Virus record (IMG/VR): IMGVR_UViG_3300010359_000001
Span: 2,345-66,344 of that record
DNA length: 64,000 nucleotides
DNA from: a virus
Lineage: Duplodnaviria > Caudoviricetes
Strand: one strand, 5' to 3'
Position numbers and translations under genes: made by a program. The notes under the pieces are model-generated. The model worked only from the letters and a program-made list of their open reading frames with translations. It was not told the origin of the DNA and did no database searches. Below, one piece after another: positions 1 through 64,000 of the stretch; position 1 is the first letter of the stretch; each line of letters starts with the position of its first letter.

Positions 1-297
1 ACCTACTGGCAATTTGTGGTGCCCCTCTGTGAATAGCTGCCCAGTAGCCCACTGTTTCAGGCATGGCGTGCCTGGTGAGAATACCAACCATGTCTCCCCA
101 TCAGCTACATCTAGTTCCACATAATGCCGTATCTGTCCGATGGTGTAGATATCACGGTCAGTCAGCAACTCCTTTCGTAAGCGCCAACCGTCAGCGAAGA
201 ATTCACAGCCGACTTCTTCGCATGTTGCGCTACGCCAATGTGTAGCTAGTGGTGCACGTATCTGGTAGGTCTTCTTTACCAATGGGTCTAATGCCAT
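1..297 (-). CDS. Conserved tail-region protein following the tail tube gene (partial, runs off the window)
   Basis: Not in the ORF track. Its ATG overlaps the tail tube stop (TGATG) and it reads MALDPLVKKTYQIRAPLATHWRSATCEEVGC... without a stop to position 1. Confidence 0.65.
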   Translation of the reverse strand, partial: MALDPLVKKTYQIRAPLATHWRSATCEEVGCEFFADGWRLRKELLTDRDIYTIGQIRHYVELDVADGETWLVFSPGTPCLKQWATGQLFTEGHHKLPVG

Positions 298-1040
298 CAC
301 TCCACCGCCGTAAGGTAACGAATAACATTGACTGAGAAGATAGCATTAGAGAACACACCTGTTGTGACGACCCTTAGCCACCGCTCTACAGTGAGTCCGG
401 TAGCCGTCTGTATACGTTGGCTAGTGATACCTGTCGCTGCTGTGAACCCACCACCTACTACGTCCGCGTAGGCATCGGCTACAGCGTTGTCACTAGACTC
501 CTGAATCTTGATGGTGACACTAGTACCGGTGAAGGTAAAGACGTGTAGGTAAGCTGCTATGCCAAATGTGCTACTAGCCGAGAAATCTACACCCGTACCG
601 TTGGTTGCACTACCATCTGTACGCTTGCCTGCTGTGAGCTGTACTCCCCATTCCAGTGGCTTGCCGTTGGATGATTGAGAATCGATCTCGAATGTCAGCT
701 CCCCCTTGTTGGTACGTTTACCATCGTAATTTATTTGCTTGGCTACATGGCTGGCGGCAGGCTTCCCTAATGTTGTACCACGACAGTAGGTCATGACCTG
801 GTCAGCCGTTGGCAGCAACGACAATCGCTTGTGAGCCTGTCCAGCTGATTTGTTGAAGAATGCAGTATATTTGATCTGGCCACTCTTGATACCGGCTAGT
901 CGTTCTATTCCTAATTTATCTATGGCGGTATCCTCGATAAGGTCGAATCCACCACTAATGTTGTCCAATGCTCCAATGTCTCCGCTGAGATCGTAACCTG
1001 CAATGTACAGATTGTCTCCTAGTCCACTCTGTTTAGCCAT
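297..1040 (-). CDS. Major tail (tube) protein
   Basis: 247 aa, MAKQSGLGDNLYIAGYDLSGDI... start typical of actinophage tail tubes; sits directly after the connector and tail-terminator genes. Confidence 0.75.
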   Translation of the reverse strand: MAKQSGLGDNLYIAGYDLSGDIGALDNISGGFDLIEDTAIDKLGIERLAGIKSGQIKYTAFFNKSAGQAHKRLSLLPTADQVMTYCRGTTLGKPAASHVAKQINYDGKRTNKGELTFEIDSQSSNGKPLEWGVQLTAGKRTDGSATNGTGVDFSASSTFGIAAYLHVFTFTGTSVTIKIQESSDNAVADAYADVVGGGFTAATGITSQRIQTATGLTVERWLRVVTTGVFSNAIFSVNVIRYLTAVE

Positions 1041-1350
1041 TGTCGACTGCCACCAACGGTCCGTTGAGAGCTACTGAATGCTTATGGGTGGCCATGCGTC
1101 TAAGGTCGGCGACCGGGTTGTCTTGCAACAGTCTGTGTATCTCTCTGGCCTTAGCAAGCCACGTAACAGGGATCTGCTCCAGATAGCGAGTGTGTATTGT
1201 AGTCCCTTCCGCGCTAACAGTTAGTACAACATGGTTCCGCTCTGCCGACCACACATCGGGATACCATCGAACCATCGTATTGCCCATTCCGCAGATACCA
1301 TTTGAGCCGACTATAATCACCGGTCTCTCAGAGTCTATGTTGACTTCCAC
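1033..1350 (-). CDS. Hypothetical protein
   Basis: 105 aa ORF overlapping its neighbours in operon fashion. Confidence 0.55.
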   Translation of the reverse strand: MEVNIDSERPVIIVGSNGICGMGNTMVRWYPDVWSAERNHVVLTVSAEGTTIHTRYLEQIPVTWLAKAREIHRLLQDNPVADLRRMATHKHSVALNGPLVAVDNG

Positions 1351-1879
1351 GTTCAGCCTCCACTTTTGCTATCACTGCGATATCTGCATCAGGAGATATC
1401 GGGATTCCACTCATTACCCTGACTAGAGCCCTCGACAGTTCACTGACCCGTACTCTAAGCATCTGCATCTGACCAGTGTGGTCAGATGAGAAGCACTCCC
1501 ATCCCTGCCTAGAGTTTCCCAACATTTTAGTAAGGATCTCTAGACGTTCTTCTGTATCTCCGTCTAGTATCCGAGCCAGAAGCCGCCCTGGGGTTAGCGT
1601 TGCATATGACATAGGTGGCGTGTCATCAGCTCCGTGCCGACCAACGAAACTTCCCTCCTCAATTGCCTGACGTAAATAGCACGCACCATCTAGCAATTCC
1701 TGATAAGCGTCGATCAGAGAGTTACGTCCATTGCCAGCCTGTAGCGCTGTTCCATACCGCTCCAGTCCAATTGACTCCCGTTGCTCCAAGTCCTTACGTA
1801 CCAGCGCATGGATACTTTCATTGTCGTTGTGTATAGGTGGTGGCTGGTCCTCAATTGCTGTCATGGCGCCTGCTCCCAT
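1328..1879 (-). CDS. Two-domain protein: N-terminal all-alpha NTP-pyrophosphatase-like domain plus a C-terminal domain paralogous to 2692-2970
   Basis: GLERYGT...YQELLDGACYL resembles the E-x-x-D-x-x-x-Y helix of the MazG/dUTPase-like superfamily; the C-terminus aligns with 2692-2970. Confidence 0.45.
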   Translation of the reverse strand: MGAGAMTAIEDQPPPIHNDNESIHALVRKDLEQRESIGLERYGTALQAGNGRNSLIDAYQELLDGACYLRQAIEEGSFVGRHGADDTPPMSYATLTPGRLLARILDGDTEERLEILTKMLGNSRQGWECFSSDHTGQMQMLRVRVSELSRALVRVMSGIPISPDADIAVIAKVEAERGSQHRL

Positions 1880-2319
1880 AGGTCGTTAATAATGAGTGGT
1901 ATCGTCAGTGTCATAGCTCGAAACATCTTTCCATCCTGTTCGATGTATCCGGCTTGTGCACGCAATGCCGTACCAGTCTCACCTAATATATCTACATTTC
2001 GTATGAGTCCACCTAGGGTGAAATCTCCAGAGTAGCCATTAAATAGTGCGTCAACCGCGCCAAGAACAATGGGATCTATGGCATCCTGTGGCCTCATCAG
2101 CATATTTTGATAAATGCGCAGGTAGAAAATTATCAATCCACTTGTGATAGACAATCCAGACGCCTCTGGTACTGCAATTATCTCCTGTGCCCATATAGCA
2201 GCTGTCAATCCGTTGCCAGGTGCACGCTTAGGTTCATGTCCATTGACAGATTCAAATAGGCCAGTCTCTAAGGCATGATCTTCCATGGCATTGAACAAAG
2301 CCACTACGTCAAGTGCCAT
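1861..2319 (-). CDS. Tail terminator / head-tail joining protein
   Basis: 152 aa, FESVNGHEPKRAPGNGLTAAIW motif; position just upstream of the tail tube gene. Confidence 0.65.
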   Translation of the reverse strand: MALDVVALFNAMEDHALETGLFESVNGHEPKRAPGNGLTAAIWAQEIIAVPEASGLSITSGLIIFYLRIYQNMLMRPQDAIDPIVLGAVDALFNGYSGDFTLGGLIRNVDILGETGTALRAQAGYIEQDGKMFRAMTLTIPLIINDLWEQAP

Positions 2320-2699
2320 CAGTTCATCCTGGAAATATGATTGTCGAGTAACCCATCAGCGATGTGCACTGACTTTGCATCTAGTTGTTGCCTGACCATG
2401 CGGAAAGTTGCATAACCCTTAAAGCGCGTCCTGGCATTGCGGCTGGACGTTCCATCTAGCCATGGACCATAGACAATCTTGCTGTCTGTAACAGCCATAT
2501 CGTCACGCTGACGTTCCGTCCTGATGTGGCGAGAATAGTTACCAGTCGGGTTCCTCAGCACCGAGTCTAGATAGCCCTTTACCTCATTTACGCCGCGTTC
2601 GGCTATCGTACGTTCAGCCTCAGTAGAAAATGCTTCCAGCTCCCGCTCAGCAGTCCCATCGAACAGCGGCCCAGAAATTGTTACCTCAATGTCAACCAT
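2319..2699 (-). CDS. Neck protein, HK97 gp10-like
   Basis: 126 aa, YGPWLDGTSSRN..TRFKGY motif; lies between the adaptor and tail terminator. Confidence 0.55.
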   Translation of the reverse strand: MVDIEVTISGPLFDGTAERELEAFSTEAERTIAERGVNEVKGYLDSVLRNPTGNYSRHIRTERQRDDMAVTDSKIVYGPWLDGTSSRNARTRFKGYATFRMVRQQLDAKSVHIADGLLDNHISRMN

Positions 2700-2970
2700 T
2701 GACTATCTCCGCCTCTTTAGTCGCTACCAACACTAGGCCAGGGTCAACAGGAAACCCACCTACCGCACTGACTAGAGCAATGGACAACGACCTGATGTGA
2801 GCGTTGAGATTGTCAATCTCGATAGTGTGTCCCTTCAGGAAACAGTCACTCGCCTCCCTACTGGCCTTCAGTGCCATCGCACAGATATCCAGTTGCCTGT
2901 CACGGTCCGATTCGAGGATCATGTCTAGGAGCTGTTCCGGCGTCTGTTCAATACCATCAGCCATGGTCAC
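2692..2970 (-). CDS. Hypothetical protein, paralog of the C-terminus of 1328-1879
   Basis: TPEQLLDMILESD...DCFLKGH...LSIALV aligns with TPGRLLARILDGD...ECFSSDH...LSRALV. Confidence 0.6.
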   Translation of the reverse strand: MTMADGIEQTPEQLLDMILESDRDRQLDICAMALKASREASDCFLKGHTIEIDNLNAHIRSLSIALVSAVGGFPVDPGLVLVATKEAEIVNG

Positions 2971-4016
2971 ACTGCCCTGTGTCTGTTCTTTCGTCCATGT
3001 GTTGTGCAGGTCTGCAAACGTAAGTCGATTAGTCCAACACCCCGCGCCTCTATTGCCGTCTCGCCACTACCTACCACGCGTGCGTACGCACTCTGTTCCT
3101 GTTCTATGGCTGATAGCACCTCGGCGATACAACGTTGATTGATTAATGGGGGAGGCACCCACTTACTGATTGCAGTACCAATCAAGTGACTTGCCTCGGT
3201 GCTACCGATTGCACCCCTACCGACCGTGAGCAACCGGGAGACGTAAATGTCACTACTGCTGTGAGCAGCTAGTACACTGCCATCCCATGCTCGTTTCACC
3301 GTCAGATTATTTCCAGCAATATCGACAATCAGCATCTTCTCGCTATTGAGTAAGATAACCTCATCGACATTGAAATCTGTTCCATCAGTAACAGCTACAG
3401 TGACCATTCCAGAACTAGCCGACATGTCAGACTGAAGGTTCTGTGTTGAATAGAGCCATCCACGATCAGTGACTAATAGGTATTCGCTCTCAACTCGCAG
3501 CAAATCACCAATACCAACTAGTGCACCATTGGGAACAGTGATCGTGGTCACATTGTCATTGGTTGCAACGACTAGACCACCAATAGGAAAGAATTCGAGG
3601 TCACACCCAGCGAACATCCCACTAATGATAATGGCATTCTGGTAAGTGTTCCCCAATGAAAACGAGCTATTAGTCGAAATGTCAATCTCGACTCGGTTAT
3701 ACGGAGGTCCATCATTCGGGTACAGGATAAGGCTACTAGGCGTTATAGACACGCCACCGCTGGTCAGTGAAGTAATAGAAAACAGCTCTTTGTCGTCGAG
3801 CCATAGTCGCCATGGGGTGGGCGATGACGGATTGGTCCAATCCCACCGTAGTGTATCTATCCTCGGATAGAAAACACGATGCAGCTCACCGTCCATCGAA
3901 CGGGAGCATGACGCTAACAGACGGTCGATCTGAGCATTAGCTCTCGCCGTCTCCGTGATATCTAGTGCACGCTTTATCATTTCCCTAGTTGCGTACACAG
4001 GCTGTGTCAATGTCAA
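2967..4016 (-). CDS. Head-to-tail adaptor with inserted tandem beta-rich domains
   Basis: N-terminus VYATREMIKRALD...IDRLLASCSRSMD is typical of adaptors; 349 aa is long for one, with two TITV..G..F/GD....E..LV repeats. Confidence 0.6.
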   Translation of the reverse strand: MTLTQPVYATREMIKRALDITETARANAQIDRLLASCSRSMDGELHRVFYPRIDTLRWDWTNPSSPTPWRLWLDDKELFSITSLTSGGVSITPSSLILYPNDGPPYNRVEIDISTNSSFSLGNTYQNAIIISGMFAGCDLEFFPIGGLVVATNDNVTTITVPNGALVGIGDLLRVESEYLLVTDRGWLYSTQNLQSDMSASSGMVTVAVTDGTDFNVDEVILLNSEKMLIVDIAGNNLTVKRAWDGSVLAAHSSSDIYVSRLLTVGRGAIGSTEASHLIGTAISKWVPPPLINQRCIAEVLSAIEQEQSAYARVVGSGETAIEARGVGLIDLRLQTCTTHGRKNRHRAV

Positions 4017-4095
4017 TTGTCCAGCCTCCTCGGTTGCTTTCTACGGGATGACTGAATAGACAGTTATTCGGTTATGAACACGTCACCTAACGGAC

Positions 4096-4494
4096 CTAAC
4101 GGCGTCGTCTACTAGGCCGTTCAGGTTCAGGTTCAGGTTCAGGTTCAGATGACTCACTGGTCTCTCCACCCACAGAATCGGCAGTATCTGACGTTTCCTG
4201 GGGTGACGGATAAGGGCTCTCCATCATTTGGGCAGGCAATGTGCTCTCGTCGCTCGGCTGCTCTCCGCTCGGCAATTGACTCTCTGATGATATTGAGTAG
4301 TCCGTACCAACTGATTGAAATTCACCACCTTCGGTCTCCAGTGTTGCATCACTGTCACCACCATGCTTTGTAATCTTTGGCACCATATCACCCTCTTTGA
4401 ATTCCCGACAGTGACAACGTGGGCAACGTGTTAAACTGACTGAGTAGAGTGTCCAACATTGAATACACTCCCACATAGCTACTACACCACTCAT
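4096..4494 (-). CDS. Hypothetical protein with N-terminal zinc finger and acidic Pro-Glu tail
   Basis: WECIQC...CPRC motif; PEPEPEPE encoded by an (aggttc)n repeat at about 4120-4147. Confidence 0.55.
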   Translation of the reverse strand: MSGVVAMWECIQCWTLYSVSLTRCPRCHCREFKEGDMVPKITKHGGDSDATLETEGGEFQSVGTDYSISSESQLPSGEQPSDESTLPAQMMESPYPSPQETSDTADSVGGETSESSEPEPEPEPERPSRRRR

Positions 4495-5015
4495 ACAGCT
4501 GCCAACACTGCACCATCATCAATAGGTATACCCGTCAGTGTCCATTTAACTGCCCCGGTGCCGGGATCGTGGTTTGAACAGAGCACACTCAATGTCCCGG
4601 CCCTGACCACAATGGGACGCCACAGCATGTGAACAAATGTAACGTTAGGCACTTCGGCGGCCGCATGCGGGGTAACGTCATTAGTTTCTGACGCTGACTG
4701 GATACTCAGTAGGTCTGTAGCAATTCCACTAGTTACTCCGTAGAGAGTGCCTACTACATCAGCAGTAATAACGGTAGCCCCGCACAGATCAGCAGCAACG
4801 CCGCCACTGGGGGTGTATTGGACTTTGGCTGTAAGGCTTGCCGTGTTCGCGATGGCGGTTGTTACCTCACCAATAATACCTGTGATGGCGAACTTTCCAC
4901 CAGTGATCGTGAACAGGTTGACGGCTGCGTTCTGTACTAGTGTAGCTGGACCTTTCTGTGCACGCAGGCCAAACATCAGCGCTCGGATCTGGTCTCCAGT
5001 GATGAGAGTACTCAT
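4491..5015 (-). CDS. Putative head-associated / decoration protein
   Basis: 174 aa beta-rich, Ala/Gly/Thr-rich ORF downstream of the capsid gene. Confidence 0.45.
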   Translation of the reverse strand: MSTLITGDQIRALMFGLRAQKGPATLVQNAAVNLFTITGGKFAITGIIGEVTTAIANTASLTAKVQYTPSGGVAADLCGATVITADVVGTLYGVTSGIATDLLSIQSASETNDVTPHAAAEVPNVTFVHMLWRPIVVRAGTLSVLCSNHDPGTGAVKWTLTGIPIDDGAVLAAV

Positions 5016-5030
5016 ATCAGATACCTCCCC

Positions 5031-5540
5031 TCACGCTTGCGGGTTGGCTAGATTCTCGGGGGCACGCTGAACAGTCAAATCGTGCAACAGGTATAGGACA
5101 GCCCCCAACTGTGCGTTGGAACCAGTGTCCGCCACGTCGAGGGACACCCACTCATAACCGTCGCTCAGTTGAGTGCCGTCAATGCTAAAAACTATGACCT
5201 GCTGAGATTCGGCACTGGTACCCGCTCCACCCGGGTCCACAATGGTAGCAGCGGCAGCCTGTGCCAGTCTCGACCATGTCTCACTAGCCGATAACGTAGT
5301 TGCATTCTTCAAGTAGTAAGATGTAATAGCTATCAGGTTGGTACTGGAACCGCCACTGGCAGCCGTGTGCTGCTTCAATGTTAATGTGGGATCATCGCCA
5401 GCAGTTCCAGCACCCTTGAATACAACGAACGTGCATGACGCTGCATTCTTTAGATGCACACGGTTCCCAGTGCGGGCCGTCTGTAGATCTAGTGGCGCTA
5501 TTCCAGGAACTACGTCGAACAGCCTTCCGAGTGCTCGCAT
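5031..5540 (-). CDS. Putative capsid accessory protein
   Basis: 169 aa, ...TLKQ.TAASGG...DG..LSDGYEWV pattern typical of the gene following HK97-type capsid genes. Confidence 0.5.
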   Translation of the reverse strand: MRALGRLFDVVPGIAPLDLQTARTGNRVHLKNAASCTFVVFKGAGTAGDDPTLTLKQHTAASGGSSTNLIAITSYYLKNATTLSASETWSRLAQAAAATIVDPGGAGTSAESQQVIVFSIDGTQLSDGYEWVSLDVADTGSNAQLGAVLYLLHDLTVQRAPENLANPQA

Positions 5541-5623
5541 CTATTATCGTCCTTCCTAGTGGGGTGTTAATGCCACTTCGGATTAGTCACCCATCGGGGT
5601 GTCAATGCCGATGAGAACTAGTG

Positions 5624-5971
5624 TTACCTGACTCCGATTCTCCTACTACAGGTAGGCCATGCTCCCCAACCCTGACTCCTAAGTACACGTTCAGCCACTA
5701 CTATCTGGTTCCTCTTCGACGCAAGGTCAGCTCTATGCGCGAACTGACCACGCCTAAATGAATCCCAGGTAGGATCATGAAACTGCAAACCGCCATAGTA
5801 GCCATTACCTGTATTGAGATGCCACCGGCCTCCGGACTCACACTGCGCTAATCTGTCCCAGGTATTAACTGGTACTGCATCGGCAGTACCTAGTCCGACT
5901 AGTATTAGTAGTAGGGAGGAAACTAAAGCAGTGAACAGTATTGAGAGTCGAGAGGACATGATTAATATCAC
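5624..5971 (-). CDS. rpf: Secreted resuscitation-promoting-factor (Rpf) type lytic transglycosylase
   Basis: Signal peptide ending ADA, then WDRLAQCESGGRWHLNTGNGYYGGLQF...TW...QI.VAERVL.SQGWGAWPTC, a complete Rpf domain with the catalytic Glu. Confidence 0.92.
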   Translation of the reverse strand: MILIMSSRLSILFTALVSSLLLILVGLGTADAVPVNTWDRLAQCESGGRWHLNTGNGYYGGLQFHDPTWDSFRRGQFAHRADLASKRNQIVVAERVLRSQGWGAWPTCSRRIGVR

Positions 5972-7515
5972 CTTGCTCCCAGCTTGACTACGGGGGATAA
6001 CGTATCGCTGTTGTTCTTCGGAGTAATAGCACTGTTAAGCCATGGCCTACCATCAACCCTTTCAATAATACGATAAGCTGTTTCGTCATTGCCGAACCGA
6101 TAGTGAGGACTGCTCATCGCTGACATTACCTGGCGATCACCTATTAGGTAGAATCCGAAATCGACGAATGAAATATCCCCGGCATCACCCAACTTCGGGG
6201 CCTTCTCGGTAACGATGACGGGTCGTCCTAGGATAGTAGTGGGCGGGCCACTAGTACCATTAGTCAGCCAGATCGCAGAACCGCCCGTGCCGACACTGAG
6301 AGCCATCGTGGCAAGTTCAGGGAAAGCATTGGGAGGAATCAACCACACTGCGCGGTTGAGACTCTGAGGAAGCATCCTGGCATACATCTTGACGAAGTTC
6401 TCCCACACAACCGAGTCGGCAGGTTGACTCGGCTCAGCTGCAACAGTGATGGCTGCTGCACTGTTGAAAACGCCCAGCGGCATACCGACGCCATTGCCAT
6501 TGAGAAATGCATCGTCTTCATACCAGCCGAGTGCTTCCGGAAATAGTTGATCGAGAAGTGCTTGCATCGAGATAAGGCTGTCCGACATAAGTTCATTCGG
6601 AACCTGAGCGTACGTTGTAAGTTTCTTTGCATCGAGTACAACCCTGCCGAATGAAGCACTAGATGCGGTAAGGGTCGCTCCCTCCTCCGTCCAGTAGGCA
6701 ACGATACCGCCATACACACTGGATACGTTGCTAGTGCTGTCGATGGACGGGAATGGAACACGTAGACTGTCCATTGGAATGACACGTGCACGTGGCCGAA
6801 CGATAGCGTTTTCCAGGCTCAGTGCAAGCAGCTCACTGCGGAGAATTTCAGGAATGAGGAATCCACCCTCACTAGGTACCACGCTACTGAACGCGTTGCG
6901 AATACGACTCAGTTTAGTCTGCACATCCTGAGTTTTGTTCGCCAGATGCCAAATCGTCTTGAAGTAATCGGATGCGTCGCGAAATTCCCTGTCCAGGACA
7001 GAACCCATGGCGTTGGGGTTATAGACCTTGTTTCTAGCTTTCGCATTCCCCGGCTCAGTTCCCATGCGCTCTACTTGCCGCATATCCGGGCGCACGATTC
7101 CGTCAACCTCATCAGTCTTCAACCAGTCACGCAAAACTCGCTGGCACTCAGCCTGTACCTGGGCGGCAATTTCGACCTCTTTGTTCAGGTACTGTCTACT
7201 GTAATTGGTAATCAGTTCAGGCAGCTTGCCCTGGGCAAATACCTTTTGCATTCGGGCACTGTCGCCAATCAATTCCTCCAACCCGGCCGGAGAATCCGGG
7301 ATTGTAATATCTTCGAGATCAGGTCCGCTGCTGCTCACCGGTACGCTTGGTTGTCCACTAGGTGGCACAGGAACCCGGTTGAAGATACGCCCGGAATCCT
7401 CCGGCCGGTACCCACGTCGGCAAATCTGCCTGATTGCCCATGCTGGGAGATTGCCACGATGACCACGGGGCAATCCATAGCAAGCGATTCCGTCTCTTTC
7501 GGTCGCCGTGGTCAT
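5968..7515 (-). CDS. Major capsid protein, HK97 fold, with long N-terminal delta/scaffold region
   Basis: SEGGFLIPE, YWTEEG, LDAKKL, TILGRPVIVTE and FYLIGDRQ motifs. Confidence 0.9.
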   Translation of the reverse strand: MTTATERDGIACYGLPRGHRGNLPAWAIRQICRRGYRPEDSGRIFNRVPVPPSGQPSVPVSSSGPDLEDITIPDSPAGLEELIGDSARMQKVFAQGKLPELITNYSRQYLNKEVEIAAQVQAECQRVLRDWLKTDEVDGIVRPDMRQVERMGTEPGNAKARNKVYNPNAMGSVLDREFRDASDYFKTIWHLANKTQDVQTKLSRIRNAFSSVVPSEGGFLIPEILRSELLALSLENAIVRPRARVIPMDSLRVPFPSIDSTSNVSSVYGGIVAYWTEEGATLTASSASFGRVVLDAKKLTTYAQVPNELMSDSLISMQALLDQLFPEALGWYEDDAFLNGNGVGMPLGVFNSAAAITVAAEPSQPADSVVWENFVKMYARMLPQSLNRAVWLIPPNAFPELATMALSVGTGGSAIWLTNGTSGPPTTILGRPVIVTEKAPKLGDAGDISFVDFGFYLIGDRQVMSAMSSPHYRFGNDETAYRIIERVDGRPWLNSAITPKNNSDTLSPVVKLGAR

Positions 7516-8843
7516 AGTAAACCTCTCTTGATTGCATCCTTGAATTGTTCGGCAGTAATCGTAGGACCAGCCGGTGGCAATGTAGGTAACGGTTCCGGCT
7601 GGTCAGCTATTGCTGGCATATCCTCTGCAACTGCTCTTATTGCCTCCCTGAACATATCGGCATTAAACCCGTACAGTCCATGTAAGTCAGCCGCAGTAGC
7701 TACAGCAGTCTTGAATACGTCGGGGTTCCACCATTTGTCGAAATCGCTTAGGTCTACTACCTCTATTGGTAATTGGTCATCATTGGACGGCTCACCACCG
7801 CCATCCTCCAAGTGCTTATTGAGATGTGCTCTCACTGCGTCCTGCTCATCACTCGGAATATCGCAGAGCGATAGCTGAGCTAATGCGTCCCGCACACCGT
7901 CCATATGTGCAGCACCCGGTGAGCCATCCTCACCAGCTACGTGATGTGGAAATGAACATGCGTCCTTTGGTAATTCACCATCCTCGATGCGACTGGCGTC
8001 ATACCAGGCATACATCTTGCGGGCGGTGGCAATGGACATTGGAAACACTAACTTTCCTTGCTCCGAATCAGCGTCCCAACTATCGTCCTCTGTTGTTTCA
8101 GTGTCATGAGTTGGACATGCCATGCTGACAGGTTTGGGTGTACGGTTGACAATTTGAACTGGCACGGCATTGGTATTGCGCCGCCTGCGTTCAGCTGGTT
8201 CTCCCTCCGTTCCCTGTTCAGGCTCATAAGTCTCATCAGCTAATCCGGCAGCAACGGCCTCTTGTCCCACGTACCAGCTAACGGCCTTCATGGCCTTACG
8301 CCACACATTCACCGTCGAGCACCGTTGGGCGTAAATGTCCGCAATGTTGTCCGACGTTCGGTCTAACAATTCTGCCATGTCAATCATATCTTGTGCATTG
8401 CCAATGCAGATACCACTAGCATCATGTATCATCATGGTGCCATTGCGGGCAATCTTGACGGTACCACCGGCCTGAGCAATAAATGATGCACTACTCGCAG
8501 CCAATCCATCGATATACGTGGTGATACTGGCTGGGTGTGTGCACAGTGCATTGTAAATAGCGATGCCGTCCCATACATCGCCACCCTCGCTATTGATTCG
8601 CAAGTCGATGTGCACGGCTTCTAGGTTCTGCAACTCACGAACCAAATCAGCGGCCGTGAACCCCCACATACCGATCTCATCGTAAATGAACAGTTCAGCA
8701 TTACCGACACCGCTAGCCAGGTTCTTGATTCGGTACCAGCCATTGCCATCAGTCGGCCGCGTTCCGGTCCGCCGAGACATTTCAACTAAGTTGCCGATTT
8801 CTGCCCGGTTGGTTAGCCTACTAGTCAGGCGCATCATTCTCAT
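7512..8843 (-). CDS. ClpP-type prohead protease with C-terminal extension
   Basis: INSEGGDVWDG, IDGLAASSASFI (catalytic Ser) and MMIHDA (His) motifs; C-terminal YAWYD...FPHH...AHLNKH domain. Confidence 0.9.
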   Translation of the reverse strand: MRMMRLTSRLTNRAEIGNLVEMSRRTGTRPTDGNGWYRIKNLASGVGNAELFIYDEIGMWGFTAADLVRELQNLEAVHIDLRINSEGGDVWDGIAIYNALCTHPASITTYIDGLAASSASFIAQAGGTVKIARNGTMMIHDASGICIGNAQDMIDMAELLDRTSDNIADIYAQRCSTVNVWRKAMKAVSWYVGQEAVAAGLADETYEPEQGTEGEPAERRRRNTNAVPVQIVNRTPKPVSMACPTHDTETTEDDSWDADSEQGKLVFPMSIATARKMYAWYDASRIEDGELPKDACSFPHHVAGEDGSPGAAHMDGVRDALAQLSLCDIPSDEQDAVRAHLNKHLEDGGGEPSNDDQLPIEVVDLSDFDKWWNPDVFKTAVATAADLHGLYGFNADMFREAIRAVAEDMPAIADQPEPLPTLPPAGPTITAEQFKDAIKRGLL

Positions 8844-10150
8844 GCTGGCACTGCCTCCCTACGCCTATGACCGTTCTGTCCTGGCACGCCATCACCCTCA
8901 CCTAGTAGCCCGGACTTATCGCCTACTGACAATGCCTGCTTAGGTGGAACATTGCACATCGTCATCTTTGGTAGGTCGACGACCTCACATGCACTATCCG
9001 GATCGACACCTGCATTGACTAGTGCTACGAATGCGTTGACCTTAGCTGTCAGCTCTGCGTTCTCGGCAGCCTCGTCCTCTGGTACTGGTGATTCATATTC
9101 CCATTTGATGCCTATAGCCGTAGGGCCGAACATTGGTAACAGATCGTTATTGATTGCACCTTTGATACGGTCCAGCCGAGTCGATATCAACCACTTACTG
9201 AACATGTATTCGCCAGCCATAGCATTGGCCAGGTTCACGCCATCTGTTGCACCCAACATCACCTTCGGGAAACCAAATCCCTCTAGGATCTGATCGCGCG
9301 ACAACTTACGCAGGTCGGCAAACTGCATATCTCGCATCGTGAACTTACGGTCGACCCATTCCATCCCTTCTAAAATGGCAACTCGATGAGCGTTAGCTAC
9401 ACCCTTGTGCTGCTCTGCCCAGCGTGATTGCAACTCGTCAAACTCGTTTTCGCTCAGCCTACTTGGTGCCTTGATAATTCCGCCAGGCTCTGCACTGTTC
9501 CTAAAGAAATTGCGATTCCATTCTGCCGTGTATCTGCTACTGTCGAGGTCGACCATGAGTGCCTGGACAGGTCCCAATCCACGATAAACGTCAAGAGGAT
9601 TAGGCATCCGGATCTGGATAACTTCATCGACTCGCAATGGTACTTTTTCCCCGTCCGGAGAAGTATACACGTAGCCGAGTAGGAATTTAGATGCACTCGG
9701 TACCGGTTCCATCCGGTCAGGTCGTACCGGCCACATTTCCAGCGGACCAGCCATGGGAATCATTGCACTCTTGACGAGTACCCACCAACCCTCACCGGTC
9801 AGGTCGATATGCTGCTGTGTCGTCTCGATGAACTCCTGGTAAGGCATCCACGGGTTAGGCTTGTGCAACAGATCTAGTGAGGCGTGCGATGTTACCGGGG
9901 TCTCGTCCTCTTCCTTACCGCTCTTTCCCTCTTTTACCAGGCTCCATTCAGCTGCGGCCGTTCCAGTCGACAGTTTATGTACTACGGCAAACAGTGTGGG
10001 CACTGCGCCCATTGTTCCCAGCTGTTCGCTGCGGTCTGCCTTATTGGCAAAGGCCAAACTCAGTCCGGACAGCCCAGTGCCCTTACGCCCGACGTACGGG
10101 ATGGGAACCTCGTTACGTGGCCGCCTAGTGAGTTTCGCAGCTAAGGCCAT
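8840..10150 (-). CDS. Portal protein, HK97 family
   Basis: LLHKPNPW, PVRPDRM, GLGPVQA and FFRNSAEPGGII motifs. Confidence 0.92.
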   Translation of the reverse strand: MALAAKLTRRPRNEVPIPYVGRKGTGLSGLSLAFANKADRSEQLGTMGAVPTLFAVVHKLSTGTAAAEWSLVKEGKSGKEEDETPVTSHASLDLLHKPNPWMPYQEFIETTQQHIDLTGEGWWVLVKSAMIPMAGPLEMWPVRPDRMEPVPSASKFLLGYVYTSPDGEKVPLRVDEVIQIRMPNPLDVYRGLGPVQALMVDLDSSRYTAEWNRNFFRNSAEPGGIIKAPSRLSENEFDELQSRWAEQHKGVANAHRVAILEGMEWVDRKFTMRDMQFADLRKLSRDQILEGFGFPKVMLGATDGVNLANAMAGEYMFSKWLISTRLDRIKGAINNDLLPMFGPTAIGIKWEYESPVPEDEAAENAELTAKVNAFVALVNAGVDPDSACEVVDLPKMTMCNVPPKQALSVGDKSGLLGEGDGVPGQNGHRRREAVPA

Positions 10151-10422
10151 TACTCAGTTACCCCCACGACACTCCGTGCTCCCCACAGTCCACCCAGAGC
10201 CAGCAATGCACCGCCTACGATGAACGCAACACCTATGCCCCAAGTCAGCCACGTACCCGCGACCAGCAGGACGACACCCAATAGCAACAGGAAGTCCCAC
10301 TGATCGACGGCCAATAGCAGGCTAGCCACCGGTCTAGCGATTAACCCCACCCTTGGATTGGTACGTACCAATTCTGGCGGGTATTGCTCCCTAAGCATTG
10401 CAGGAGGCATAGATAGCACCAC
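10150..10422 (-). CDS. Small membrane protein between terminase and portal
   Basis: Two hydrophobic helices in the C-terminal half; this position is common in HK97-type clusters. Confidence 0.6.
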   Translation of the reverse strand: MVLSMPPAMLREQYPPELVRTNPRVGLIARPVASLLLAVDQWDFLLLLGVVLLVAGTWLTWGIGVAFIVGGALLALGGLWGARSVVGVTE

Positions 10423-11788
10423 CTAATAGCTGATCCACCGAATGCCCGGACGTGATCCCAAATCTCTCTGCGCTACCATGTAACGCAGTGCATCCATACC
10501 GTCGTCTAGTTCCTTTACGGGTTGTTCTTTCAGTGTGTCTGCCCATACATACCCGCCGAATTCGTCGGCGGTACATATGGGTAAACTTCGATCCCGTAAA
10601 TCCTGGTCGATCCGCTGTGCACTGTCGCGCATTACGAAACAAACGGGCGCGGTTGTCTCCAGCCAACCGCAAGCGACTCTGTACGGACTGGATACCAATG
10701 TTCACTGCTTTGTTAGCCGCTACTGTCGACATTCCCAGATGACGCTCTAATGTGGCACGGTCTTCAGCATCATGGTCACAGATGATTGCTCTGGGTTTGG
10801 GTTCACGCCACGTCCCATGTGTTCCCGCTGCACTATTTGCAGCGGCACCTGGACACACCAAATCAAGTACGGACCTGGCGTGGTCCTCTACCAGCATATG
10901 GGTGTGGTATTGCTCGGCATACATGAACAACCGGCCATCGCCATCCTCTGCCCACCTTTGTAGGACAAATGGATGGGTGTACCCGAAGTCGACAGCCCAC
11001 CACCGTGGCCAACTGTCCGGAACTTGGAATCTATCAATCAGGTGAATACTGGGGTCCCACTCGTCATAAATGACTCCCTCTGCGGCAACCCATAAACCCT
11101 TACGCAGACGCAGCTTACGTACACCAGTCAAGGCATCGAGTTTCGTTATGTATTCTCGTCCATGTTCGGTAACCTTCCCGTTGTCATCGAATATTTCTGG
11201 GTTTTCCTCATGGCGACTTTCTAGCATTACAGTGGTGCCTTCACTGCACCTAGTCTTTAGCCAATGGGTGGGTTTGTCGGGGTTAGTATCGGCTATCAGC
11301 TGCTGGAATGACAGCTTCCAATTACGCAATCGAGTAGTCAAAGCCTGCCAGTCGGTCTCTGTCAACTCGACAGCCTCTTGCACATAAATCACATCGTATT
11401 CAGATGACATAACCTTACTTGGCTTATCCATCCCGCCGATGACAATGCTAGACCCAACTGCGCCGCCTGGCCCATTGTAATATCGGTATTGCGGAGGCTT
11501 CTCAGCACTGCCACCATAGAATTCAACGATTCCAGCTTCAATGGCCTCTGCAGCAACAATCTCTCTGTATGTCTTTAATGCAGTCGACCCGAGTGATGCT
11601 AGTGTCTTGCGAACTATGAGACACGTAATGCCAGGGTGTTTGAGGCATAGGATGTGCATTTTTTCCAAGCACGCGCGACTCTTCCCAGTACCTGCTGGGC
11701 CACTGACCAATATCTCACTACTACGGCAATTGAATAGAGCAACGGCACTGCCTCTAGGTCGGTACTCATGCAATACCTTTGTGGTCAT
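10423..11788 (-). CDS. terL: Terminase large subunit, split by a +1 frameshift at about 10636
   Basis: Walker A GPAGTGKS, YVQEAVE, nuclease AVDFGYTHP in the 465-aa frame; the nuclease C-terminus (...ELDDGMDALRY) is in a second frame. The joined product is 454 aa. Confidence 0.85.
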
Positions 11789-11970
11789 TGGTTGCTAATC
11801 ACCCCGATATGGCCAACAATCGGTATCGGCATACCACATCCATCACAGAGAATCATGTACGGCAGTGTGGTATTGCTGCTTAGTGCATACCGACTCGGGC
11901 AGCTTGCACATGGATTCTCATCTAACGGCACAGTGCATGTACCACTAATCATGTGCTCGCAGTTGGCCAT
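11785..11970 (-). CDS. Small Cys-rich hypothetical protein
   Basis: 61 aa, CASC and CDGC motifs; stop overlaps the terL start. Confidence 0.5.
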   Translation of the reverse strand: MANCEHMISGTCTVPLDENPCASCPSRYALSSNTTLPYMILCDGCGMPIPIVGHIGVISNQ

Positions 11971-11973
11971 GGT

Positions 11974-12120
11974 TCACCGCTCGAACACCGTATAAGTGCA
12001 CACCTTACAGATGTGCTTGGCTACAGCCACGACATTAGTCGCCGGTTCGGGAAGGTCGATTTCCTTCTCGACTTCAAACTCTGAACATTCCGAATTAGTA
12101 CACATCACAGTGACTGTCAT
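11974..12120 (-). CDS. Small Cys-rich hypothetical protein
   Basis: Below the ORF-track cutoff; MTVTVMCTNSEC...ICKVCTYTVFER, 48 aa, abuts the next gene. Confidence 0.45.
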   Translation of the reverse strand: MTVTVMCTNSECSEFEVEKEIDLPEPATNVVAVAKHICKVCTYTVFER

Positions 12121-12292
12121 AGAAACCTACCATTAAGAACACTTATGGCATAGTCAATCTCTGCCCTACTCAATGATTCGACAGTACGCGGGCAACACTG
12201 GCAGGGAGACAAAATGAGTTTTAGGAAGTCCTCAGCCGCAGCAGCATTCCTACCGGTGCCTTCAATTATCGCAGAGATAGCGATTTCCCGGG

Positions 12293-12718
12293 TCATTCGA
12301 GTGCTCCCATATCGACACCTGCAATCTCATAACGTACAGTCACCCGAGCATTGATATCCCTAGGAGCCAGCTGCCCCAATTCCTCGGCAGCGTTACGAAG
12401 TGCCCGATGCTTTGCTAAGTATAGCCTTGGCATACCAATAACTGGTACTTCGTCCAGTAGATCGTTGATTACCTCAACATCGTTCTCCAATTCGGCCAAT
12501 CGATTAACCTTCTGGGCAATCCACAGGCCCGCGACTTCATCTTCGATCGCATCCCTAGCTGATGCGATCTCATACGCATAGCGTACCGAGAAATCGTAAA
12601 CGCTAGGCTGGGATACTCCATAACGGCTCGCTAAGTCTCTCTGTGTCCAGGCATTCAGAGCTAGGTCATGTATTAGCCGTACCTTGACGGGACCTTTCAG
12701 CACAGGTCCACGAGGCAT
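12293..12718 (-). CDS. terS: Terminase small subunit
   Basis: N-terminal HTH (WTQRDLASRYGVSQPSV) and C-terminal VRYEIAGVD; upstream of terL. Confidence 0.7.
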   Translation of the reverse strand: MPRGPVLKGPVKVRLIHDLALNAWTQRDLASRYGVSQPSVYDFSVRYAYEIASARDAIEDEVAGLWIAQKVNRLAELENDVEVINDLLDEVPVIGMPRLYLAKHRALRNAAEELGQLAPRDINARVTVRYEIAGVDMGALE

Positions 12719-12993
12719 AATCGAACACCACCCTCGCCAACATCACTGCTGATAGACAGCGATAGGAAACAGGTGTCTCGCCCGTTATGGAGATAATACG
12801 GTGGATGTGTGCTGACTACTAGACACAGACCATAGATAATGGAAGGCGAGCCGCTTGTGATCTGGCTGTTGCTGTACGTCTCGCCTGCAGGACTATCAGT
12901 CACAAGCGGTTCCCTTGTGACCTCATACAGATACAGTCGAGAAAGCCCGCCAGCTTTACCCGGCGTCTTCACCTTACGATTCGCTGTTAGTAG

Positions 12994-13022
12994 TTGCAAT
13001 TTATAACTACGCCCAGTAAGTT
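12994..13022 (+). promoter_or_regulatory. Sigma70-like promoter, probably giving a leaderless mRNA for the RHH gene
   Basis: TTGCAA-17 nt-TAAGTT ending 6 nt before ATG 13029. Confidence 0.45.
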
Positions 13023-13028
13023 TGATCT

Positions 13029-13313
13029 ATGACCACACCGAACCACCCACGTACTAGCTTGACGGTCCGGTTCGATGACCCGGCATTACTGGACTCTGTA
13101 AAAATATGGGCTGCCCACGCACACCCCCGTCTGAGCCTCAACGCTGCCGCAAATTACTTACTCAGTGTTGGATTATTGGTTGCCAGAGCGGACCGGAACA
13201 CTGAACTGGTTGAACGGATCGACACAGCCGCAGCGGTGAGCGAGATCGCCAAGGTCACCAGAGAAATTGCCACTAATCTAGGGATTTCCCTGGACTCACC
13301 GCGTAACTACTGA
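13029..13313 (+). CDS. Ribbon-helix-helix (Arc-like) DNA-binding protein
   Basis: RTSLTVRF strand followed by two helices (SLNAAANYLLSVGL). Confidence 0.65.
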   Translation: MTTPNHPRTSLTVRFDDPALLDSVKIWAAHAHPRLSLNAAANYLLSVGLLVARADRNTELVERIDTAAAVSEIAKVTREIATNLGISLDSPRNY

Positions 13314-13385
13314 TAAGCTGGAGCATGCAAGGCCAAACAGAGGCCAGAGCGGCAGGAACACTGAAACCTACGCAGGGGAGTTACA

Positions 13386-13721
13386 ATGATCGACGGTGAG
13401 CTGTTCGTCCCGATGAAGCCCAGCGAGTACGGCGTCCAGGCTTCTACTGGTGGCAACATCTACACGACTAAGGATGGCCTGGCCACCGAGGACGCCGCCC
13501 ACGAATTCGGCGCGGCGCTGGAGACCGTGGTCGGCAAGGACTACCGCGTAGTCCCGATCCTGACGGTCCGGGTCGAGGCTAAGCGAGGTCGGAAGGCTGG
13601 TAGTACTAAGAGCGACACCAACGGCAACGGGCGTCCGGAGACTGCCACCAAGGCCGGTACACAGGCACCGGCCAGTGGGCCGAAGTCGGTGCCCGCAGCC
13701 GCCGGGGCCGCCAAGAGCTGA
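13386..13721 (+). CDS. Small protein with basic Ala/Lys/Gly-rich tail
   Basis: GGAG RBS, GC-rich codons, KRGRKAGS motif; followed by a strong hairpin. Confidence 0.7.
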   Translation: MIDGELFVPMKPSEYGVQASTGGNIYTTKDGLATEDAAHEFGAALETVVGKDYRVVPILTVRVEAKRGRKAGSTKSDTNGNGRPETATKAGTQAPASGPKSVPAAAGAAKS

Positions 13722-13739
13722 CAACGGGTCAGCACCTAT

Positions 13740-13781
13740 GCAATGGAGCCGAGTTGACAGCCAGTCGCTCGGCTCCATTGC
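13740..13781 (+). terminator. Hairpin terminator
   Basis: 14-bp stem GCAATGGAGCCGAG/CTCGGCTCCATTGC 18 nt after the stop of 13386-13721. Confidence 0.65.
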
Positions 13782-13873
13782 TATGTATACAGGAGAAAAC
13801 TGTGGGTAAGCGTAGGAAATGCACAAAGTGCAAGCAACCATATGGCACGCGGCACCTTCCCACCTGTCCACAC

Positions 13874-13942
13874 GCATAGGGTCCGATTTTCTATCGTTGG
13901 AGGGGTATTTAGTTGTGAAGGGTGGACTATTAGTTGCGTCTC
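13874..13942. repeat. 69-bp inverted repeat, left copy (partner 35404-35472)
   Basis: GCATAGGGTCCGATTTTC...AGTTGCGTCTC is the exact reverse complement of 35404-35472. Confidence 0.9.
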
Positions 13943-13964
13943 CATCTAGTAAGAATCACACCTA

Positions 13965-13979
13965 CTGTGAGAATCACAC
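13965..13979. promoter_or_regulatory. Putative operator CTGTGAGAnTCACAs, copy 1
   Basis: CTGTGAGAATCACAC, preceded by a degenerate copy GTAAGAATCACAC at 13949-13961. Confidence 0.55.
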
Positions 13980-14062
13980 CCAACCCCGGTCCGGGTCGCG
14001 GCAACCGATAAATACCTCTACGTATTGTGGTTTTGGCCACGTATTACACTAGCCCGATCGAG

Positions 14063-14091
14063 TTGCACACATCCATTCGGGCGCCTATAGT
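14063..14091 (+). promoter_or_regulatory. Sigma70-like promoter with no downstream ORF
   Basis: TTGCAC-17 nt-TATAGT. Confidence 0.5.
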
Positions 14092-14113
14092 CGGTAGTAC
14101 CCACTGCAACCAC

Positions 14114-14151
14114 GGGCACCGGAGCACGGTAGCGGTCCTGCTCCGGTGCCC
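14114..14151 (+). terminator. Hairpin, possibly the terminator of a small RNA
   Basis: 13-bp stem GGGCACCGGAGCA/TGCTCCGGTGCCC followed by ACCAGTTTT. Confidence 0.5.
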
Positions 14152-14328
14152 ACCAGTTTTACGTACCGATTGCACGTGGTAATCTGATCGCACCCGTGGC
14201 TCGCATGTGGCGACTGCCTGCCGCGTCCCACTGCTGAGACATGGGGCCGCCCAGTGCCCTGCCAGCTAACCGCAGAAGCTAGCCGGGCACTGGGTATGGT
14301 TCATCATTGAAATATATAGCAAGTCTAA

Positions 14329-14727
14329 TCACTGACTCCTGTGCCTACCGTAAGCGTTACCTAACTCCTTCATTAGGTCTTCGCTGCCGCCGTCTGCATC
14401 TGGGTGCAGTACCTTGCATAGTGCCCTGTATACACTCTTGACTCTATCTGGCCCAACTGCTGTGAATAGAGAATCGGCCCATCCCTGATTAGTACCACTA
14501 TTCGCTGGTCCGCGGTAGGATTGCCTATCCTCTACAATCAATACGGTATGTCCCATGGATTCTATTCGGCGTTTGAAGTCTGGAATGTCAACGACAAAAA
14601 TCGACCAGTACTTCTCGTCCGGATTCCATAGACGTCCAGGCATCTCACGGACTGCCTCTATTATCTGGCGGCTGAATGGAAATCTTACTTTAGCTTCCTC
14701 GCCCACCTTTACGATGGTAACCCTCAT
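14329..14727 (-). CDS. Protein with C-terminal J-domain (DnaJ-like)
   Basis: YRALCKVLHPDADGGSEDLMKELGNAY contains the HPD motif; the N-terminal domain has WNPDEKYW. Confidence 0.65.
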   Translation of the reverse strand: MRVTIVKVGEEAKVRFPFSRQIIEAVREMPGRLWNPDEKYWSIFVVDIPDFKRRIESMGHTVLIVEDRQSYRGPANSGTNQGWADSLFTAVGPDRVKSVYRALCKVLHPDADGGSEDLMKELGNAYGRHRSQ

Positions 14728-15332
14728 TGTCTATCACCAGGTGCTACTTTTGATCGCCGTTTTGCCCGTTGACGTTCGTTGGAATAGACATTTCTGATCG
14801 AGTCCTCGACAACCACCTTGACTAGATAGTACAACGTATCCTCACCCAACTGCTGTAGTCCATATTCCTCGATGAGTCCAACCATGACAGTTACCATAAA
14901 ATCGGTAATTCCTTCAATGGTTTCATCGTCAGGATTCTGTGGGTCGAACGCTGGCAGGCCAGATGCCGTGTCCTCTTTAGATAGAATACGGCCGCACTCG
15001 ATAGCTTTGCTTAGTGTCTGCTTTGCCTTTCCCAGTACGAGCCTATGACGTTCGATAGCATCCAATACGGTAGTCAATTGCTTGACCGAATCGGCCATTA
15101 CCTTTGCTGCCTGTGGTTTGGGCATGTCACGTACGGGTGTCTGTAGCGTGCCATCCCCCACGGCGGCTATAAAACACTCCAGATATAATCTGGACGCTCC
15201 ACTCTGACCAGTCTCTACCCGCGCGACGTGCTGTCGGCTGAACCCTGTACGCTTGCCGATCTCTATTTGACTTAGCCCGGCCTCCTCCCGTTTTCGCAGG
15301 TAATCTGCCGCCGTTAGCTCTGTTGAGTCCAC
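14724..15332 (-). CDS. XRE-family HTH regulator (repressor-like)
   Basis: LRKREEAGLSQIEIGKRTGFSRQHVARVETG; GTG 15332 follows a GAGG RBS (the ORF extends to 15404). Confidence 0.75.
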   Translation of the reverse strand: MDSTELTAADYLRKREEAGLSQIEIGKRTGFSRQHVARVETGQSGASRLYLECFIAAVGDGTLQTPVRDMPKPQAAKVMADSVKQLTTVLDAIERHRLVLGKAKQTLSKAIECGRILSKEDTASGLPAFDPQNPDDETIEGITDFMVTVMVGLIEEYGLQQLGEDTLYYLVKVVVEDSIRNVYSNERQRAKRRSKVAPGDRQ

Positions 15333-15479
15333 ATTCCTCACCACTTCCAAGTGCCTGCAACTACATGAACAAGCCTGTCGGTGTGCATAGCACTGCACCC
15401 CCATAGCACAGCACGCCTGACAGTATCAGGGTTCTACACAACAGGTCAACTCCACACAGTTGCACGCAACTCAGAGGCT

Positions 15480-15950
15480 ATTTGATCTTTAGTTGATCTT
15501 GCCAGCCGAGATGTGGATCATTGACCTGGGAAAACGCTCTATCGCACAGCACTGGCATGTAGAGATCATCATAACCTACCACACCATCTGACCAGGGCAA
15601 ACGGCGAAATTATGAAAATATGAGGTTAGATGCTCCAAGCGAAACCGTGCACACACGTCCCCCACGCACTGCACACACCGAAAACGTCTCATAATCTCAT
15701 ATATTCTCATATATATTCTCTCTATATATTCTCTCTATCTCTCTGACCTGCGACGATGGGGAGTACAAGATCATGGATCTTTTAGATTTGATCTCTTTCA
15801 GGCTGGTCTAAGTGGATCTAATCGGAGTCCGGCCGACACCGAGTTAGCAAGATCACGGACTAAAAGGATCTTGTCTGAGAGCCACGCTAACAAGATCCTT
15901 TGAACGCCCTGGGGTGATGACACCGGACAGTATGGGATCTTGTCTCAGGA
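15480..15950. other. Non-coding origin-like region (GATC cluster and TA/CT microsatellite)
   Basis: About 12 GATC sites, repeated GATCTTTT(T)AG, and TCTCATATATTCTC... low-complexity tract at about 15688-15745. Confidence 0.4.
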
Positions 15951-16153
15951 GCCACCGTAGCGGCAGTACTCGGTGTGGTTGCACTCTGTACCTAGCTGCC
16001 GTACGCTCAGGACCACGCCGACCGCTCGTTAACTCCCCCCACTCGGGTGGTCGGCACCGAGACCGGCCCAGATATGACGGGCCGGTCTCGGCATGTTGGA
16101 CGGTTGGCATATTGCCATGGATCTAGGTGCACTCGGCGTGGTATTGTTCCGGC

Positions 16154-16477
16154 ATGAACCGTACCCGGCAGGCGAGGGCCGTTGCGCGAGAGTTGTTAAC
16201 GCAACCAAATTCCGCGCGGTGGAGCTATGAATTAGCCAAAGCCGTGGGATTGACTCGTGGTTCCGTCAATAGAATCCTAAACCGAATGGTGCAGGTACAT
16301 TGGCTGGTCACTTATTGGGAGCACAGCGAGGATTTGGGACCACGTCGGCGCTATTACACAGTTACTGAACACGGATTGCCAAAACTGGTAGAATTCACGG
16401 CAGACAATAGTGATAACGGTACAGAGGCTGATGATGGTGGTGAGGCCAATGCGCACACAGTCCCCCTCGCATCGTGA
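16154..16477 (+). CDS. PadR-like winged-helix regulator
   Basis: WSYELAKAVGLTRGSVNRILNRM...W....GPRRRYYTVTEHG; a TATTGT -10 lies 6 nt upstream of ATG 16154. Confidence 0.8.
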   Translation: MNRTRQARAVARELLTQPNSARWSYELAKAVGLTRGSVNRILNRMVQVHWLVTYWEHSEDLGPRRRYYTVTEHGLPKLVEFTADNSDNGTEADDGGEANAHTVPLAS

Positions 16478-16487
16478 ATTAGTAACT

Positions 16488-16694
16488 ATGCCACGTATCG
16501 GACCATTCTTTGAGCTACCCAGTTCTGGGCCGGGCATCTGCCATGCTTGTAAGGGTACACTGTACGAACGTGATCCTGTCGCATGGGTAGACGACAATCT
16601 GACATGCAAACTATGCGTCGACAAATTAATTGGGGGTACCACTATAGGGGAAAAATCGGCACGCAGTAGGTTACGGGGTACAGATGGAAGGTGA
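16488..16694 (+). CDS. Small zinc-finger protein
   Basis: CHAC...CKLC motifs; start codon uncertain. Confidence 0.45.
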   Translation: MPRIGPFFELPSSGPGICHACKGTLYERDPVAWVDDNLTCKLCVDKLIGGTTIGEKSARSRLRGTDGR

Positions 16695-16930
16695 AGGCAC
16701 GTCACTAATATGGATTTCGACGGACATAGCTAGCTACAACCCATTAGTATTGGTAGTTCATGGCTGGCTAGAATGCCCGGACGGGACTCTGTACTTACAG
16801 GCAGAGCACCGCTACGAGGAATCGGAGGCACTATTATGGCTTCTCTCATTATCAGTATTATAGCACTCGGCATCTCGCTTTACTTCCTACACGATGCGTT
16901 TAGGACCAGACGGAGATTCAAAGAAAGGGG

Positions 16931-17182
16931 GTGGATGAAATGAGAACAGCCGGGCAATCCGTATTGAAGTTGGCAGCACTGGCGGGGGCACTCCTGTTGG
17001 TTATCTATGCAGTACAGGAATTCGGGCCAGTAGTCGGCTTTCTGATCAGCAAATTTGGATGGTTACTACTGCTGTTCATCGTAGTGTGGTGCCTATTGGG
17101 TCCGGAGCTGGGAAGGTTACGATACACACAGCAGACACACAGCCGTATGATGTATGTCGGTTCCGCACGAGTAGACGGTTAA
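16931..17182 (+). CDS. Membrane protein
   Basis: Two hydrophobic helices. Confidence 0.45.
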   Translation: MDEMRTAGQSVLKLAALAGALLLVIYAVQEFGPVVGFLISKFGWLLLLFIVVWCLLGPELGRLRYTQQTHSRMMYVGSARVDG

Positions 17183-17196
17183 AGGAAGGCTAGGAA

Positions 17197-17424
17197 ATGA
17201 GATTACTCAGCAAGGTTATCGACCTAGGCACGCCAGCCGCCGAGGATATGGATTTCACCCCATGCAGCGATGATATGCAGCGGGCAGTTCTGGCGAGTGC
17301 TGTCAATCATGGCATTGAACTGACACCAGGCCGTAGGATACTGTACGTAGAGTTGCGACTCACACCTGTCCCGCACTTGGAGAATTGCATCGTCACCGTG
17401 CCCGCGGTGGTACCAGGTGTTTGA
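17197..17424 (+). CDS. Hypothetical protein
   Basis: 75 aa with AGGA RBS. Confidence 0.5.
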   Translation: MRLLSKVIDLGTPAAEDMDFTPCSDDMQRAVLASAVNHGIELTPGRRILYVELRLTPVPHLENCIVTVPAVVPGV

Positions 17425-17619
17425 GTCGGCATATCTAGATAAGTCTAATATCCGTGCAGTACTACGCGATGGCGATGAGGTACCGGTATGGATTGCTGGT
17501 GTCCAGTATACTGGCCATGTCGAGACTGAGGATAACGAGCGGGGAGAGTGGCTGACAGTCGTAGTACACGATTGACAGACAATCGCAATTTCAATTAGTC
17601 CATTGGCTGTGGTGGGTGA

Positions 17620-19083
17620 ATGGATACAATCGGCGGGATAGAACTTCGTCCGTATCAGGAGAGAGACATTAGCAGGTTCATGGATGAGCCTGGGTGTCTA
17701 GTGGGGTATGGCAAGCGTGGCGGTAAGAGTATCACTGCCCTTGCACTGACCATGCGACGTATGGAAACTGTCGGGTCCGGGCCGATATTGATCGTAGCCG
17801 ACGTAGATACACAGTTTCATCGAGATTTGCGTAAACTCGGATATCCATTGGGCTCCATTATCGAGCACGGTGTGTCAAAGGAACGAGGATACGCAGCAAA
17901 ACGCGATGCGTGGCGCAGGGCAGTCAAGAACCCCAAGCATGGAGTTTTCTATCAGATCCATTGGTCAGCATTAATCCATGAGTTGGAATTGCTGCGGTCG
18001 GTTCGCTGGTTCACCATCATTGCCGATGAATTGCACGCTGCTAAGAATTGGCGGTCACAGCGCAGCAAGGCACTCAAACGGATACCGTGCCAGTACAAAA
18101 TCGGTCTGACGGCCGACCCTGACGATAATAAGCCTACTGATATATGGTCGCTGCTCCAATGGATACGACCGAGACAATACACCTCGTTTCACCGGTGGGC
18201 ACGTAAGTATGTCGAGGTCTATGAGGAGACCAACCGGAAGACTGGCAAGCGGTATTACGACTATGGCGAACCCATCAACGTCGATGAATTCAGGACAGAG
18301 ATCGCACCATTCTTTGTTACCATGACACTGAGCGATATTGATCCAGGCCAGCCTGACGATATATTCATCGAGCGCTTAGTCGACATGACCATTGAGCAGC
18401 AAGCAGCCTATGACCAGATGGTGCATATGCAACTGATGGAGCTGGGCGACAACATAGTGATGGCTGAATGGCCAATGACCAAAGATATGCGACTCCAGCA
18501 ATTAGCACAGGCAATGGGCCGTTCAGAGACTCGACTGGTATGGAGAACCGTCAACGAATTCGATGGTGATGGAAACAAAATCAAGGTCCGGAAACAGGTT
18601 GAGACGACTCGGGTAATCCAGACCGAGCCGTCACCCAAACTCGATGACCTTATGCACATATTGCAAACTTGGGACGTCGGTCCGATGATCCTATACTCGC
18701 AGTTCCCCGGGATGCTGGATCTAGTATATAAACGACTGAACGATGCAGGTATCCGGTATGCAAGCGTCCGGGATCGTAGCCAGATACCAGAGGCCGAGGC
18801 TGCATTTCAGGATGGTGCAGTAGACTTAATCATTGGCACCACGGGAATAATGAGCGAGAGCATTGAACTGAGCAGAGCACGGACAATAGGTTTCCTTGAC
18901 TGTCCGTGGAATCCCAGGGTCAGAGGTCAGGCAATTGGCCGTGCAAAGGAAGTAGGCAAGCGGGAACCAGTTACGGTCATTGATTGGCGTACACGAGGCA
19001 CGAGAGATATGGTGCGGCTGGATACCGCCAGGACTAAGCAGCAATGGAAGTCAGCATTGCTAGGCAACAGAGAGGCTATCTGA
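17620..19083 (+). CDS. SNF2-like superfamily 2 helicase
   Basis: ELRPYQ, GKRGGKS, IIADELHAAKN, IGLTADP, SPKLDDL and QAIGRA motifs. Confidence 0.85.
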   Translation: MDTIGGIELRPYQERDISRFMDEPGCLVGYGKRGGKSITALALTMRRMETVGSGPILIVADVDTQFHRDLRKLGYPLGSIIEHGVSKERGYAAKRDAWRRAVKNPKHGVFYQIHWSALIHELELLRSVRWFTIIADELHAAKNWRSQRSKALKRIPCQYKIGLTADPDDNKPTDIWSLLQWIRPRQYTSFHRWARKYVEVYEETNRKTGKRYYDYGEPINVDEFRTEIAPFFVTMTLSDIDPGQPDDIFIERLVDMTIEQQAAYDQMVHMQLMELGDNIVMAEWPMTKDMRLQQLAQAMGRSETRLVWRTVNEFDGDGNKIKVRKQVETTRVIQTEPSPKLDDLMHILQTWDVGPMILYSQFPGMLDLVYKRLNDAGIRYASVRDRSQIPEAEAAFQDGAVDLIIGTTGIMSESIELSRARTIGFLDCPWNPRVRGQAIGRAKEVGKREPVTVIDWRTRGTRDMVRLDTARTKQQWKSALLGNREAI

Positions 19084-19433
19084 TGGCTGGTCAGAGAATT
19101 CTCTTCATGGTACCGGTCGGTGCAATCGTGTTAACCACGACTGCGGAGGACACTGAGTGGCAGAACAGTGCGGCCTGCCGTGGACACAGCGACCCTGATA
19201 TCTGGTACTCGAATAGCCAAGGTGACAGGAAGATTGCCAAGCAATTCTGTAGTAGATGCCCTGTCGTCACGGAATGCCTAGAGTATGCACTGAAATACCG
19301 TGATCCGTGGGGATTATGGGGAGGACAGGGTCAGGTAGAGCGCAAGGCTAGAAAACGATCTTCGTTGGCCCGGGCGGCAACCGACGTTCACCCTGGGCAG
19401 ACAGCGGAAGTTGCAACTAGTCGCACCGAGTGA
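19083..19433 (+). CDS. whiB: WhiB-family transcription factor
   Basis: WQNSAAC...DPDIWY...AKQFCSRCPVVTECLEYAL...GLWGG. Confidence 0.9.
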   Translation: MAGQRILFMVPVGAIVLTTTAEDTEWQNSAACRGHSDPDIWYSNSQGDRKIAKQFCSRCPVVTECLEYALKYRDPWGLWGGQGQVERKARKRSSLARAATDVHPGQTAEVATSRTE

Positions 19434-19478
19434 TAGGGTGTGTGACGTGACACCCTAGTCGGCGACTGGAGCAGCAAC

Positions 19479-19688
19479 ATGGAACTGGATCAAAATGGCT
19501 GTCCTATCGATAGGTTAGCGGGCGGCTACCACTCTGCGTACTGCCCACCTAATCCTTGCCAGTTTTGCACTAGAAATTCTGCATGCCGGGTGGCTGACGG
19601 CTCTCGCCTCATGACTAGCTGGGAGTGGTGTCAGGAAGTGAACACCTGTGCAGCTACGATTGATTGGGATGCAGTATTCGGAGAGTGA
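19479..19688 (+). CDS. Cys-rich hypothetical protein
   Basis: 69 aa with GGAG RBS. Confidence 0.5.
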   Translation: MELDQNGCPIDRLAGGYHSAYCPPNPCQFCTRNSACRVADGSRLMTSWEWCQEVNTCAATIDWDAVFGE

Positions 19689-19892
19689 CGTGACACCCTA
19701 CCCAGGCCGCCAGTCGGCGCCACCAACCTATGTACATGGTGCACGATTAGGCTGTCCAGATTGTATGACTAATGAATCGCACTGTTGCCCATTCATTTGG
19801 GCCGACCAGCTAGACGAACCACAGCGCGGGCGGATATTACGGCACATGCACTCTGCATTGTGCGATGTGATAGCCGAGTGTGGTGGGATAAG

Positions 19893-21128
19893 ATGACACC
19901 CTACAAGCAGAGGCTACTGTCGGCTATCACAGCGTTGCCGCCGTTGACCGGTAACGATGACGTGAATTGTATTCACGTCGAGCGTTCATCGAGCAGGTTG
20001 GCGCACCGAAGGTGCTTGCGTAACTGGGACTTGCGCTATCGTCAGGGTTGGGTACCCACTATTGGGCCACAGGCATTGGAGTTCGGCACTGATATACACA
20101 TCGGGTTCCAGGCCATCTATGACCCGAAAACGTGGGATGAAACAACTGGAGAGCAAAAACTAAAAAACGCGATCGATGCGTTCACTGCGAGCTGCGAGGC
20201 CAGACGGGACCGTTACCTGTTGGCTACTAGTCAATTACGCACCACGTGGGATGGCCGCGACGACTATGCAGCGCGAGTCGAGTTGGGTCAGCATATGCTG
20301 ACTTATTACATGCGGCACGTGCACCCGATCGAGGATCGGAAGATCCGCCCGGTGAAGGTCGAGCAGAGGTTTCGTATTTACATCATTGACGAATTCGGCA
20401 ATCCGGTTCGCTGTTACAATTCACCCGTGTGCGGGCAGAGTCACATCAACGGTGCTCCCGTTGTCCACGGCGGTCAGGTCGACGCCATTTTCCAGAACCT
20501 GGAAACTGGTGGGTATGAGATTGTAGATTGGAAAACTGTGGGGGGTGACAAGGCAGTCGACGGAAACGAGAAAAACACATCACGTTTTTATCGTGCGGAT
20601 CTAGTGTGGATGCACGATCAGCTGTCGTTCTACTGCTTCGCACTACGGTACATTATGAATATCAACGTAACCGGGTTCATACTCGCAGAAATCCGCAAGG
20701 GGTATCCCAAAGTCCCCACTAGAATGAGACGTCCACGCAATGGTGGAATATTCAGTCAAGACAAGAACATGGAAACCGAACTAGCAATTTACAAGGCTCA
20801 CGTCATGGAATACGACCCGGAAGGTTACGCAAAAGGTGCGTACGACGGGTTCCTAGAGTACCTAAACGGACCAGAGGCGCCAGTGTTTCACAAGCGCCAC
20901 CGAGTGCCTAAGGACGAGGCTGAACTAGAGCAGGTAGGTATTAATACGGCACGCGAGATAAAAGCGATGGTCTCTCCCGATATCCTGCCGTATCCTGCAC
21001 CCGGTCCTATTGCCTGCCCACGCTGTACCTACCGTGCGCCGTGCGAGATGCAGATGCACGGAATGGAGTACGAAATCACACTCAATGGTCTATACGAACA
21101 GATCCCAGTTGTGGAGCAGAGGCCATGA
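19893..21128 (+). CDS. Cas4/RecB-like PD-(D/E)XK exonuclease
   Basis: CLRNW near the N-terminus, GQVD...IVDWKT, QLSFY and C-terminal C-P-R-C-T-Y-R-A-P-C cluster. Confidence 0.8.
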   Translation: MTPYKQRLLSAITALPPLTGNDDVNCIHVERSSSRLAHRRCLRNWDLRYRQGWVPTIGPQALEFGTDIHIGFQAIYDPKTWDETTGEQKLKNAIDAFTASCEARRDRYLLATSQLRTTWDGRDDYAARVELGQHMLTYYMRHVHPIEDRKIRPVKVEQRFRIYIIDEFGNPVRCYNSPVCGQSHINGAPVVHGGQVDAIFQNLETGGYEIVDWKTVGGDKAVDGNEKNTSRFYRADLVWMHDQLSFYCFALRYIMNINVTGFILAEIRKGYPKVPTRMRRPRNGGIFSQDKNMETELAIYKAHVMEYDPEGYAKGAYDGFLEYLNGPEAPVFHKRHRVPKDEAELEQVGINTAREIKAMVSPDILPYPAPGPIACPRCTYRAPCEMQMHGMEYEITLNGLYEQIPVVEQRP

Positions 21129-21336
21129 CCAAAGAGATTCCAGTTGGTACCATTAATGTCGGGGTTACGCAGTGTGGACATTTAACCACCGATGGTTGTT
21201 ACCATTGCTGTGACCGGTGCAACTACGACAGTCACCAGTGCCATGGTTGTGGTGAGCCATTGAGCCATGGCACAGAAGCTTGTAAGGCGTGTACAGAGTA
21301 TTATGCCATAATCGCAGTATGGGCATTTAACAATCG

Positions 21337-21831
21337 GTGTGGTGGTTGAGTAGCATGGTTAAGGCGGTGCCGGTTGACAATAGCGTACACGAGTGCCCAA
21401 TGCACGGCAAAACTCTGGACAGGAACGGTCAATGTACCGTGTACGGTATGTTCAGTGAGTGCTATTACCAGTGGGACGAGAGGTTTGCCCATCAGCTAGT
21501 CATCACAATTGATAGCGACACATTGGAAATTGAACACGAGGTCAAGCACCCGCCTGTGTGTCAATCGACCACCGATTTCATCTTGGCGGGTATTCCACAC
21601 ACCTATTACGAATGTGGAATTGATAGCCTAGTGGCTGATGAGGTATGGGCTGATGGCGACAGTGGCTATTACGACAGGCCCGGTCTGTACAGGATAGAAA
21701 TCTGGGGAGGAAAGAGCTGGACTGACTACGGGTGGGAGCATGACGGCAGGGTATATCTATTACCGCTGGAATTGCAAATCGGTACGATACCGTGGACAAC
21801 GGACAATGAGGTAACACGCAATGACCGATGA
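21337..21831 (+). CDS. Hypothetical protein
   Basis: 164 aa ORF in the replication operon. Confidence 0.5.
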   Translation: MWWLSSMVKAVPVDNSVHECPMHGKTLDRNGQCTVYGMFSECYYQWDERFAHQLVITIDSDTLEIEHEVKHPPVCQSTTDFILAGIPHTYYECGIDSLVADEVWADGDSGYYDRPGLYRIEIWGGKSWTDYGWEHDGRVYLLPLELQIGTIPWTTDNEVTRNDR

Positions 21832-22174
21832 CGAGTCACTAGACCTTGATACCATATCGGCGGCCGACATTCCCGATGATGGCGATAGACAAGCCGTTAT
21901 GTATGGCGACAGGTCAGCTACTGACAATTATCAAGATATCAGTGGGGGGATAGACACTGAATCTTACCGCGGTAACGTAAGCATTCCGTTCGGGGATGGC
22001 AACTATGCCTTCAGCATTCAACTAGTCGGATATTCTCTGCTCACCACAAATGACCAGAGAACGTCAGTCGTCATAGATGGCTGCGATTGCTGCGAGGTAA
22101 TGAGTGACGAGATAGCGTGCAGGGTTTACGAATACCTGGGACAATACCTAAAGGACCGTGGTCTCAATGACTGA
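21821..22174 (+). CDS. Acidic hypothetical protein
   Basis: 117 aa, overlapping neighbours. Confidence 0.5.
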   Translation: MTDDESLDLDTISAADIPDDGDRQAVMYGDRSATDNYQDISGGIDTESYRGNVSIPFGDGNYAFSIQLVGYSLLTTNDQRTSVVIDGCDCCEVMSDEIACRVYEYLGQYLKDRGLND

Positions 22175-23003
22175 CTCGGGTGTGCTCACCAGTGGCGACA
22201 CGTTGGGACTCAATACCGTAGCGGCTAGCGATATACAGACCCCAGAACGGGCTCTGTGGTACGGTCCGCCAGGTGTAGGAAAGACCCCTATATTGGGCAG
22301 TGGCAACCTAGTAGCCGCATTTCACCCGATGCTATTCATAGACGTGGATGGGGGATCGAAATCCTTAAAGGTAGTGGACCCGAGTATCCGTGTTCACCAG
22401 GTAAGGACATTCAAAAAGCTATACCAGGCATTCGAACGATTGCATGATGCAAAAGGTGGAGGCTACAACTGCATTGTCGTCGATGGTGTTCCGACAGCCC
22501 AGGCGATTGGAGTTGAGCACTTATATTATGATAATAAAGGTGGCCGCAATTACAACTTTGTGGATTTCGAGACAGCTACTCTAACAAATGGTGGGTTCAC
22601 TGCCAGCACTCAACAGATGCGGATACTAACCGAGGCATTCAAGCAGTTGCCGTGCCATATATTCTTCACTGCGTGGGCAAGAAATATTGCTCCTATGCCA
22701 AAGAGGATAGGCGAATCGGTTCCGCCAATGTGGGTACCAGATTTTCCTGACAAGACGCGAAATGCCATTACTGGCGGGTTCGAGAGCATACTGTACCTGA
22801 GCGTGTACGGTAACGACAACGTCGTCAAATTGCAGGCCAGATCCGGCACGACGGTAATGGCACGCGATAGAGGAAATCGACTGCCACCCACTATGGAACT
22901 ATGGCATCCCAAGTGGGATACCAGGAAATTGGGGGCACAGCCACCAGCAATGCAGCTGGTAGCAAAGGAATGGGGTCTGGACGCGACGCTAATTGGCAAA
23001 TAA
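22167..23003 (+). CDS. AAA ATPase (AAA_24 / Sak4-like recombination protein)
   Basis: LWYGPPGVGKT, FIDVDGG and IVVDG motifs; lies between the nuclease and a DUF669-like gene. Confidence 0.8.
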   Translation: MTDSGVLTSGDTLGLNTVAASDIQTPERALWYGPPGVGKTPILGSGNLVAAFHPMLFIDVDGGSKSLKVVDPSIRVHQVRTFKKLYQAFERLHDAKGGGYNCIVVDGVPTAQAIGVEHLYYDNKGGRNYNFVDFETATLTNGGFTASTQQMRILTEAFKQLPCHIFFTAWARNIAPMPKRIGESVPPMWVPDFPDKTRNAITGGFESILYLSVYGNDNVVKLQARSGTTVMARDRGNRLPPTMELWHPKWDTRKLGAQPPAMQLVAKEWGLDATLIGK

Positions 23004-23332
23004 GGAACGTGGTTACCAAGTGTATGGTATGTGGCAAGTTTTATCGCTACCTATTGGGTATAACACTACAGAAAGTATCAGTACAATGGCTGAGCCACGA
23101 TACATTCTGCATCGGCGGTTGACACCGAACGGCCCTATTCATGGTGGTTTCGTTTGGGTGGATGCACCGGCAATGGCAGAACCGGTTGACGATAGTGCTC
23201 AGCAGGACACGGCACCTGCCGACGTGCAGCAGGAAACTCAGTGAACTTAACCGCGTAGTGGGCAATTGCGGTTGAGAGGCCGAATCGAGTAGGCCATCGA
23301 GTAATACAACGATTCGAGAGGAACAAAGTAAA

Positions 23333-23821
23333 ATGTCACGACTCACAGAGGCAGCAAGCGACCTCGGACTGAGGTTTGCTGATGTCAAGCCGGGTCAGGG
23401 AGCCGACCCGCTTCCCACCAACAAATACCGGCTCCGTATCGAACGGTGGGAGGAGACCGAAGCAGATGGTAGTGGCAAGACGCCAGAGGGCAGCCTGATT
23501 TACAAGGTCGGTTTCCAGGTAGTTGGCGGTGAGCATGATGGCGAGTGGGTTTTCGATCAGCTCATCATCGCTGGCGTCATGGCTTCCCAGAACCTCGGGC
23601 GACTGAAGGGTCTGGCGGCTGCAGCTGGAATTGCAGTCAAGGTCTATGATTCCGGAGATTGGGACCCCGACAGCGAGTGGGGTCAGGAAAACCTCGTCGG
23701 GAAGGAGGTTACTGGCCACGTGGTGTACCGGAAGGCTAACGCCACGAAGGGCACCGATGCCGGTAACAACATCCGTAAGTATGAGACATGCGTCTTCACT
23801 CCGGATGACATGGTTGAGTGA
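23333..23821 (+). CDS. DUF669-like single-stranded DNA-binding protein
   Basis: PLPTNKYRLRI...FQVVGGEHDGEWVFD...LVGKEVTGHV...NNIRKY pattern. Confidence 0.7.
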   Translation: MSRLTEAASDLGLRFADVKPGQGADPLPTNKYRLRIERWEETEADGSGKTPEGSLIYKVGFQVVGGEHDGEWVFDQLIIAGVMASQNLGRLKGLAAAAGIAVKVYDSGDWDPDSEWGQENLVGKEVTGHVVYRKANATKGTDAGNNIRKYETCVFTPDDMVE

Positions 23822-23914
23822 TACTGCATCATGAGCAGTAACGGCGATTGGTGGGACGATTCTGTGGGATCGTAATACTGTACGATATGTTTATCTATAT
23901 CGCCGTGCAATAGG

Positions 23915-23950
23915 CCGCTGGGGGCAATTCCGCTAGATTGCCCCCAGCGG
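23915..23950 (+). terminator. Hairpin terminator
   Basis: 14-bp stem CCGCTGGGGGCAAT/ATTGCCCCCAGCGG after the SSB-like gene. Confidence 0.65.
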
Positions 23951-24033
23951 TTGTATCTCAGATAGGCAATGTCGCAGTTTGCAATGAAATCGGTCAGTGG
24001 CAGTAGTGGGACACGGAATGGGGTATTCCGCAA

Positions 24034-26028
24034 ATGGAATTCCTATCTAAGATATTTAGTGGTGGTGCTGGATATCTGTGCCTGGTGACATATAAAGGTG
24101 GCCGCCCGACCGAACATTTCTTTGAGTATCCCAGTGAGACTACCGAACTGAACGAGTCGGTAGAGAGTTGGGCGAAATCGAACGATATCAATGTCTATTT
24201 CTACCCGGTCCTGCTGGAGGAACCGGATACAGACAGCAAAATCGTGTGCGAACCGGTAATCGTTGCTGACCTTGGCATGGTACAGCCTGTACTATGCTGG
24301 CCGTTGCCAGATATGGTTGTCGAGTCATCTCCCGGACGGTTCCAGGCATATTGGCACCGTACCACTGGCGGGTTAAAGCCTGAATGTGTTAACGGGACCG
24401 TCGAGGGGGACCACAAGTTAAAGAGGCTGCCTGGGGTACGGAACTGTAAATATAGCAATGGAGAGCCGTGGATAGTATCTGAGCGCAGTATCAGTGGGAT
24501 GCCCAGTTACCACCGAGTCATGCGGCAGTTAGGGCTCACTGGTACTAGCTTTGACTACCTATTCCGCAATGGTGACCATTATTCGCTGGCAAAGTTCTGC
24601 GCGCGGCTAGGCGCCGACTCGACTGAGACGTTCCTGGTATTGCAGGCCGCTCAGAAGCAAGCAGGTAGGTTGCCTGGGGGTGATGGCTATACCACCCTGA
24701 GCACCTTGTATAAGGACGCTGTAGAGGCCGTAGCGGCTTCCAAAACCCCGTCTCTACTCACTGAGGATGAGTATAGGGACGTTGGGGCTGACGGGGGTAC
24801 GTTCGTCGATCAGTACGTGAATTGGGCTGTTCAGTGTACTGACAGCCCACGGCAATACCATATTGCAGGCGCACTGATGGTGTTGAGTGCAATTCTCAGT
24901 CCGTACATCAGGTTCCCGATGGCACACAGTGCATTGAAGTGTAATCTGTGGTTTATGATCCTGGGACAGACCACACTGACACGGAAAACTACGTCGATGG
25001 AAATGTCGGTAGGCCTAGCAAAGTCAGTTATCAAAGACGTTGTACTGTCGACCGATGGGAACAGGGAGGGCATCTTATCGGGTCTCGCTGACAGGGACGG
25101 CCGAACTAGCCTGTTCCATCGGGATGAGTTGCGTGGTCTACTGGCAGAGGTCGGAGACAAAAAGTACATGAGTGGCTTCTTGGAGACGATGACTCGACTT
25201 TACGATGGATGTAGTGAACGGCGCACGCTGAGTAGACGGGTCATTGAAGTCGAGGACCCGTATTTTATGGTCATGTGTGGCGGAATAAAGAACCAGGTAA
25301 TCGAACTAATGACTAGCGATTTTGTGGATTCTGGTTGGTTGCTAAGGTTTCTAGTCGTATGCGGTTGGACTAGGCCAGAGGACGTTAGGGAAATTGGGCC
25401 ACCAGTAGTCGGTACCGAGGACATGAGGGGTCTACTAGTAGATTACCTGTTTGGATTAGCTGACAAGTACATGCCACGGCGTCGACTGGCGAGGGCACTG
25501 GGCAATGCCGGTGGGCCGGGTAACATCATCGATGCTAAGGCTACTGATGAGGCATGGAATAGAATCAGAAAATTAGACTCAGATGCAAAAACACTGGGAT
25601 TGAATTCCGAGAACCCGGACACATTCTGTGCACTGTACGATCGGATGATAAAGAATATACTAAAGGTCGGTGTACTGTTAGCAGCGGACCGTGCATACCG
25701 CGAGGACCATGATTTAGTCGTCGACACTGGGGACCTGATACGTGCTATTTCATACAGTGACGTATGGATGGAGTCATTACATGAGGTGATACGCGGTATA
25801 GATATGAAACCGAGTAAGGAGGAGGCCCGCATCCTGAAAATCGCCACAGCAGTCAAGAATGCCGGGGATGCAGGTGTTGTTCACAGTAAGTTAATGCAGA
25901 GGTTCGGGCTGCGCAGCAGTGAAATGAAAGAGATAATCAGTACGCTACGGGACCGTGGACTAATTGTCGAAGTCACGGTTAACCGGGCAAAGATATACCT
26001 AGCCGCTAATATGGAGGACTGGCCATGA
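24034..26028 (+). CDS. Primase-helicase (RepB-like primase plus DUF3987-like ATPase)
   Basis: VESSPGRFQAYW and RLPG in the N-terminus; ILGQTTLTRKTTS, HRDE and RLYDG in the C-terminal ATPase. Confidence 0.75.
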   Translation: MEFLSKIFSGGAGYLCLVTYKGGRPTEHFFEYPSETTELNESVESWAKSNDINVYFYPVLLEEPDTDSKIVCEPVIVADLGMVQPVLCWPLPDMVVESSPGRFQAYWHRTTGGLKPECVNGTVEGDHKLKRLPGVRNCKYSNGEPWIVSERSISGMPSYHRVMRQLGLTGTSFDYLFRNGDHYSLAKFCARLGADSTETFLVLQAAQKQAGRLPGGDGYTTLSTLYKDAVEAVAASKTPSLLTEDEYRDVGADGGTFVDQYVNWAVQCTDSPRQYHIAGALMVLSAILSPYIRFPMAHSALKCNLWFMILGQTTLTRKTTSMEMSVGLAKSVIKDVVLSTDGNREGILSGLADRDGRTSLFHRDELRGLLAEVGDKKYMSGFLETMTRLYDGCSERRTLSRRVIEVEDPYFMVMCGGIKNQVIELMTSDFVDSGWLLRFLVVCGWTRPEDVREIGPPVVGTEDMRGLLVDYLFGLADKYMPRRRLARALGNAGGPGNIIDAKATDEAWNRIRKLDSDAKTLGLNSENPDTFCALYDRMIKNILKVGVLLAADRAYREDHDLVVDTGDLIRAISYSDVWMESLHEVIRGIDMKPSKEEARILKIATAVKNAGDAGVVHSKLMQRFGLRSSEMKEIISTLRDRGLIVEVTVNRAKIYLAANMEDWP

Positions 26029-26192
26029 GTATTGGTGCTACCACTCTCATCATTGGTGGGATCGTTGCAATGCTGGTGATGACAGTGCTCATTATCATTG
26101 GATTGCTGATGGTCGGTATGCGTCTGGAGAAACTAGAGAATAAATACAGTGAAATATGGCAGGCAGTCGAGGCAATGCAGACAAGGATGTAG
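26025..26192 (+). CDS. Small membrane protein
   Basis: 55 aa, single long hydrophobic helix, ATGA overlap with the primase stop. Confidence 0.5.
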   Translation: MSIGATTLIIGGIVAMLVMTVLIIIGLLMVGMRLEKLENKYSEIWQAVEAMQTRM

Positions 26193-26202
26193 GAAGACAG
26201 AG

Positions 26203-26595
26203 ATGAGAATGTACCTAGGGGCCGACTACTCCAGGAAACCGGAAATCAGCGGCTATGCGGCCACCCTGCGGAGCAATGGTTGTGATATCACGTCGACATG
26301 GCACGACGTTGATAACGATAACGTGGCAGGGTTCGGAATCGGCGGGGCAGTGCTTAACGTAGGAGATGCAGGTCTGGCAGCATCTCGGGACATTACCGAC
26401 TTAGTGAAATGTGACATGTTCGTACTGTTTACTACTGGTGAGGTATCGCGCGGCGGTAGGCACACCGAGTACGGCATTGCATTAGCATTGAATAAGAAAA
26501 TAGTCACAGTAGGCCCACGTGAGCACGCATTTCACTGTCTGCTACACGTCGATAATTACAAGAATTGGGATCAATTCCTAATCTGGTATACGTAA
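26203..26595 (+). CDS. Nucleoside 2-deoxyribosyltransferase-like protein
   Basis: YLGADY, RDITDLVKCDMFVLF and SRGGRHTEYGIALAL motifs. Confidence 0.75.
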   Translation: MRMYLGADYSRKPEISGYAATLRSNGCDITSTWHDVDNDNVAGFGIGGAVLNVGDAGLAASRDITDLVKCDMFVLFTTGEVSRGGRHTEYGIALALNKKIVTVGPREHAFHCLLHVDNYKNWDQFLIWYT

Positions 26596-26794
26596 TTACG
26601 ACGGTTATATTGTGGTTCGGTGTTAAGGTCCATAATTCGAATGATCGATACGATGGGAGGGTGCACCTATAATGTTAGAGGTAGTATCTGATAAATTAGA
26701 AAACATATTACCTGCGTGGATGATACAAATAAGGTGCCTGTGGTTCATCTGTATTGGAATGTTATTCCTGTTCGGAACGTGAGAGGACAAACTA

Positions 26795-27205
26795 ATGGAA
26801 TTCGACAAATATCAGGATCATACTATAGACACAGCGGCTTATCCGGATGCTGGTAGCGGTAGTATATCTGCCATTGTCTACTGTGCATTAGCTGCTGCTG
26901 GTGAGGCTGGTGAGATTGCTAACAAAGTAAAGAAAATGATGAGGGACGAGGACACCTCAGAATTGAGGGATGCAATATTCAAAGAGATCGGGGATACTCA
27001 ATGGTATCTAGCTAGCCTATGCCGTGAATTAGGTGGATCACTAGCCAATGTAGCAGAGAAGAACCTAGCGATGTTACGACGCAGACAGTCAACGAATACG
27101 ATACACGGATCAGGCGATAATCGTGAGGTCTCAGCCCAACTAATGATCGATTACCGTGAGTCCGTACACGATTCACGTATGGCAGCTGAGGGATGGACTG
27201 GGTAA
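26795..27205 (+). CDS. mazG: MazG-like nucleotide pyrophosphohydrolase
   Basis: AAAGEAGEIANKVKK...KEIGDTQWY...KNLAMLRRR. Confidence 0.85.
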   Translation: MEFDKYQDHTIDTAAYPDAGSGSISAIVYCALAAAGEAGEIANKVKKMMRDEDTSELRDAIFKEIGDTQWYLASLCRELGGSLANVAEKNLAMLRRRQSTNTIHGSGDNREVSAQLMIDYRESVHDSRMAAEGWTG

Positions 27206-27259
27206 TGACAGTTAATAGATTCACTGTGAGCAATGCTGTGATGATGCAGAGGATTTTTA

Positions 27260-27598
27260 GTGGCTGAGAAAATCACCGGGCAGACAAGCGATGGTTACCA
27301 CACATTCGATGAATTATATGAACACCGATCCATCCTGTTCATTGCTCTGATGGAAGCCTACCATTTGATATCGTGGTATGCACCTAAGCACTATGATGGA
27401 TCGATGTTCGACGGATTTGTCATCGTGGGAATGGACCTGCCAACCGGGCAGATAACGTACCATTTGCATATCGACCCTTGGCGAGAGCTGCTGGATAAGC
27501 TGCCAATAGCGGAGCTGGACAGAGCACCCAAGTACGACGGACACACATCAGAGGATACAATCGACCGAATTACCAGATGGTTGAGGGAAATGCCGTGA
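27260..27598 (+). CDS. Conserved phage protein (SDGYHTFDELY family)
   Basis: SDGYHTFDELYEHR...GQITYHL...YDGHT motifs; function unknown. Confidence 0.6.
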   Translation: MAEKITGQTSDGYHTFDELYEHRSILFIALMEAYHLISWYAPKHYDGSMFDGFVIVGMDLPTGQITYHLHIDPWRELLDKLPIAELDRAPKYDGHTSEDTIDRITRWLREMP

Positions 27599-27842
27599 CG
27601 GATATAGAACAGTTGGACAAGGACATTGACGTGGTGGCACGTGCAGAGTTGATCGCAGCTGTCGAGTACGACATATCGGCCGGGCACATTAGCCACGAAT
27701 CGTGCCCCGAAATCGGATCTCTTGACTGGGAACGTATCGAGAAGAGAATTGTAGCTATCTTGGAGGAAATAGCAGCAGACGACGCTACCAGGCTAGGAGC
27801 CTACGATAGGCTAGTAGCGCGTGCGACGATAGAGGAGTAACC

Positions 27843-30326
27843 ATGACCACAGTAGTGATCGATGGTGGAGCTGATGTTATTGCCCTGCCTGTTGTGCCCG
27901 TTGTGCCTAAGCATCAGTATGCCAATTGCGATGGATGCCCACTGTACGAGCATGGTAAATACGTACCCAGTACGTTCCCTACTAAGTCGTGTAGTGGCGG
28001 CAAGCAGTTAGCATTCGTGGGGGAGGCACCTGGTAAGGATGAGGTGAGGAAGGGCCGTGCATTCATCGGTATTAGTGGCAAGGTGTTGGATGGTACATTA
28101 AATCATTTAGGTATCGACCGGCAAGAGGCATTGATTACTAACGCTAGTGCATGTTCCTACTCAAAGGGTAAGGGTCCCGGCCAGTTTGAGAAACTGCCAC
28201 CGGCGGCCGTTGAACACTGTCGATCTAGACTCTTGTACGAATTAGAGCAATCTGGAGTGCAGACAGCAGTTACACTCGGAGCACATGGACTAAGGTCGCT
28301 GATAGATACAAAAGTTGGCATCACACTGGCACGTGCAGGTGGCCCACGCCCTAGTACATATATGCCGAATATATCAGTGGTGCCCACCTTTCACCCGGCC
28401 TATGCACTGCGAAATCACAGCGTGTTCCAGTTCATTGTCAGTGATATTGCAAAGGTACACAACTGGAAATTTGACCTATGGAAGGACGTCAAATACCGCA
28501 TCATCGAGACCGATATTGCAGCGGCACAGGAGATACACAGACTGTGGTACACGACAAAAGAGGCAATTGTCTGCGACACTGAATCGGGTGACGACAAAGA
28601 CGATACGTTCGGTGGCGCTATTAAGGACTTACTTTGCATCGGCATTAAGGACGCCAATAATGATGAGGTACTGATATTTCCCAGGCACGTATTCACTGAG
28701 AATGTGCGTCGTGTCATGGGTAAGCTGTTCATGCGGAATGGATTGGATGGTCAGCATCTAAAGTATGATATCTGCCGAGTGCTCAACGTATTCCTGGGTG
28801 TCGACTCGTTGCTGGATATTAAGATCGTGCGCGATCGAATGTTGGAGAGCTATTCACTACGTGAGGTCTCAGGTGTTCACGGCCTCGGCTATATGGGAAT
28901 GGAATACTTAGGTGCACCTGATTGGAAACCGTGGTCGAAAAAATCCATGGAGGAAGGTCGGGCACGGGCAAAGTGCGAAGCTAAGGCCAACGGTGAGAAG
29001 TTGGGTGATCGGTTCAATGGGCTGAACTATGCCTGGATAGATCCGGATGTACTACACAAATACAATGCCTACGACGTGGCAGTAACGGACAGGCTAAGGT
29101 CGTACTTCGAGCCGAGGATATCAGCAGTGCCTGGATTGCCAGAGCTGAATAGTCACCTAGTTGACATAGCTAACATGTTGATACATGTTGAGCAACGCGG
29201 TATGCTAATTGACCTCGATTACAATGCACAGCTAGAGATAGAGCTGCGTAGCAACCTGGAGAACATCGACTTCGGCAGCGGCATTGGGGTATTCAATCCC
29301 AACTCGCCAATCCAGGTAAAAGCACTATTGGAAACTCTGGGTATCAGCATTGACAATACTAGGCGCACGACGCTAGATGAACTGGTCAAGTTATATAATC
29401 TAACTGGTACCCGCGATGACATTGTAGATTTCTGTGAGACTCTGATCGAATTCCGTGGCGATAGCAAGATGCTTAGCACGTACGTAGTTGGTTTGCGTAA
29501 TACCCTGATTGACGGCGTAGCGCATCCTGATTATGGAATGCTGAGCACTACTGGACGGTTGAAGGCACGTAACCCAAATTCTCAGAACACACCACAGGGT
29601 AGCAAGTTCAGGAGGCAGTACGTAGCTAGGCCAGGTAAGGTGCTCATTCAGTCAGACTACAAACAGGCTGAATTGCGCGTGATGTGCTGGCTTGCCAAGG
29701 ACGGCACGCTTAGACAGATCTTCTCATCACCAGGCGACATATTCTGGGATATGTGCCTGATGGTGTATAACGGGTATGAATCGTGGGATGGCGAGCAGCG
29801 GGAAAACGGACGTAAGTTAGTAAAGACTATTGCATACGGGACGGCATATAATAGAGGTGCATCAGCCATTGCGGCGGCATTCGGTATCTCTATTGCGGAG
29901 GCAAAGCGGATACAGGCATCATTCAACGCCAAGATTCCGGATGTCATCCGGTACCGAGATGAGATCATGGACATTGCCTGTAACTGCGGTGACCTCGTTA
30001 CGTCATTCGGCCGTAGGCGCAGGTTCAGGCTAGTCACTGACCAGAACTGGCATGACGTGCGAAATGAGGCAGCTGCCCATATGCCACAATCGGAGGCCAA
30101 TGATATCTGTCTGCTGAGTGCGATTCGACTGGACAGAGCTGGGCTGCCGATCGTAAACCTCATTCACGACGCTATCATTGCCGAAGTAGACATTGCCGAC
30201 GAGGAAGAGGCAAAGCAACTCATGAGAGAGGTTATGGTCGGTACTGCCGAGGAACGTACAGAAGGATACGTATCGTGGGCAGTTGATATCGCAGTTGCCA
30301 AGTCATACGGAGATTTCAAAAAGTAA
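27843..30326 (+). CDS. polA: Family A DNA polymerase with N-terminal family-4 uracil-DNA glycosylase domain (SPO1-like fusion)
   Basis: CDGCPL..VGEAPG..FIG..GK.L..TNA..C..TFHPAY (UDG); CDTES and YNAYDV (3'-5' exonuclease); DYKQAELR, KTIAYG..Y and IHDA (polymerase motifs A, B, C). Confidence 0.9.
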   Translation: MTTVVIDGGADVIALPVVPVVPKHQYANCDGCPLYEHGKYVPSTFPTKSCSGGKQLAFVGEAPGKDEVRKGRAFIGISGKVLDGTLNHLGIDRQEALITNASACSYSKGKGPGQFEKLPPAAVEHCRSRLLYELEQSGVQTAVTLGAHGLRSLIDTKVGITLARAGGPRPSTYMPNISVVPTFHPAYALRNHSVFQFIVSDIAKVHNWKFDLWKDVKYRIIETDIAAAQEIHRLWYTTKEAIVCDTESGDDKDDTFGGAIKDLLCIGIKDANNDEVLIFPRHVFTENVRRVMGKLFMRNGLDGQHLKYDICRVLNVFLGVDSLLDIKIVRDRMLESYSLREVSGVHGLGYMGMEYLGAPDWKPWSKKSMEEGRARAKCEAKANGEKLGDRFNGLNYAWIDPDVLHKYNAYDVAVTDRLRSYFEPRISAVPGLPELNSHLVDIANMLIHVEQRGMLIDLDYNAQLEIELRSNLENIDFGSGIGVFNPNSPIQVKALLETLGISIDNTRRTTLDELVKLYNLTGTRDDIVDFCETLIEFRGDSKMLSTYVVGLRNTLIDGVAHPDYGMLSTTGRLKARNPNSQNTPQGSKFRRQYVARPGKVLIQSDYKQAELRVMCWLAKDGTLRQIFSSPGDIFWDMCLMVYNGYESWDGEQRENGRKLVKTIAYGTAYNRGASAIAAAFGISIAEAKRIQASFNAKIPDVIRYRDEIMDIACNCGDLVTSFGRRRRFRLVTDQNWHDVRNEAAAHMPQSEANDICLLSAIRLDRAGLPIVNLIHDAIIAEVDIADEEEAKQLMREVMVGTAEERTEGYVSWAVDIAVAKSYGDFKK

Positions 30327-30669
30327 CCAGATTGGAAGTGATCGTGTCTATAGTGTTCGTCGAGGATGCAGAGGCATTGCCGTGGTGTCTGTGCACCGAA
30401 GCCAAAAAGCCACCGCTAGGCTGGACACTGGACGTCGAGTCAGGCGAGTATGTGTGCAGTGCATGCTGTAAGCTGTCGCGTGCCAATTGGGAGAGGTTAC
30501 ATTGTGACTAAGAACCGCATCAATGTAGATCTGTCCGTCGAAGACGGTAACGTTAGTACCGAACTGCAACAGCATCACCTGATTTTCTATTTCAATTACA
30601 TAAATCGGGCAGTCGCGTTTGCGAGAGTCGATGTTATTAAACTGCGAGACGCTATCAATGAATGGCTGA

Positions 30670-31341
30670 TTGATGACGATGCCAAAGGATTATAACCGTA
30701 TGGTTACCCTGCAGTTGGGGGTAATCGATGGTGTGCCGGATATCTTTACATTGGACCCGGGAGAGACTAGTGGGTGGGCTTACTATTCGAGCGTAAGCGG
30801 TAAAGTCGAGTGCGGGCAGCTGGGGCCGAAGGTTCACCACAATGAGCTATTGACACTGATTGAATATTATCTGGCGTTGAGTGTCGACAATAGATTAGAG
30901 CTAGTATTCGAGACATTTGAGTTTCGGCAGAATGAGGACGTATTACGGCGTGCGTTGCGCAAATTCATTGCCGAGCTACGCACCGGTGAGAAGAGGTCCC
31001 TAAAAGGGATCATTGATCGACTGGCTGTCATCGCTGAAATGTGGCCCAGCCGTGACCGACTGGTATTGGACTCTCGCGAGTACATAGGCGTAGCGTTCCT
31101 GGCAACACAGCGCAATGTCGGCGTGTCGTTAGTGCAGCAGAGTCCATCTGAGGCACTGAGTTTCATCGGAGATCAAAAACTAGAGGCACTGGGGTGGTAC
31201 TACTTGACGGCTGGCCTACCGCACGCTAGGGACGCTCTGAGGCATTTACAACGACGGCTGGTAGTGGGTCACAAGGTAAAGGCTCCTATCACCACGGCGT
31301 GGTTTAGGACAGGGCCGAAAATCACGTTCGTAAATGAGTGA
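30670..31341 (+). CDS. RuvC-like Holliday junction resolvase
   Basis: TLDPGETSGWA, VFETF and HARDALRH motifs. Confidence 0.7.
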   Translation: MMTMPKDYNRMVTLQLGVIDGVPDIFTLDPGETSGWAYYSSVSGKVECGQLGPKVHHNELLTLIEYYLALSVDNRLELVFETFEFRQNEDVLRRALRKFIAELRTGEKRSLKGIIDRLAVIAEMWPSRDRLVLDSREYIGVAFLATQRNVGVSLVQQSPSEALSFIGDQKLEALGWYYLTAGLPHARDALRHLQRRLVVGHKVKAPITTAWFRTGPKITFVNE

Positions 31342-31460
31342 GTTATTCAAGATGTTGGCAATGAGTCATCGTGTATGCACATATGCCTGTTAACTACCTG
31401 GCTACATGGCAAACACTAACTATGCCGAGTCGTGTGTAAGTATTGTGATAGCATCTGTAT

Positions 31461-32207
31461 TTGTATTGCTCGTGGCTACTGGGTAGGGGCCGTTTGACAG
31501 TACTGCCGTTGTACTGTATCGTAGTGAGTATGGGTATCGAAGATCGGGTTTTAGAACTAATAGTCGCTGCGAATACACCAGTGACAATTCAGAGGTCGTT
31601 AGATATACGACCTGACCAGTATTACAGTGCCTTGGATTCATTGATGGAATCCGGCATTCTGTCACGATACGGGAATTTACCAGTCGAGGCTACAACGGAA
31701 TTGTGTCCTCCAATGGAATCTATCGGACTGTTTGCCGAAGTGTTCGCCGACGCTGGGTGGTCAAAGCGAATCACTGACAGCTTACGTTCATTATGCGGGC
31801 GGTACGGATGGGTCGAACCACCAATTACCGATTCGAGGTACACCAGGACTAGATGGACAGGACATTCGTATCGTCGTGTGGATTTCGTATCCCGCCGTGG
31901 AAATGATATAGGTATTGCAGTTATGGTAGTAGGTGCATTACTACCAAGGATAGACAAACAGCCATGGCAACGGTCCGTACCGAAATTCCGTGTAGTGTAT
32001 ATAGAGAGCCCAGATCTAAAGTTGCAAACGTCCCTAGTATGGGAGCGTGAGCGGGTGGTGCCGCCTAGTGTAATTTTCGATGCGTTGCAGTCCGTTTACT
32101 CAGGTGGCATCGACAGTGCACTACTAGAAGACACGACACTCTGTGTCGCGTGGGTATGTGAATCTCGGGCATTACTGGCAACAAAAGTTGGAGGGGGAAG
32201 TGACTAA
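31461..32207 (+). CDS. Hypothetical protein, possible N-terminal HTH
   Basis: 248 aa ORF; true start probably near 31530. Confidence 0.45.
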   Translation: MYCSWLLGRGRLTVLPLYCIVVSMGIEDRVLELIVAANTPVTIQRSLDIRPDQYYSALDSLMESGILSRYGNLPVEATTELCPPMESIGLFAEVFADAGWSKRITDSLRSLCGRYGWVEPPITDSRYTRTRWTGHSYRRVDFVSRRGNDIGIAVMVVGALLPRIDKQPWQRSVPKFRVVYIESPDLKLQTSLVWERERVVPPSVIFDALQSVYSGGIDSALLEDTTLCVAWVCESRALLATKVGGGSD

Positions 32208-32208
32208 T

Positions 32209-32925
32209 ATGCGAGCGCGCACCCAGCAGGTAGCCGCTACTATTGCCGTATTGACTGCCACGGTTATATTGTCTGCTGGGTGTGATAAAGATGGTGACGG
32301 CATCGACGATCGGACCGGTAAACCAGTAGCCGTCTCTGCACATACCGATACCGATACTGGGAGTCCTGGAGGATGTGACCCCCAAGGTTGGGGTCCGTTG
32401 TCTGGGTGCGGCAATACCACCAATCCTACTAGCAATGACACGGACACCAGCAATACCGGAGGCTGTGACCCTAATGGCTGGGGTCCACTATCCGGATGCG
32501 GTGGCAGTGATACTCATTCATCAGGTAGTGCCGAGAACGATCCATTACCGAGGTATTTATACCGGCGTGCGAGGCATGAGGGCGGACACAAACGGTGTGC
32601 AGAGCATTACGGGATGAATGTCTACTCTGTGTGGCTGCACAGTAATGGCGAGGGACGTACCAATATATTTGCATGGAGGCTACAGGACCCACAGCAGAGG
32701 CTAGTAGTATTGTACTGCGGTGCCGAGGCCGCCGGTACCAGTGAAGGAACCATAGGAGAATTGACAGACGGCGCTCCTAGCGACAACGAGCAAGAAAATG
32801 ACATACTCAGTAAGTACGATGTAGACGACAGTGCAGCTCAGGAATCGGCACGGCAAATAGTGTCGGCCGGGTCGGCACAGATTGACAGAGACGCACGCAC
32901 CATTCTAAAGAATGGCGGTATGTAA
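32209..32925 (+). CDS. Lipoprotein with tandem GGCDPxGWGPLSGCG repeats
   Basis: Signal peptide with lipobox LSAG-C; two 15-aa repeats. Confidence 0.7.
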   Translation: MRARTQQVAATIAVLTATVILSAGCDKDGDGIDDRTGKPVAVSAHTDTDTGSPGGCDPQGWGPLSGCGNTTNPTSNDTDTSNTGGCDPNGWGPLSGCGGSDTHSSGSAENDPLPRYLYRRARHEGGHKRCAEHYGMNVYSVWLHSNGEGRTNIFAWRLQDPQQRLVVLYCGAEAAGTSEGTIGELTDGAPSDNEQENDILSKYDVDDSAAQESARQIVSAGSAQIDRDARTILKNGGM

Positions 32926-33811
32926 AATGGTTGTGTGGAGGGGCGTAAATCAATGTTGACCAGTGACCTGCTAATCCTAGTGGCACTGATTGTCTGTATC
33001 ATCATGCTTGTCTTATATTCAATACCAACAACCAAGCGATGGATCAACGATTGGATATTTGATGGTAATCTACCGTGGAACAAACGATAATGGAGAAATC
33101 ACAATGGATAAGATAACCCGACCTCCCTTGCCGCCACGGTGGGCACTGATGTATAGGCTACGCTGCCTAGTGACAGAGGCCGGGATACCTGACCGCTATC
33201 GGTGGGCGCGCAACCTGATACAGCGGCCGATTACCTCATTCAGGCAATTGAGCAGCGAGGAAATCGAGTGGCTGATTGCATGGCTGGTAATAGAGGGCAA
33301 AGAGCCTAAGCCGTGCCGGGCACAATACTCCGAACGGTACTGCATTCATAACTGGCCTAGTCACCCACTAATGTGCACAGATATCCTTGGCAATGAATGG
33401 CTAGCGAGGGAGATATGAAAATGGGATCTAACGAAGCATTGACCGACTACTTGATTTCTAATGATTCGGCGTTTGTCTCGCTGTTACTAGATCATGACGG
33501 CGAATTCGTGTGCAGGATAGAGGGAGTTACTGGAGGGCCGTTCGAGGGAACGGGTAAGACTGTCGAGGAGGCGCAATCAAATATACTTACAGTGATACAC
33601 TAGTGACGATGAGTGGTGAGAAGACATGTCAATAGCTCTACCGTTGATAAGGACAGTGCAGGAGATACTAACGTTCACATTACATATACTGAATCAGTGC
33701 AACTAGCGGTAGTGCCGTAACTGATGCACGTAACACCGTGGTAACTGCCGTTAAGAACCAGGCAGCTACGATGCTAGCCAAGGCACTCAAAGAGGGTTTG
33801 CGAGACTGACT

Positions 33812-34138
33812 ATGATAATCGACGATGATGATGAGTACCCGACAGTGGGCGACCTATTGTATCAAGATGAGGTTTGGGGTCGACCTGGTGAGCGTGTTCG
33901 CCTAGTAGATATGACTCCATCGCACGTCGATAACCTCGTCAATTGGCTGTACATGAACGCCGAATCATTGAAATTTGCCGAGGAATGTGTGATGTTGATC
34001 TGCCCGGAGCCACGAGGGGAAGCGGCTGCCGACATGGTAAATGCAGCATTTAGTACATTGCTGGCACAGAGTGCGACCGAATGGATAGACGAGACACCAC
34101 TGATGATACAGTTAAAAGACATACAGGCAAAAAGGTAG
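33812..34138 (+). CDS. Hypothetical phage protein
   Basis: 108 aa, VRLVDMTPSHVDNLVNWL motif. Confidence 0.55.
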   Translation: MIIDDDDEYPTVGDLLYQDEVWGRPGERVRLVDMTPSHVDNLVNWLYMNAESLKFAEECVMLICPEPRGEAAADMVNAAFSTLLAQSATEWIDETPLMIQLKDIQAKR

Positions 34139-34142
34139 GTCA

Positions 34143-34496
34143 GTGGCAGTGGATGATGATCGGGAATTAGTAGAGCAAGCGTTGCATGCTGCCGATGGTG
34201 GGAGTGCTGGACATTGGCCGACCGTCGCTGGAATTCTGGCCGACGAGGTCAGGCGGTTACGCACGATTGTGTCTGTCGATCCGGCCAGAAGTTATGTAGT
34301 TGTCAGCATTGCCAATAACGGCGTCGTGCACGCTTGGGGTACGGATAATGGGGAACCGTTCGACGGCAGGAATAGTGCCGGTAAGCTAGCCCGTAAATTG
34401 CGCCGGTTGGATGAGGAGGGGGGTCAGAATCCAGCAGACGTAGGATTGAGCGTCTGTAAGATTCTTGGAAAGCCACCGGAGATACCCAGTAAATGA
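34143..34496 (+). CDS. Hypothetical protein
   Basis: 117 aa in a tightly packed run of small genes. Confidence 0.5.
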   Translation: MAVDDDRELVEQALHAADGGSAGHWPTVAGILADEVRRLRTIVSVDPARSYVVVSIANNGVVHAWGTDNGEPFDGRNSAGKLARKLRRLDEEGGQNPADVGLSVCKILGKPPEIPSK

Positions 34497-34908
34497 AAGG
34501 ATGACTATGGTGGCAATACTTGGAGTCCCTAACCCGGACAATGCCAGGCCGTGCCCGAATGGGTGCGGAGTGCCAGTGAATGAAATGAAGACACCATCCG
34601 GCACGCAGACCATCCACACGGGGACGTACCGGAATGACTGCACACCGAGGCGCGAGGAGAACACGATAATTCATTGATGATGGTGGGTTGCTGTGGGAGA
34701 AGGTGACTATGGTGAGCAGTTCATTGGCTGACCACCTACGGAGAGATTTGCACGATGACGATGTGGACGACGATCATCTGGTAACCGCACTAGTTGACGT
34801 TCCACTGCTCAATGGCGGAATGCGGCTTACGGTGAACGAGGCAATGAGAATCATATACGAACTGTCGTATTTCGTAGAGGAACACGACAGGACTAAAAGA
34901 CAGGTCAC

Positions 34909-35166
34909 ATGAGGACGTCTATCACCGTTACATTCCAGACTACAAAGAAACTACCGCAGTCAGCGGTAACTAGGCTGTGGGAATACGGGAGGGTGCGACA
35001 ATTCTCTGGACGTGCAAAGCAATATGAGCTGATTGCACTGGACAGAGAGCACGACAACCCGGTCGATGTGGTTTCGTACTACACGAGAAGGATAGGGGAA
35101 ATAATCGAGTCTCATGAGATACAGTTCCGAGAGGTCATAGTCAAAGCAGAGATGAGCTACCTATAA
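34909..35166 (+). CDS. Hypothetical protein
   Basis: 85 aa, ATGA overlap with the upstream ORF. Confidence 0.5.
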   Translation: MRTSITVTFQTTKKLPQSAVTRLWEYGRVRQFSGRAKQYELIALDREHDNPVDVVSYYTRRIGEIIESHEIQFREVIVKAEMSYL

Positions 35167-35403
35167 GGTTTCGGTTTCGTTCCCAGGTTTAGGGGTCCGT
35201 AACGTTTATGGGACACTGTACGATATCACAGGTGAGTGAAGGGAGGTGATACACATGGCAAACCACAAGCCGATTTCGCGATGGACGGATGACGAGAAAC
35301 GTGCAGCCGTGAAACGTGCATTCGTCGCGACCGCAAGGCCAGATCCAAGGCACACTCCTTCCGGCACCACACACGGCGATGGCTTACCACCAGTACCAAG
35401 CCA

Positions 35404-35472
35404 GAGACGCAACTAATAGTCCACCCTTCACAACTAAATACCCCTCCAACGATAGAAAATCGGACCCTATGC
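35404..35472. repeat. 69-bp inverted repeat, right copy
   Basis: Exact reverse complement of 13874-13942. Confidence 0.9.
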
Positions 35473-35492
35473 TAGGTAGGGTCCGATTTTCT
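35454..35492. terminator. Bidirectional hairpin terminator between convergent genes
   Basis: AGAAAATCGGACCCTA / TAGGGTCCGATTTTCT stem. Confidence 0.7.
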
Positions 35493-35518
35493 GCCTGGAC
35501 TGATTGTGCCATACGTAC

Positions 35519-36340
35519 CTATTGTGTCATACGGGACCTGACCATGTCTAGGGTTTCCTCTGGCGTGGCCGCATACTGAGATAGGATAGTCCACCGATTA
35601 TCTGCGTGAGCCACTTCATCCGGTTCATGAGTGAGAGATCCCCCATGTACTGTGTCGGCCCACAGAGTGTTAGGAAATTCGTCGAACTTCATGACTGTGA
35701 ACCCTGCATAGGATGGATGCGGGCCGGAACCAGTAGGAATGGCTCGCAGTACCAGTGACGGGTGAGTAGACTGGTGTTGAATGAATTCCAACTGACCTGG
35801 TACGGTTGCTGCCCTGTCAAGTGCGGCTTCGGTAATTATCACCGTGGTATATGGTGGATTGTCGAGGTCGAGGAAACGATGCTGCCGATCGATTCCAGCA
35901 AGTGTCAGCCGTTCGATTTCCTCACCAGTACTCCCCGACATTCTGTGCTGACGCATCATGTATTCTTTGTTCTGCCACAGTTTCGGGATTTGGTCGATTT
36001 GCAACCCATATGCTTCTGTAGCTTCTTTTTCTAGTTCATGTACTAGCATTACATGTGGGTGCAGTGTTGGATGATCCCGGACCAGACCGGCATCACCATT
36101 TGCCACTTGCTGTCGTAAATCCTCCATTCTTTGTGCCAACTCTGTTCGGTTGTAGGCGGTACTGACCAATCCGGTTAATTCCAGTCTACCAATCTTACGA
36201 GTACCGGATTCAATCATGAACAGTTTGGAAGTCGAGCACGTCAAGTACTTCTCGACTACCTGACGACCTTTCAATCCACAAGCCTCCCGCATCTGCCGAA
36301 GGCGTAATCCCAAGATCATTGACGCACCGGTTGCTTCCAC
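35519..36340 (-). CDS. XRE-family regulator with C-terminal DUF5753-like domain
   Basis: LGLRLRQMREACGL...SKLFMIESG, then LELEKEA..QIPKLWQ.EY..IITEAAL..FTVMKF pattern of the actinomycete XRE/DUF5753 family. Confidence 0.85.
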   Translation of the reverse strand: MEATGASMILGLRLRQMREACGLKGRQVVEKYLTCSTSKLFMIESGTRKIGRLELTGLVSTAYNRTELAQRMEDLRQQVANGDAGLVRDHPTLHPHVMLVHELEKEATEAYGLQIDQIPKLWQNKEYMMRQHRMSGSTGEEIERLTLAGIDRQHRFLDLDNPPYTTVIITEAALDRAATVPGQLEFIQHQSTHPSLVLRAIPTGSGPHPSYAGFTVMKFDEFPNTLWADTVHGGSLTHEPDEVAHADNRWTILSQYAATPEETLDMVRSRMTQ

Positions 36341-36394
36341 CGTACTGCCTCCAGTTGTATGTTTCGCATCCCCCTGTCATAGGTTACAGTAGAG

Positions 36395-36409
36395 CCTGTG
36401 AGAGTCACA
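36395..36409. promoter_or_regulatory. Putative operator, copy 2
   Basis: CTGTGAGAGTCACAC in the 108-bp divergent intergenic region. Confidence 0.55.
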
Positions 36410-36448
36410 CGGGTTATCACTGGATAGATTCACAGGGAAGGTAGGCCG

Positions 36449-38344
36449 ATGGCGAGTGCAGTGGGGAAGGCAACTGGTCCCAGCACCAATGGTATTGGTC
36501 CCGATACGACTGGTACGGCTAGCGGTAATAAGGGATCGTTGTTTGATACTGTGGGTACGGATAATAATGGCACTGCAAATACTGCAAACACTAGTGGAGT
36601 ACTAGGCGGCAAGCCTAATACAGATGGCAGCAAGGTCACTGCCATGAAATCCGATGGTATTAGCCCGCTGACTGCCCTAGGACCTATCATTGTAATCCTA
36701 TTGGTAGTCGGTGCTGTAATTCTGTGGCACGTTAACCACACAGCAGCCATCATCATCGGCCTAGTCGGACTGGTATTGCTGGCGATGTGGTTGCTGGGTC
36801 GTAGGAACAAAAATAGGCGAGCTAGGCACAATCAGCGTGGTACACACCGTGCACATAATCAGCATGGTGGGCCGCCGCACCTTAACCGCCAGTCATTTGG
36901 TGATCGGTGGAGAAGTCGTCGTGCGTCGAGGAACTTAAGTGGTGCACACGAGCCACGCAGCTGGCGCGGTGGTGGGTACGGTAATAGCTCACATGGCAAT
37001 CGTAATCCGTGGTGGCGCCGTGGTCGGCACAATCCACTGAACCATAATCGTAAGAATAGAGGCATGCGCGGTCCTGAGAGCAACGGACACGGTCAATCCC
37101 GGTATGGTGGGCAAGGCCGCACGGATGGACACGACAGAGGTCGTAGAGGAAGATTCTGGAACCCGTTTAGGCGTAGGCATCGGCACGGAGGTAATAGCGG
37201 TCACGGGCCGGACGGTCATGGCGGCTCGCGAGGTGGGCACGGTGGTAGGCGTAATAATGACAGCCATGGTGGTGGCAGATATCGTCCATGGCGGAATGGG
37301 GGGCATAATGATGGAAACGGTCACGGTGGTTACGGAGGTACGCACGGCGGTAGGGGTCATCACAGTAGGCCCGGCAGGAAACCGCGTAGGTGGTATGCCC
37401 CATGGCGTGGTCGTAGTAATCACGGTAGTAGTGGCAACCACTACAACGGTCACAGTGGGAGCGGCGGGTCAGGTGGAGGTCACGGTCACGGTCGACGTTT
37501 CGATAGAACTAGACGCTTATTCGGTCGGTTATGGAATTACCAGCACCACGATCCGGACGAACCACATGCCAACCGGAACAATAGCGAGTGGTATGACGAC
37601 CCGAACCGGCGCAGCCGCTATAGGGACTGGTGGAATATCAGACGGACCCGTAGCCAACGGGAAAACGTCGACTATGCAGGTTTCGCCGTAGGCGAGGACG
37701 GGACAGCAAATCCACGGTATAGCAAGTGGCGGGAATGGAGAAACGGAGCACGTGCGAGGAATTGGTACGGATTCTGGCCATGGGGTAGTAATGGCAGGCT
37801 CAGGGCAGAGGCAACCAGACTATATCCTGATGATGGACCGTCGACACCGAGTAGCACAGCCATCGGTAGGAATGTCACCAGTCTCGGCCCGAGCACGCAG
37901 CAATTCACCATCGACCCGGTCACATCGATTCCTAACACTAGTTCGGCGGTAGCAGTACCAGTAGATAAAAGAGGAGGAGCAGGAATGGCTCACTATGAGA
38001 CTGCCAATGGCATATACGGCGAACAACATGCAAGGGGGAACAACGGTAGCTCCGCTGTTCAGCGGTATAGTGGTCAGGCAGCACCGGCAGCTACCGGTAG
38101 GCCAGCAGCAGCATCGTACGTATACGGTGCTAGTGGAACACAGCGGTCAGGAATTCGCCACATGGGCCTGGCAATCAGGTTCCGGGCATGGGCGCGTGCT
38201 CTTATCAATGCCAATGATGGAGATATGACACCAGCAGCTGAACAATACCTGGCACGAGCGGCCTATTGCGATGCGGTGGCAGAGAATCGAGCGCAGTTGA
38301 CAGCGCAGCAAATGGGGGACGCTGCCAACGAGAGCGGACGTTAA
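36449..38344 (+). CDS. Membrane-anchored protein with long Gly/Arg/His/Asn/Trp low-complexity region
   Basis: Two TM helices at about aa 75-115, then about 350 aa of GHG/RGG/RW-rich sequence. Confidence 0.75.
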   Translation: MASAVGKATGPSTNGIGPDTTGTASGNKGSLFDTVGTDNNGTANTANTSGVLGGKPNTDGSKVTAMKSDGISPLTALGPIIVILLVVGAVILWHVNHTAAIIIGLVGLVLLAMWLLGRRNKNRRARHNQRGTHRAHNQHGGPPHLNRQSFGDRWRSRRASRNLSGAHEPRSWRGGGYGNSSHGNRNPWWRRGRHNPLNHNRKNRGMRGPESNGHGQSRYGGQGRTDGHDRGRRGRFWNPFRRRHRHGGNSGHGPDGHGGSRGGHGGRRNNDSHGGGRYRPWRNGGHNDGNGHGGYGGTHGGRGHHSRPGRKPRRWYAPWRGRSNHGSSGNHYNGHSGSGGSGGGHGHGRRFDRTRRLFGRLWNYQHHDPDEPHANRNNSEWYDDPNRRSRYRDWWNIRRTRSQRENVDYAGFAVGEDGTANPRYSKWREWRNGARARNWYGFWPWGSNGRLRAEATRLYPDDGPSTPSSTAIGRNVTSLGPSTQQFTIDPVTSIPNTSSAVAVPVDKRGGAGMAHYETANGIYGEQHARGNNGSSAVQRYSGQAAPAATGRPAAASYVYGASGTQRSGIRHMGLAIRFRAWARALINANDGDMTPAAEQYLARAAYCDAVAENRAQLTAQQMGDAANESGR

Positions 38345-38352
38345 GGGAGTGA

Positions 38353-38676
38353 GTGGCAATGTTAGGTTACATGTCCCCAGTTATGGTGCACGGCCGGATG
38401 CAAGTATTGGAGGGAGAGATCATAGAACTAGCCTTGCTAGAGGCTGGTTACGGAAACCGTGCATTGCCGTTGTTGGTACACGAACGGATTGCCAACCTAG
38501 CTAATGAACTAGCTGAGTTACGCAAAGTTCATGGTGCCATAATAGCCGAAGCTGAAAGGTTGGGTGTAAGCCTCGATCATCTCGAATGCAGCTCGCAGGC
38601 GGTCGGCTGGATGGATCTATCCAAAGGTACTACACGGTGTGGGCGTTGCGGCTGCCCGTGCGCTCCGACTCTATAG
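38353..38676 (+). CDS. Hypothetical protein
   Basis: 107 aa, GGAG RBS, C-terminal CGRCGC. Confidence 0.5.
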   Translation: MAMLGYMSPVMVHGRMQVLEGEIIELALLEAGYGNRALPLLVHERIANLANELAELRKVHGAIIAEAERLGVSLDHLECSSQAVGWMDLSKGTTRCGRCGCPCAPTL

Positions 38677-38683
38677 GAGGTAG

Positions 38684-39334
38684 GTGGCAGCGATGCAACC
38701 GATCACCATTAAGCTGGAAGACCCTAATGCCGCCAGTACTCCACAGGTAAGACACGGGCAACGCAATAATGCGCCTATGCCGTGGAAGCTGTTCTGGACA
38801 ATGTTTGGTGCATCGCTATCCATTGCTGGAGCAGTAATTCCCACCATGCTAGATGTAGTGTGGTGGAAGTCTGCTGGAGTAGTTGCAATTGTCAGCATTA
38901 TACTACTGTGCATTACCGGTTTCGTGGTTCGCACGGCCGATATGTTCAGTCTATTGCGTAGTAAGCAGCAGGATCGGATTACCCATTTCTGCATGCTGGC
39001 AATAAGCGCGTACACGGTGTGGACGCAAGTATATCTCATGCGTTCCGAGTGGTGGCCGTGGATGCTGACCGTATTGGTGGTACTCGGGATCGGTATCTAT
39101 TGGGGGTGCAAGGGAGTAGAGTATTGGATCAGCCATAGCAAGCCGATAGAAACTGAGGTAAAGGCAGCAGTCGATCCTATTGAGAACAGTGCAATGGTTG
39201 GCAAATTCCGACCAGTACTGAATAAGGCTGGATTCTCTCAGGTCAGGATCATTGGACATGAGACCGTGCGCGATGACCGGAGTCAGACAGCTGCTAATCA
39301 ATTCTTAGTGCAGGTACCCGCTAGCGGAAGGTAA
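38684..39334 (+). CDS. Membrane protein; probable N-terminal half of a TraB/FtsK-like translocase
   Basis: Four TM helices, then a soluble segment ending FLVQVPASGR that resembles the start of an FtsK alpha domain. Confidence 0.6.
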   Translation: MAAMQPITIKLEDPNAASTPQVRHGQRNNAPMPWKLFWTMFGASLSIAGAVIPTMLDVVWWKSAGVVAIVSIILLCITGFVVRTADMFSLLRSKQQDRITHFCMLAISAYTVWTQVYLMRSEWWPWMLTVLVVLGIGIYWGCKGVEYWISHSKPIETEVKAAVDPIENSAMVGKFRPVLNKAGFSQVRIIGHETVRDDRSQTAANQFLVQVPASGR

Positions 39335-39340
39335 GTTGCT

Positions 39341-39613
39341 ATGCCAAAACGTGTAGAGCAGTACGATGGATACACGATTTACACGCCTGGTACAGATTGT
39401 GATTGTGACGAGTGCCTGAGTTACGCACCGTCGGATGTATATGATCCACATACTCCAGATTGGGAGCCGATTGGCTCCCACCCTGGTATTTATGAGTGCA
39501 GTTGTGGTAATACGTTTGACGAATCATTGGACGCTGCTAAATGCGAATACGCTCACTATTTAGAGAGGTACGGGATACATGACACAATGTGTGATTGTGG
39601 GGAATGCCCGTAG
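39341..39613 (+). CDS. Cys-rich acidic microprotein inserted between the two translocase halves
   Basis: CDCDEC, CSCG and CDCGEC motifs, 90 aa. Confidence 0.55.
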   Translation: MPKRVEQYDGYTIYTPGTDCDCDECLSYAPSDVYDPHTPDWEPIGSHPGIYECSCGNTFDESLDAAKCEYAHYLERYGIHDTMCDCGECP

Positions 39614-39746
39614 GTTAAATAGGTAGCAGAAAATGTGGACAGATTCGGAGCAAGGTGTCACTATGTGGCAATGTGAGCATGCCTCTATGAGTACAACATA
39701 AAGCAGGGTGGATTGCCTTAGACATAGGTTGAGTGGGTGACGGGTA

Positions 39747-41303
39747 ATGGCTAAGTTCAGTTTTCCCACTGGCGACGCTGCAGAGCAGATTGCGACAGCG
39801 CTGTCAATTCTGAGCGGACAGCCTGTCAGTAAAGATCAGGTAGTCGTCGAGCCTACGGACGATGCTGGACGGTACCTCATCACTGTTTATGAGACTGCAG
39901 CAATTGCTGCCAAAGTTATTAAGTACATGGATGAGTATGGGTCAATCCCTACCACTATGGGCGAACTTTGCCCGGTAGGACACCGTACGAACCATAAACT
40001 ATGCAAGATGGATCTACGGCAGCACGGTCAGATTATTGGTGGGACTACCAGTGGTAAATCGTCGTTGATTCACATCATGCTGGCGCATGCTACACGGTGC
40101 ACTGATTGTTTTATTTGGATCGGTGGAGTGTGGAAGCTGTACGATTTCGTGATGGCATACGTTGAGCGCTACATCAATGTGTGTCACGATTGTGGAGTGA
40201 AGCATCTACCCCCCATCGATTGGATTGCACACGGGCAGCAAGATGTTTGCAACATGATGGCTGCATTCATGCAGATTGCTAAATATCGAATGAATCTTCG
40301 TAACAATCAGCGTGGTGGACTGCCTTGTGGAATTCTGGTACTCGATGAGGTTACATTCATCACAGATGATAAGTTCACCAAAGGGTACGTCAATGGCAAG
40401 CCAATGAATGCCAGCGACATGATAGCAGGCATCGCTAGGGGAACAGCGAGTGCAAAGCTTTACGAATGGCTGGCAACTCAGCACGATACGATGACGAATT
40501 TCGGCGACCAGGGTGCGACTACAATTTCGCAGATGATGTTCAGCTTTGTATTCGCTATTCGCAGCCAGGGTTCCGTTGGTCGGGTGTTGGACGATTATTC
40601 TCTACCCACTCCGCGTAAGCGTGGTGAGTGCTGGGCGGATCTGGGACTAGATAATCCGATTTTCAAGCTGCGTATTCCATATCCTCAAACTCCCGATATC
40701 GGTAAGCCGGTATTGCACGATGGCCCGAAACTAGACGAGATCATGTGGAATCGTCGACACATTCCACACGTAATGGACCCTGGTAGTGCTAATGCGGCAG
40801 GCGAGCACTATGCTAACCGGTTCAGAATGGTTGATGATGAATACATTGATTATCTGACTCGGGATGATGATGCACAAGGTATCGAGGATGGAATTAATCG
40901 GGCGACTGCTGGTGGCGTTCCATTGAATGGTGGCTACCTACCGGATCTGAGCATTGCCGAGGAACAGGAAGCGGAGCGAGAATTCTACAGACTGGTAAAT
41001 AGCAAGGCGTCGCAGAATGGCAATGGACTTCGCGAGGAATGGGAGAAGGGCAAAACCGATGAACGAGTCTCCTCTGTTCCCGTGCAGTATAAGAACAGAG
41101 CGGACAGAGTAATGGCTATTATTTTTACCAACGACATTGACGGGGGATCTCCAATGGGAAGGGGTGAAATAATCGACAAACTAGTTGGAATGGGAGACGA
41201 CGTAAAGAACCCTAGAGTCGTGAGTAATCTGCTCAACGATCTAGTGAATGCAGACCCGCCCAGGTTGGTGCGGACTGAGGATGACAAATACTACAGTCTG
41301 TGA
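39747..41303 (+). CDS. FtsK/SpoIIIE-family (TraB-like) DNA translocase ATPase
   Basis: HGQIIGGTTSGKS (Walker A), ILVLDEV (Walker B), ARG..SA..Y..LATQ and a C-terminal winged-helix-like segment (LNDLVNADPPRLVRTEDDKY). Confidence 0.8.
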   Translation: MAKFSFPTGDAAEQIATALSILSGQPVSKDQVVVEPTDDAGRYLITVYETAAIAAKVIKYMDEYGSIPTTMGELCPVGHRTNHKLCKMDLRQHGQIIGGTTSGKSSLIHIMLAHATRCTDCFIWIGGVWKLYDFVMAYVERYINVCHDCGVKHLPPIDWIAHGQQDVCNMMAAFMQIAKYRMNLRNNQRGGLPCGILVLDEVTFITDDKFTKGYVNGKPMNASDMIAGIARGTASAKLYEWLATQHDTMTNFGDQGATTISQMMFSFVFAIRSQGSVGRVLDDYSLPTPRKRGECWADLGLDNPIFKLRIPYPQTPDIGKPVLHDGPKLDEIMWNRRHIPHVMDPGSANAAGEHYANRFRMVDDEYIDYLTRDDDAQGIEDGINRATAGGVPLNGGYLPDLSIAEEQEAEREFYRLVNSKASQNGNGLREEWEKGKTDERVSSVPVQYKNRADRVMAIIFTNDIDGGSPMGRGEIIDKLVGMGDDVKNPRVVSNLLNDLVNADPPRLVRTEDDKYYSL

Positions 41304-41313
41304 TATTCGATCA

Positions 41314-41428
41314 GGTCATGTTCATGTGGTCACGTGACCAGGGACAGGGGGGTCATGTGACCAGAGGCCCGGCACGCAGGGAGTACCGGGGGGAGTGCAG
41401 GTCACGTGACCAGGTGACCGTGACCTGA
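41314..41428. repeat. Cluster of GGTCAYGTGACC palindromes and GTGACC repeats (clt-like)
   Basis: Palindromes at 41328, 41351 and 41400; five GTGACC copies in about 100 bp just after the ATPase stop. Confidence 0.75.
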
Positions 41429-41432
41429 TCGT

Positions 41433-42074
41433 TTGTCTGGACGATCGCGGAGAGGAACGAGGGTAATGGGAGAGATCGAGATCGAGGATGGGAGCGCTGT
41501 ACGCCTGCTGGCCGCGTGGGATGCCGAGATTGAGAGTATGAATCTTGCACTCGGTCGGCTGCGCATGGCGCTGGAGACTTCGGGTAATGATACTGAATTG
41601 CACGAGGACAATCAGGCAGAGGCCAATGCAGTTGGCTACCGATGGCGTGCATACCGCGAGGCCCGTCCAGAGCTGGCGCGACTGTACCGCGAGTACAGCC
41701 ACTCGATGGCCATCGAGCTGAGGCAGCGCAAGGCATCTGTACGCAGTGCTGATAGGGCAACCGGCCTGGCGGTGTGGTGCGGAATTCTCGGGACCGTGCT
41801 GGTACTGGCTGGACTCGGCATGCACCTGTGGTGGTGGGTCGTACTGGCGGGGATTTTGCTGTGGGTCGGGTGCGGAGTGGCCGTCATGATTTCTCTCAGT
41901 GCTGGCCGGTCAGCTCCGGATGCCGGGAGAGCTATGCACTTGACAGTGCGTATCGACACGATCGAGCGTGCCTGTGAGGGTTGCTGGACGCTGGAAGGCC
42001 TCGATGCCGTGCGGCGGCTGATCGGGCCTCAGCAGGCAGCTACCGGCACGGAGCTGGTACGCCCAACACGCTGA
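41433..42074 (+). CDS. Coiled-coil membrane protein (Spd-like candidate)
   Basis: Helical N-terminus and two TM helices; last gene of the transfer-like operon. Confidence 0.55.
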   Translation: MSGRSRRGTRVMGEIEIEDGSAVRLLAAWDAEIESMNLALGRLRMALETSGNDTELHEDNQAEANAVGYRWRAYREARPELARLYREYSHSMAIELRQRKASVRSADRATGLAVWCGILGTVLVLAGLGMHLWWWVVLAGILLWVGCGVAVMISLSAGRSAPDAGRAMHLTVRIDTIERACEGCWTLEGLDAVRRLIGPQQAATGTELVRPTR

Positions 42075-42611
42075 CACTCTAACCACGCACGTACGCGCAC
42101 GCGGACGCACGCACGCGAGGGCAGGACGGCTAACCATCGCTGACCTGCGAAAATCTCGTAGCGTGCGTCCGTTCGTGTGAACTGAGGCACAAACATTGCC
42201 AGACCGTTTGACAGTACTGCGGTGCCGCTGTAGTGTCGGAGACACAACATAAAAGAGACGGACACCGGGGAGCTACCTCAAACCTCTGGGAATCTCCCGA
42301 AATTCTCCCCGATCTGGCTGTAACGTCTCGCAGAACTCGCCCGATATACTGGGTGTAAGACAGAAAATTCCACGGATCGCAGGACACGCGGAGCGGAGCG
42401 TCGGGGCTCTTAACCAGGAGTGAACCAGCCGAACGATCTAAGTCACAGGAGTCACCCGGACCCAGCCATCATGGGCAAACACGGGGGTACACCGGTAGCT
42501 AAGGGTTAGACCGAACCGCCGAGTTGGCCGACCGAGATCTTGCTCCGGTCATAAATTAGCACAGGAAACGGATCAGTGCGCTAGGCGGCCAATTTAAACT
42601 CAGGAGTACAA

Positions 42612-42821
42612 ATGAAGTTTACAGCAACCACCCCCGATGGGCACACGTTCGAGCGGTCAAGCAAGACACGGACATACACTCACGCTCGCTGGATTCAATT
42701 TCCGTGGAAAGATTGCCAGTGCATTATCTCCTGGCACCTAAGCGGAGCAGCAGCACAGACCTCCCCATTCCAGTCATCCACGTGGCGTAATCTACCATGG
42801 GGGATCGTCCAGGTTAGTTGA
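42612..42821 (+). CDS. Hypothetical early protein
   Basis: AGGAG RBS; first gene after a long structured leader. Confidence 0.55.
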   Translation: MKFTATTPDGHTFERSSKTRTYTHARWIQFPWKDCQCIISWHLSGAAAQTSPFQSSTWRNLPWGIVQVS

Positions 42822-42942
42822 GTAAACACCCACCTAGCGCTCCGACCTGTTTCCTGTGCTTCGACTTTCGATGTGTCGAGCATGCAACCAACGGCATAAA
42901 TTGGTAACGTGAGGGCAGTACAGCGAACAGCAGGAGGCAGAA

Positions 42943-43185
42943 ATGAAGATAAGGACTGTGGTAGGACTACAAGGTATGACTACCCCACTTGTGTCTGACT
43001 GGACTGACGCCAGCATCTCAGACGTGGAGGCTGGAACTAGCGGGATCGCAGACATAATGACTAGTGGTGGGTCGTGGCAAATGACTATCACTATCGGCGG
43101 GTTCCCTACCGTCGTCAGCGGCACGCATGTCCAATACGCGAAGATAGAATATTGGCCAGTACCGCCTCTTTTATCCGGAAACTAA
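42943..43185 (+). CDS. Hypothetical protein
   Basis: AGGAGG RBS, 80 aa. Confidence 0.55.
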   Translation: MKIRTVVGLQGMTTPLVSDWTDASISDVEAGTSGIADIMTSGGSWQMTITIGGFPTVVSGTHVQYAKIEYWPVPPLLSGN

Positions 43186-43784
43186 TTGATCGCGCAGAAT
43201 AGGCACTGTATGCCACACATCGAAATTCAAATCAAGCCCTAATAGCTCAATGACAGAGCATCTACGCATTTAGAGTCGGGTAGTAAGCCTCTAATAGAAT
43301 GGAGCAACGGCCGTAGTGGTCCCGGTTTGATTCCGGGTTAGGGCACTCAGCTTATAGCTATGAATCTCTATGGAGGAACAATGCTTGACGATGAGAAGTG
43401 CACATGTGACAGCGCACGGTGCCAATACCCAGTGCAGAGTGCATCGCCCATGATGACTGTCCAGTTTGGAGGTGACACCATTCAGATGCGACACTCCGCT
43501 AATTACATCTGTGGTGGCGTCACCGGTCACGCTACACATTGTGACCGTACCGTCTGTAGACGTATCTTGCACAGTAATTGCACATCCAACACAGTGCACT
43601 ACACAATGCCGTGTGCAGTCTGAATAGGCTAGCAACTGTGCACAGAACACATGCTGTGTGCAGTCATGGTTATTCAGCATGGAGCCACGAACCTAATCAC
43701 GGTCACGTACGCAACTAAATACCAATGCAGATACGCAGTGGCAGCCAACGGTAACCGACCACCGATATAAGAGCCGGACATGTA

Positions 43785-43829
43785 AGGGCCTGGTATCCCA
43801 GAGACGGGATAGGGCGTGTGTAGGTGAGA
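43785..43829 (+). repeat. 45-bp direct repeat, copy 1 (partner 48628-48672)
   Basis: AGGGCCTGGTATCCCAGAGACGGGATAGGGCGTGTGTAGGTGAGA is identical in both places. Confidence 0.9.
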
Positions 43830-43963
43830 TACCGGCACCGCAAGCGATTAGTGCCCAGGGAGCGGGAGATATGGTACCCCGCACCACAACTGAATAGCCG
43901 TTACCGGATGGTCGCTGTATCGCCTCATTGAGACCGAGCCCACCATCCGGTAACGGCACGTAT

Positions 43964-44047
43964 GGCAGATATTGTCGCCGAGAAATCGCGTGGACTGGTA
44001 ACTGGCACTCCTGACCGAGTGTGTGGGTTCAATTCCCATATCTGCCG
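43964..44047 (+). ncRNA. Degenerate tRNA-like element
   Basis: Perfect acceptor stem GGCAGAT/ATCTGCC and T-arm GTGGG-TTCAATT-CCCAT, but no canonical D or anticodon arm. Confidence 0.4.
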
Positions 44048-44390
44048 CGTGGGAAGGTCCGGCTGACTCCCGGATAATGTGTCTAGTCAACATAAAAGAG
44101 GCGGTACGGGCCAATGAGCCTCGCCTTCCCCAAATCTTCCGGTCCCATATCTGCCACATTGGTCACAGACGAACGGCTGAGAGTAGACAGTCTCTCGAAT
44201 GGGAAGACGTACGATAACCACGCTGATAGTATCAGGCGTGCAAAGACAGCTACCGTGCAAGGCCTACATGAGACGCTAATCTTGGTGAGTCAATCGGTCG
44301 GCCTCAGCCGTTACCAATTGCAGTACCTGAGGTTAAGCTAATCTCTGCGGCAAGGCTGACCGTTAGACTGCGAACTCGGCGCACTACGGT

Positions 44391-44422
44391 ACAGACCCGG
44401 AAATCTTCCGGGTCTGTTCTTT
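44391..44422 (+). terminator. Intrinsic terminator
   Basis: 12-bp stem ACAGACCCGGAA/TTCCGGGTCTGT plus TCTTT. Confidence 0.65.
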
Positions 44423-44452
44423 GCCTAATGGCACAATGGGAAAGGTGATGAC

Positions 44453-44638
44453 ATGAAACTGGAATACCAGGCAGTACAGAGTGATTCCCGCGTAGATACT
44501 ATCTACGTGGTTACGATTGCCGAGGACATGCCAGTGGCTTGCACTTGTAAGGCATTCCAACACAACGCCATGTCTGGTGGCTATGCGTGTAAGCACATGT
44601 CGAGATTGTGGAACGGTACTACTGCCGTCAATCAGTGA
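44453..44638 (+). CDS. SWIM-type zinc-finger microprotein
   Basis: ACTCKAF...ACKH motif. Confidence 0.6.
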   Translation: MKLEYQAVQSDSRVDTIYVVTIAEDMPVACTCKAFQHNAMSGGYACKHMSRLWNGTTAVNQ

Positions 44639-46017
44639 GGAAGGCAGCCAGGCAAATAGAGCCTTCCCCATATGAGTTAGGGTTACACAGGAAGTGGGCG
44701 GATATGATGGCTGGAGAAACATCAGTGAGCAGGTGCGGATGTGGAAATCCAAGACTTGCCGATTTCTTTGTAGTGGCCACGGTGGGAAGGCCGATAGCTG
44801 ATGGCACCATGGAGATAGGTTACTCCGATGGGTATGTGTGCGCAGGGTGCATGCCAGCTGACACCAATGATCTGTTGTCAGTTGAGTTGCAGGATGAGGG
44901 ATGGCAGGTCTACAGGGTAATAGTTGGTCCACTTGTGCCAACCTCTTTGCACTGAGACAAGTCCCGTGCCACTGGTCCTACATATGGCCAGTGGCATGGG
45001 CCAGACGAACGGGAGACTTAATACATGTTGTATTCGAGTAACACTACCGGCCACGATGAATACACAGTAAGTATCGAGACATTCGGTCCTACCACTTCGT
45101 TCTCTATAGACGACAGAGGAAACTGTGTCTCGGCCAGAATCAGCGAGGACGGCATCGATGTACCTATCGACACATCGCTGTTCAGATTACTGGTTATAAC
45201 GTGAAACACATGTCTGGCGGTCCCAATGGGACTGGTCATCTTCCAATCAACTAACAGGCAGGCAGGCAATGGACAAGACATACCAGGTCAGGATTTACTC
45301 GAATAAGGCATATCGAGTATTGAAGGGTTACAACAGTCTCGGAGCTGCATTCGACCGATTCACAGCCGAGAAGAGAAACAATGGCGATGGCCGTTACCGA
45401 TTGACTCGGGGACGGACAGTTCTACGCACTCTGTGAGGCATGTGTCATGACTGACTTAGCGTGCGGCTACGACATATATGAGTGCTCAATGGAGATTCTG
45501 CCGACATGGCAGTTCGTATCTGGAGTACTTGTATACATTCTACTGTGCATAGCTCTCGTTGTCTTGCTTAGCAAGAACATCGACGGCAAATAATGCAGTA
45601 GGCGTTTGCGTGGTCGAGTAGGCTACCGGTTCCGTACGGAAATTGCTGCCGTATGGTTCCGTGGTTACTCGAATGGATGGTAATCAATACGATGACTGCG
45701 GAGGTGTATTTCAGTGGCTAAGTACCGTGTTTGCATGAAAATGACTGTGTGGGCATACGTCGACGTGGAAGCATCTAGTCCTGATGAAGCATTGGAAATC
45801 TCTTATGACTCTCCCGATGCACCTGGGAGTATGGGACACGATGCCTTCTACCCAGCTAGTGTCGATGGGGGCGAATGGGAAGCATGCGAAGTTGTGGATG
45901 CGAACGGGAGCGTTGTGCTGGAAGTCTGAATAGGTCAGCAACCGTACATGGACAACGGCACCGTGTATGGTTATGGCAATTCAGCCAATCAGTAAATAGG
46001 ATCTCGCTAGAGGGAGA

Positions 46018-46989
46018 GTGGTCATCATGACCAATGCTCAGCCACTCGTCAGGGATCGGGTTGACGCAATGCGGACACTCGGTACGGATGTGAGCGGTAC
46101 TGACAAGGCATTCGATGCACTAGCCGACGCCGGTCTGGCAGGCTGGAAGGTTGATAAGCAACAGCTGCATTTCCCGGACGGAAAACCGAACAGCGGTGTT
46201 TACGGCCTCCGTAGAGGCAATGGCATGCCGCTCCACGGTATATCGGTGGGTAGTCGCTACCAGGTAATTCAGTATGAGCAGAATGCGGCTCTACTGGATG
46301 CCGTGCGGCAGGAGACCGATGGGGAATTCGATCGCGCTGGATCACTGCACGGTGGTACTCGCGCGTTTATTTCCATTGCTCTGGCCGATCCGGTAATACT
46401 CGGTGGCGGTGATCCGGTGCGTGGCTATATCGTCGCGTTCATGGGTCATGGCAATGTTGCGAACCGGTTCGCTCCGACTGCGGTACGTGTGTTTTGTGAG
46501 AACCAGGAATCGCACATCACTCGTGGAAACAAACACACCGTTACCATTCGGCACACCACTAAAGCCGAGGAACGGATGAAGATTGCCAGGCGCACTCTTA
46601 TTGAGAGCGTGGCAGCATTCCGTGAGCTGGCCGAAGAGGCCCAGAGGATGGCTAGTAAGCAGCTGACAGACGCGACATTTCAGGGCATCGTCGACCGACT
46701 GTACCCGAAGACGAAAGACAGCGGTCGGGCTGCAACGGAATATGATAACCGGATGCGTACCATGCGCTACCTGTTCAACGATTCGCCGACGAACGAAAAC
46801 ATCGCCGGTACCGTCTGGGGAGGTTTGCAGGCTGTTTACGAGTACATCGAATACCACTCGCGGGTACGTGGTGGCGATGGAACGGACCCTAATTACCTCC
46901 GGGCCGAGCGGTCACTGATCGGAGTATCTACTTCAACGGACCGTGACAGGGCATACTCAGCATTTACCGAGCTGCTGACTGCCGCGTGA
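46018..46989 (+). CDS. DUF932-family phage/plasmid protein
   Basis: SRYQVIQ, AGSLHGGTR.F, RVFCEN, IRHT and GTVWG motifs. Confidence 0.8.
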   Translation: MVIMTNAQPLVRDRVDAMRTLGTDVSGTDKAFDALADAGLAGWKVDKQQLHFPDGKPNSGVYGLRRGNGMPLHGISVGSRYQVIQYEQNAALLDAVRQETDGEFDRAGSLHGGTRAFISIALADPVILGGGDPVRGYIVAFMGHGNVANRFAPTAVRVFCENQESHITRGNKHTVTIRHTTKAEERMKIARRTLIESVAAFRELAEEAQRMASKQLTDATFQGIVDRLYPKTKDSGRAATEYDNRMRTMRYLFNDSPTNENIAGTVWGGLQAVYEYIEYHSRVRGGDGTDPNYLRAERSLIGVSTSTDRDRAYSAFTELLTAA

Positions 46990-47190
46990 CAAGCCACAGT
47001 GGAGGAGGTGATTAACGTGACATCTTGCAACATGTGTGGATCGATGTTCAGTGGTAAGGGCAATATCTGTTCAGCTTGCATCGCCGACCTGATCGGCAAG
47101 TGAGCACGCGATGGCGCGCTAACAATAGCCAGTGAGGCACAATATCGGGTTTTGAGATAATCATGTAATACCCGACGCGCCATCCCATAC

Positions 47191-47264
47191 GCCCCCTTAG
47201 CTCAGTTGGATAGAGCAACCGACTTTTAATCGGTGGGTCATAGGTTCGAGTCCTATAGGGGACA
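47191..47264 (+). tRNA. tRNA-Lys (anticodon UUU)
   Basis: Full cloverleaf: GCTC-AGTTGGATA-GAGC, ACCGA-CTTTTAA-TCGGT, ATAGG-TTCGAGT-CCTAT; one acceptor-stem mismatch; no encoded CCA. Confidence 0.92.
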
Positions 47265-47297
47265 ATTTGACAGAACAAACAGACGGGAGAGTTTGTC

Positions 47298-47534
47298 ATG
47301 GCTAGCAAAGAAGTAATTCTGTACGCAGCAGCCGAGCTAGAGGAATTAGCCGCCATTGCCAAACAGATAGTACTCGATATGAGGGAAGACGCACAGAGGG
47401 CCGCCACACATGAGAACGCTTACGCTAGAGTCTATTGGTTCCGTGCCAGGTTGACTACACATGTAGTGAGCCGTCTAGGTAATGGACAGCCTAGTGGTAA
47501 AGCACAGATGGACAGGACATACCTAGGCATATAG
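47298..47534 (+). CDS. Hypothetical protein
   Basis: 78 aa with GGGAG RBS, after the tRNA. Confidence 0.5.
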   Translation: MASKEVILYAAAELEELAAIAKQIVLDMREDAQRAATHENAYARVYWFRARLTTHVVSRLGNGQPSGKAQMDRTYLGI

Positions 47535-48627
47535 GCATAAACAGATTGGAGACCATACGATGAAGAATCGAGGAACTGCTGAGACACCTACTCAAGCAGC
47601 CGCACGACGGCGGCAGCATGAGGATTACCTAGCGGCAGGCTGGGTAATGGCACTGGGACTCAACGGAAAGATGCGTAGGCGTATGATTCGCATGGGAGTA
47701 CGTAATGGAACCTGATACAGATGTTCATTTCTGGGACTCTACAAAGGTCGGCCACGCTGCCTGCGGTGCCCGGCAATCGGGGGTAAGGCTGACGGATAAG
47801 ACACCCGACGTTACATGCAGGTATTGCCAGATAAGGCGTGAGTTTTTCGCCGGGCAATACGACGAATCTCTATTAGGAAATGATTTGGAGGAAAGCCACG
47901 GTAGTCAGCAAAGTGACGAGAATTGAGTTGGCCCAGTCGCCGATAGCCTCATCATGAATATGATTGCCGAGCAGAATATCAATAGATAGATCGACAGATT
48001 GACTAGATTGACTAGATAGTATAAAACATCGGGGGTAACAATGTGGTACCGGGTCAGTGTGGCACTCGGAAATTTAGTCTGTTATGGCCTATTTATAATG
48101 GTAGGTGTGATCCTCATTCTTTCGTGGATCGCTGCCGGATTACGCGGCGAATGGCGTAAACCTAACGTAAAAGACCGAGACGGAAGTGAGTAGTGATGAA
48201 AAATAAATTTAGGGCAGAAGGTAGGATTGTAGTGTCATCCGGGACCGTATGCCGTGTGAAGAAATCAAAGAATTCAGCCCGTAGAGCTGCGCGGCACCTG
48301 AACAAACTACATAAAGCGAAGATGCGTGGCTGGTTCGAGCCTCCTGAGTATTCATTATAACTAGTTACCGTCGGATAGAATAGGAAGAGGACATTGCATA
48401 CTATCAAATGGACCCAGGATGGTAAACACTGTTGTTCGTCTGATCTTTCGTGTGAGGAGAGGGACGAATTACTGGCATCTCTGCAATGGAATACAAGTCT
48501 TACCGAAGTGCAACTTATTTCTAACGGGAAAGAAGTATTACACTTAGTGCGGTGTTCGAATGGTAAGGTGTCCGCCTTGATCTAAACCCATTCAAGTTCG
48601 GTTACGTTCTGAGACAATCGAACAGAT

Positions 48628-48672
48628 AGGGCCTGGTATCCCAGAGACGGGATAGGGCGTGTGTAGGTGAGA
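48628..48672 (+). repeat. 45-bp direct repeat, copy 2
   Basis: Identical to 43785-43829. Confidence 0.9.
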
Positions 48673-48828
48673 ACTTACCATGCGAGATTATCCAGGAGGC
48701 GGGCGACATGGTATCCCGCTATTTAGTCACGAATTAAAGAGAGTCCCAGTAATGGTATGCAAGTGCTAGGTGTTCACAGCGATATTCGATTCGACTATCG
48801 GCACAATGCAGATGGAGAGTGATGCACT

Positions 48829-49287
48829 GTGAAGATTTCTGAGTGTCCAGGTGACCACGACATGGTTACTGACCCAATCGGCAAGATGGACCCGGGCGAG
48901 AAATCAGCATGGGTGGCAGCGTTGCTGAGCGGGGATTATGAGCAGGCAAAGGAAGTACTCCGCTGCAATATCGGTAGTGGCAAGGTTGGTTATTGCTGCT
49001 GGGGTGTTTACTGTAACTTGAAAAATCCTGACGGTTGGTCAAAGTCTCAGAAATTGGTCGATCCTGCTGACGGCCGACTGGGATATTCTATTGGTGAATT
49101 TGGTGTTACTGAGCTACCGACACCACAGATGATATCGGCGTGGTCGGGTATGACCGTCGGTACGTATACGGTGATTGTTGAACTGTCCAGATGCAATGAC
49201 GGTGATCTGCCTGGCGAGGACGTGGAACTAAGGTGCAATGGACACACGTTCGCAGAGATTGCCGATTGGATTCAGGATAACCTCTGA
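48829..49287 (+). CDS. Conserved hypothetical phage protein
   Basis: WVAALLSGDYEQ...YCCWGV...ND....TFAEIADWI pattern. Confidence 0.6.
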   Translation: MKISECPGDHDMVTDPIGKMDPGEKSAWVAALLSGDYEQAKEVLRCNIGSGKVGYCCWGVYCNLKNPDGWSKSQKLVDPADGRLGYSIGEFGVTELPTPQMISAWSGMTVGTYTVIVELSRCNDGDLPGEDVELRCNGHTFAEIADWIQDNL

Positions 49288-49741
49288 TGGGTCCGCAGGC
49301 GGTATAGCATAACAAAGACAGACGAGGAGATTAGTAATGAGCTTCGATAATATCAGGGAACACCTAGCCAATGACATTACCACACTACGTGCATCACAGA
49401 TGTTTGGTATCGGATATATGGACGTTGAGCAATGGCAACGTTCAGTAGCTAAGACAAGGATGAACATTGACTGTGGCCCACAGCGTAGTGACCTGTGGAC
49501 AAGTATATTGTATTTGTCAGGTAATGAGTTACCATCAGAATACTAGTCCGTACCGAAACCCGGCACCTAATTAATGGAGGCACGATCTCAATGGATTTTG
49601 TATGGGGTGTGTTCTGGTTCATCGTGGTAGTTACCCTGATAGTCATGGCGCTACAGAATGGTGCCGTCGTGGGTGTATTCATCCACGATCTTATTCTTGG
49701 AGCTATCGATCTGGTGCGGTCTGCAGTGACTGGCAGTTGAC

Positions 49742-50383
49742 ATGCCACGCCGACGCAGACGAAAGAATGCTGCCGTCGCAGCAATGCTGATAGTGGGTGT
49801 CCTCCGTGCGTCGTGGAGGCACCCACTATTGGTATTTACGCTGCTGCTGAGCATGGGCACTGGCATTGCCGTTGACTACCTGTTCAGCGTATCCGGTACC
49901 GCGCAGTTATCGGTATCGGGCAGTGTATTGATAATGGTATTCGTGGCGTACCTCGTGACTCATGTTGGTTACGGGGCAATTTACGTCATCATTGCCATAC
50001 ACCCGACTAGCGGCAGGCAGGTATGTGCCTATGTCGGGTTAACCACACAGAGGCCATTCACAGACAGATATGGTGTTGTTCATTACCCACGTATCGAGCA
50101 ACATCTCGTTGGCTCGGATTACTACAACACGAATGCTGTTCCCTGGGCAGATACCGTTGTGCTGTGGTATTTTGCTCACGAGTCATACCACATGCCTGGT
50201 GTACGTAAACGTCCTGGGCAGCGTGGAGAGGCAGGTCCCATCCTCCGTTTCCTGGAATACGCAAACATCAGGATGCGTCGTCCGTTATACAATTATCAGC
50301 TCAACCAAACGAATGGTAGGCATATTCCCAAGTGGACGGCAGAGGAGCAGCGTAGACAGCGCGACGCATTACGGTCTATCTAG
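49742..50383 (+). CDS. Membrane-anchored GIY-YIG-like protein
   Basis: Three TM helices, then AIYVI...AYVGLT...R..QH...E...I....PLYN. Confidence 0.6.
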   Translation: MPRRRRRKNAAVAAMLIVGVLRASWRHPLLVFTLLLSMGTGIAVDYLFSVSGTAQLSVSGSVLIMVFVAYLVTHVGYGAIYVIIAIHPTSGRQVCAYVGLTTQRPFTDRYGVVHYPRIEQHLVGSDYYNTNAVPWADTVVLWYFAHESYHMPGVRKRPGQRGEAGPILRFLEYANIRMRRPLYNYQLNQTNGRHIPKWTAEEQRRQRDALRSI

Positions 50384-50479
50384 GATCTTCACTGTACTAT
50401 AAGTTGAATGACAATCAAGAGGTGCAACGTGGCCAGTAAAAGTAACCAAGATACTGATGCTGATTGGGAGTAAGTCACC

Positions 50480-50941
50480 ATGACAATCAAGAGACGCAAG
50501 CAAGCGCCCACCGTGGGTGATATCAGTGCCGATGCCGTGTTTCGGCATGCACCTGGTGGGCACATCGTTTACGGTACCTGGGTATTCAGGTCACGCGCTC
50601 CATTGGAGATAGTCCTACGGCTGAATGTTGGAAGGCGGGCATTCGTCGAATGGGTATTTGCTCGCAACAGCCTCGATGAAGCTATCGCGTTTCCCGGTCC
50701 GATTCACGGCACCGGTGACGTGAGAATGCAAGTGGACCCATTCGACGACTCTCTGTCTATTAATCTGAGGTCACCATCCGGTGGGTGCGTACTGCTTGGA
50801 TCTATGTCGGATGCCTATGATTTCCTAGCCTCCACCTGTGACATGATCCCCATCTGTGATAACGTTGACGAAACATGCAACATCTCCCACTGCCAGGAAC
50901 ATGAACTAATCTGGCAATGTGAGGAACAGATAGGAGATTAG
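50480..50941 (+). CDS. SsgA-like protein (SALP family, sporulation/cell-division regulator)
   Basis: PLEIVL...VEWVFAR..L......GTGDVRM.......I.LRSPSG..LL......FL..T...IP matches the SsgA/SsgB fold pattern. Confidence 0.8.
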   Translation: MTIKRRKQAPTVGDISADAVFRHAPGGHIVYGTWVFRSRAPLEIVLRLNVGRRAFVEWVFARNSLDEAIAFPGPIHGTGDVRMQVDPFDDSLSINLRSPSGGCVLLGSMSDAYDFLASTCDMIPICDNVDETCNISHCQEHELIWQCEEQIGD

Positions 50942-51388
50942 GTGCAATGGGGAATAGTCAGGAATTCCCGGTACCTCCGCATGAATACCTGAGCGCCAGT
51001 CGGCAGGCATACAATTTCGTGACCGGCATTATTGTACTCGGCATCATCGCGGCAATCGGTGCCAGTCACCGGATTGCCTATGAATTAGGTTTAGCCGAAC
51101 ACAAAAGTCTGGACTGACACGTCGGCATGGCCAGGTGATCTTGGAGCCACCGCGCCGTCCCTCGTATCCTAGCGGCATGGCGGCACATCACCCGGTCGCC
51201 GGGTGCATCACAGAGACAAGATCATGGCTTAGTTGGAGTGGCAGTACTGGCCGTCGAGCTGAGGCCGCCAGCGTTCATCTGAGCGGCTGCAACGTGCATC
51301 CACTCTTTTGATCTTGCCTGGTGAAACCCCTTTTGATCTTGATAACAGCACCGGTACACTGCCGTACTGTAACTGCAGAGGAGTCAGA

Positions 51389-51811
51389 GACATGACCAAA
51401 CGTGAATCGGTGGCAGAGCCAATGAAAGGTACATCATTGGTTACCCTGATATGTTCTCTGGGTAGTGCAGGTTTGTCGATCATTGCCAACGTGGAGGCAT
51501 TCAGTGGTATGCCAACTGAGACGCAGGTATATGTTGGTGGAGCTGTTGAGAAGTTGGCCAATACAGCGGCACCACTACTGGCATTCACTGCGCTATTATC
51601 CATCTTGCTCATCGTCGACGGTATCCAATCAGTAAATGCTGATCGGTTGTTCGCCCCGCTCATCCTGCTCGCATTTTCGGTGTGCGGCTCGGTGGCATTC
51701 TTTGTGCACCTGGACTCGATCGGTAGGTTTATGGCACCTCCAGCTGTATTCTTCTCGCTGGTCAGCCTGCACGGAATACTCAGAGCAGGTCCATCAGGTG
51801 AGATAGTTTAG
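51389..51811 (+). CDS. Four-TM membrane protein
   Basis: Four hydrophobic helices; start taken at the ATG of MTKRES. Confidence 0.55.
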   Translation, partial: DMTKRESVAEPMKGTSLVTLICSLGSAGLSIIANVEAFSGMPTETQVYVGGAVEKLANTAAPLLAFTALLSILLIVDGIQSVNADRLFAPLILLAFSVCGSVAFFVHLDSIGRFMAPPAVFFSLVSLHGILRAGPSGEIV

Positions 51812-52180
51812 GAATGGGGCAGCAGGGGAGGGGGATCAAAGGGTGCTCCATGATGGCAGACTGATGAGGTTTATGACCTAGAGAGGTGACTGGAATGCAG
51901 ACACAACTGGGAAGAGGGAAAGGTAAGCCACTCGACAACACGTCGGCGCTATATCTCGCATTGACATTGGTCAGTGTGGGATTGGCAGTGGTGGGAATTA
52001 TTCGCGGGTGGGAGGCAATCGCATTGCTCGGCGTGTTCATACTGGCGGTCTCTGCATTCCTGACCGGTTCCACCTGGGGGTGTGAGTGTCCCAATAACGA
52101 GATCGGCGAAACGGCACACGTCAAGCCTGCTGGTCTGTAAGCTGGCGGCCTGAAACACAAGTAGGTTACAAACGGAAAGG

Positions 52181-52654
52181 GTGAAAGGGAGCAAAGTGCA
52201 CAGGGACGCAGCGCGACTCTCGGGACGGATACTGTTATGGTGGGCATCCATCATCGTGTTCGTCCTGGCAATGTCATTCATCACAATGTTGCTAACTGGT
52301 GTGTTCAGCAAGGAAACTGCCAATTTCCGGGGGGAGGTGAAACAGACAGAACGAGTGCATGCCGATCCGTATTACCGGATTACACACTATGATGCGTTCT
52401 TTAATCAGTGCGCATCAATCCAGACCCTGACAACCCAGGTGCAGAATGCACAGACCGACTACGACACCGCACCGGACACGGCGTCGAGACGGGATGCTCA
52501 ACTCAGACTGATTGGTGCACGGAATCAGAGAGTTGCAGCAATCAACCAATACAACGCCGATGCAGGAAAGGAAGATACAGCGGCTAACTTTCTATCGAGT
52601 AACTTGCCGTACCACATCGACCCGAATGCAGAGGTAGTTCAATGCGCAGCGTGA
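52181..52654 (+). CDS. Membrane-anchored protein
   Basis: N-terminal TM helix, coiled-coil, YNADA motif; coupled to the next lipoprotein gene. Confidence 0.6.
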   Translation: MKGSKVHRDAARLSGRILLWWASIIVFVLAMSFITMLLTGVFSKETANFRGEVKQTERVHADPYYRITHYDAFFNQCASIQTLTTQVQNAQTDYDTAPDTASRRDAQLRLIGARNQRVAAINQYNADAGKEDTAANFLSSNLPYHIDPNAEVVQCAA

Positions 52655-53238
52655 TACCTAACAATCGGTGGGCTAGAGCTGGAATCGTTTTACTGTTTGG
52701 AGTCTTCGGGTTCATTGCTGTGGGCGCTTCATCATGCGATACACCAAACGGGCAGGATAAGGACGCTACAATACGTCAGGGTGGATTCGACAGATTGCAA
52801 GCACAGCAACCGGCGGTTTACATGGATTATTCGCCGACTCGCGACACGATCAAATTTTTTGCCGACACCTGGGGAAAGGACCCTAACAAACTGAGCTACG
52901 TGTACCTGACCAATCAGGCAGGTGTCGTAGTGAGGTATTACGTTATCAAGGGTCTACCTACCTCATTCTGTGCTCAGATGCTACCGCCACAAGTAGTGGA
53001 CTGGAGTAGCAGTGGCGGTAATGTGGTTATTCCAGCACCTGCAATCGACGGCGCGTACTACAGTGGCAATGCCGGATGCAATCAGTATTACGGCCGAGAT
53101 GCTACGACTAATTCCTACGTATCCTGGACACAGGAGACAGGAATCACGCAGGTATCAGAGCAGCCAATGGGCAGACCAGAAACAGATCGGGCTGAACTGG
53201 CGGGCGGTCCTACTGTCATCGGTCGGGAACACCAGTAA
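52642..53238 (+). CDS. Lipoprotein
   Basis: Lipobox-like ASS-C; YSPTRDTI...WGKDPNKLSYVYL pattern. Confidence 0.6.
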   Translation: MRSVIPNNRWARAGIVLLFGVFGFIAVGASSCDTPNGQDKDATIRQGGFDRLQAQQPAVYMDYSPTRDTIKFFADTWGKDPNKLSYVYLTNQAGVVVRYYVIKGLPTSFCAQMLPPQVVDWSSSGGNVVIPAPAIDGAYYSGNAGCNQYYGRDATTNSYVSWTQETGITQVSEQPMGRPETDRAELAGGPTVIGREHQ

Positions 53239-53518
53239 CCACGCAGCAAGGTGATTACACTGAATGACTAGCCTAGACGCGCTACGATAGCTCTCAGAGT
53301 CCGATACAGAGCTACCATAGCGTATCCAGCAGGTAGCTATGGAGGACAGCACCGTGTCGGAGGACAGAGGACTAATCGAGCAGATTGCAGACCTCGCGGG
53401 ACCAGTGCCCGACGTTGACAGGGCATTCTTGCAAGGCTGGCAAGTTGAATTTATCATCAATACTGACGGCACGGTAAGCGACTTGCAGCTGATTGCCCCC
53501 AATGGTGAGTAGATTGAA

Positions 53519-53926
53519 ATGACCGTGACTGCACACCAAATACATCAGGTATGGATGAAACCGGTCCACACTTCGGAAGGATTACTGGTCAAGTGCCGGA
53601 AATGTGGTTCCGAGGTCGGCGTGATGTGTGTCTATCTGGCCGGGCAATGGAGATCATCCAAGAACCATCACCGGGCCGGGAAGACTTGTCTACGGATTCA
53701 CAACGAAAGGATAAGAGACGCAGCGGATTACAGAGTCAAAAAATGGAAGCGTGAGAATCAGGCACGTGACCGCATGCTCATAGAGTCGCGTAGAGTAAGC
53801 ACCGATAGCCGGGCGGCATGGCGGTCGATGCTCGAATGGGAGCGTGAACGGCATGAGGAATTGCGACTGTGGCTGGAGACATATGGTTACATACTGATGG
53901 ATGATGCACAAGTAGGCAATTCCTGA
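53519..53926 (+). CDS. Zinc-finger hypothetical protein
   Basis: CRKCGS...C...H..R motif. Confidence 0.5.
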   Translation: MTVTAHQIHQVWMKPVHTSEGLLVKCRKCGSEVGVMCVYLAGQWRSSKNHHRAGKTCLRIHNERIRDAADYRVKKWKRENQARDRMLIESRRVSTDSRAAWRSMLEWERERHEELRLWLETYGYILMDDAQVGNS

Positions 53927-54207
53927 ATGGAACCCTGCTTTTACTGAACTGACCATGATATTGATAAGAACATTGTGGGTCGACATGAGAGAATTGGAAA
54001 AGATTAGTGAATCTCCACCTATAGAAGTAGGTTATGACTATTGGATACGAAAGTGTCCATCTTCGACATGCAATTGGTTCCAGTGCAGTATGATTGGTGC
54101 CGACCGGTTAACGGGAAGTCATATATGCTCACGGGACGGTAGAACATATCTTGTAGTATGGACATTATTACCAGGGTGGTAGCAACGGGCCGATTTGCTC
54201 CATTTAC

Positions 54208-54597
54208 ATGACGCGGCATGAGGAAGAGGATGGAATGACGAGTGTCGTCGAATTATTTGCGGTTCAGAATAATGGCCCGGAGACAAGTGAGGCATTCGAT
54301 CTTTACGAAATCGAGGGACTAGAGCCCGGATACGTCTGCAAAGCATTCTGGCGACACGGTGCATTCAGTGGTGGAGTCTATGTCCGAGTAATCAATAATG
54401 TTACTTACTGGGTAGCTGTCTTCGAATGCAAGTGTGGGACATGGCGCACAACTAAGTACACTCCGAACACTGGGCAAAAGGTAGGCGGGCACCGGTACTG
54501 GCGTTCAAATAAGGCGGACTACCCAAAGGACCTCTCACAGGACGAGTGTATGGCACGAGTATTAGCAGCGATGCTAATCAAGGAACGTAGCACCTGA
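54208..54597 (+). CDS. Hypothetical protein
   Basis: CKAFWRH...CKCGTWR motif. Confidence 0.55.
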   Translation: MTRHEEEDGMTSVVELFAVQNNGPETSEAFDLYEIEGLEPGYVCKAFWRHGAFSGGVYVRVINNVTYWVAVFECKCGTWRTTKYTPNTGQKVGGHRYWRSNKADYPKDLSQDECMARVLAAMLIKERST

Positions 54598-54769
54598 CAT
54601 GTTGTCAGCATTACGCCAGTAGGTTATCACTGTCTATCATCAGTGCTAGGTGATGGGTGTCTGTGTATCGATTCTAGGCATGGAGTGTGATCTAATGGTG
54701 GTGCTAGTGGAGGCATACCACCGTTTGGCCTCTCACTAGCATCATGGGTCACCCAGACAGGCGAGATAT

Positions 54770-55655
54770 ATGGTAGGTGGCGTGGCGGTTATGGAAGTCA
54801 CTACACTAACCCAAGTACTCGATGCTGCCGACACAGTTACCACCAGTGGATTGCTACTACTGCTATTCGTTGCATGGATAAAGGGTTGGATAGTATCTCC
54901 ACGGGAAGTCAATGCCAAAGACGAATTGATAAAAACTGAAACTGAGACGATCACACGGCTAATCCAGGAACGTAACGACTGGCAACAGATAGCACTACAA
55001 GCAATGAACTTGGGAGAGCGTACAGTCACTGCATTAGGTAATAGGCGAGGCAACGCATGAGCATATGGCCATTCAGCAGGTTTGGCAAACAACAACAGCC
55101 AGCCACATGCGATAAGGGTACTTTGGTCAATCCCGGAGCTGACCCCCAAGTGCACGACACTGCAGTATCCGGTGCAATGGATCGCCTGAGAATATTAAAC
55201 GAATTCGTAAGTCTAATAGAGTCTGGCAAAGAGGCACCGCCACCGACCGAGGTGAACGAGCAATGATGCTCAGTAGAACCATAGCCATTACAGAACTGAT
55301 ATGGACAATTGTAGCTACACCCGGTCTATTAGTCTGGGTGTTACTACTCAGGTACATAATGTCGATCCACAGGACTGCGCGTAAGAACTACAACAGGTCG
55401 AACATGGTAGTGGCTAACGCTATGCTGGTGCTGGGAATAGCAGGCTTAGCGACTGAGATCGTGTTCGTGTCATGGGGCATATTTGGAATGACGCAACCGC
55501 AGGTAGTACAGAGAATCACTCCACTGGGTTGGGCTTTCACAATAGGCATTGTATTGATAGCTACACTCGCCACGGTCGTGGGTATTGTACTGCGTAGGGC
55601 AATAGCCATTGTATGGAAGTTAGCAACACAGAACAGAAATCATGGTGATAACTAA
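54770..55655 (+). CDS. Three coupled small membrane/coiled-coil genes (54770-55060, 55057-55266, 55263-55655)
   Basis: ATGA overlaps and TM helices; resemble the accessory membrane genes of actinophage lysis regions. Confidence 0.5.
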
Positions 55656-56440
55656 TGACAATGTGGATATATGATGAGACATGTTCACAACTACCAACCA
55701 ACTTTCATATCACTGACCCTGACCTCATGCACATGGTGAATCACATAGTGAGCAATTGGGGTCTGAGATCAACCATCACAGGCCATGCTTACGGTACGGC
55801 AGCGCTATTCAGGGAAAATGATTTCGTCGACCACATCACCGGGGAACTATATTACAGGCTCGCACAAAAGGCACGCGGCCGGATGGTCCTCGAATACAGT
55901 ATCAAGTGGTTCTATTCAACTGTCCATCATTTCCTGTTGCCAGCAAGTATCGAGCCTGACCTAGATGAATTCCTAGAGGTGACTGGAGACGTCAGAGCAT
56001 TCGCCCATAGTGTGCATTTATTGGCAACGTTCGCTGTCCAAATCAGAGCTGTGACTATTCTAGCGGTGCCACAACGTCGGCCAACGGGCACAAGGTCACA
56101 TGTATTCAATGATATGATGCAGGCTGCGGCACTTGGATTCAATGGCATGGCGCAGGCTGCGGCCAGACAGACCGATCGTATACAGGGATTGTTCGACACG
56201 ACAGGCGAGATACACAGCCTCACTGCAGTTCCCGAATCCGGTGCTAGTGTCACGCCTGAACAGATTAGGTCGCGGCTAATGGAAGTGGATAATCAGCCAC
56301 TACCTACGATAGCTGATGAACCAATGGAATCAGAGCACGGAGCGATGAGACACAGACCCAGTGATGGTGCATACCCACTCGACTTCAGTGCTATGATTGC
56401 TGGCATCGACGAACTTATCGGGGACGATTACGACGAATAG
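55655..56440 (+). CDS. Hypothetical protein
   Basis: 261 aa ORF ending at a hairpin. Confidence 0.5.
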   Translation: MTMWIYDETCSQLPTNFHITDPDLMHMVNHIVSNWGLRSTITGHAYGTAALFRENDFVDHITGELYYRLAQKARGRMVLEYSIKWFYSTVHHFLLPASIEPDLDEFLEVTGDVRAFAHSVHLLATFAVQIRAVTILAVPQRRPTGTRSHVFNDMMQAAALGFNGMAQAAARQTDRIQGLFDTTGEIHSLTAVPESGASVTPEQIRSRLMEVDNQPLPTIADEPMESEHGAMRHRPSDGAYPLDFSAMIAGIDELIGDDYDE

Positions 56441-56488
56441 GTGGGACCGCAGCCGACTGGTTGAGAATCAAATAGACTACGGTCCCAC
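56441..56488. terminator. Hairpin between convergent transcription units
   Basis: GTGGGACCG / CGGTCCCAC stem. Confidence 0.5.
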
Positions 56489-56527
56489 ATCCCCGACAGG
56501 ATGACCTCGATTTCACCTATTAGCGAG

Positions 56528-56779
56528 CTATGCGGTAGTAGGTGGCGGTGCAGGTGGGAATACTGACCCACCCGGCAAGATATCGAAGTTGAACGGTCCG
56601 AACGGTCCTACCTGGAACTGCATTCCACAGAGCAGGCTCAATGGATAGCAGTGCACCGGCTCTCGTGTCGGCGGTTCAGTTGGACTCTGAGCATCCGCTA
56701 CAGGAACGAAAACCAGTGCTAGGCACAAGGACACCACACCTACCGTCACAGTGCGCCTCAGGGCGATGTAGTGGGTCAT
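56528..56779 (-). CDS. Small secreted Pro-rich protein
   Basis: Signal peptide ending ADA-Q; mature part about 53 aa with C-YPLSLL-C. Confidence 0.55.
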   Translation of the reverse strand: MTHYIALRRTVTVGVVSLCLALVFVPVADAQSPTEPPTREPVHCYPLSLLCGMQFQVGPFGPFNFDILPGGSVFPPAPPPTTA

Positions 56780-57234
56780 TACGTAGGCCTTGGCACTAGT
56801 CTGGGAATCCAGGCACTGACCCGAGTGAACAGGGCGAACATATCCATCATGTTGATGTGGGAGATCTCGTCTGGTATCTTCTCGGCGCCGTCGACGGCCT
56901 TTTGCAGGTCATCTCGAACACCCTGGTCGCTTACACCCTCCAATAGGTCAGTGACCTGGAATCCATCGCGCTTGATTGCCACAGACAGATTTGTGATGAA
57001 GTCGAGTGCAGCAGCCATCGCCTGCTGTAGTAGATCGGACCAATTTGGTTGGGCTCCGTGAATGAGTGCTTCAATGCTGTTATACAGATTAGAAATCGAG
57101 GCGCGTACCCGGCCGTTAGAGACGGATTGCACCAATTCATCGAGGGTGAGTTTCTTGTCAGCAAGGGCGTCCTTGATACGAACGGCCAACCCCAAACCAC
57201 CGTCGATTGCCTCGTTAAGCTCCGGCGTTGCCAT
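56779..57234 (-). CDS. Helical protein with internal repeat, downstream of the holin
   Basis: DELVQSVSNGRVRASI and DLLEGVSDQGVRDDL. Confidence 0.55.
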   Translation of the reverse strand: MATPELNEAIDGGLGLAVRIKDALADKKLTLDELVQSVSNGRVRASISNLYNSIEALIHGAQPNWSDLLQQAMAAALDFITNLSVAIKRDGFQVTDLLEGVSDQGVRDDLQKAVDGAEKIPDEISHINMMDMFALFTRVSAWIPRLVPRPT

Positions 57235-57237
57235 TGT

Positions 57238-57456
57238 TCACCCTTCGTCAATATCGTGGATGGACGGTTTGACCCGGACATATGCAGTCTTATTCCCTGC
57301 TACTGCGACACTGGCCGGAGTCAATACGGCCATGATGATTCCGATCCAATCGGTGCCGCTGATCGATCCATCTTGCAATGCAACACTGAGTGCAGTAATT
57401 GCAGTGCCAACGAATGCCAGGATAGCCTTTTTGTATCTCAGTATGAAATCGATCAT
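57238..57456 (-). CDS. Holin
   Basis: 72 aa, YKKAILAFVGTAITAL...DGSISGTDWIGIIMAVL, two TM helices, actinophage holin pattern. Confidence 0.75.
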   Translation of the reverse strand: MIDFILRYKKAILAFVGTAITALSVALQDGSISGTDWIGIIMAVLTPASVAVAGNKTAYVRVKPSIHDIDEG

Positions 57457-57468
57457 CGGAGTATCCCC

Positions 57469-57485
57469 ACTGTGAGACTCACAGT
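57469..57485. promoter_or_regulatory. Putative operator, copy 3 (perfect palindrome)
   Basis: ACTGTGAGACTCACAGT between the divergent holin and endolysin genes. Confidence 0.6.
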
Positions 57486-57751
57486 CTAGTAAGTACGAAG
57501 TCGCGATAGTGTGCCTGTATGCAGCTGAACGGATCACTAGTAGCATAGCGCGCGGGGCTACTGAGGCAAGGGGCAGCGATGGCCGATTTACCAGAGTCAT
57601 TACAGTGTGGACTCAATGCTAATAGTGCAGTCATGATGGAAGATTACACAGATTGGCAACCAACCGCAGAGGAACTATCACGACTGGACCAATACGAAAT
57701 CGGCGACCCCAACACTGAAGATGATTGGAAACTCCAAGGTGGTGATGAGAA

Positions 57752-58621
57752 GTGGCGGCAGTGAAACCTCCAAGGGAGATAGTCAGGTGGTCGGGGCAGA
57801 AACGTGATGGCCGTCCTACACCTATTACAATCGTCGCCATCCACGAGAGTGTAGGAATCACGGATGCGTGGGATCTAGCTCTTTTTTGCGAGCGGAAAGG
57901 TGTTAGCTACCACGATCTGTGCGACCTCACACAGATCATTCATACTGTACGATTCAGCGATACGGCATGGCATTTGCGTAACGGTAATCCCGATGCAGTC
58001 GGCTTATGCTTGACAACTCCAGTTAATGGATATAGCCGTACTGAATGGTTAGGGTCACAAGTCAAAAAGGTGGAATATGCAGCATGGTGGGTAGCCCGTA
58101 CGTGCAAATCGCTAGGCATACCTATTCGGCACCTTGACCATAGGCAGATACGATCGGCTCTCACTGGGAACAAAGCCGATGCAGGTGTCTGCACGCACAA
58201 TGATTACACACTCGCCACTAATGATGGAACGCACACGGACCCGCGTAATTTCCCTACGGACGTGTGTATAGAATGGGCAAATGGAATTTTACAAGGTCAA
58301 CCGGAGGATGACATGGCTGCCGTACCTCAGAGCGAATGGAACCAGGTACGTGATCGAATCGCCACAATGTATGGCGATAGAGGCCCAAATGACCGGCAGA
58401 CCTCTCGACGCGTCGATAACGGGTTCGTTCGTGAGAGGGTTCCCATCGAGGTATGGGATTTCTTAATAGAAAACTACGTGGGTAATAATGTGGCAGCTCG
58501 ACAGATACTAGTTGCTATCGAGAAGAGGCTGAACGATCAGGGTCTGGCAATTCTAGAACTATTGAAGCGGACCGGTGGAGTACCTGAACAGTGGAAGACA
58601 ATTACCGGTAGCAGCGAATAA
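57752..58621 (+). CDS. Endolysin, N-acetylmuramoyl-L-alanine amidase (Amidase_2-like)
   Basis: IVAIHES, SYH, AWHLRNGN..AVGL and THND...THTDPRNFP zinc-ligand motifs. Confidence 0.82.
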   Translation: MAAVKPPREIVRWSGQKRDGRPTPITIVAIHESVGITDAWDLALFCERKGVSYHDLCDLTQIIHTVRFSDTAWHLRNGNPDAVGLCLTTPVNGYSRTEWLGSQVKKVEYAAWWVARTCKSLGIPIRHLDHRQIRSALTGNKADAGVCTHNDYTLATNDGTHTDPRNFPTDVCIEWANGILQGQPEDDMAAVPQSEWNQVRDRIATMYGDRGPNDRQTSRRVDNGFVRERVPIEVWDFLIENYVGNNVAARQILVAIEKRLNDQGLAILELLKRTGGVPEQWKTITGSSE

Positions 58622-58641
58622 TCGATCACAGAGATTTAACA

Positions 58642-59502
58642 ATGACTGCCGATTCCATAGCTAATGTCATTGCCGATCTACGCAACGGACAGGTTAGACA
58701 CGTTGTCGGAGATGAGAGGCTGAATAGTGTTGCGTTATCACGTGCCTCTACGTCAACTATTGTTGATTCGACTACCATATACCAATCATTGGTAGAGAAC
58801 AGCAAGCCGATATGGATCTATGAGGATCACCCCAACATTGCACCGTCATGGGAGTCGTGTGCTGTCTGCTATGTCAACGAACACGGAAACGTTGTCGTCA
58901 TGCAATCTAGCACAATGGAACATGACCATAGCAAGGCATGGGAAACGGAAAACGATATACGCTGGGCTGATGTACGCTGGATAATAGAGTCATTCCTATG
59001 GCTGGGCGGCAAGTCGGGAGACGGCGACTCGTTTCCGACTGCTGGTCCAGTACATTTGTGGAGATACGCCGTGTATGGCACTGGCGAGCCAGCTGACATG
59101 CACTGGTACCACATATATCCACAGTACCCGATGCAGAACTGGGACATGGCACATCTAGTTTTGCTAGGCTCAATGAATTTCCTGGCTTGTCGAAACATAC
59201 AGCTAATAGAACCTCACCGGCCCAGAGCACAGCAACGCAGACTATACCGGCAAGGCATTTCAATCAAGACTATCAGTGTTAAGCCAGTAGGCAAAACATA
59301 TAAGAATGGCAACGGCCGTCGAGGCGAACCAACTAATATGCCGCTCACCTCAGTGCGTGGACATTTCGCCAGCTACGGACCGGAGTACGGGCGCGGTCTA
59401 TTGTTCGGTAAACTAAGTGGTCGATTCTATATACCACAGCATGCCATAGGCTCTATAGTGAACGGACAGAGGACGAACGATTACGAGCTAATACCTGACT
59501 AG
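58642..59502 (+). CDS. Conserved hypothetical phage protein (C-terminal VRGH motif)
   Basis: SVRGHFASY...RFYIPQHAIG; its stop shares the CTAG palindrome with the convergent tail gene. Confidence 0.55.
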   Translation: MTADSIANVIADLRNGQVRHVVGDERLNSVALSRASTSTIVDSTTIYQSLVENSKPIWIYEDHPNIAPSWESCAVCYVNEHGNVVVMQSSTMEHDHSKAWETENDIRWADVRWIIESFLWLGGKSGDGDSFPTAGPVHLWRYAVYGTGEPADMHWYHIYPQYPMQNWDMAHLVLLGSMNFLACRNIQLIEPHRPRAQQRRLYRQGISIKTISVKPVGKTYKNGNGRRGEPTNMPLTSVRGHFASYGPEYGRGLLFGKLSGRFYIPQHAIGSIVNGQRTNDYELIPD

Positions 59503-60023
59503 TTTAGCTTCTCCAGCATCATCCACGAGCCTGCGAACAGGAACGACGCGTTAGTGGCGTTGGCCGTGTTCTGAGAATACTGGAATGTGCAGTTACCAGG
59601 CGTGCTCGATATCACGATCACAGCCTCCGGTTTCGAGGTCACTCGCGTACCAGCACCGATACCACTCAGATCATAACCAACCTGATCGGCCGATTGTCTG
59701 TGTACTGCCGCATTCTCGGTCGTGTCCGCCGCTGCACCTCCCCATCTACTGTGCTTAACGCACACTGCGCCAGTAGGCAAGAGGAATTGATATTTAAAGT
59801 CGGCCGTAGTGTTTGCATCCGTAACCAGGTACAGGCTCACTGAATAGATACCACTGGCTTCTACACTGAGAACCATGTCGGTACTCGACACGAACGTTGC
59901 AGAGTTGAGCACACTCACATCTGAAGTCTGGTAGGCCTTACGCTTTTTGTTGAATTCTGCATTCAGCAGGTCAGCCGTGAGTTTCTGCCCGGCCGTGAAC
60001 TGAGCTACGGACACTGTGACCAC
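59499..60023 (-). CDS. Minor tail protein
   Basis: FTAGQKLTADLLN N-terminus typical of actinophage minor tail proteins. Confidence 0.7.
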   Translation of the reverse strand: MVTVSVAQFTAGQKLTADLLNAEFNKKRKAYQTSDVSVLNSATFVSSTDMVLSVEASGIYSVSLYLVTDANTTADFKYQFLLPTGAVCVKHSRWGGAAADTTENAAVHRQSADQVGYDLSGIGAGTRVTSKPEAVIVISSTPGNCTFQYSQNTANATNASFLFAGSWMMLEKLN

Positions 60024-62786
60024 CTACGCTAGGACGAATGGGTAAGCTACGTGTACTTCGGCGCCTGCACTGTGTGCCTTCACGACTCCGTTTATTGATC
60101 GCGTTACACTACTGAACGTCTGCGGCGAGCTAGTACCGCTCACCGCTCCCACTCTCATGATTTCACCACCGATCCTAATGTCGAATGGGAGATCAGCAGC
60201 AGCTACAGTCCACAGTGCCCGTCCAGCAGCGATGGTTACGGTGAATGATGTTGCACTGCTTGTGATATTGTTAGTCAATGTAGTATAGTCACTATCAAGT
60301 CGTTTCGTTGTACTGTCTAACTCACCTACCTGGAATGGGGACTCTGGTATACAGTTAAATTTGACAGTGAAACGGTACTGATTCAGTTGTATTTCAGACC
60401 CGACGATAAGTTGGCTAATGGCATCAACTTGCTGCCCGCTCTTGGGATTTATGATAACTATCCGGTCGCCGATATCGAGATCCATTACCCGGCCTTGTAG
60501 GTTGGCACCGACTATGTTTCGGTTACCTAAGTCCAGGACAATGACTGGATAGCGCGCCTCATCGACAGTGCTAAGGCTGAGAATCCACCCAGCTAGGTCT
60601 GGCAATTGCACGTCGCTATAGACATTGACAGTTCGTGTCTCGTCATACCGGCCGACACCACCACTATCTGGCGGCAGTACGCTAAGTCGTCCCGTATCCA
60701 ACGTATCTCGCCAGCTACCGCCATTCTGACGACTAACAGTCACGTCATTCTTTAAATACTGGTCGTCATCGGTCGACGTGAACGGCTCAGAAATCTGACC
60801 CAAGCTGTAGTCAAGAGTGATAGCAGCCACTTGGTTATGTAGATTTGACCTAGGCCTGTATGTGATACCAGGTTCGCCACGACTCTCGAACAGTTCCCCC
60901 AAGTCGGCAGCCTGGCATTCATAGAGGAGCTTCAACAGTTCTATGTTGGTCTGCGGTCCCATTGGCTCGCTGTCACTCAACGTCCCTACATAACTAAAAG
61001 GTAGCCTTTCCTCGGTTGTGAGTCGGCTCAGCCGTGCGCCTGCTGCCTCTCCCTTCCATGCGTTGAGCTGGCTACTGAGATTAAGCAGGCTCTGGTTGGT
61101 CGTGTGGAATGAGAAGTGTCCCATATAAACACTGGAAGTCATCAACAGGTCGGGGTCCACTACAATTGCCGTAGCGATTCCTATCGTCTGGCTGCCCGCG
61201 ACGTTGGTAGTTCCCAGTTGGATTACAGCCCCAGCTCCAGGAGCCAAAGAAATAACATTGATTTTGACTAGTGTTGCCGTATTCTGCTGAAACTCTATGC
61301 CTATCTGGCTAGGAGTGCCATTGAGATTGGATGCTACGTTGGCACCGGTATGGATAGCTGTTAGATTGGTATCGTATACATTTATCGCTACGTTGCCACT
61401 CTGGTCAACGAAACATGAAATGTTACCAATGGTGCCGCCAGCGAAGTTGATTACGCACATTCGACGCTGGCCTAATCCTAGTCCACCTGACGGTATGCTA
61501 ACAAGGAACCTTACCTGACACGTATTAGAGCCAGCCGTGTAAGGTGGGATCTGAGCCCACCACGCGGAAAGATTTACTGCGGGCAGGGCATCAGAGCAGT
61601 CGAATGGAGTTGCATTTGCCAACGTTGGCGTCCCATTAGTAAGCCACATGGGAAAGCTACCTATAGCCGGTGCGAAATAGTAAGCGGCTAATTGTTTTTC
61701 CTCACACGGCCAGTAGACCAACGGCGTGTAGGTGAGGTCTCGAAGATAACCACGTTTGAAGGCACTTTGCAAGGCATCGCCCTTAGCCATGCGGCGTAAT
61801 ACCCCTCCAGCGGTTACCAGTGCTGTGACGAATTCGCCTGACGTGTCCCAACTGGCAGGCATATCGCTGATTTCATCTGCACACAGTGGAACACGGATTC
61901 TAACGTTATCAATGGAGAATACTATGGGCAAAGCATTGGTATTGGATGCAGCCACACCACTACGGATGCCAACAAATCCAGCCACGTTAATGTTCTCAGC
62001 GTGTGCAGTAATGTGCCAACCGTAAGGCTCATTAGCAGTAGACGCCCAAACCTTCCCCCTGATCGTGTGCCCCTCTACCTGTGCTCTAATTCTCAATGTC
62101 TGCGAGCTAGAGTGCACTAATCCACTTACTGTCACAGAAGCAGCTATGGTCGTGCCATCCGCTAGGAACACACCAATGGTGACAGCCTCGGCAGCAGTAA
62201 TCTCAATTCTTACTAGGTAGTAATTCGACGTACTTTGGCCACGAAGCATTATTCCACACGGATAGACACTAGCACCGGTGATGTCTGTGAATGACATTTT
62301 CACGTCAGCTCGTACATCGACAGTTCGCTGTACTACAGTGGCTAGGTAGTCATACCGGTACGAATTCGTTGCCGGAACGCTCTGTGTACCGACACCAGAT
62401 CCCACGTTGTGGTCACTAGCCTGGACACTGCCGCCACTACCTCCCGAGGTCCACGGAACCGAGTAATCATCGCTCCCCCAACCACCAGACACCGACCGGC
62501 CGAAAGCATCGCGTGAAACGGTTGTAGAGACCCGTATGGGAGTATTCTTACCTATACTGCCGTAGTATGCGCCAGTAGGCCATCGTGGCGAGTAGTTGCC
62601 GCTGCTATTGAGTAACGTCATGGTGCACGATCCGACCACTGGACTAGACGATTGGTCAGAACGTCCACGCTTGATTGTTATACCAGGATCAGCCAATACA
62701 TCGCCAGAGATATCAGTCCATGTTCCATTGACGAATATCTCTACCTCATGTTCCAGCTTTCCCGGTGGGTATAATAGTGACATCAA
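60024..62786 (-). CDS. Large minor tail protein (hub / receptor-binding)
   Basis: VEIFVNGTWTDIS...ITIKRGRSD...LLNSSGNYSP start, LamG-like middle, follows the tape measure gene. Confidence 0.8.
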   Translation of the reverse strand: MMSLLYPPGKLEHEVEIFVNGTWTDISGDVLADPGITIKRGRSDQSSSPVVGSCTMTLLNSSGNYSPRWPTGAYYGSIGKNTPIRVSTTVSRDAFGRSVSGGWGSDDYSVPWTSGGSGGSVQASDHNVGSGVGTQSVPATNSYRYDYLATVVQRTVDVRADVKMSFTDITGASVYPCGIMLRGQSTSNYYLVRIEITAAEAVTIGVFLADGTTIAASVTVSGLVHSSSQTLRIRAQVEGHTIRGKVWASTANEPYGWHITAHAENINVAGFVGIRSGVAASNTNALPIVFSIDNVRIRVPLCADEISDMPASWDTSGEFVTALVTAGGVLRRMAKGDALQSAFKRGYLRDLTYTPLVYWPCEEKQLAAYYFAPAIGSFPMWLTNGTPTLANATPFDCSDALPAVNLSAWWAQIPPYTAGSNTCQVRFLVSIPSGGLGLGQRRMCVINFAGGTIGNISCFVDQSGNVAINVYDTNLTAIHTGANVASNLNGTPSQIGIEFQQNTATLVKINVISLAPGAGAVIQLGTTNVAGSQTIGIATAIVVDPDLLMTSSVYMGHFSFHTTNQSLLNLSSQLNAWKGEAAGARLSRLTTEERLPFSYVGTLSDSEPMGPQTNIELLKLLYECQAADLGELFESRGEPGITYRPRSNLHNQVAAITLDYSLGQISEPFTSTDDDQYLKNDVTVSRQNGGSWRDTLDTGRLSVLPPDSGGVGRYDETRTVNVYSDVQLPDLAGWILSLSTVDEARYPVIVLDLGNRNIVGANLQGRVMDLDIGDRIVIINPKSGQQVDAISQLIVGSEIQLNQYRFTVKFNCIPESPFQVGELDSTTKRLDSDYTTLTNNITSSATSFTVTIAAGRALWTVAAADLPFDIRIGGEIMRVGAVSGTSSPQTFSSVTRSINGVVKAHSAGAEVHVAYPFVLA

Positions 62787-64000
62787 CTACCTGCCGAATA
62801 CCTGTTGCACGTCGCCCCCTTGAACCTTCACATATCTCCGTATTATTTCGGCTATGAAATCATCGACGGCACTACCACTAGTCTGTATCTTCAACGTGAT
62901 AGCAGAGTTAGTCATGATGGCCGCATTACGTATTGATTGGTTAGCACCCATTGAAATTGGCATATTTGCTGACAGGTTGTGCCCGCTGATTGCACCTAGC
63001 ATGGCGCCAGCCATAGTTCTCACCGCACGTATGGCCGTTGGAGTGTTTCGAGTAATACCTATTGCAGCTCCCGGGCCTACTTCCTCACCAAACTCGGTTG
63101 CAAAATCTTTGGATGGTGAACTAATACCTATAGCCCGCTTGGCAGCATCTAGTAGACTCCGTGCAAGGTTGGCCACCTGATCCATTAGCCAACTCCACCC
63201 GTTCTGGATTCCTCGCCATATACCCTCGATGATATCCCTACCAATACTGAGTAGAGGACTAGCAATATCGCCAACGGCTGACAGTATTCGTATAGTCAGA
63301 CCCTTGAACCAGTTTATCAGTTCTCCCGCCTTGTCGATTGCACCCCGTACCATATTGACAATGAACCCGATAACAATCACCGGCAAGGCTGCCAGTCCCC
63401 GGACAGCACTTAATATGTAGTCGACTGCTGACTTGATTATACTCTTGATTTTGTCCCAGTGGGCTATTACTTGTCCAATGAGTAGACCCAATGGACCCAG
63501 TACGATGACGAGTATCAGTTGCCAGTGTTCTCTAACGAAATCTATAACCCCCGTCACCACACCAACGATGAAATCTTTGATTGCCTGCCAGATGGCCTTG
63601 ATACCTTCCCATAGAGCACTGGCTTTCTCCTTCACCCAATCCCAATGCTTGATAAGCAGCACGACAATAGCTATCACTGCACCGATGATGAGGATGATGC
63701 CACCCGTAGCTGCAATCATGGCTATGTTGGCCGCAACCCACGCAGCGGCACTAGCTGCCGCCCCCGCTATTGATGCTGCTACGTAGGCACCTGCCGACAG
63801 TATCATCTTGCCAAAGCTGGCCGCCGCTTCGAAAGCCATCTTTTTAAAGCCGTCGGGCATGGCAACAGCTAACAGGGCGAACTGTGAGGCCGTTTCTAGG
63901 GCAGTGCCACCGAATGCTGCCAATGCCGTCCCAGTACCTCCAATGATACCGGGTGCATTCACAAAGCTAGTTAAGAACTGCTGCATAGTCCGCTGCATAG
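62787..64000 (-). CDS. Tape measure protein (C-terminal part, truncated by the window)
   Basis: Ala/Ile/Trp periodic helices (HWDWVKEKASALWEGIKAIW), IGISSPSK motif. Confidence 0.88.
   Translation of the reverse strand, partial: MQRTMQQFLTSFVNAPGIIGGTGTALAAFGGTALETASQFALLAVAMPDGFKKMAFEAAASFGKMILSAGAYVAASIAGAAASAAAWVAANIAMIAATGGIILIIGAVIAIVVLLIKHWDWVKEKASALWEGIKAIWQAIKDFIVGVVTGVIDFVREHWQLILVIVLGPLGLLIGQVIAHWDKIKSIIKSAVDYILSAVRGLAALPVIVIGFIVNMVRGAIDKAGELINWFKGLTIRILSAVGDIASPLLSIGRDIIEGIWRGIQNGWSWLMDQVANLARSLLDAAKRAIGISSPSKDFATEFGEEVGPGAAIGITRNTPTAIRAVRTMAGAMLGAISGHNLSANMPISMGANQSIRNAAIMTNSAITLKIQTSGSAVDDFIAEIIRRYVKVQGGDVQQVFGR

Follow-up and report, generated by a model that had tools for sequence, protein, structure and literature searches.

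The region described here occupies positions 35519–42074 of the window, by which we mean the whole 64,000-nucleotide stretch of tailed-phage DNA that was analysed. It comprises a regulator gene on one strand, a series of genes on the other that encode membrane proteins and an FtsK-like ATPase, and a block of short repeats between the last two of these genes. The features, with the basis of each assignment, are as follows.

35519–36340, − strand: XRE-type HTH regulator with DUF5753, WhiJ-like class (PF19054, E 9e-27; HTH_31, E 3e-4; phrog_9908, E 7e-24)
36341–36448: divergent control region with an operator-like palindrome, TGTGAGAGTCACA, at 36397–36409 (pattern search)
36449–38344, + strand: 631-aa membrane protein with two transmembrane (TM) helices at about aa 74–117 (translation)
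38353–38676, + strand: 107-aa ORF of uncertain status (ORF only)
38684–39334, + strand: 216-aa, 4-TM anchor, the N-terminal domain of the translocase encoded as a gene of its own (BLASTP, jackhmmer, alignment)
39341–39613, + strand: 90-aa Cys-rich, acidic, zinc-ribbon-like microprotein between the anchor and motor genes (translation)
39747–41303, + strand: 518-aa soluble FtsK/TraB-like motor (Walker motifs, profile search, AF2, Foldseek)
41308–41431: clt-like imperfect palindrome of 124–125 nt (repeat search, folding, comparison)
41466–42074 (or from 41433), + strand: coiled-coil protein of 202 aa, two TM helices at the C-terminus (homology, start-site context)

All the elements that a preliminary description had placed in this region, namely a divergent XRE-DUF5753 regulator, an operon of membrane proteins, an ATPase with a C-terminal winged HTH, repeats, and a final 2-TM protein, are present. 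The genes on the + strand are separated by gaps of 6–8 nt, save for the 133 nt and ∼160 nt that flank the ATPase gene. The regulator has orthologues at the same position in four related loci (L006, L007, L005, and L037), and the pattern TGTGAGANTCACA in the control region has just three locations in the window (13966, 36397, and 57471). This amounts to four matches, as 57471 is counted on both strands; shuffled sequences gave a mean of 0.4, and 0 of 100 reached four.

The metagenomic IMG/VR record from which the window was taken (positions 2345–66344) is 66,344 bp long, is rated 100% complete, and has terminal repeats, so that the window does cover nearly the entire genome, as had been supposed. 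Integrase families (PF00589 and PF00239) and partition families (ParB_N and CbiA/ParA) are unmatched across the whole 66,344-bp record, in agreement with the earlier remark that the phage carries neither integrase nor ParAB. With virion genes and without these two functions, it falls outside the phage-plasmids of the pZL12 or P1 type. Its replication genes (DNA polymerase, primase, and helicase) are of phage type, and the module's neighbours, between the replication and lysis regions, are accessory genes. The phage also encodes SsgA-like, WhiB, and Rpf-like proteins, and its host is therefore probably a mycelial, septate, sporulating actinomycete.

Both the position and the gene order of the module are kept in two relatives (L006 and L007) at 49–54% BLASTP identity on contigs of 64–66 kb, and a chimeric assembly can thus be discarded. 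Synteny extends to relatives of 64–95 kb at 33–54% identity (33–37% in L036 and L037). Such synteny points to a long residence in phages. The module has a GC content of 0.53, the window one of 0.515, and it is thus neither recently captured nor decaying. Genes of plasmid type accompany it in relatives, ArdC-N in L007 and DUF932 in L006, and DUF932 is also present in the window.

The motor ATPase and the membrane anchor

The ATPase consists of alpha/beta domains (aa 1 to ∼375), a disordered linker, and a C-terminal winged HTH (451–518) in its AF2 model, which has a mean pLDDT of 87.9. Walker A reads GGTTSGKS and Walker B ILVLDE, and 45 sequences show no variation at G103, K104, D200, and E201. 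Pfam FtsK_SpoIIIE (PF01580) matches at 18.3 bits, under its gathering cut-off of 24, and the fused relatives introduced below have zero Pfam matches; the family has diverged too far for the PF01580 model. The fold itself is clear: Foldseek aligns the model with the FtsK motor (2ius, 6t8b) at E ∼1e-12 over ∼384 columns, with EccC at 1e-12, and with the coupling protein TcpA at 7e-11, while a profile search of the PDB returns EccC (1.4e-5), FtsK (2.7e-4), and the winged helix of RPA32 (5e-3). The C-terminal region (451–517/518) has the helix-helix-helix-strand-strand order of a winged HTH at a pLDDT of 92–97. Modelled with high confidence, the ATPase is predicted to be an FtsK motor followed by a winged helix, and its Walker motifs, RecA-like core, and FtsK alpha/beta arrangement place it in the FtsK/SpoIIIE-HerA superfamily. 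A C-terminal winged HTH is also a feature of TraB, where it serves to recognise clt; for the phage protein such a role is predicted.

TraB proteins carry a membrane domain on the same polypeptide, whereas the 518-aa protein begins at the motor. The missing part corresponds to the product of the anchor gene, whose actual start is likely to be Met32 (38777). This protein is colinear with the N-terminus of a fused 688-aa relative (P0011; BLASTP E 7e-6), a local jackhmmer search with it reaches the N-termini of all fused relatives (E 1e-28 to 1e-56), and its alignment (A4) stops at a “VQVPA” motif, immediately ahead of the point at which the motor alignment starts. Since the anchor gene matches the N-terminal membrane domain of the fused relatives, which do have it on the same chain, the translocase is split, and the two genes together equal one fused TraB-like protein of ∼700 aa. 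The split is also found in distant relatives, with directly adjoining anchor and motor genes in L036 and overlapping ones in L037. Cys-rich ORFs of 55–56 aa occupy the position of the intervening microprotein in L006 and L007, and L036 and L037, which are split forms at a greater distance, have no microprotein.

Kinship with plasmid and phage translocases

Like the phage module, the TraB, Tra, and TraA proteins of Streptomyces conjugative plasmids and AICEs (pSVH1, pIJ101, and pWTY27) combine a membrane domain at the N-terminus with an FtsK-like motor and, at the C-terminus, a winged HTH. TraB/clt plasmids further share with the module a cis locus near the gene's 3' end that is built from short repeats, direct and/or inverted, a regulator transcribed divergently, and genes for small membrane proteins within one operon. 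Unlike these plasmids, the phage has a separate gene for the membrane domain, an intervening microprotein gene, an XRE-DUF5753 regulator in place of the GntR-type regulator (KorA/TraR) that is divergent from the classical tra operon, and the virion genes of a tailed phage without integrase. Chromosomal FtsK/SpoIIIE likewise resembles the phage motor in fold, membrane anchor, and C-terminal winged helix, which in FtsK reads short DNA motifs. The phage motor differs from it in lacking a long linker and in having its candidate sites clustered beside the gene and not spread over the replicon, and FtsK gamma (PF09397) has no Pfam match in the module.

Chromosomal FtsK/EccC frames of Kutzneria and Amycolatopsis reach 10–15 bits with the profile of the motor family versus >800 for the element copy, and the family is single-copy and element-borne in the genomes that carry it; a captured host ftsK is thereby ruled out. 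Streptomyces plasmid-borne FtsK-like proteins score 66–80 bits. The similarity to a proven Tra, that of pIJ101, is weak (14.6 bits by HMM; hhalign probability 89%, E 2e-6, 200 motor columns) and does not exceed the 22.8 bits obtained with FtsK or the 27 bits obtained with EccC. A fused relative lies on the Kutzneria plasmid pKutB-C3, beside a divergent GntR/UTRA regulator as in classical tra loci; among the other genes of this plasmid are those for a Rep-like HTH_36/DUF2786 protein, a Prim-Pol, and ParA, and phage Pfam matches are absent. The architecture of membrane domain, motor, winged HTH, and adjoining repeats supports an assignment of the ATPase to mobile-element FtsK-like translocases of the TraB kind.

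Plasmid-type translocases have been found before in cultured, tailed actinomycete phages, among them YDN12, Geonosis, TP1604, Xkcd426, and PIS 136. Proteins of the Streptomyces phages YDN12, Geonosis, TP1604, and others (Woodruffvirus) are 43–46% identical to pIJ101 Tra over >80% of its length; these pIJ101-type translocases belong to another family and are fused, whereas the window motor is split. Saccharomonospora phage PIS 136 encodes a distant member of the window motor family (138 bits) and is alone among the cultured actinophage translocases compared in matching the window motor at E < 1e-5. In the literature, no paper was found on the split form or on an adjacent co-varying site in cultured actinophages.

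A precedent for a “conjugative phage” exists in the Streptomyces plasmid-phage pZL12 (phage ZL12), whose conjugal transfer needs a principal tra gene plus two genes next to it, as given in the part of PMC3583192 that cites Zhong et al. 2010. Both pZL12 and the phage-like plasmid pAmyja1 of Amycolatopsis japonica combine virion genes and an FtsK-like tra flanked by membrane-protein genes on one replicon. ParA and ParB are present in pZL12 (PMC4487206), and the annotation of pAmyja1 lists ParB-family proteins as well as a tyrosine recombinase, in contrast to the window phage, which is without genes for partition or integration. With 40 bits, the translocase of pZL12 is distant from the window family, and no repeat palindrome was seen past its gene. 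In addition, Thoma et al. 2015 suggested that phage SpdB2 homologues might aid the spread of phage DNA (PMC4447253). To put the module forward as a candidate for a new system, as had been done, is therefore an overstatement, given the Tra homologues in phages, the tra-dependent transfer of pZL12, and the SpdB2 suggestion. What the sequences do define is a small and previously undescribed TraB-like family, whatever its function, with a split gene and a conserved palindrome (156 representative clusters among 1.8 billion).

The repeat palindrome and the accessory proteins

In the palindrome behind the motor gene, GGTCAYGTGACC is present three times, along with further GTGACC half-sites and, at the centre, G-runs. 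The GGTCAYGTGACC palindromes, at 41328, 41351, and 41400, occur nowhere else in the window and fall within a 32-nt inverted repeat. Seven half-site hexamers are found in 130 nt, versus a genome mean of 0.1 and three in the next-best interval, and the region folds as single-stranded DNA at −37.6 kcal/mol (z = −6.1). Repeat palindromes lie just past the stop codon in 13 related loci, the majority of those checked, from phages and the plasmid (L006, L007, L005, L012, L014, L018, L019, L021, L022, L026, L027, L036, and L037), and L010, L011, L020, and L023–25 have no intergenic repeat at this point. The repeat units are lineage-specific, for example, GAACAAAC, CACTCA, TCATATGA, and CACACGTG, and because the sequence of the palindrome differs between lineages, it suggests a co-evolving, clt-like site. 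Published clt loci consist of direct and/or inverted repeats adjoining or overlapping tra, that of pIJ101 being an imperfect inverted repeat with GC/AAAC repeats, and TraA of pWTY27 footprints on clt-type repeats (PMC3583192). The phage palindrome corresponds to such loci in position and build, its cis function being putative.

Among the other proteins, the 202-aa product is encoded directly downstream of the translocase in nine related loci (L005, L006, L007, L014, L020, L022, L023, L025, and L027), a conservation that marks it as an apparent partner of the translocase. Its ATG at 41466 is preceded by a GAGG-rich ribosome-binding site, a TTG at 41433 is the alternative start, and its matches to the SCO2097 and SepX models are weak and TM-driven. 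In the 631-aa protein, the TM helices are followed by ∼300 aa of basic, disordered sequence (G 21%, R 19%, H 10%, N 10%) and then by a conserved C-terminal part; homologues occur in L006, L007, and L014, no family matched in Pfam, PHROG, or PADLOC, and the protein is a candidate Spd-like accessory. For the 107-aa ORF, no homologue was found in any fetched locus, and no gene is called there in L006 or L007. An Spd identity, part of the earlier label of the module, could not be shown for these membrane proteins: none of the module's products belongs to a known Spd family (Pfam, NCBIfam, and PHROG, DUF2637 included). Homology cannot decide this point, however, because SpdA, SpdB, and KilB of pIJ101 also lack Pfam families. 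The designation as a TraB/clt/Spd-type module stands for the TraB architecture, the adjacent repeats, and the plasmid relative; it is putative for Spd and does not extend to the regulator, which is not of the GntR type.

Possible roles of the module

The module brings together an FtsK fold, gene fission, conserved synteny, a co-varying cis element, and a plasmid-borne fused relative. We propose, giving it an even chance, that it is a conserved, phage-resident system for dsDNA translocation of the actinomycete TraB/clt type, in split form, that pumps phage DNA between hyphal compartments. The 4-TM anchor and the motor would act together as one TraB-like pump, and the winged helix would recognise the palindrome at 41308–41431 behind its own gene, whereby the hexameric pump would be loaded onto the phage genome. 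The 631-aa and 202-aa proteins, each with two TM helices, may be accessory, Spd-like factors, and expression would be timed by the XRE-DUF5753 regulator and an operator common to the early-control and lysis regions. Driven by ATP, the pump would then move replicated phage DNA, in double-stranded form, through septal cross-walls to adjacent hyphal compartments, and possibly also into contacting hyphae, with a virion-independent route through the mycelial host as the outcome. DNA binding, the direction of pumping, and actual transfer are what we infer here, and virion-independent transfer is plausible. Because a lytic phage kills its own compartment, the benefit of onward pumping is an assumption. 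More tentative, and in our opinion somewhat doubtful, is the general form of the proposal, in which tailed phages that do not integrate, with mycelial actinomycetes as their hosts, would push their replicating genomes through cross-walls with a TraB-like, clt-directed pump of their own, possibly into adjacent hyphae or prespores, as an additional route of infection without virions.

The same set of parts, with its FtsK-type motor, membrane anchor, and specific site in the DNA of the phage, would be equally suitable for moving phage genomes through closing septa into prespores during sporulation, or for averting their guillotining, and would so lead to carriage in spores (pseudolysogeny) and not to movement among hyphae or vegetative compartments. 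The SsgA-like sporulation-septation factor and WhiB fit with such a role, and a phage without integrase or partition system needs some other means of persistence. Outside phages, however, the nearest context is a plasmid locus of classical tra arrangement, in which the GntR regulator is divergent from the translocase, and no sporulation-specific regulatory signal was found. We regard segregation into spores as rather unlikely, even though sequence alone does not separate it from transfer.

The usual suggestion for actinophage FtsK-like genes is host manipulation, and phage ftsK, whiB, parB, and ssgA are treated in the literature as developmental manipulators (PMC10117723, PMC13587820). The protein would in that case act on the host chromosome or divisome, and the palindrome, a strong hairpin between two genes whose right arm is overlapped by one terminator-like site, could be merely a terminator or an operator of the downstream gene. 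A terminator, however, needs no arrays of short repeats in both arms, most loci have no U-tract past the palindrome, and the motif is absent elsewhere in the phage genome. Moreover, the repeats vary by lineage while architecture and position stay constant, as expected for a site read by a co-evolving winged helix, and we find host manipulation quite improbable. Some other membrane function, such as defence or the exclusion of superinfecting phages, or a remnant without function that was captured from a plasmid or AICE, readings which the accessory-gene setting and the ArdC-N and DUF932 genes might favour, is very improbable in view of the invariant catalytic residues, the synteny down to 33–37% identity, the GC content given above, and a PADLOC search without meaningful match.

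To our knowledge, actinophage FtsK-like genes are routinely annotated, and no function has been tested for any of them. The locus and its relatives offer a concrete alternative to a role in host development: a translocase that has ancestry and layout in common with the transfer locus of a plasmid, that is kept as two genes under evident selection, and that is accompanied by its own, apparently co-evolving candidate recognition site on the phage genome. If the pump does move phage DNA between compartments, our view of phage spread, plaque dynamics, and resistance in Streptomyces-like bacteria would be altered, as one infection event could reach many compartments and get around both extracellular barriers and resistance that is based on receptors. 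The palindromes, with their lineage-specific sequences, would then serve as private “addresses” that prevent cross-mobilisation, and the module could provide a sequence-addressable tool for dsDNA transfer in actinomycetes. The boundary between conjugative elements and viruses would, in turn, be blurred.

Phage genome, probable host and gene content

The window covers positions 2345-66344 of an IMG/VR virus record of 66,344 bp with terminal repeats (123 bp are common to both record ends) and a completeness rating of 100%. Its GC content is ~51%, and the genome is that of a tailed phage. Among cultured phages, Streptomyces phage Dagobah has the closest capsid (51% identity). The genes outside the module that are discussed here are the following:

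5624-5971: Rpf-type transglycosylase, free-standing, directly behind the capsid gene (PF06737, E 1e-32)
6-12 kb, minus strand: HK97-type capsid, ClpP-like prohead protease, portal and large terminase
17.6-30 kb, plus strand: helicase, exonuclease, Sak4-like annealing protein, primase and family-A DNA polymerase
19044-19433: WhiB (E 2.5e-17)
46018-46989: DUF932 protein, downstream of the module (E 9e-40)
50480-50941: SsgA-like protein (PF04686, E 1e-10)
near 57.7 kb: amidase-type endolysin

Together, the WhiB, SsgA-like and Rpf-type genes make up a toolkit for actinomycete development and cell wall. SsgA-like proteins are not known outside morphologically complex actinomycetes, and none of 14 reference genomes searched with Pfam as a control contained the family; because the phage encodes such a protein, its host is most likely a mycelial, sporulating actinomycete.

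The preliminary description had reported neither an integrase nor ParAB, and this is borne out across the complete genome, where searches for tyrosine recombinases, serine recombinases, ParB and ParA gave no matches; all the elements that it had named in the module were also found. A perfect 69-bp inverted repeat, with exactly identical copies at 13874-13942 and 35404-35472, flanks the 21.5-kb replication module; it could mark an invertible segment or be the scar of a recombination event. Its right-hand copy, immediately past the XRE-DUF5753 gene on the 3' side, partly coincides with a perfect hairpin of 16 nt (35454-35492).

The module itself includes these features:

35519-36340, minus strand: regulator with XRE and DUF5753 domains (E 9e-27)
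36397-36409: operator-like palindrome TGTGAGAGTCACA, within the 108-nt divergent region
38684-39334, plus strand: 216-aa membrane anchor with four TM helices
39341-39613: 90-aa protein, acidic, Cys-rich and zinc-ribbon-like
39747-41303, plus strand: 518-aa motor
41304-41432: intergenic region with repeats
from ATG 41466: final protein of 202 aa, with a coiled-coil N-terminus and two TM helices

The row of genes facing the regulator occupies one strand with intergenic gaps of 6-8 nt, and includes a 631-aa protein that joins two TM helices to ~300 basic residues rich in Gly/Arg/His/Asn. No DUF397 partner lies beside the window regulator, a homologue search with the 202-aa protein returned just the query, and NCBIfam and PADLOC searches gave no meaningful matches. 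Regarding regulation, the operator-like pattern TGTGAGANTCACA has just three sites in the window (shuffled sequences give a mean of 0.4 matches), located in the early-control region (13966-13978), in the divergent promoter of the translocase operon (36397-36409), and in the lysis region (57471-57483). That these regions have the pattern in common suggests that the phage controls the module as part of its own programme. Genes of a plasmid- and ICE-associated kind follow the module: the DUF932 gene in the window and, in the related locus L007, a gene for an ArdC-N/MPTase-PolyVal antirestriction-type protein (14350-15243).

The motor and its separate membrane anchor

The 518-aa protein carries a Walker A motif, GGTTSGKS, and a Walker B motif, ILVLDE. 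Its Pfam match stays below threshold, PHROG assigns it as FtsK/SpoIIIE-like (1e-7), and a phmmer search of the PDB with this sequence alone was uninformative; a profile built from 45 family sequences matched EccC (1.4e-5) and FtsK (2.7e-4) in the same database, plus a winged helix at the C-terminus. AlphaFold models the protein with confidence (mean pLDDT 87.9), and in Foldseek its residues 1 to ~375 match the FtsK motor over ~384 columns with E ~1e-12, followed in rank by EccC, the conjugative coupling protein TcpA, and HerA. Residues 451-518 are arranged as a helix-helix-helix-strand-strand winged HTH.

Among 1.8 billion cluster representatives, an exhaustive search returned only 156 relatives of the motor, which fall into two groups: proteins of ~500 aa that align with the query end to end, and longer ones, of ~650-800 aa, whose alignment with the query starts near residue 200. 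The long forms thus have ~200 additional residues at the N-terminus, and these are homologous to the 216-aa protein that the window encodes separately, upstream of the motor. This protein is colinear with P0011, a fused protein of 688 aa (BLASTP, E 7e-6), and matches all the fused relatives in a local jackhmmer search (E 1e-28 to 1e-56). The anchor alignment stops at a 'VQVPA' motif, just ahead of the 'AExIAIAL' motif with which the 518-aa protein starts.

Two close relatives, L006 and L007, show the same fission and have a Cys-rich ORF of 55-56 aa between the two genes (8474-8644 and 9807-9974, respectively), in the place of the 90-aa gene of the window. The fission recurs in L036 and L037, distant short forms with 33-37% BLASTP identity, where the first gene encodes 189-190 aa and either adjoins the motor gene or runs into its start. 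Since the fission extends to these distant loci, the split form is an old, selected arrangement. The microprotein gene is absent from L036 and L037, the Cys-rich ORF being confined to the close lineage of the window, and the zinc-ribbon-like ORF is a later insertion within that lineage.

The palindrome behind the motor gene

The intergenic region that follows the motor gene contains three GGTCAYGTGACC palindromes, found nowhere else in the window, and its half-site hexamers reach 7 per 130 nt against a genome mean of 0.1. The region lies within a 32-nt inverted repeat, and its fold is far more stable than that of shuffled sequence (z = -6.1). When the 250 nt after the stop codon were read in each related locus, 13 loci displayed the same build, in which an arm of short tandem repeats leads to a G-run/C-run centre and then to the inverted arm; the ribosome-binding site of a conserved downstream gene comes after it. 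The repeat unit itself differs among lineages.

Repeat units of the palindrome in the window and in related loci
Window: GGTCAYGTGACC
L006: CTACACGTG
L007: GTACACCTACAC
L037: CACACGTG
L005, L021, L022, L026: GAACAAAC-type
L014, L019, L027 (Kutzneria plasmid pKutB-C3): CACTCA-type
L012 and L018: TCATATGA or TTCACATGTGAA

In L010, L011, L020 and L023-25, there is no intergenic space after the gene, and the survey found no such element in those 250 nt. A generic repeat-density scan of all loci was dominated by coding low-complexity repeats in high-GC loci, and its result was dropped.

A site that the neighbouring winged helix recognises would be expected to keep its position and build while its sequence varies, as it does here; a simple terminator has no need of such a pattern. 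Published clt loci share this character, having repeats by or over the 3' end of tra: pWTY27 has 7-bp direct repeats and inverted repeats across the 3' end of traA, where TraA footprints; pIJ101 has an imperfect inverted repeat and GC/AAAC repeats; and pJV1 has nine 9-bp repeats and inverted repeats (PMC3583192). Two other roles of the palindrome were considered and rejected, that of a packaging site, as the terminal repeat and the terminase genes are ~30 kb or more distant, and that of a replication origin, as the replication genes sit at 17.6-30 kb.

Kinship, distribution and proposed function

Kinship with proven TraB proteins is given here as graded profile scores and not as a TraB-versus-FtsK tree, since at similarities of 10-25 bits an alignment would be unreliable. 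The pIJ101 Tra protein scores 14.6 bits against the family HMM, and hhalign pairs the two with 89% probability over 200 motor columns; judged by such scores, the family appears no closer to pIJ101 Tra than to FtsK or EccC. Higher values were obtained with FtsK-like proteins of Streptomyces plasmids (66-80 bits), pZL12.71c (40), the cultured Saccharomonospora phage PIS 136 (138), a distant family member, and pAmyja1 (200). Because TraB proteins are highly heterogeneous (PMC9513070), we call the module 'TraB-like' by its architecture, cis site and plasmid context, and not by close sequence kinship.

Cultured phages of Streptomyces, among them YDN12, Geonosis, TP1604 and Xkcd426, encode homologues of pIJ101 Tra that are 43-46% identical to it over nearly the full length. 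These genes are annotated as 'FtsK-like DNA translocase', and the Geonosis paper mentions the gene solely as possibly used in replication (PMC11536984). In the Woodruffvirus phages the pIJ101-Tra-like gene is the last one, in YDN12 at 54424-56484, ~44 bp from the right end.

The window's family was traced in both phages and plasmids. None of 50,697 phage records matched the module in a megablast, tblastn with the ATPase recovered PIS 136 as the sole phage record along with four weak plasmid matches, and a profile search of genome contigs with a 12-sequence alignment found 5 loci. Homologues are also carried by 13 IMG/VR viral contigs, 19-128 kb in length. A contig of 55 kb (L005) encodes an integrase, XRE-DUF5753 together with DUF397, and a DUF2637 protein, and its large ORFs are arranged like tail genes; a contig of 95 kb (L037) has the full module including a divergent XRE-DUF5753/DUF397 pair.

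Outside phages, the family occurs on pKutB-C3 (51 kb), where the neighbours of the translocase gene include a divergent GntR/UTRA regulator and a Rep-like HTH_36/DUF2786 protein; other regions of this plasmid encode Prim-Pol, ParA, a tyrosine recombinase and a relaxase-like protein. A Pfam scan of its 32 ORFs gave no phage families, and in HK97-capsid and portal Pfam searches of five genomes the only matches were on the Kutzneria chromosome and not the plasmid, which is weak evidence of absence. A further non-phage locus, in Amycolatopsis, adjoins ParB and ParA. A phage context is again seen in the 92.5-kb circular 'plasmid' pAmyja1 of Amycolatopsis japonica (L028, NZ_CP008954.1), which carries a distant fused translocase. 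Its annotation lists a tape-measure protein, tail tube, portal and terminase as well as ParB-family proteins and a tyrosine recombinase (integrase), and it has the look of a phage-plasmid resident in a cultured strain. With the family profile, the single element-borne copy in the Kutzneria and Amycolatopsis genomes scores 805-859 bits, and chromosomal frames of FtsK and EccC length score 10-15 bits; the motor is not a captured host ftsK.

The module has the parts of a dsDNA pump that is addressed by sequence and seated in a septate host's membrane, and the DNA bearing the address also encodes these parts. We see about an even chance that, in the manner of TraB and Spd, it moves phage genomes across cross-walls or between hyphae. 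Pumping of genomes into prespores, with which the sequence agrees just as well, seems clearly less likely. We consider it somewhat less probable still that the module serves host manipulation, with the palindrome as a regulatory hairpin. An exclusion function or a remnant is improbable.

The general idea of phage-borne conjugative transfer, put forward in the preliminary description as a candidate new system, was already known in kind from the Tra homologues of cultured Streptomyces phages, from the plasmid-phage pZL12, whose conjugal transfer is reported to need the tra gene and two neighbours (PMC3583192), and from the suggestion of Thoma et al. that phage SpdB2 homologues may aid the spread of phage DNA (PMC4447253). 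What is new is a small, Pfam-invisible TraB-like family common to phages and plasmids, its split form, the conserved palindrome of lineage-specific sequence beside the motor gene, and the presence of a family member in a complete phage genome without integration or partition genes; pAmyja1 could act as an experimental model.
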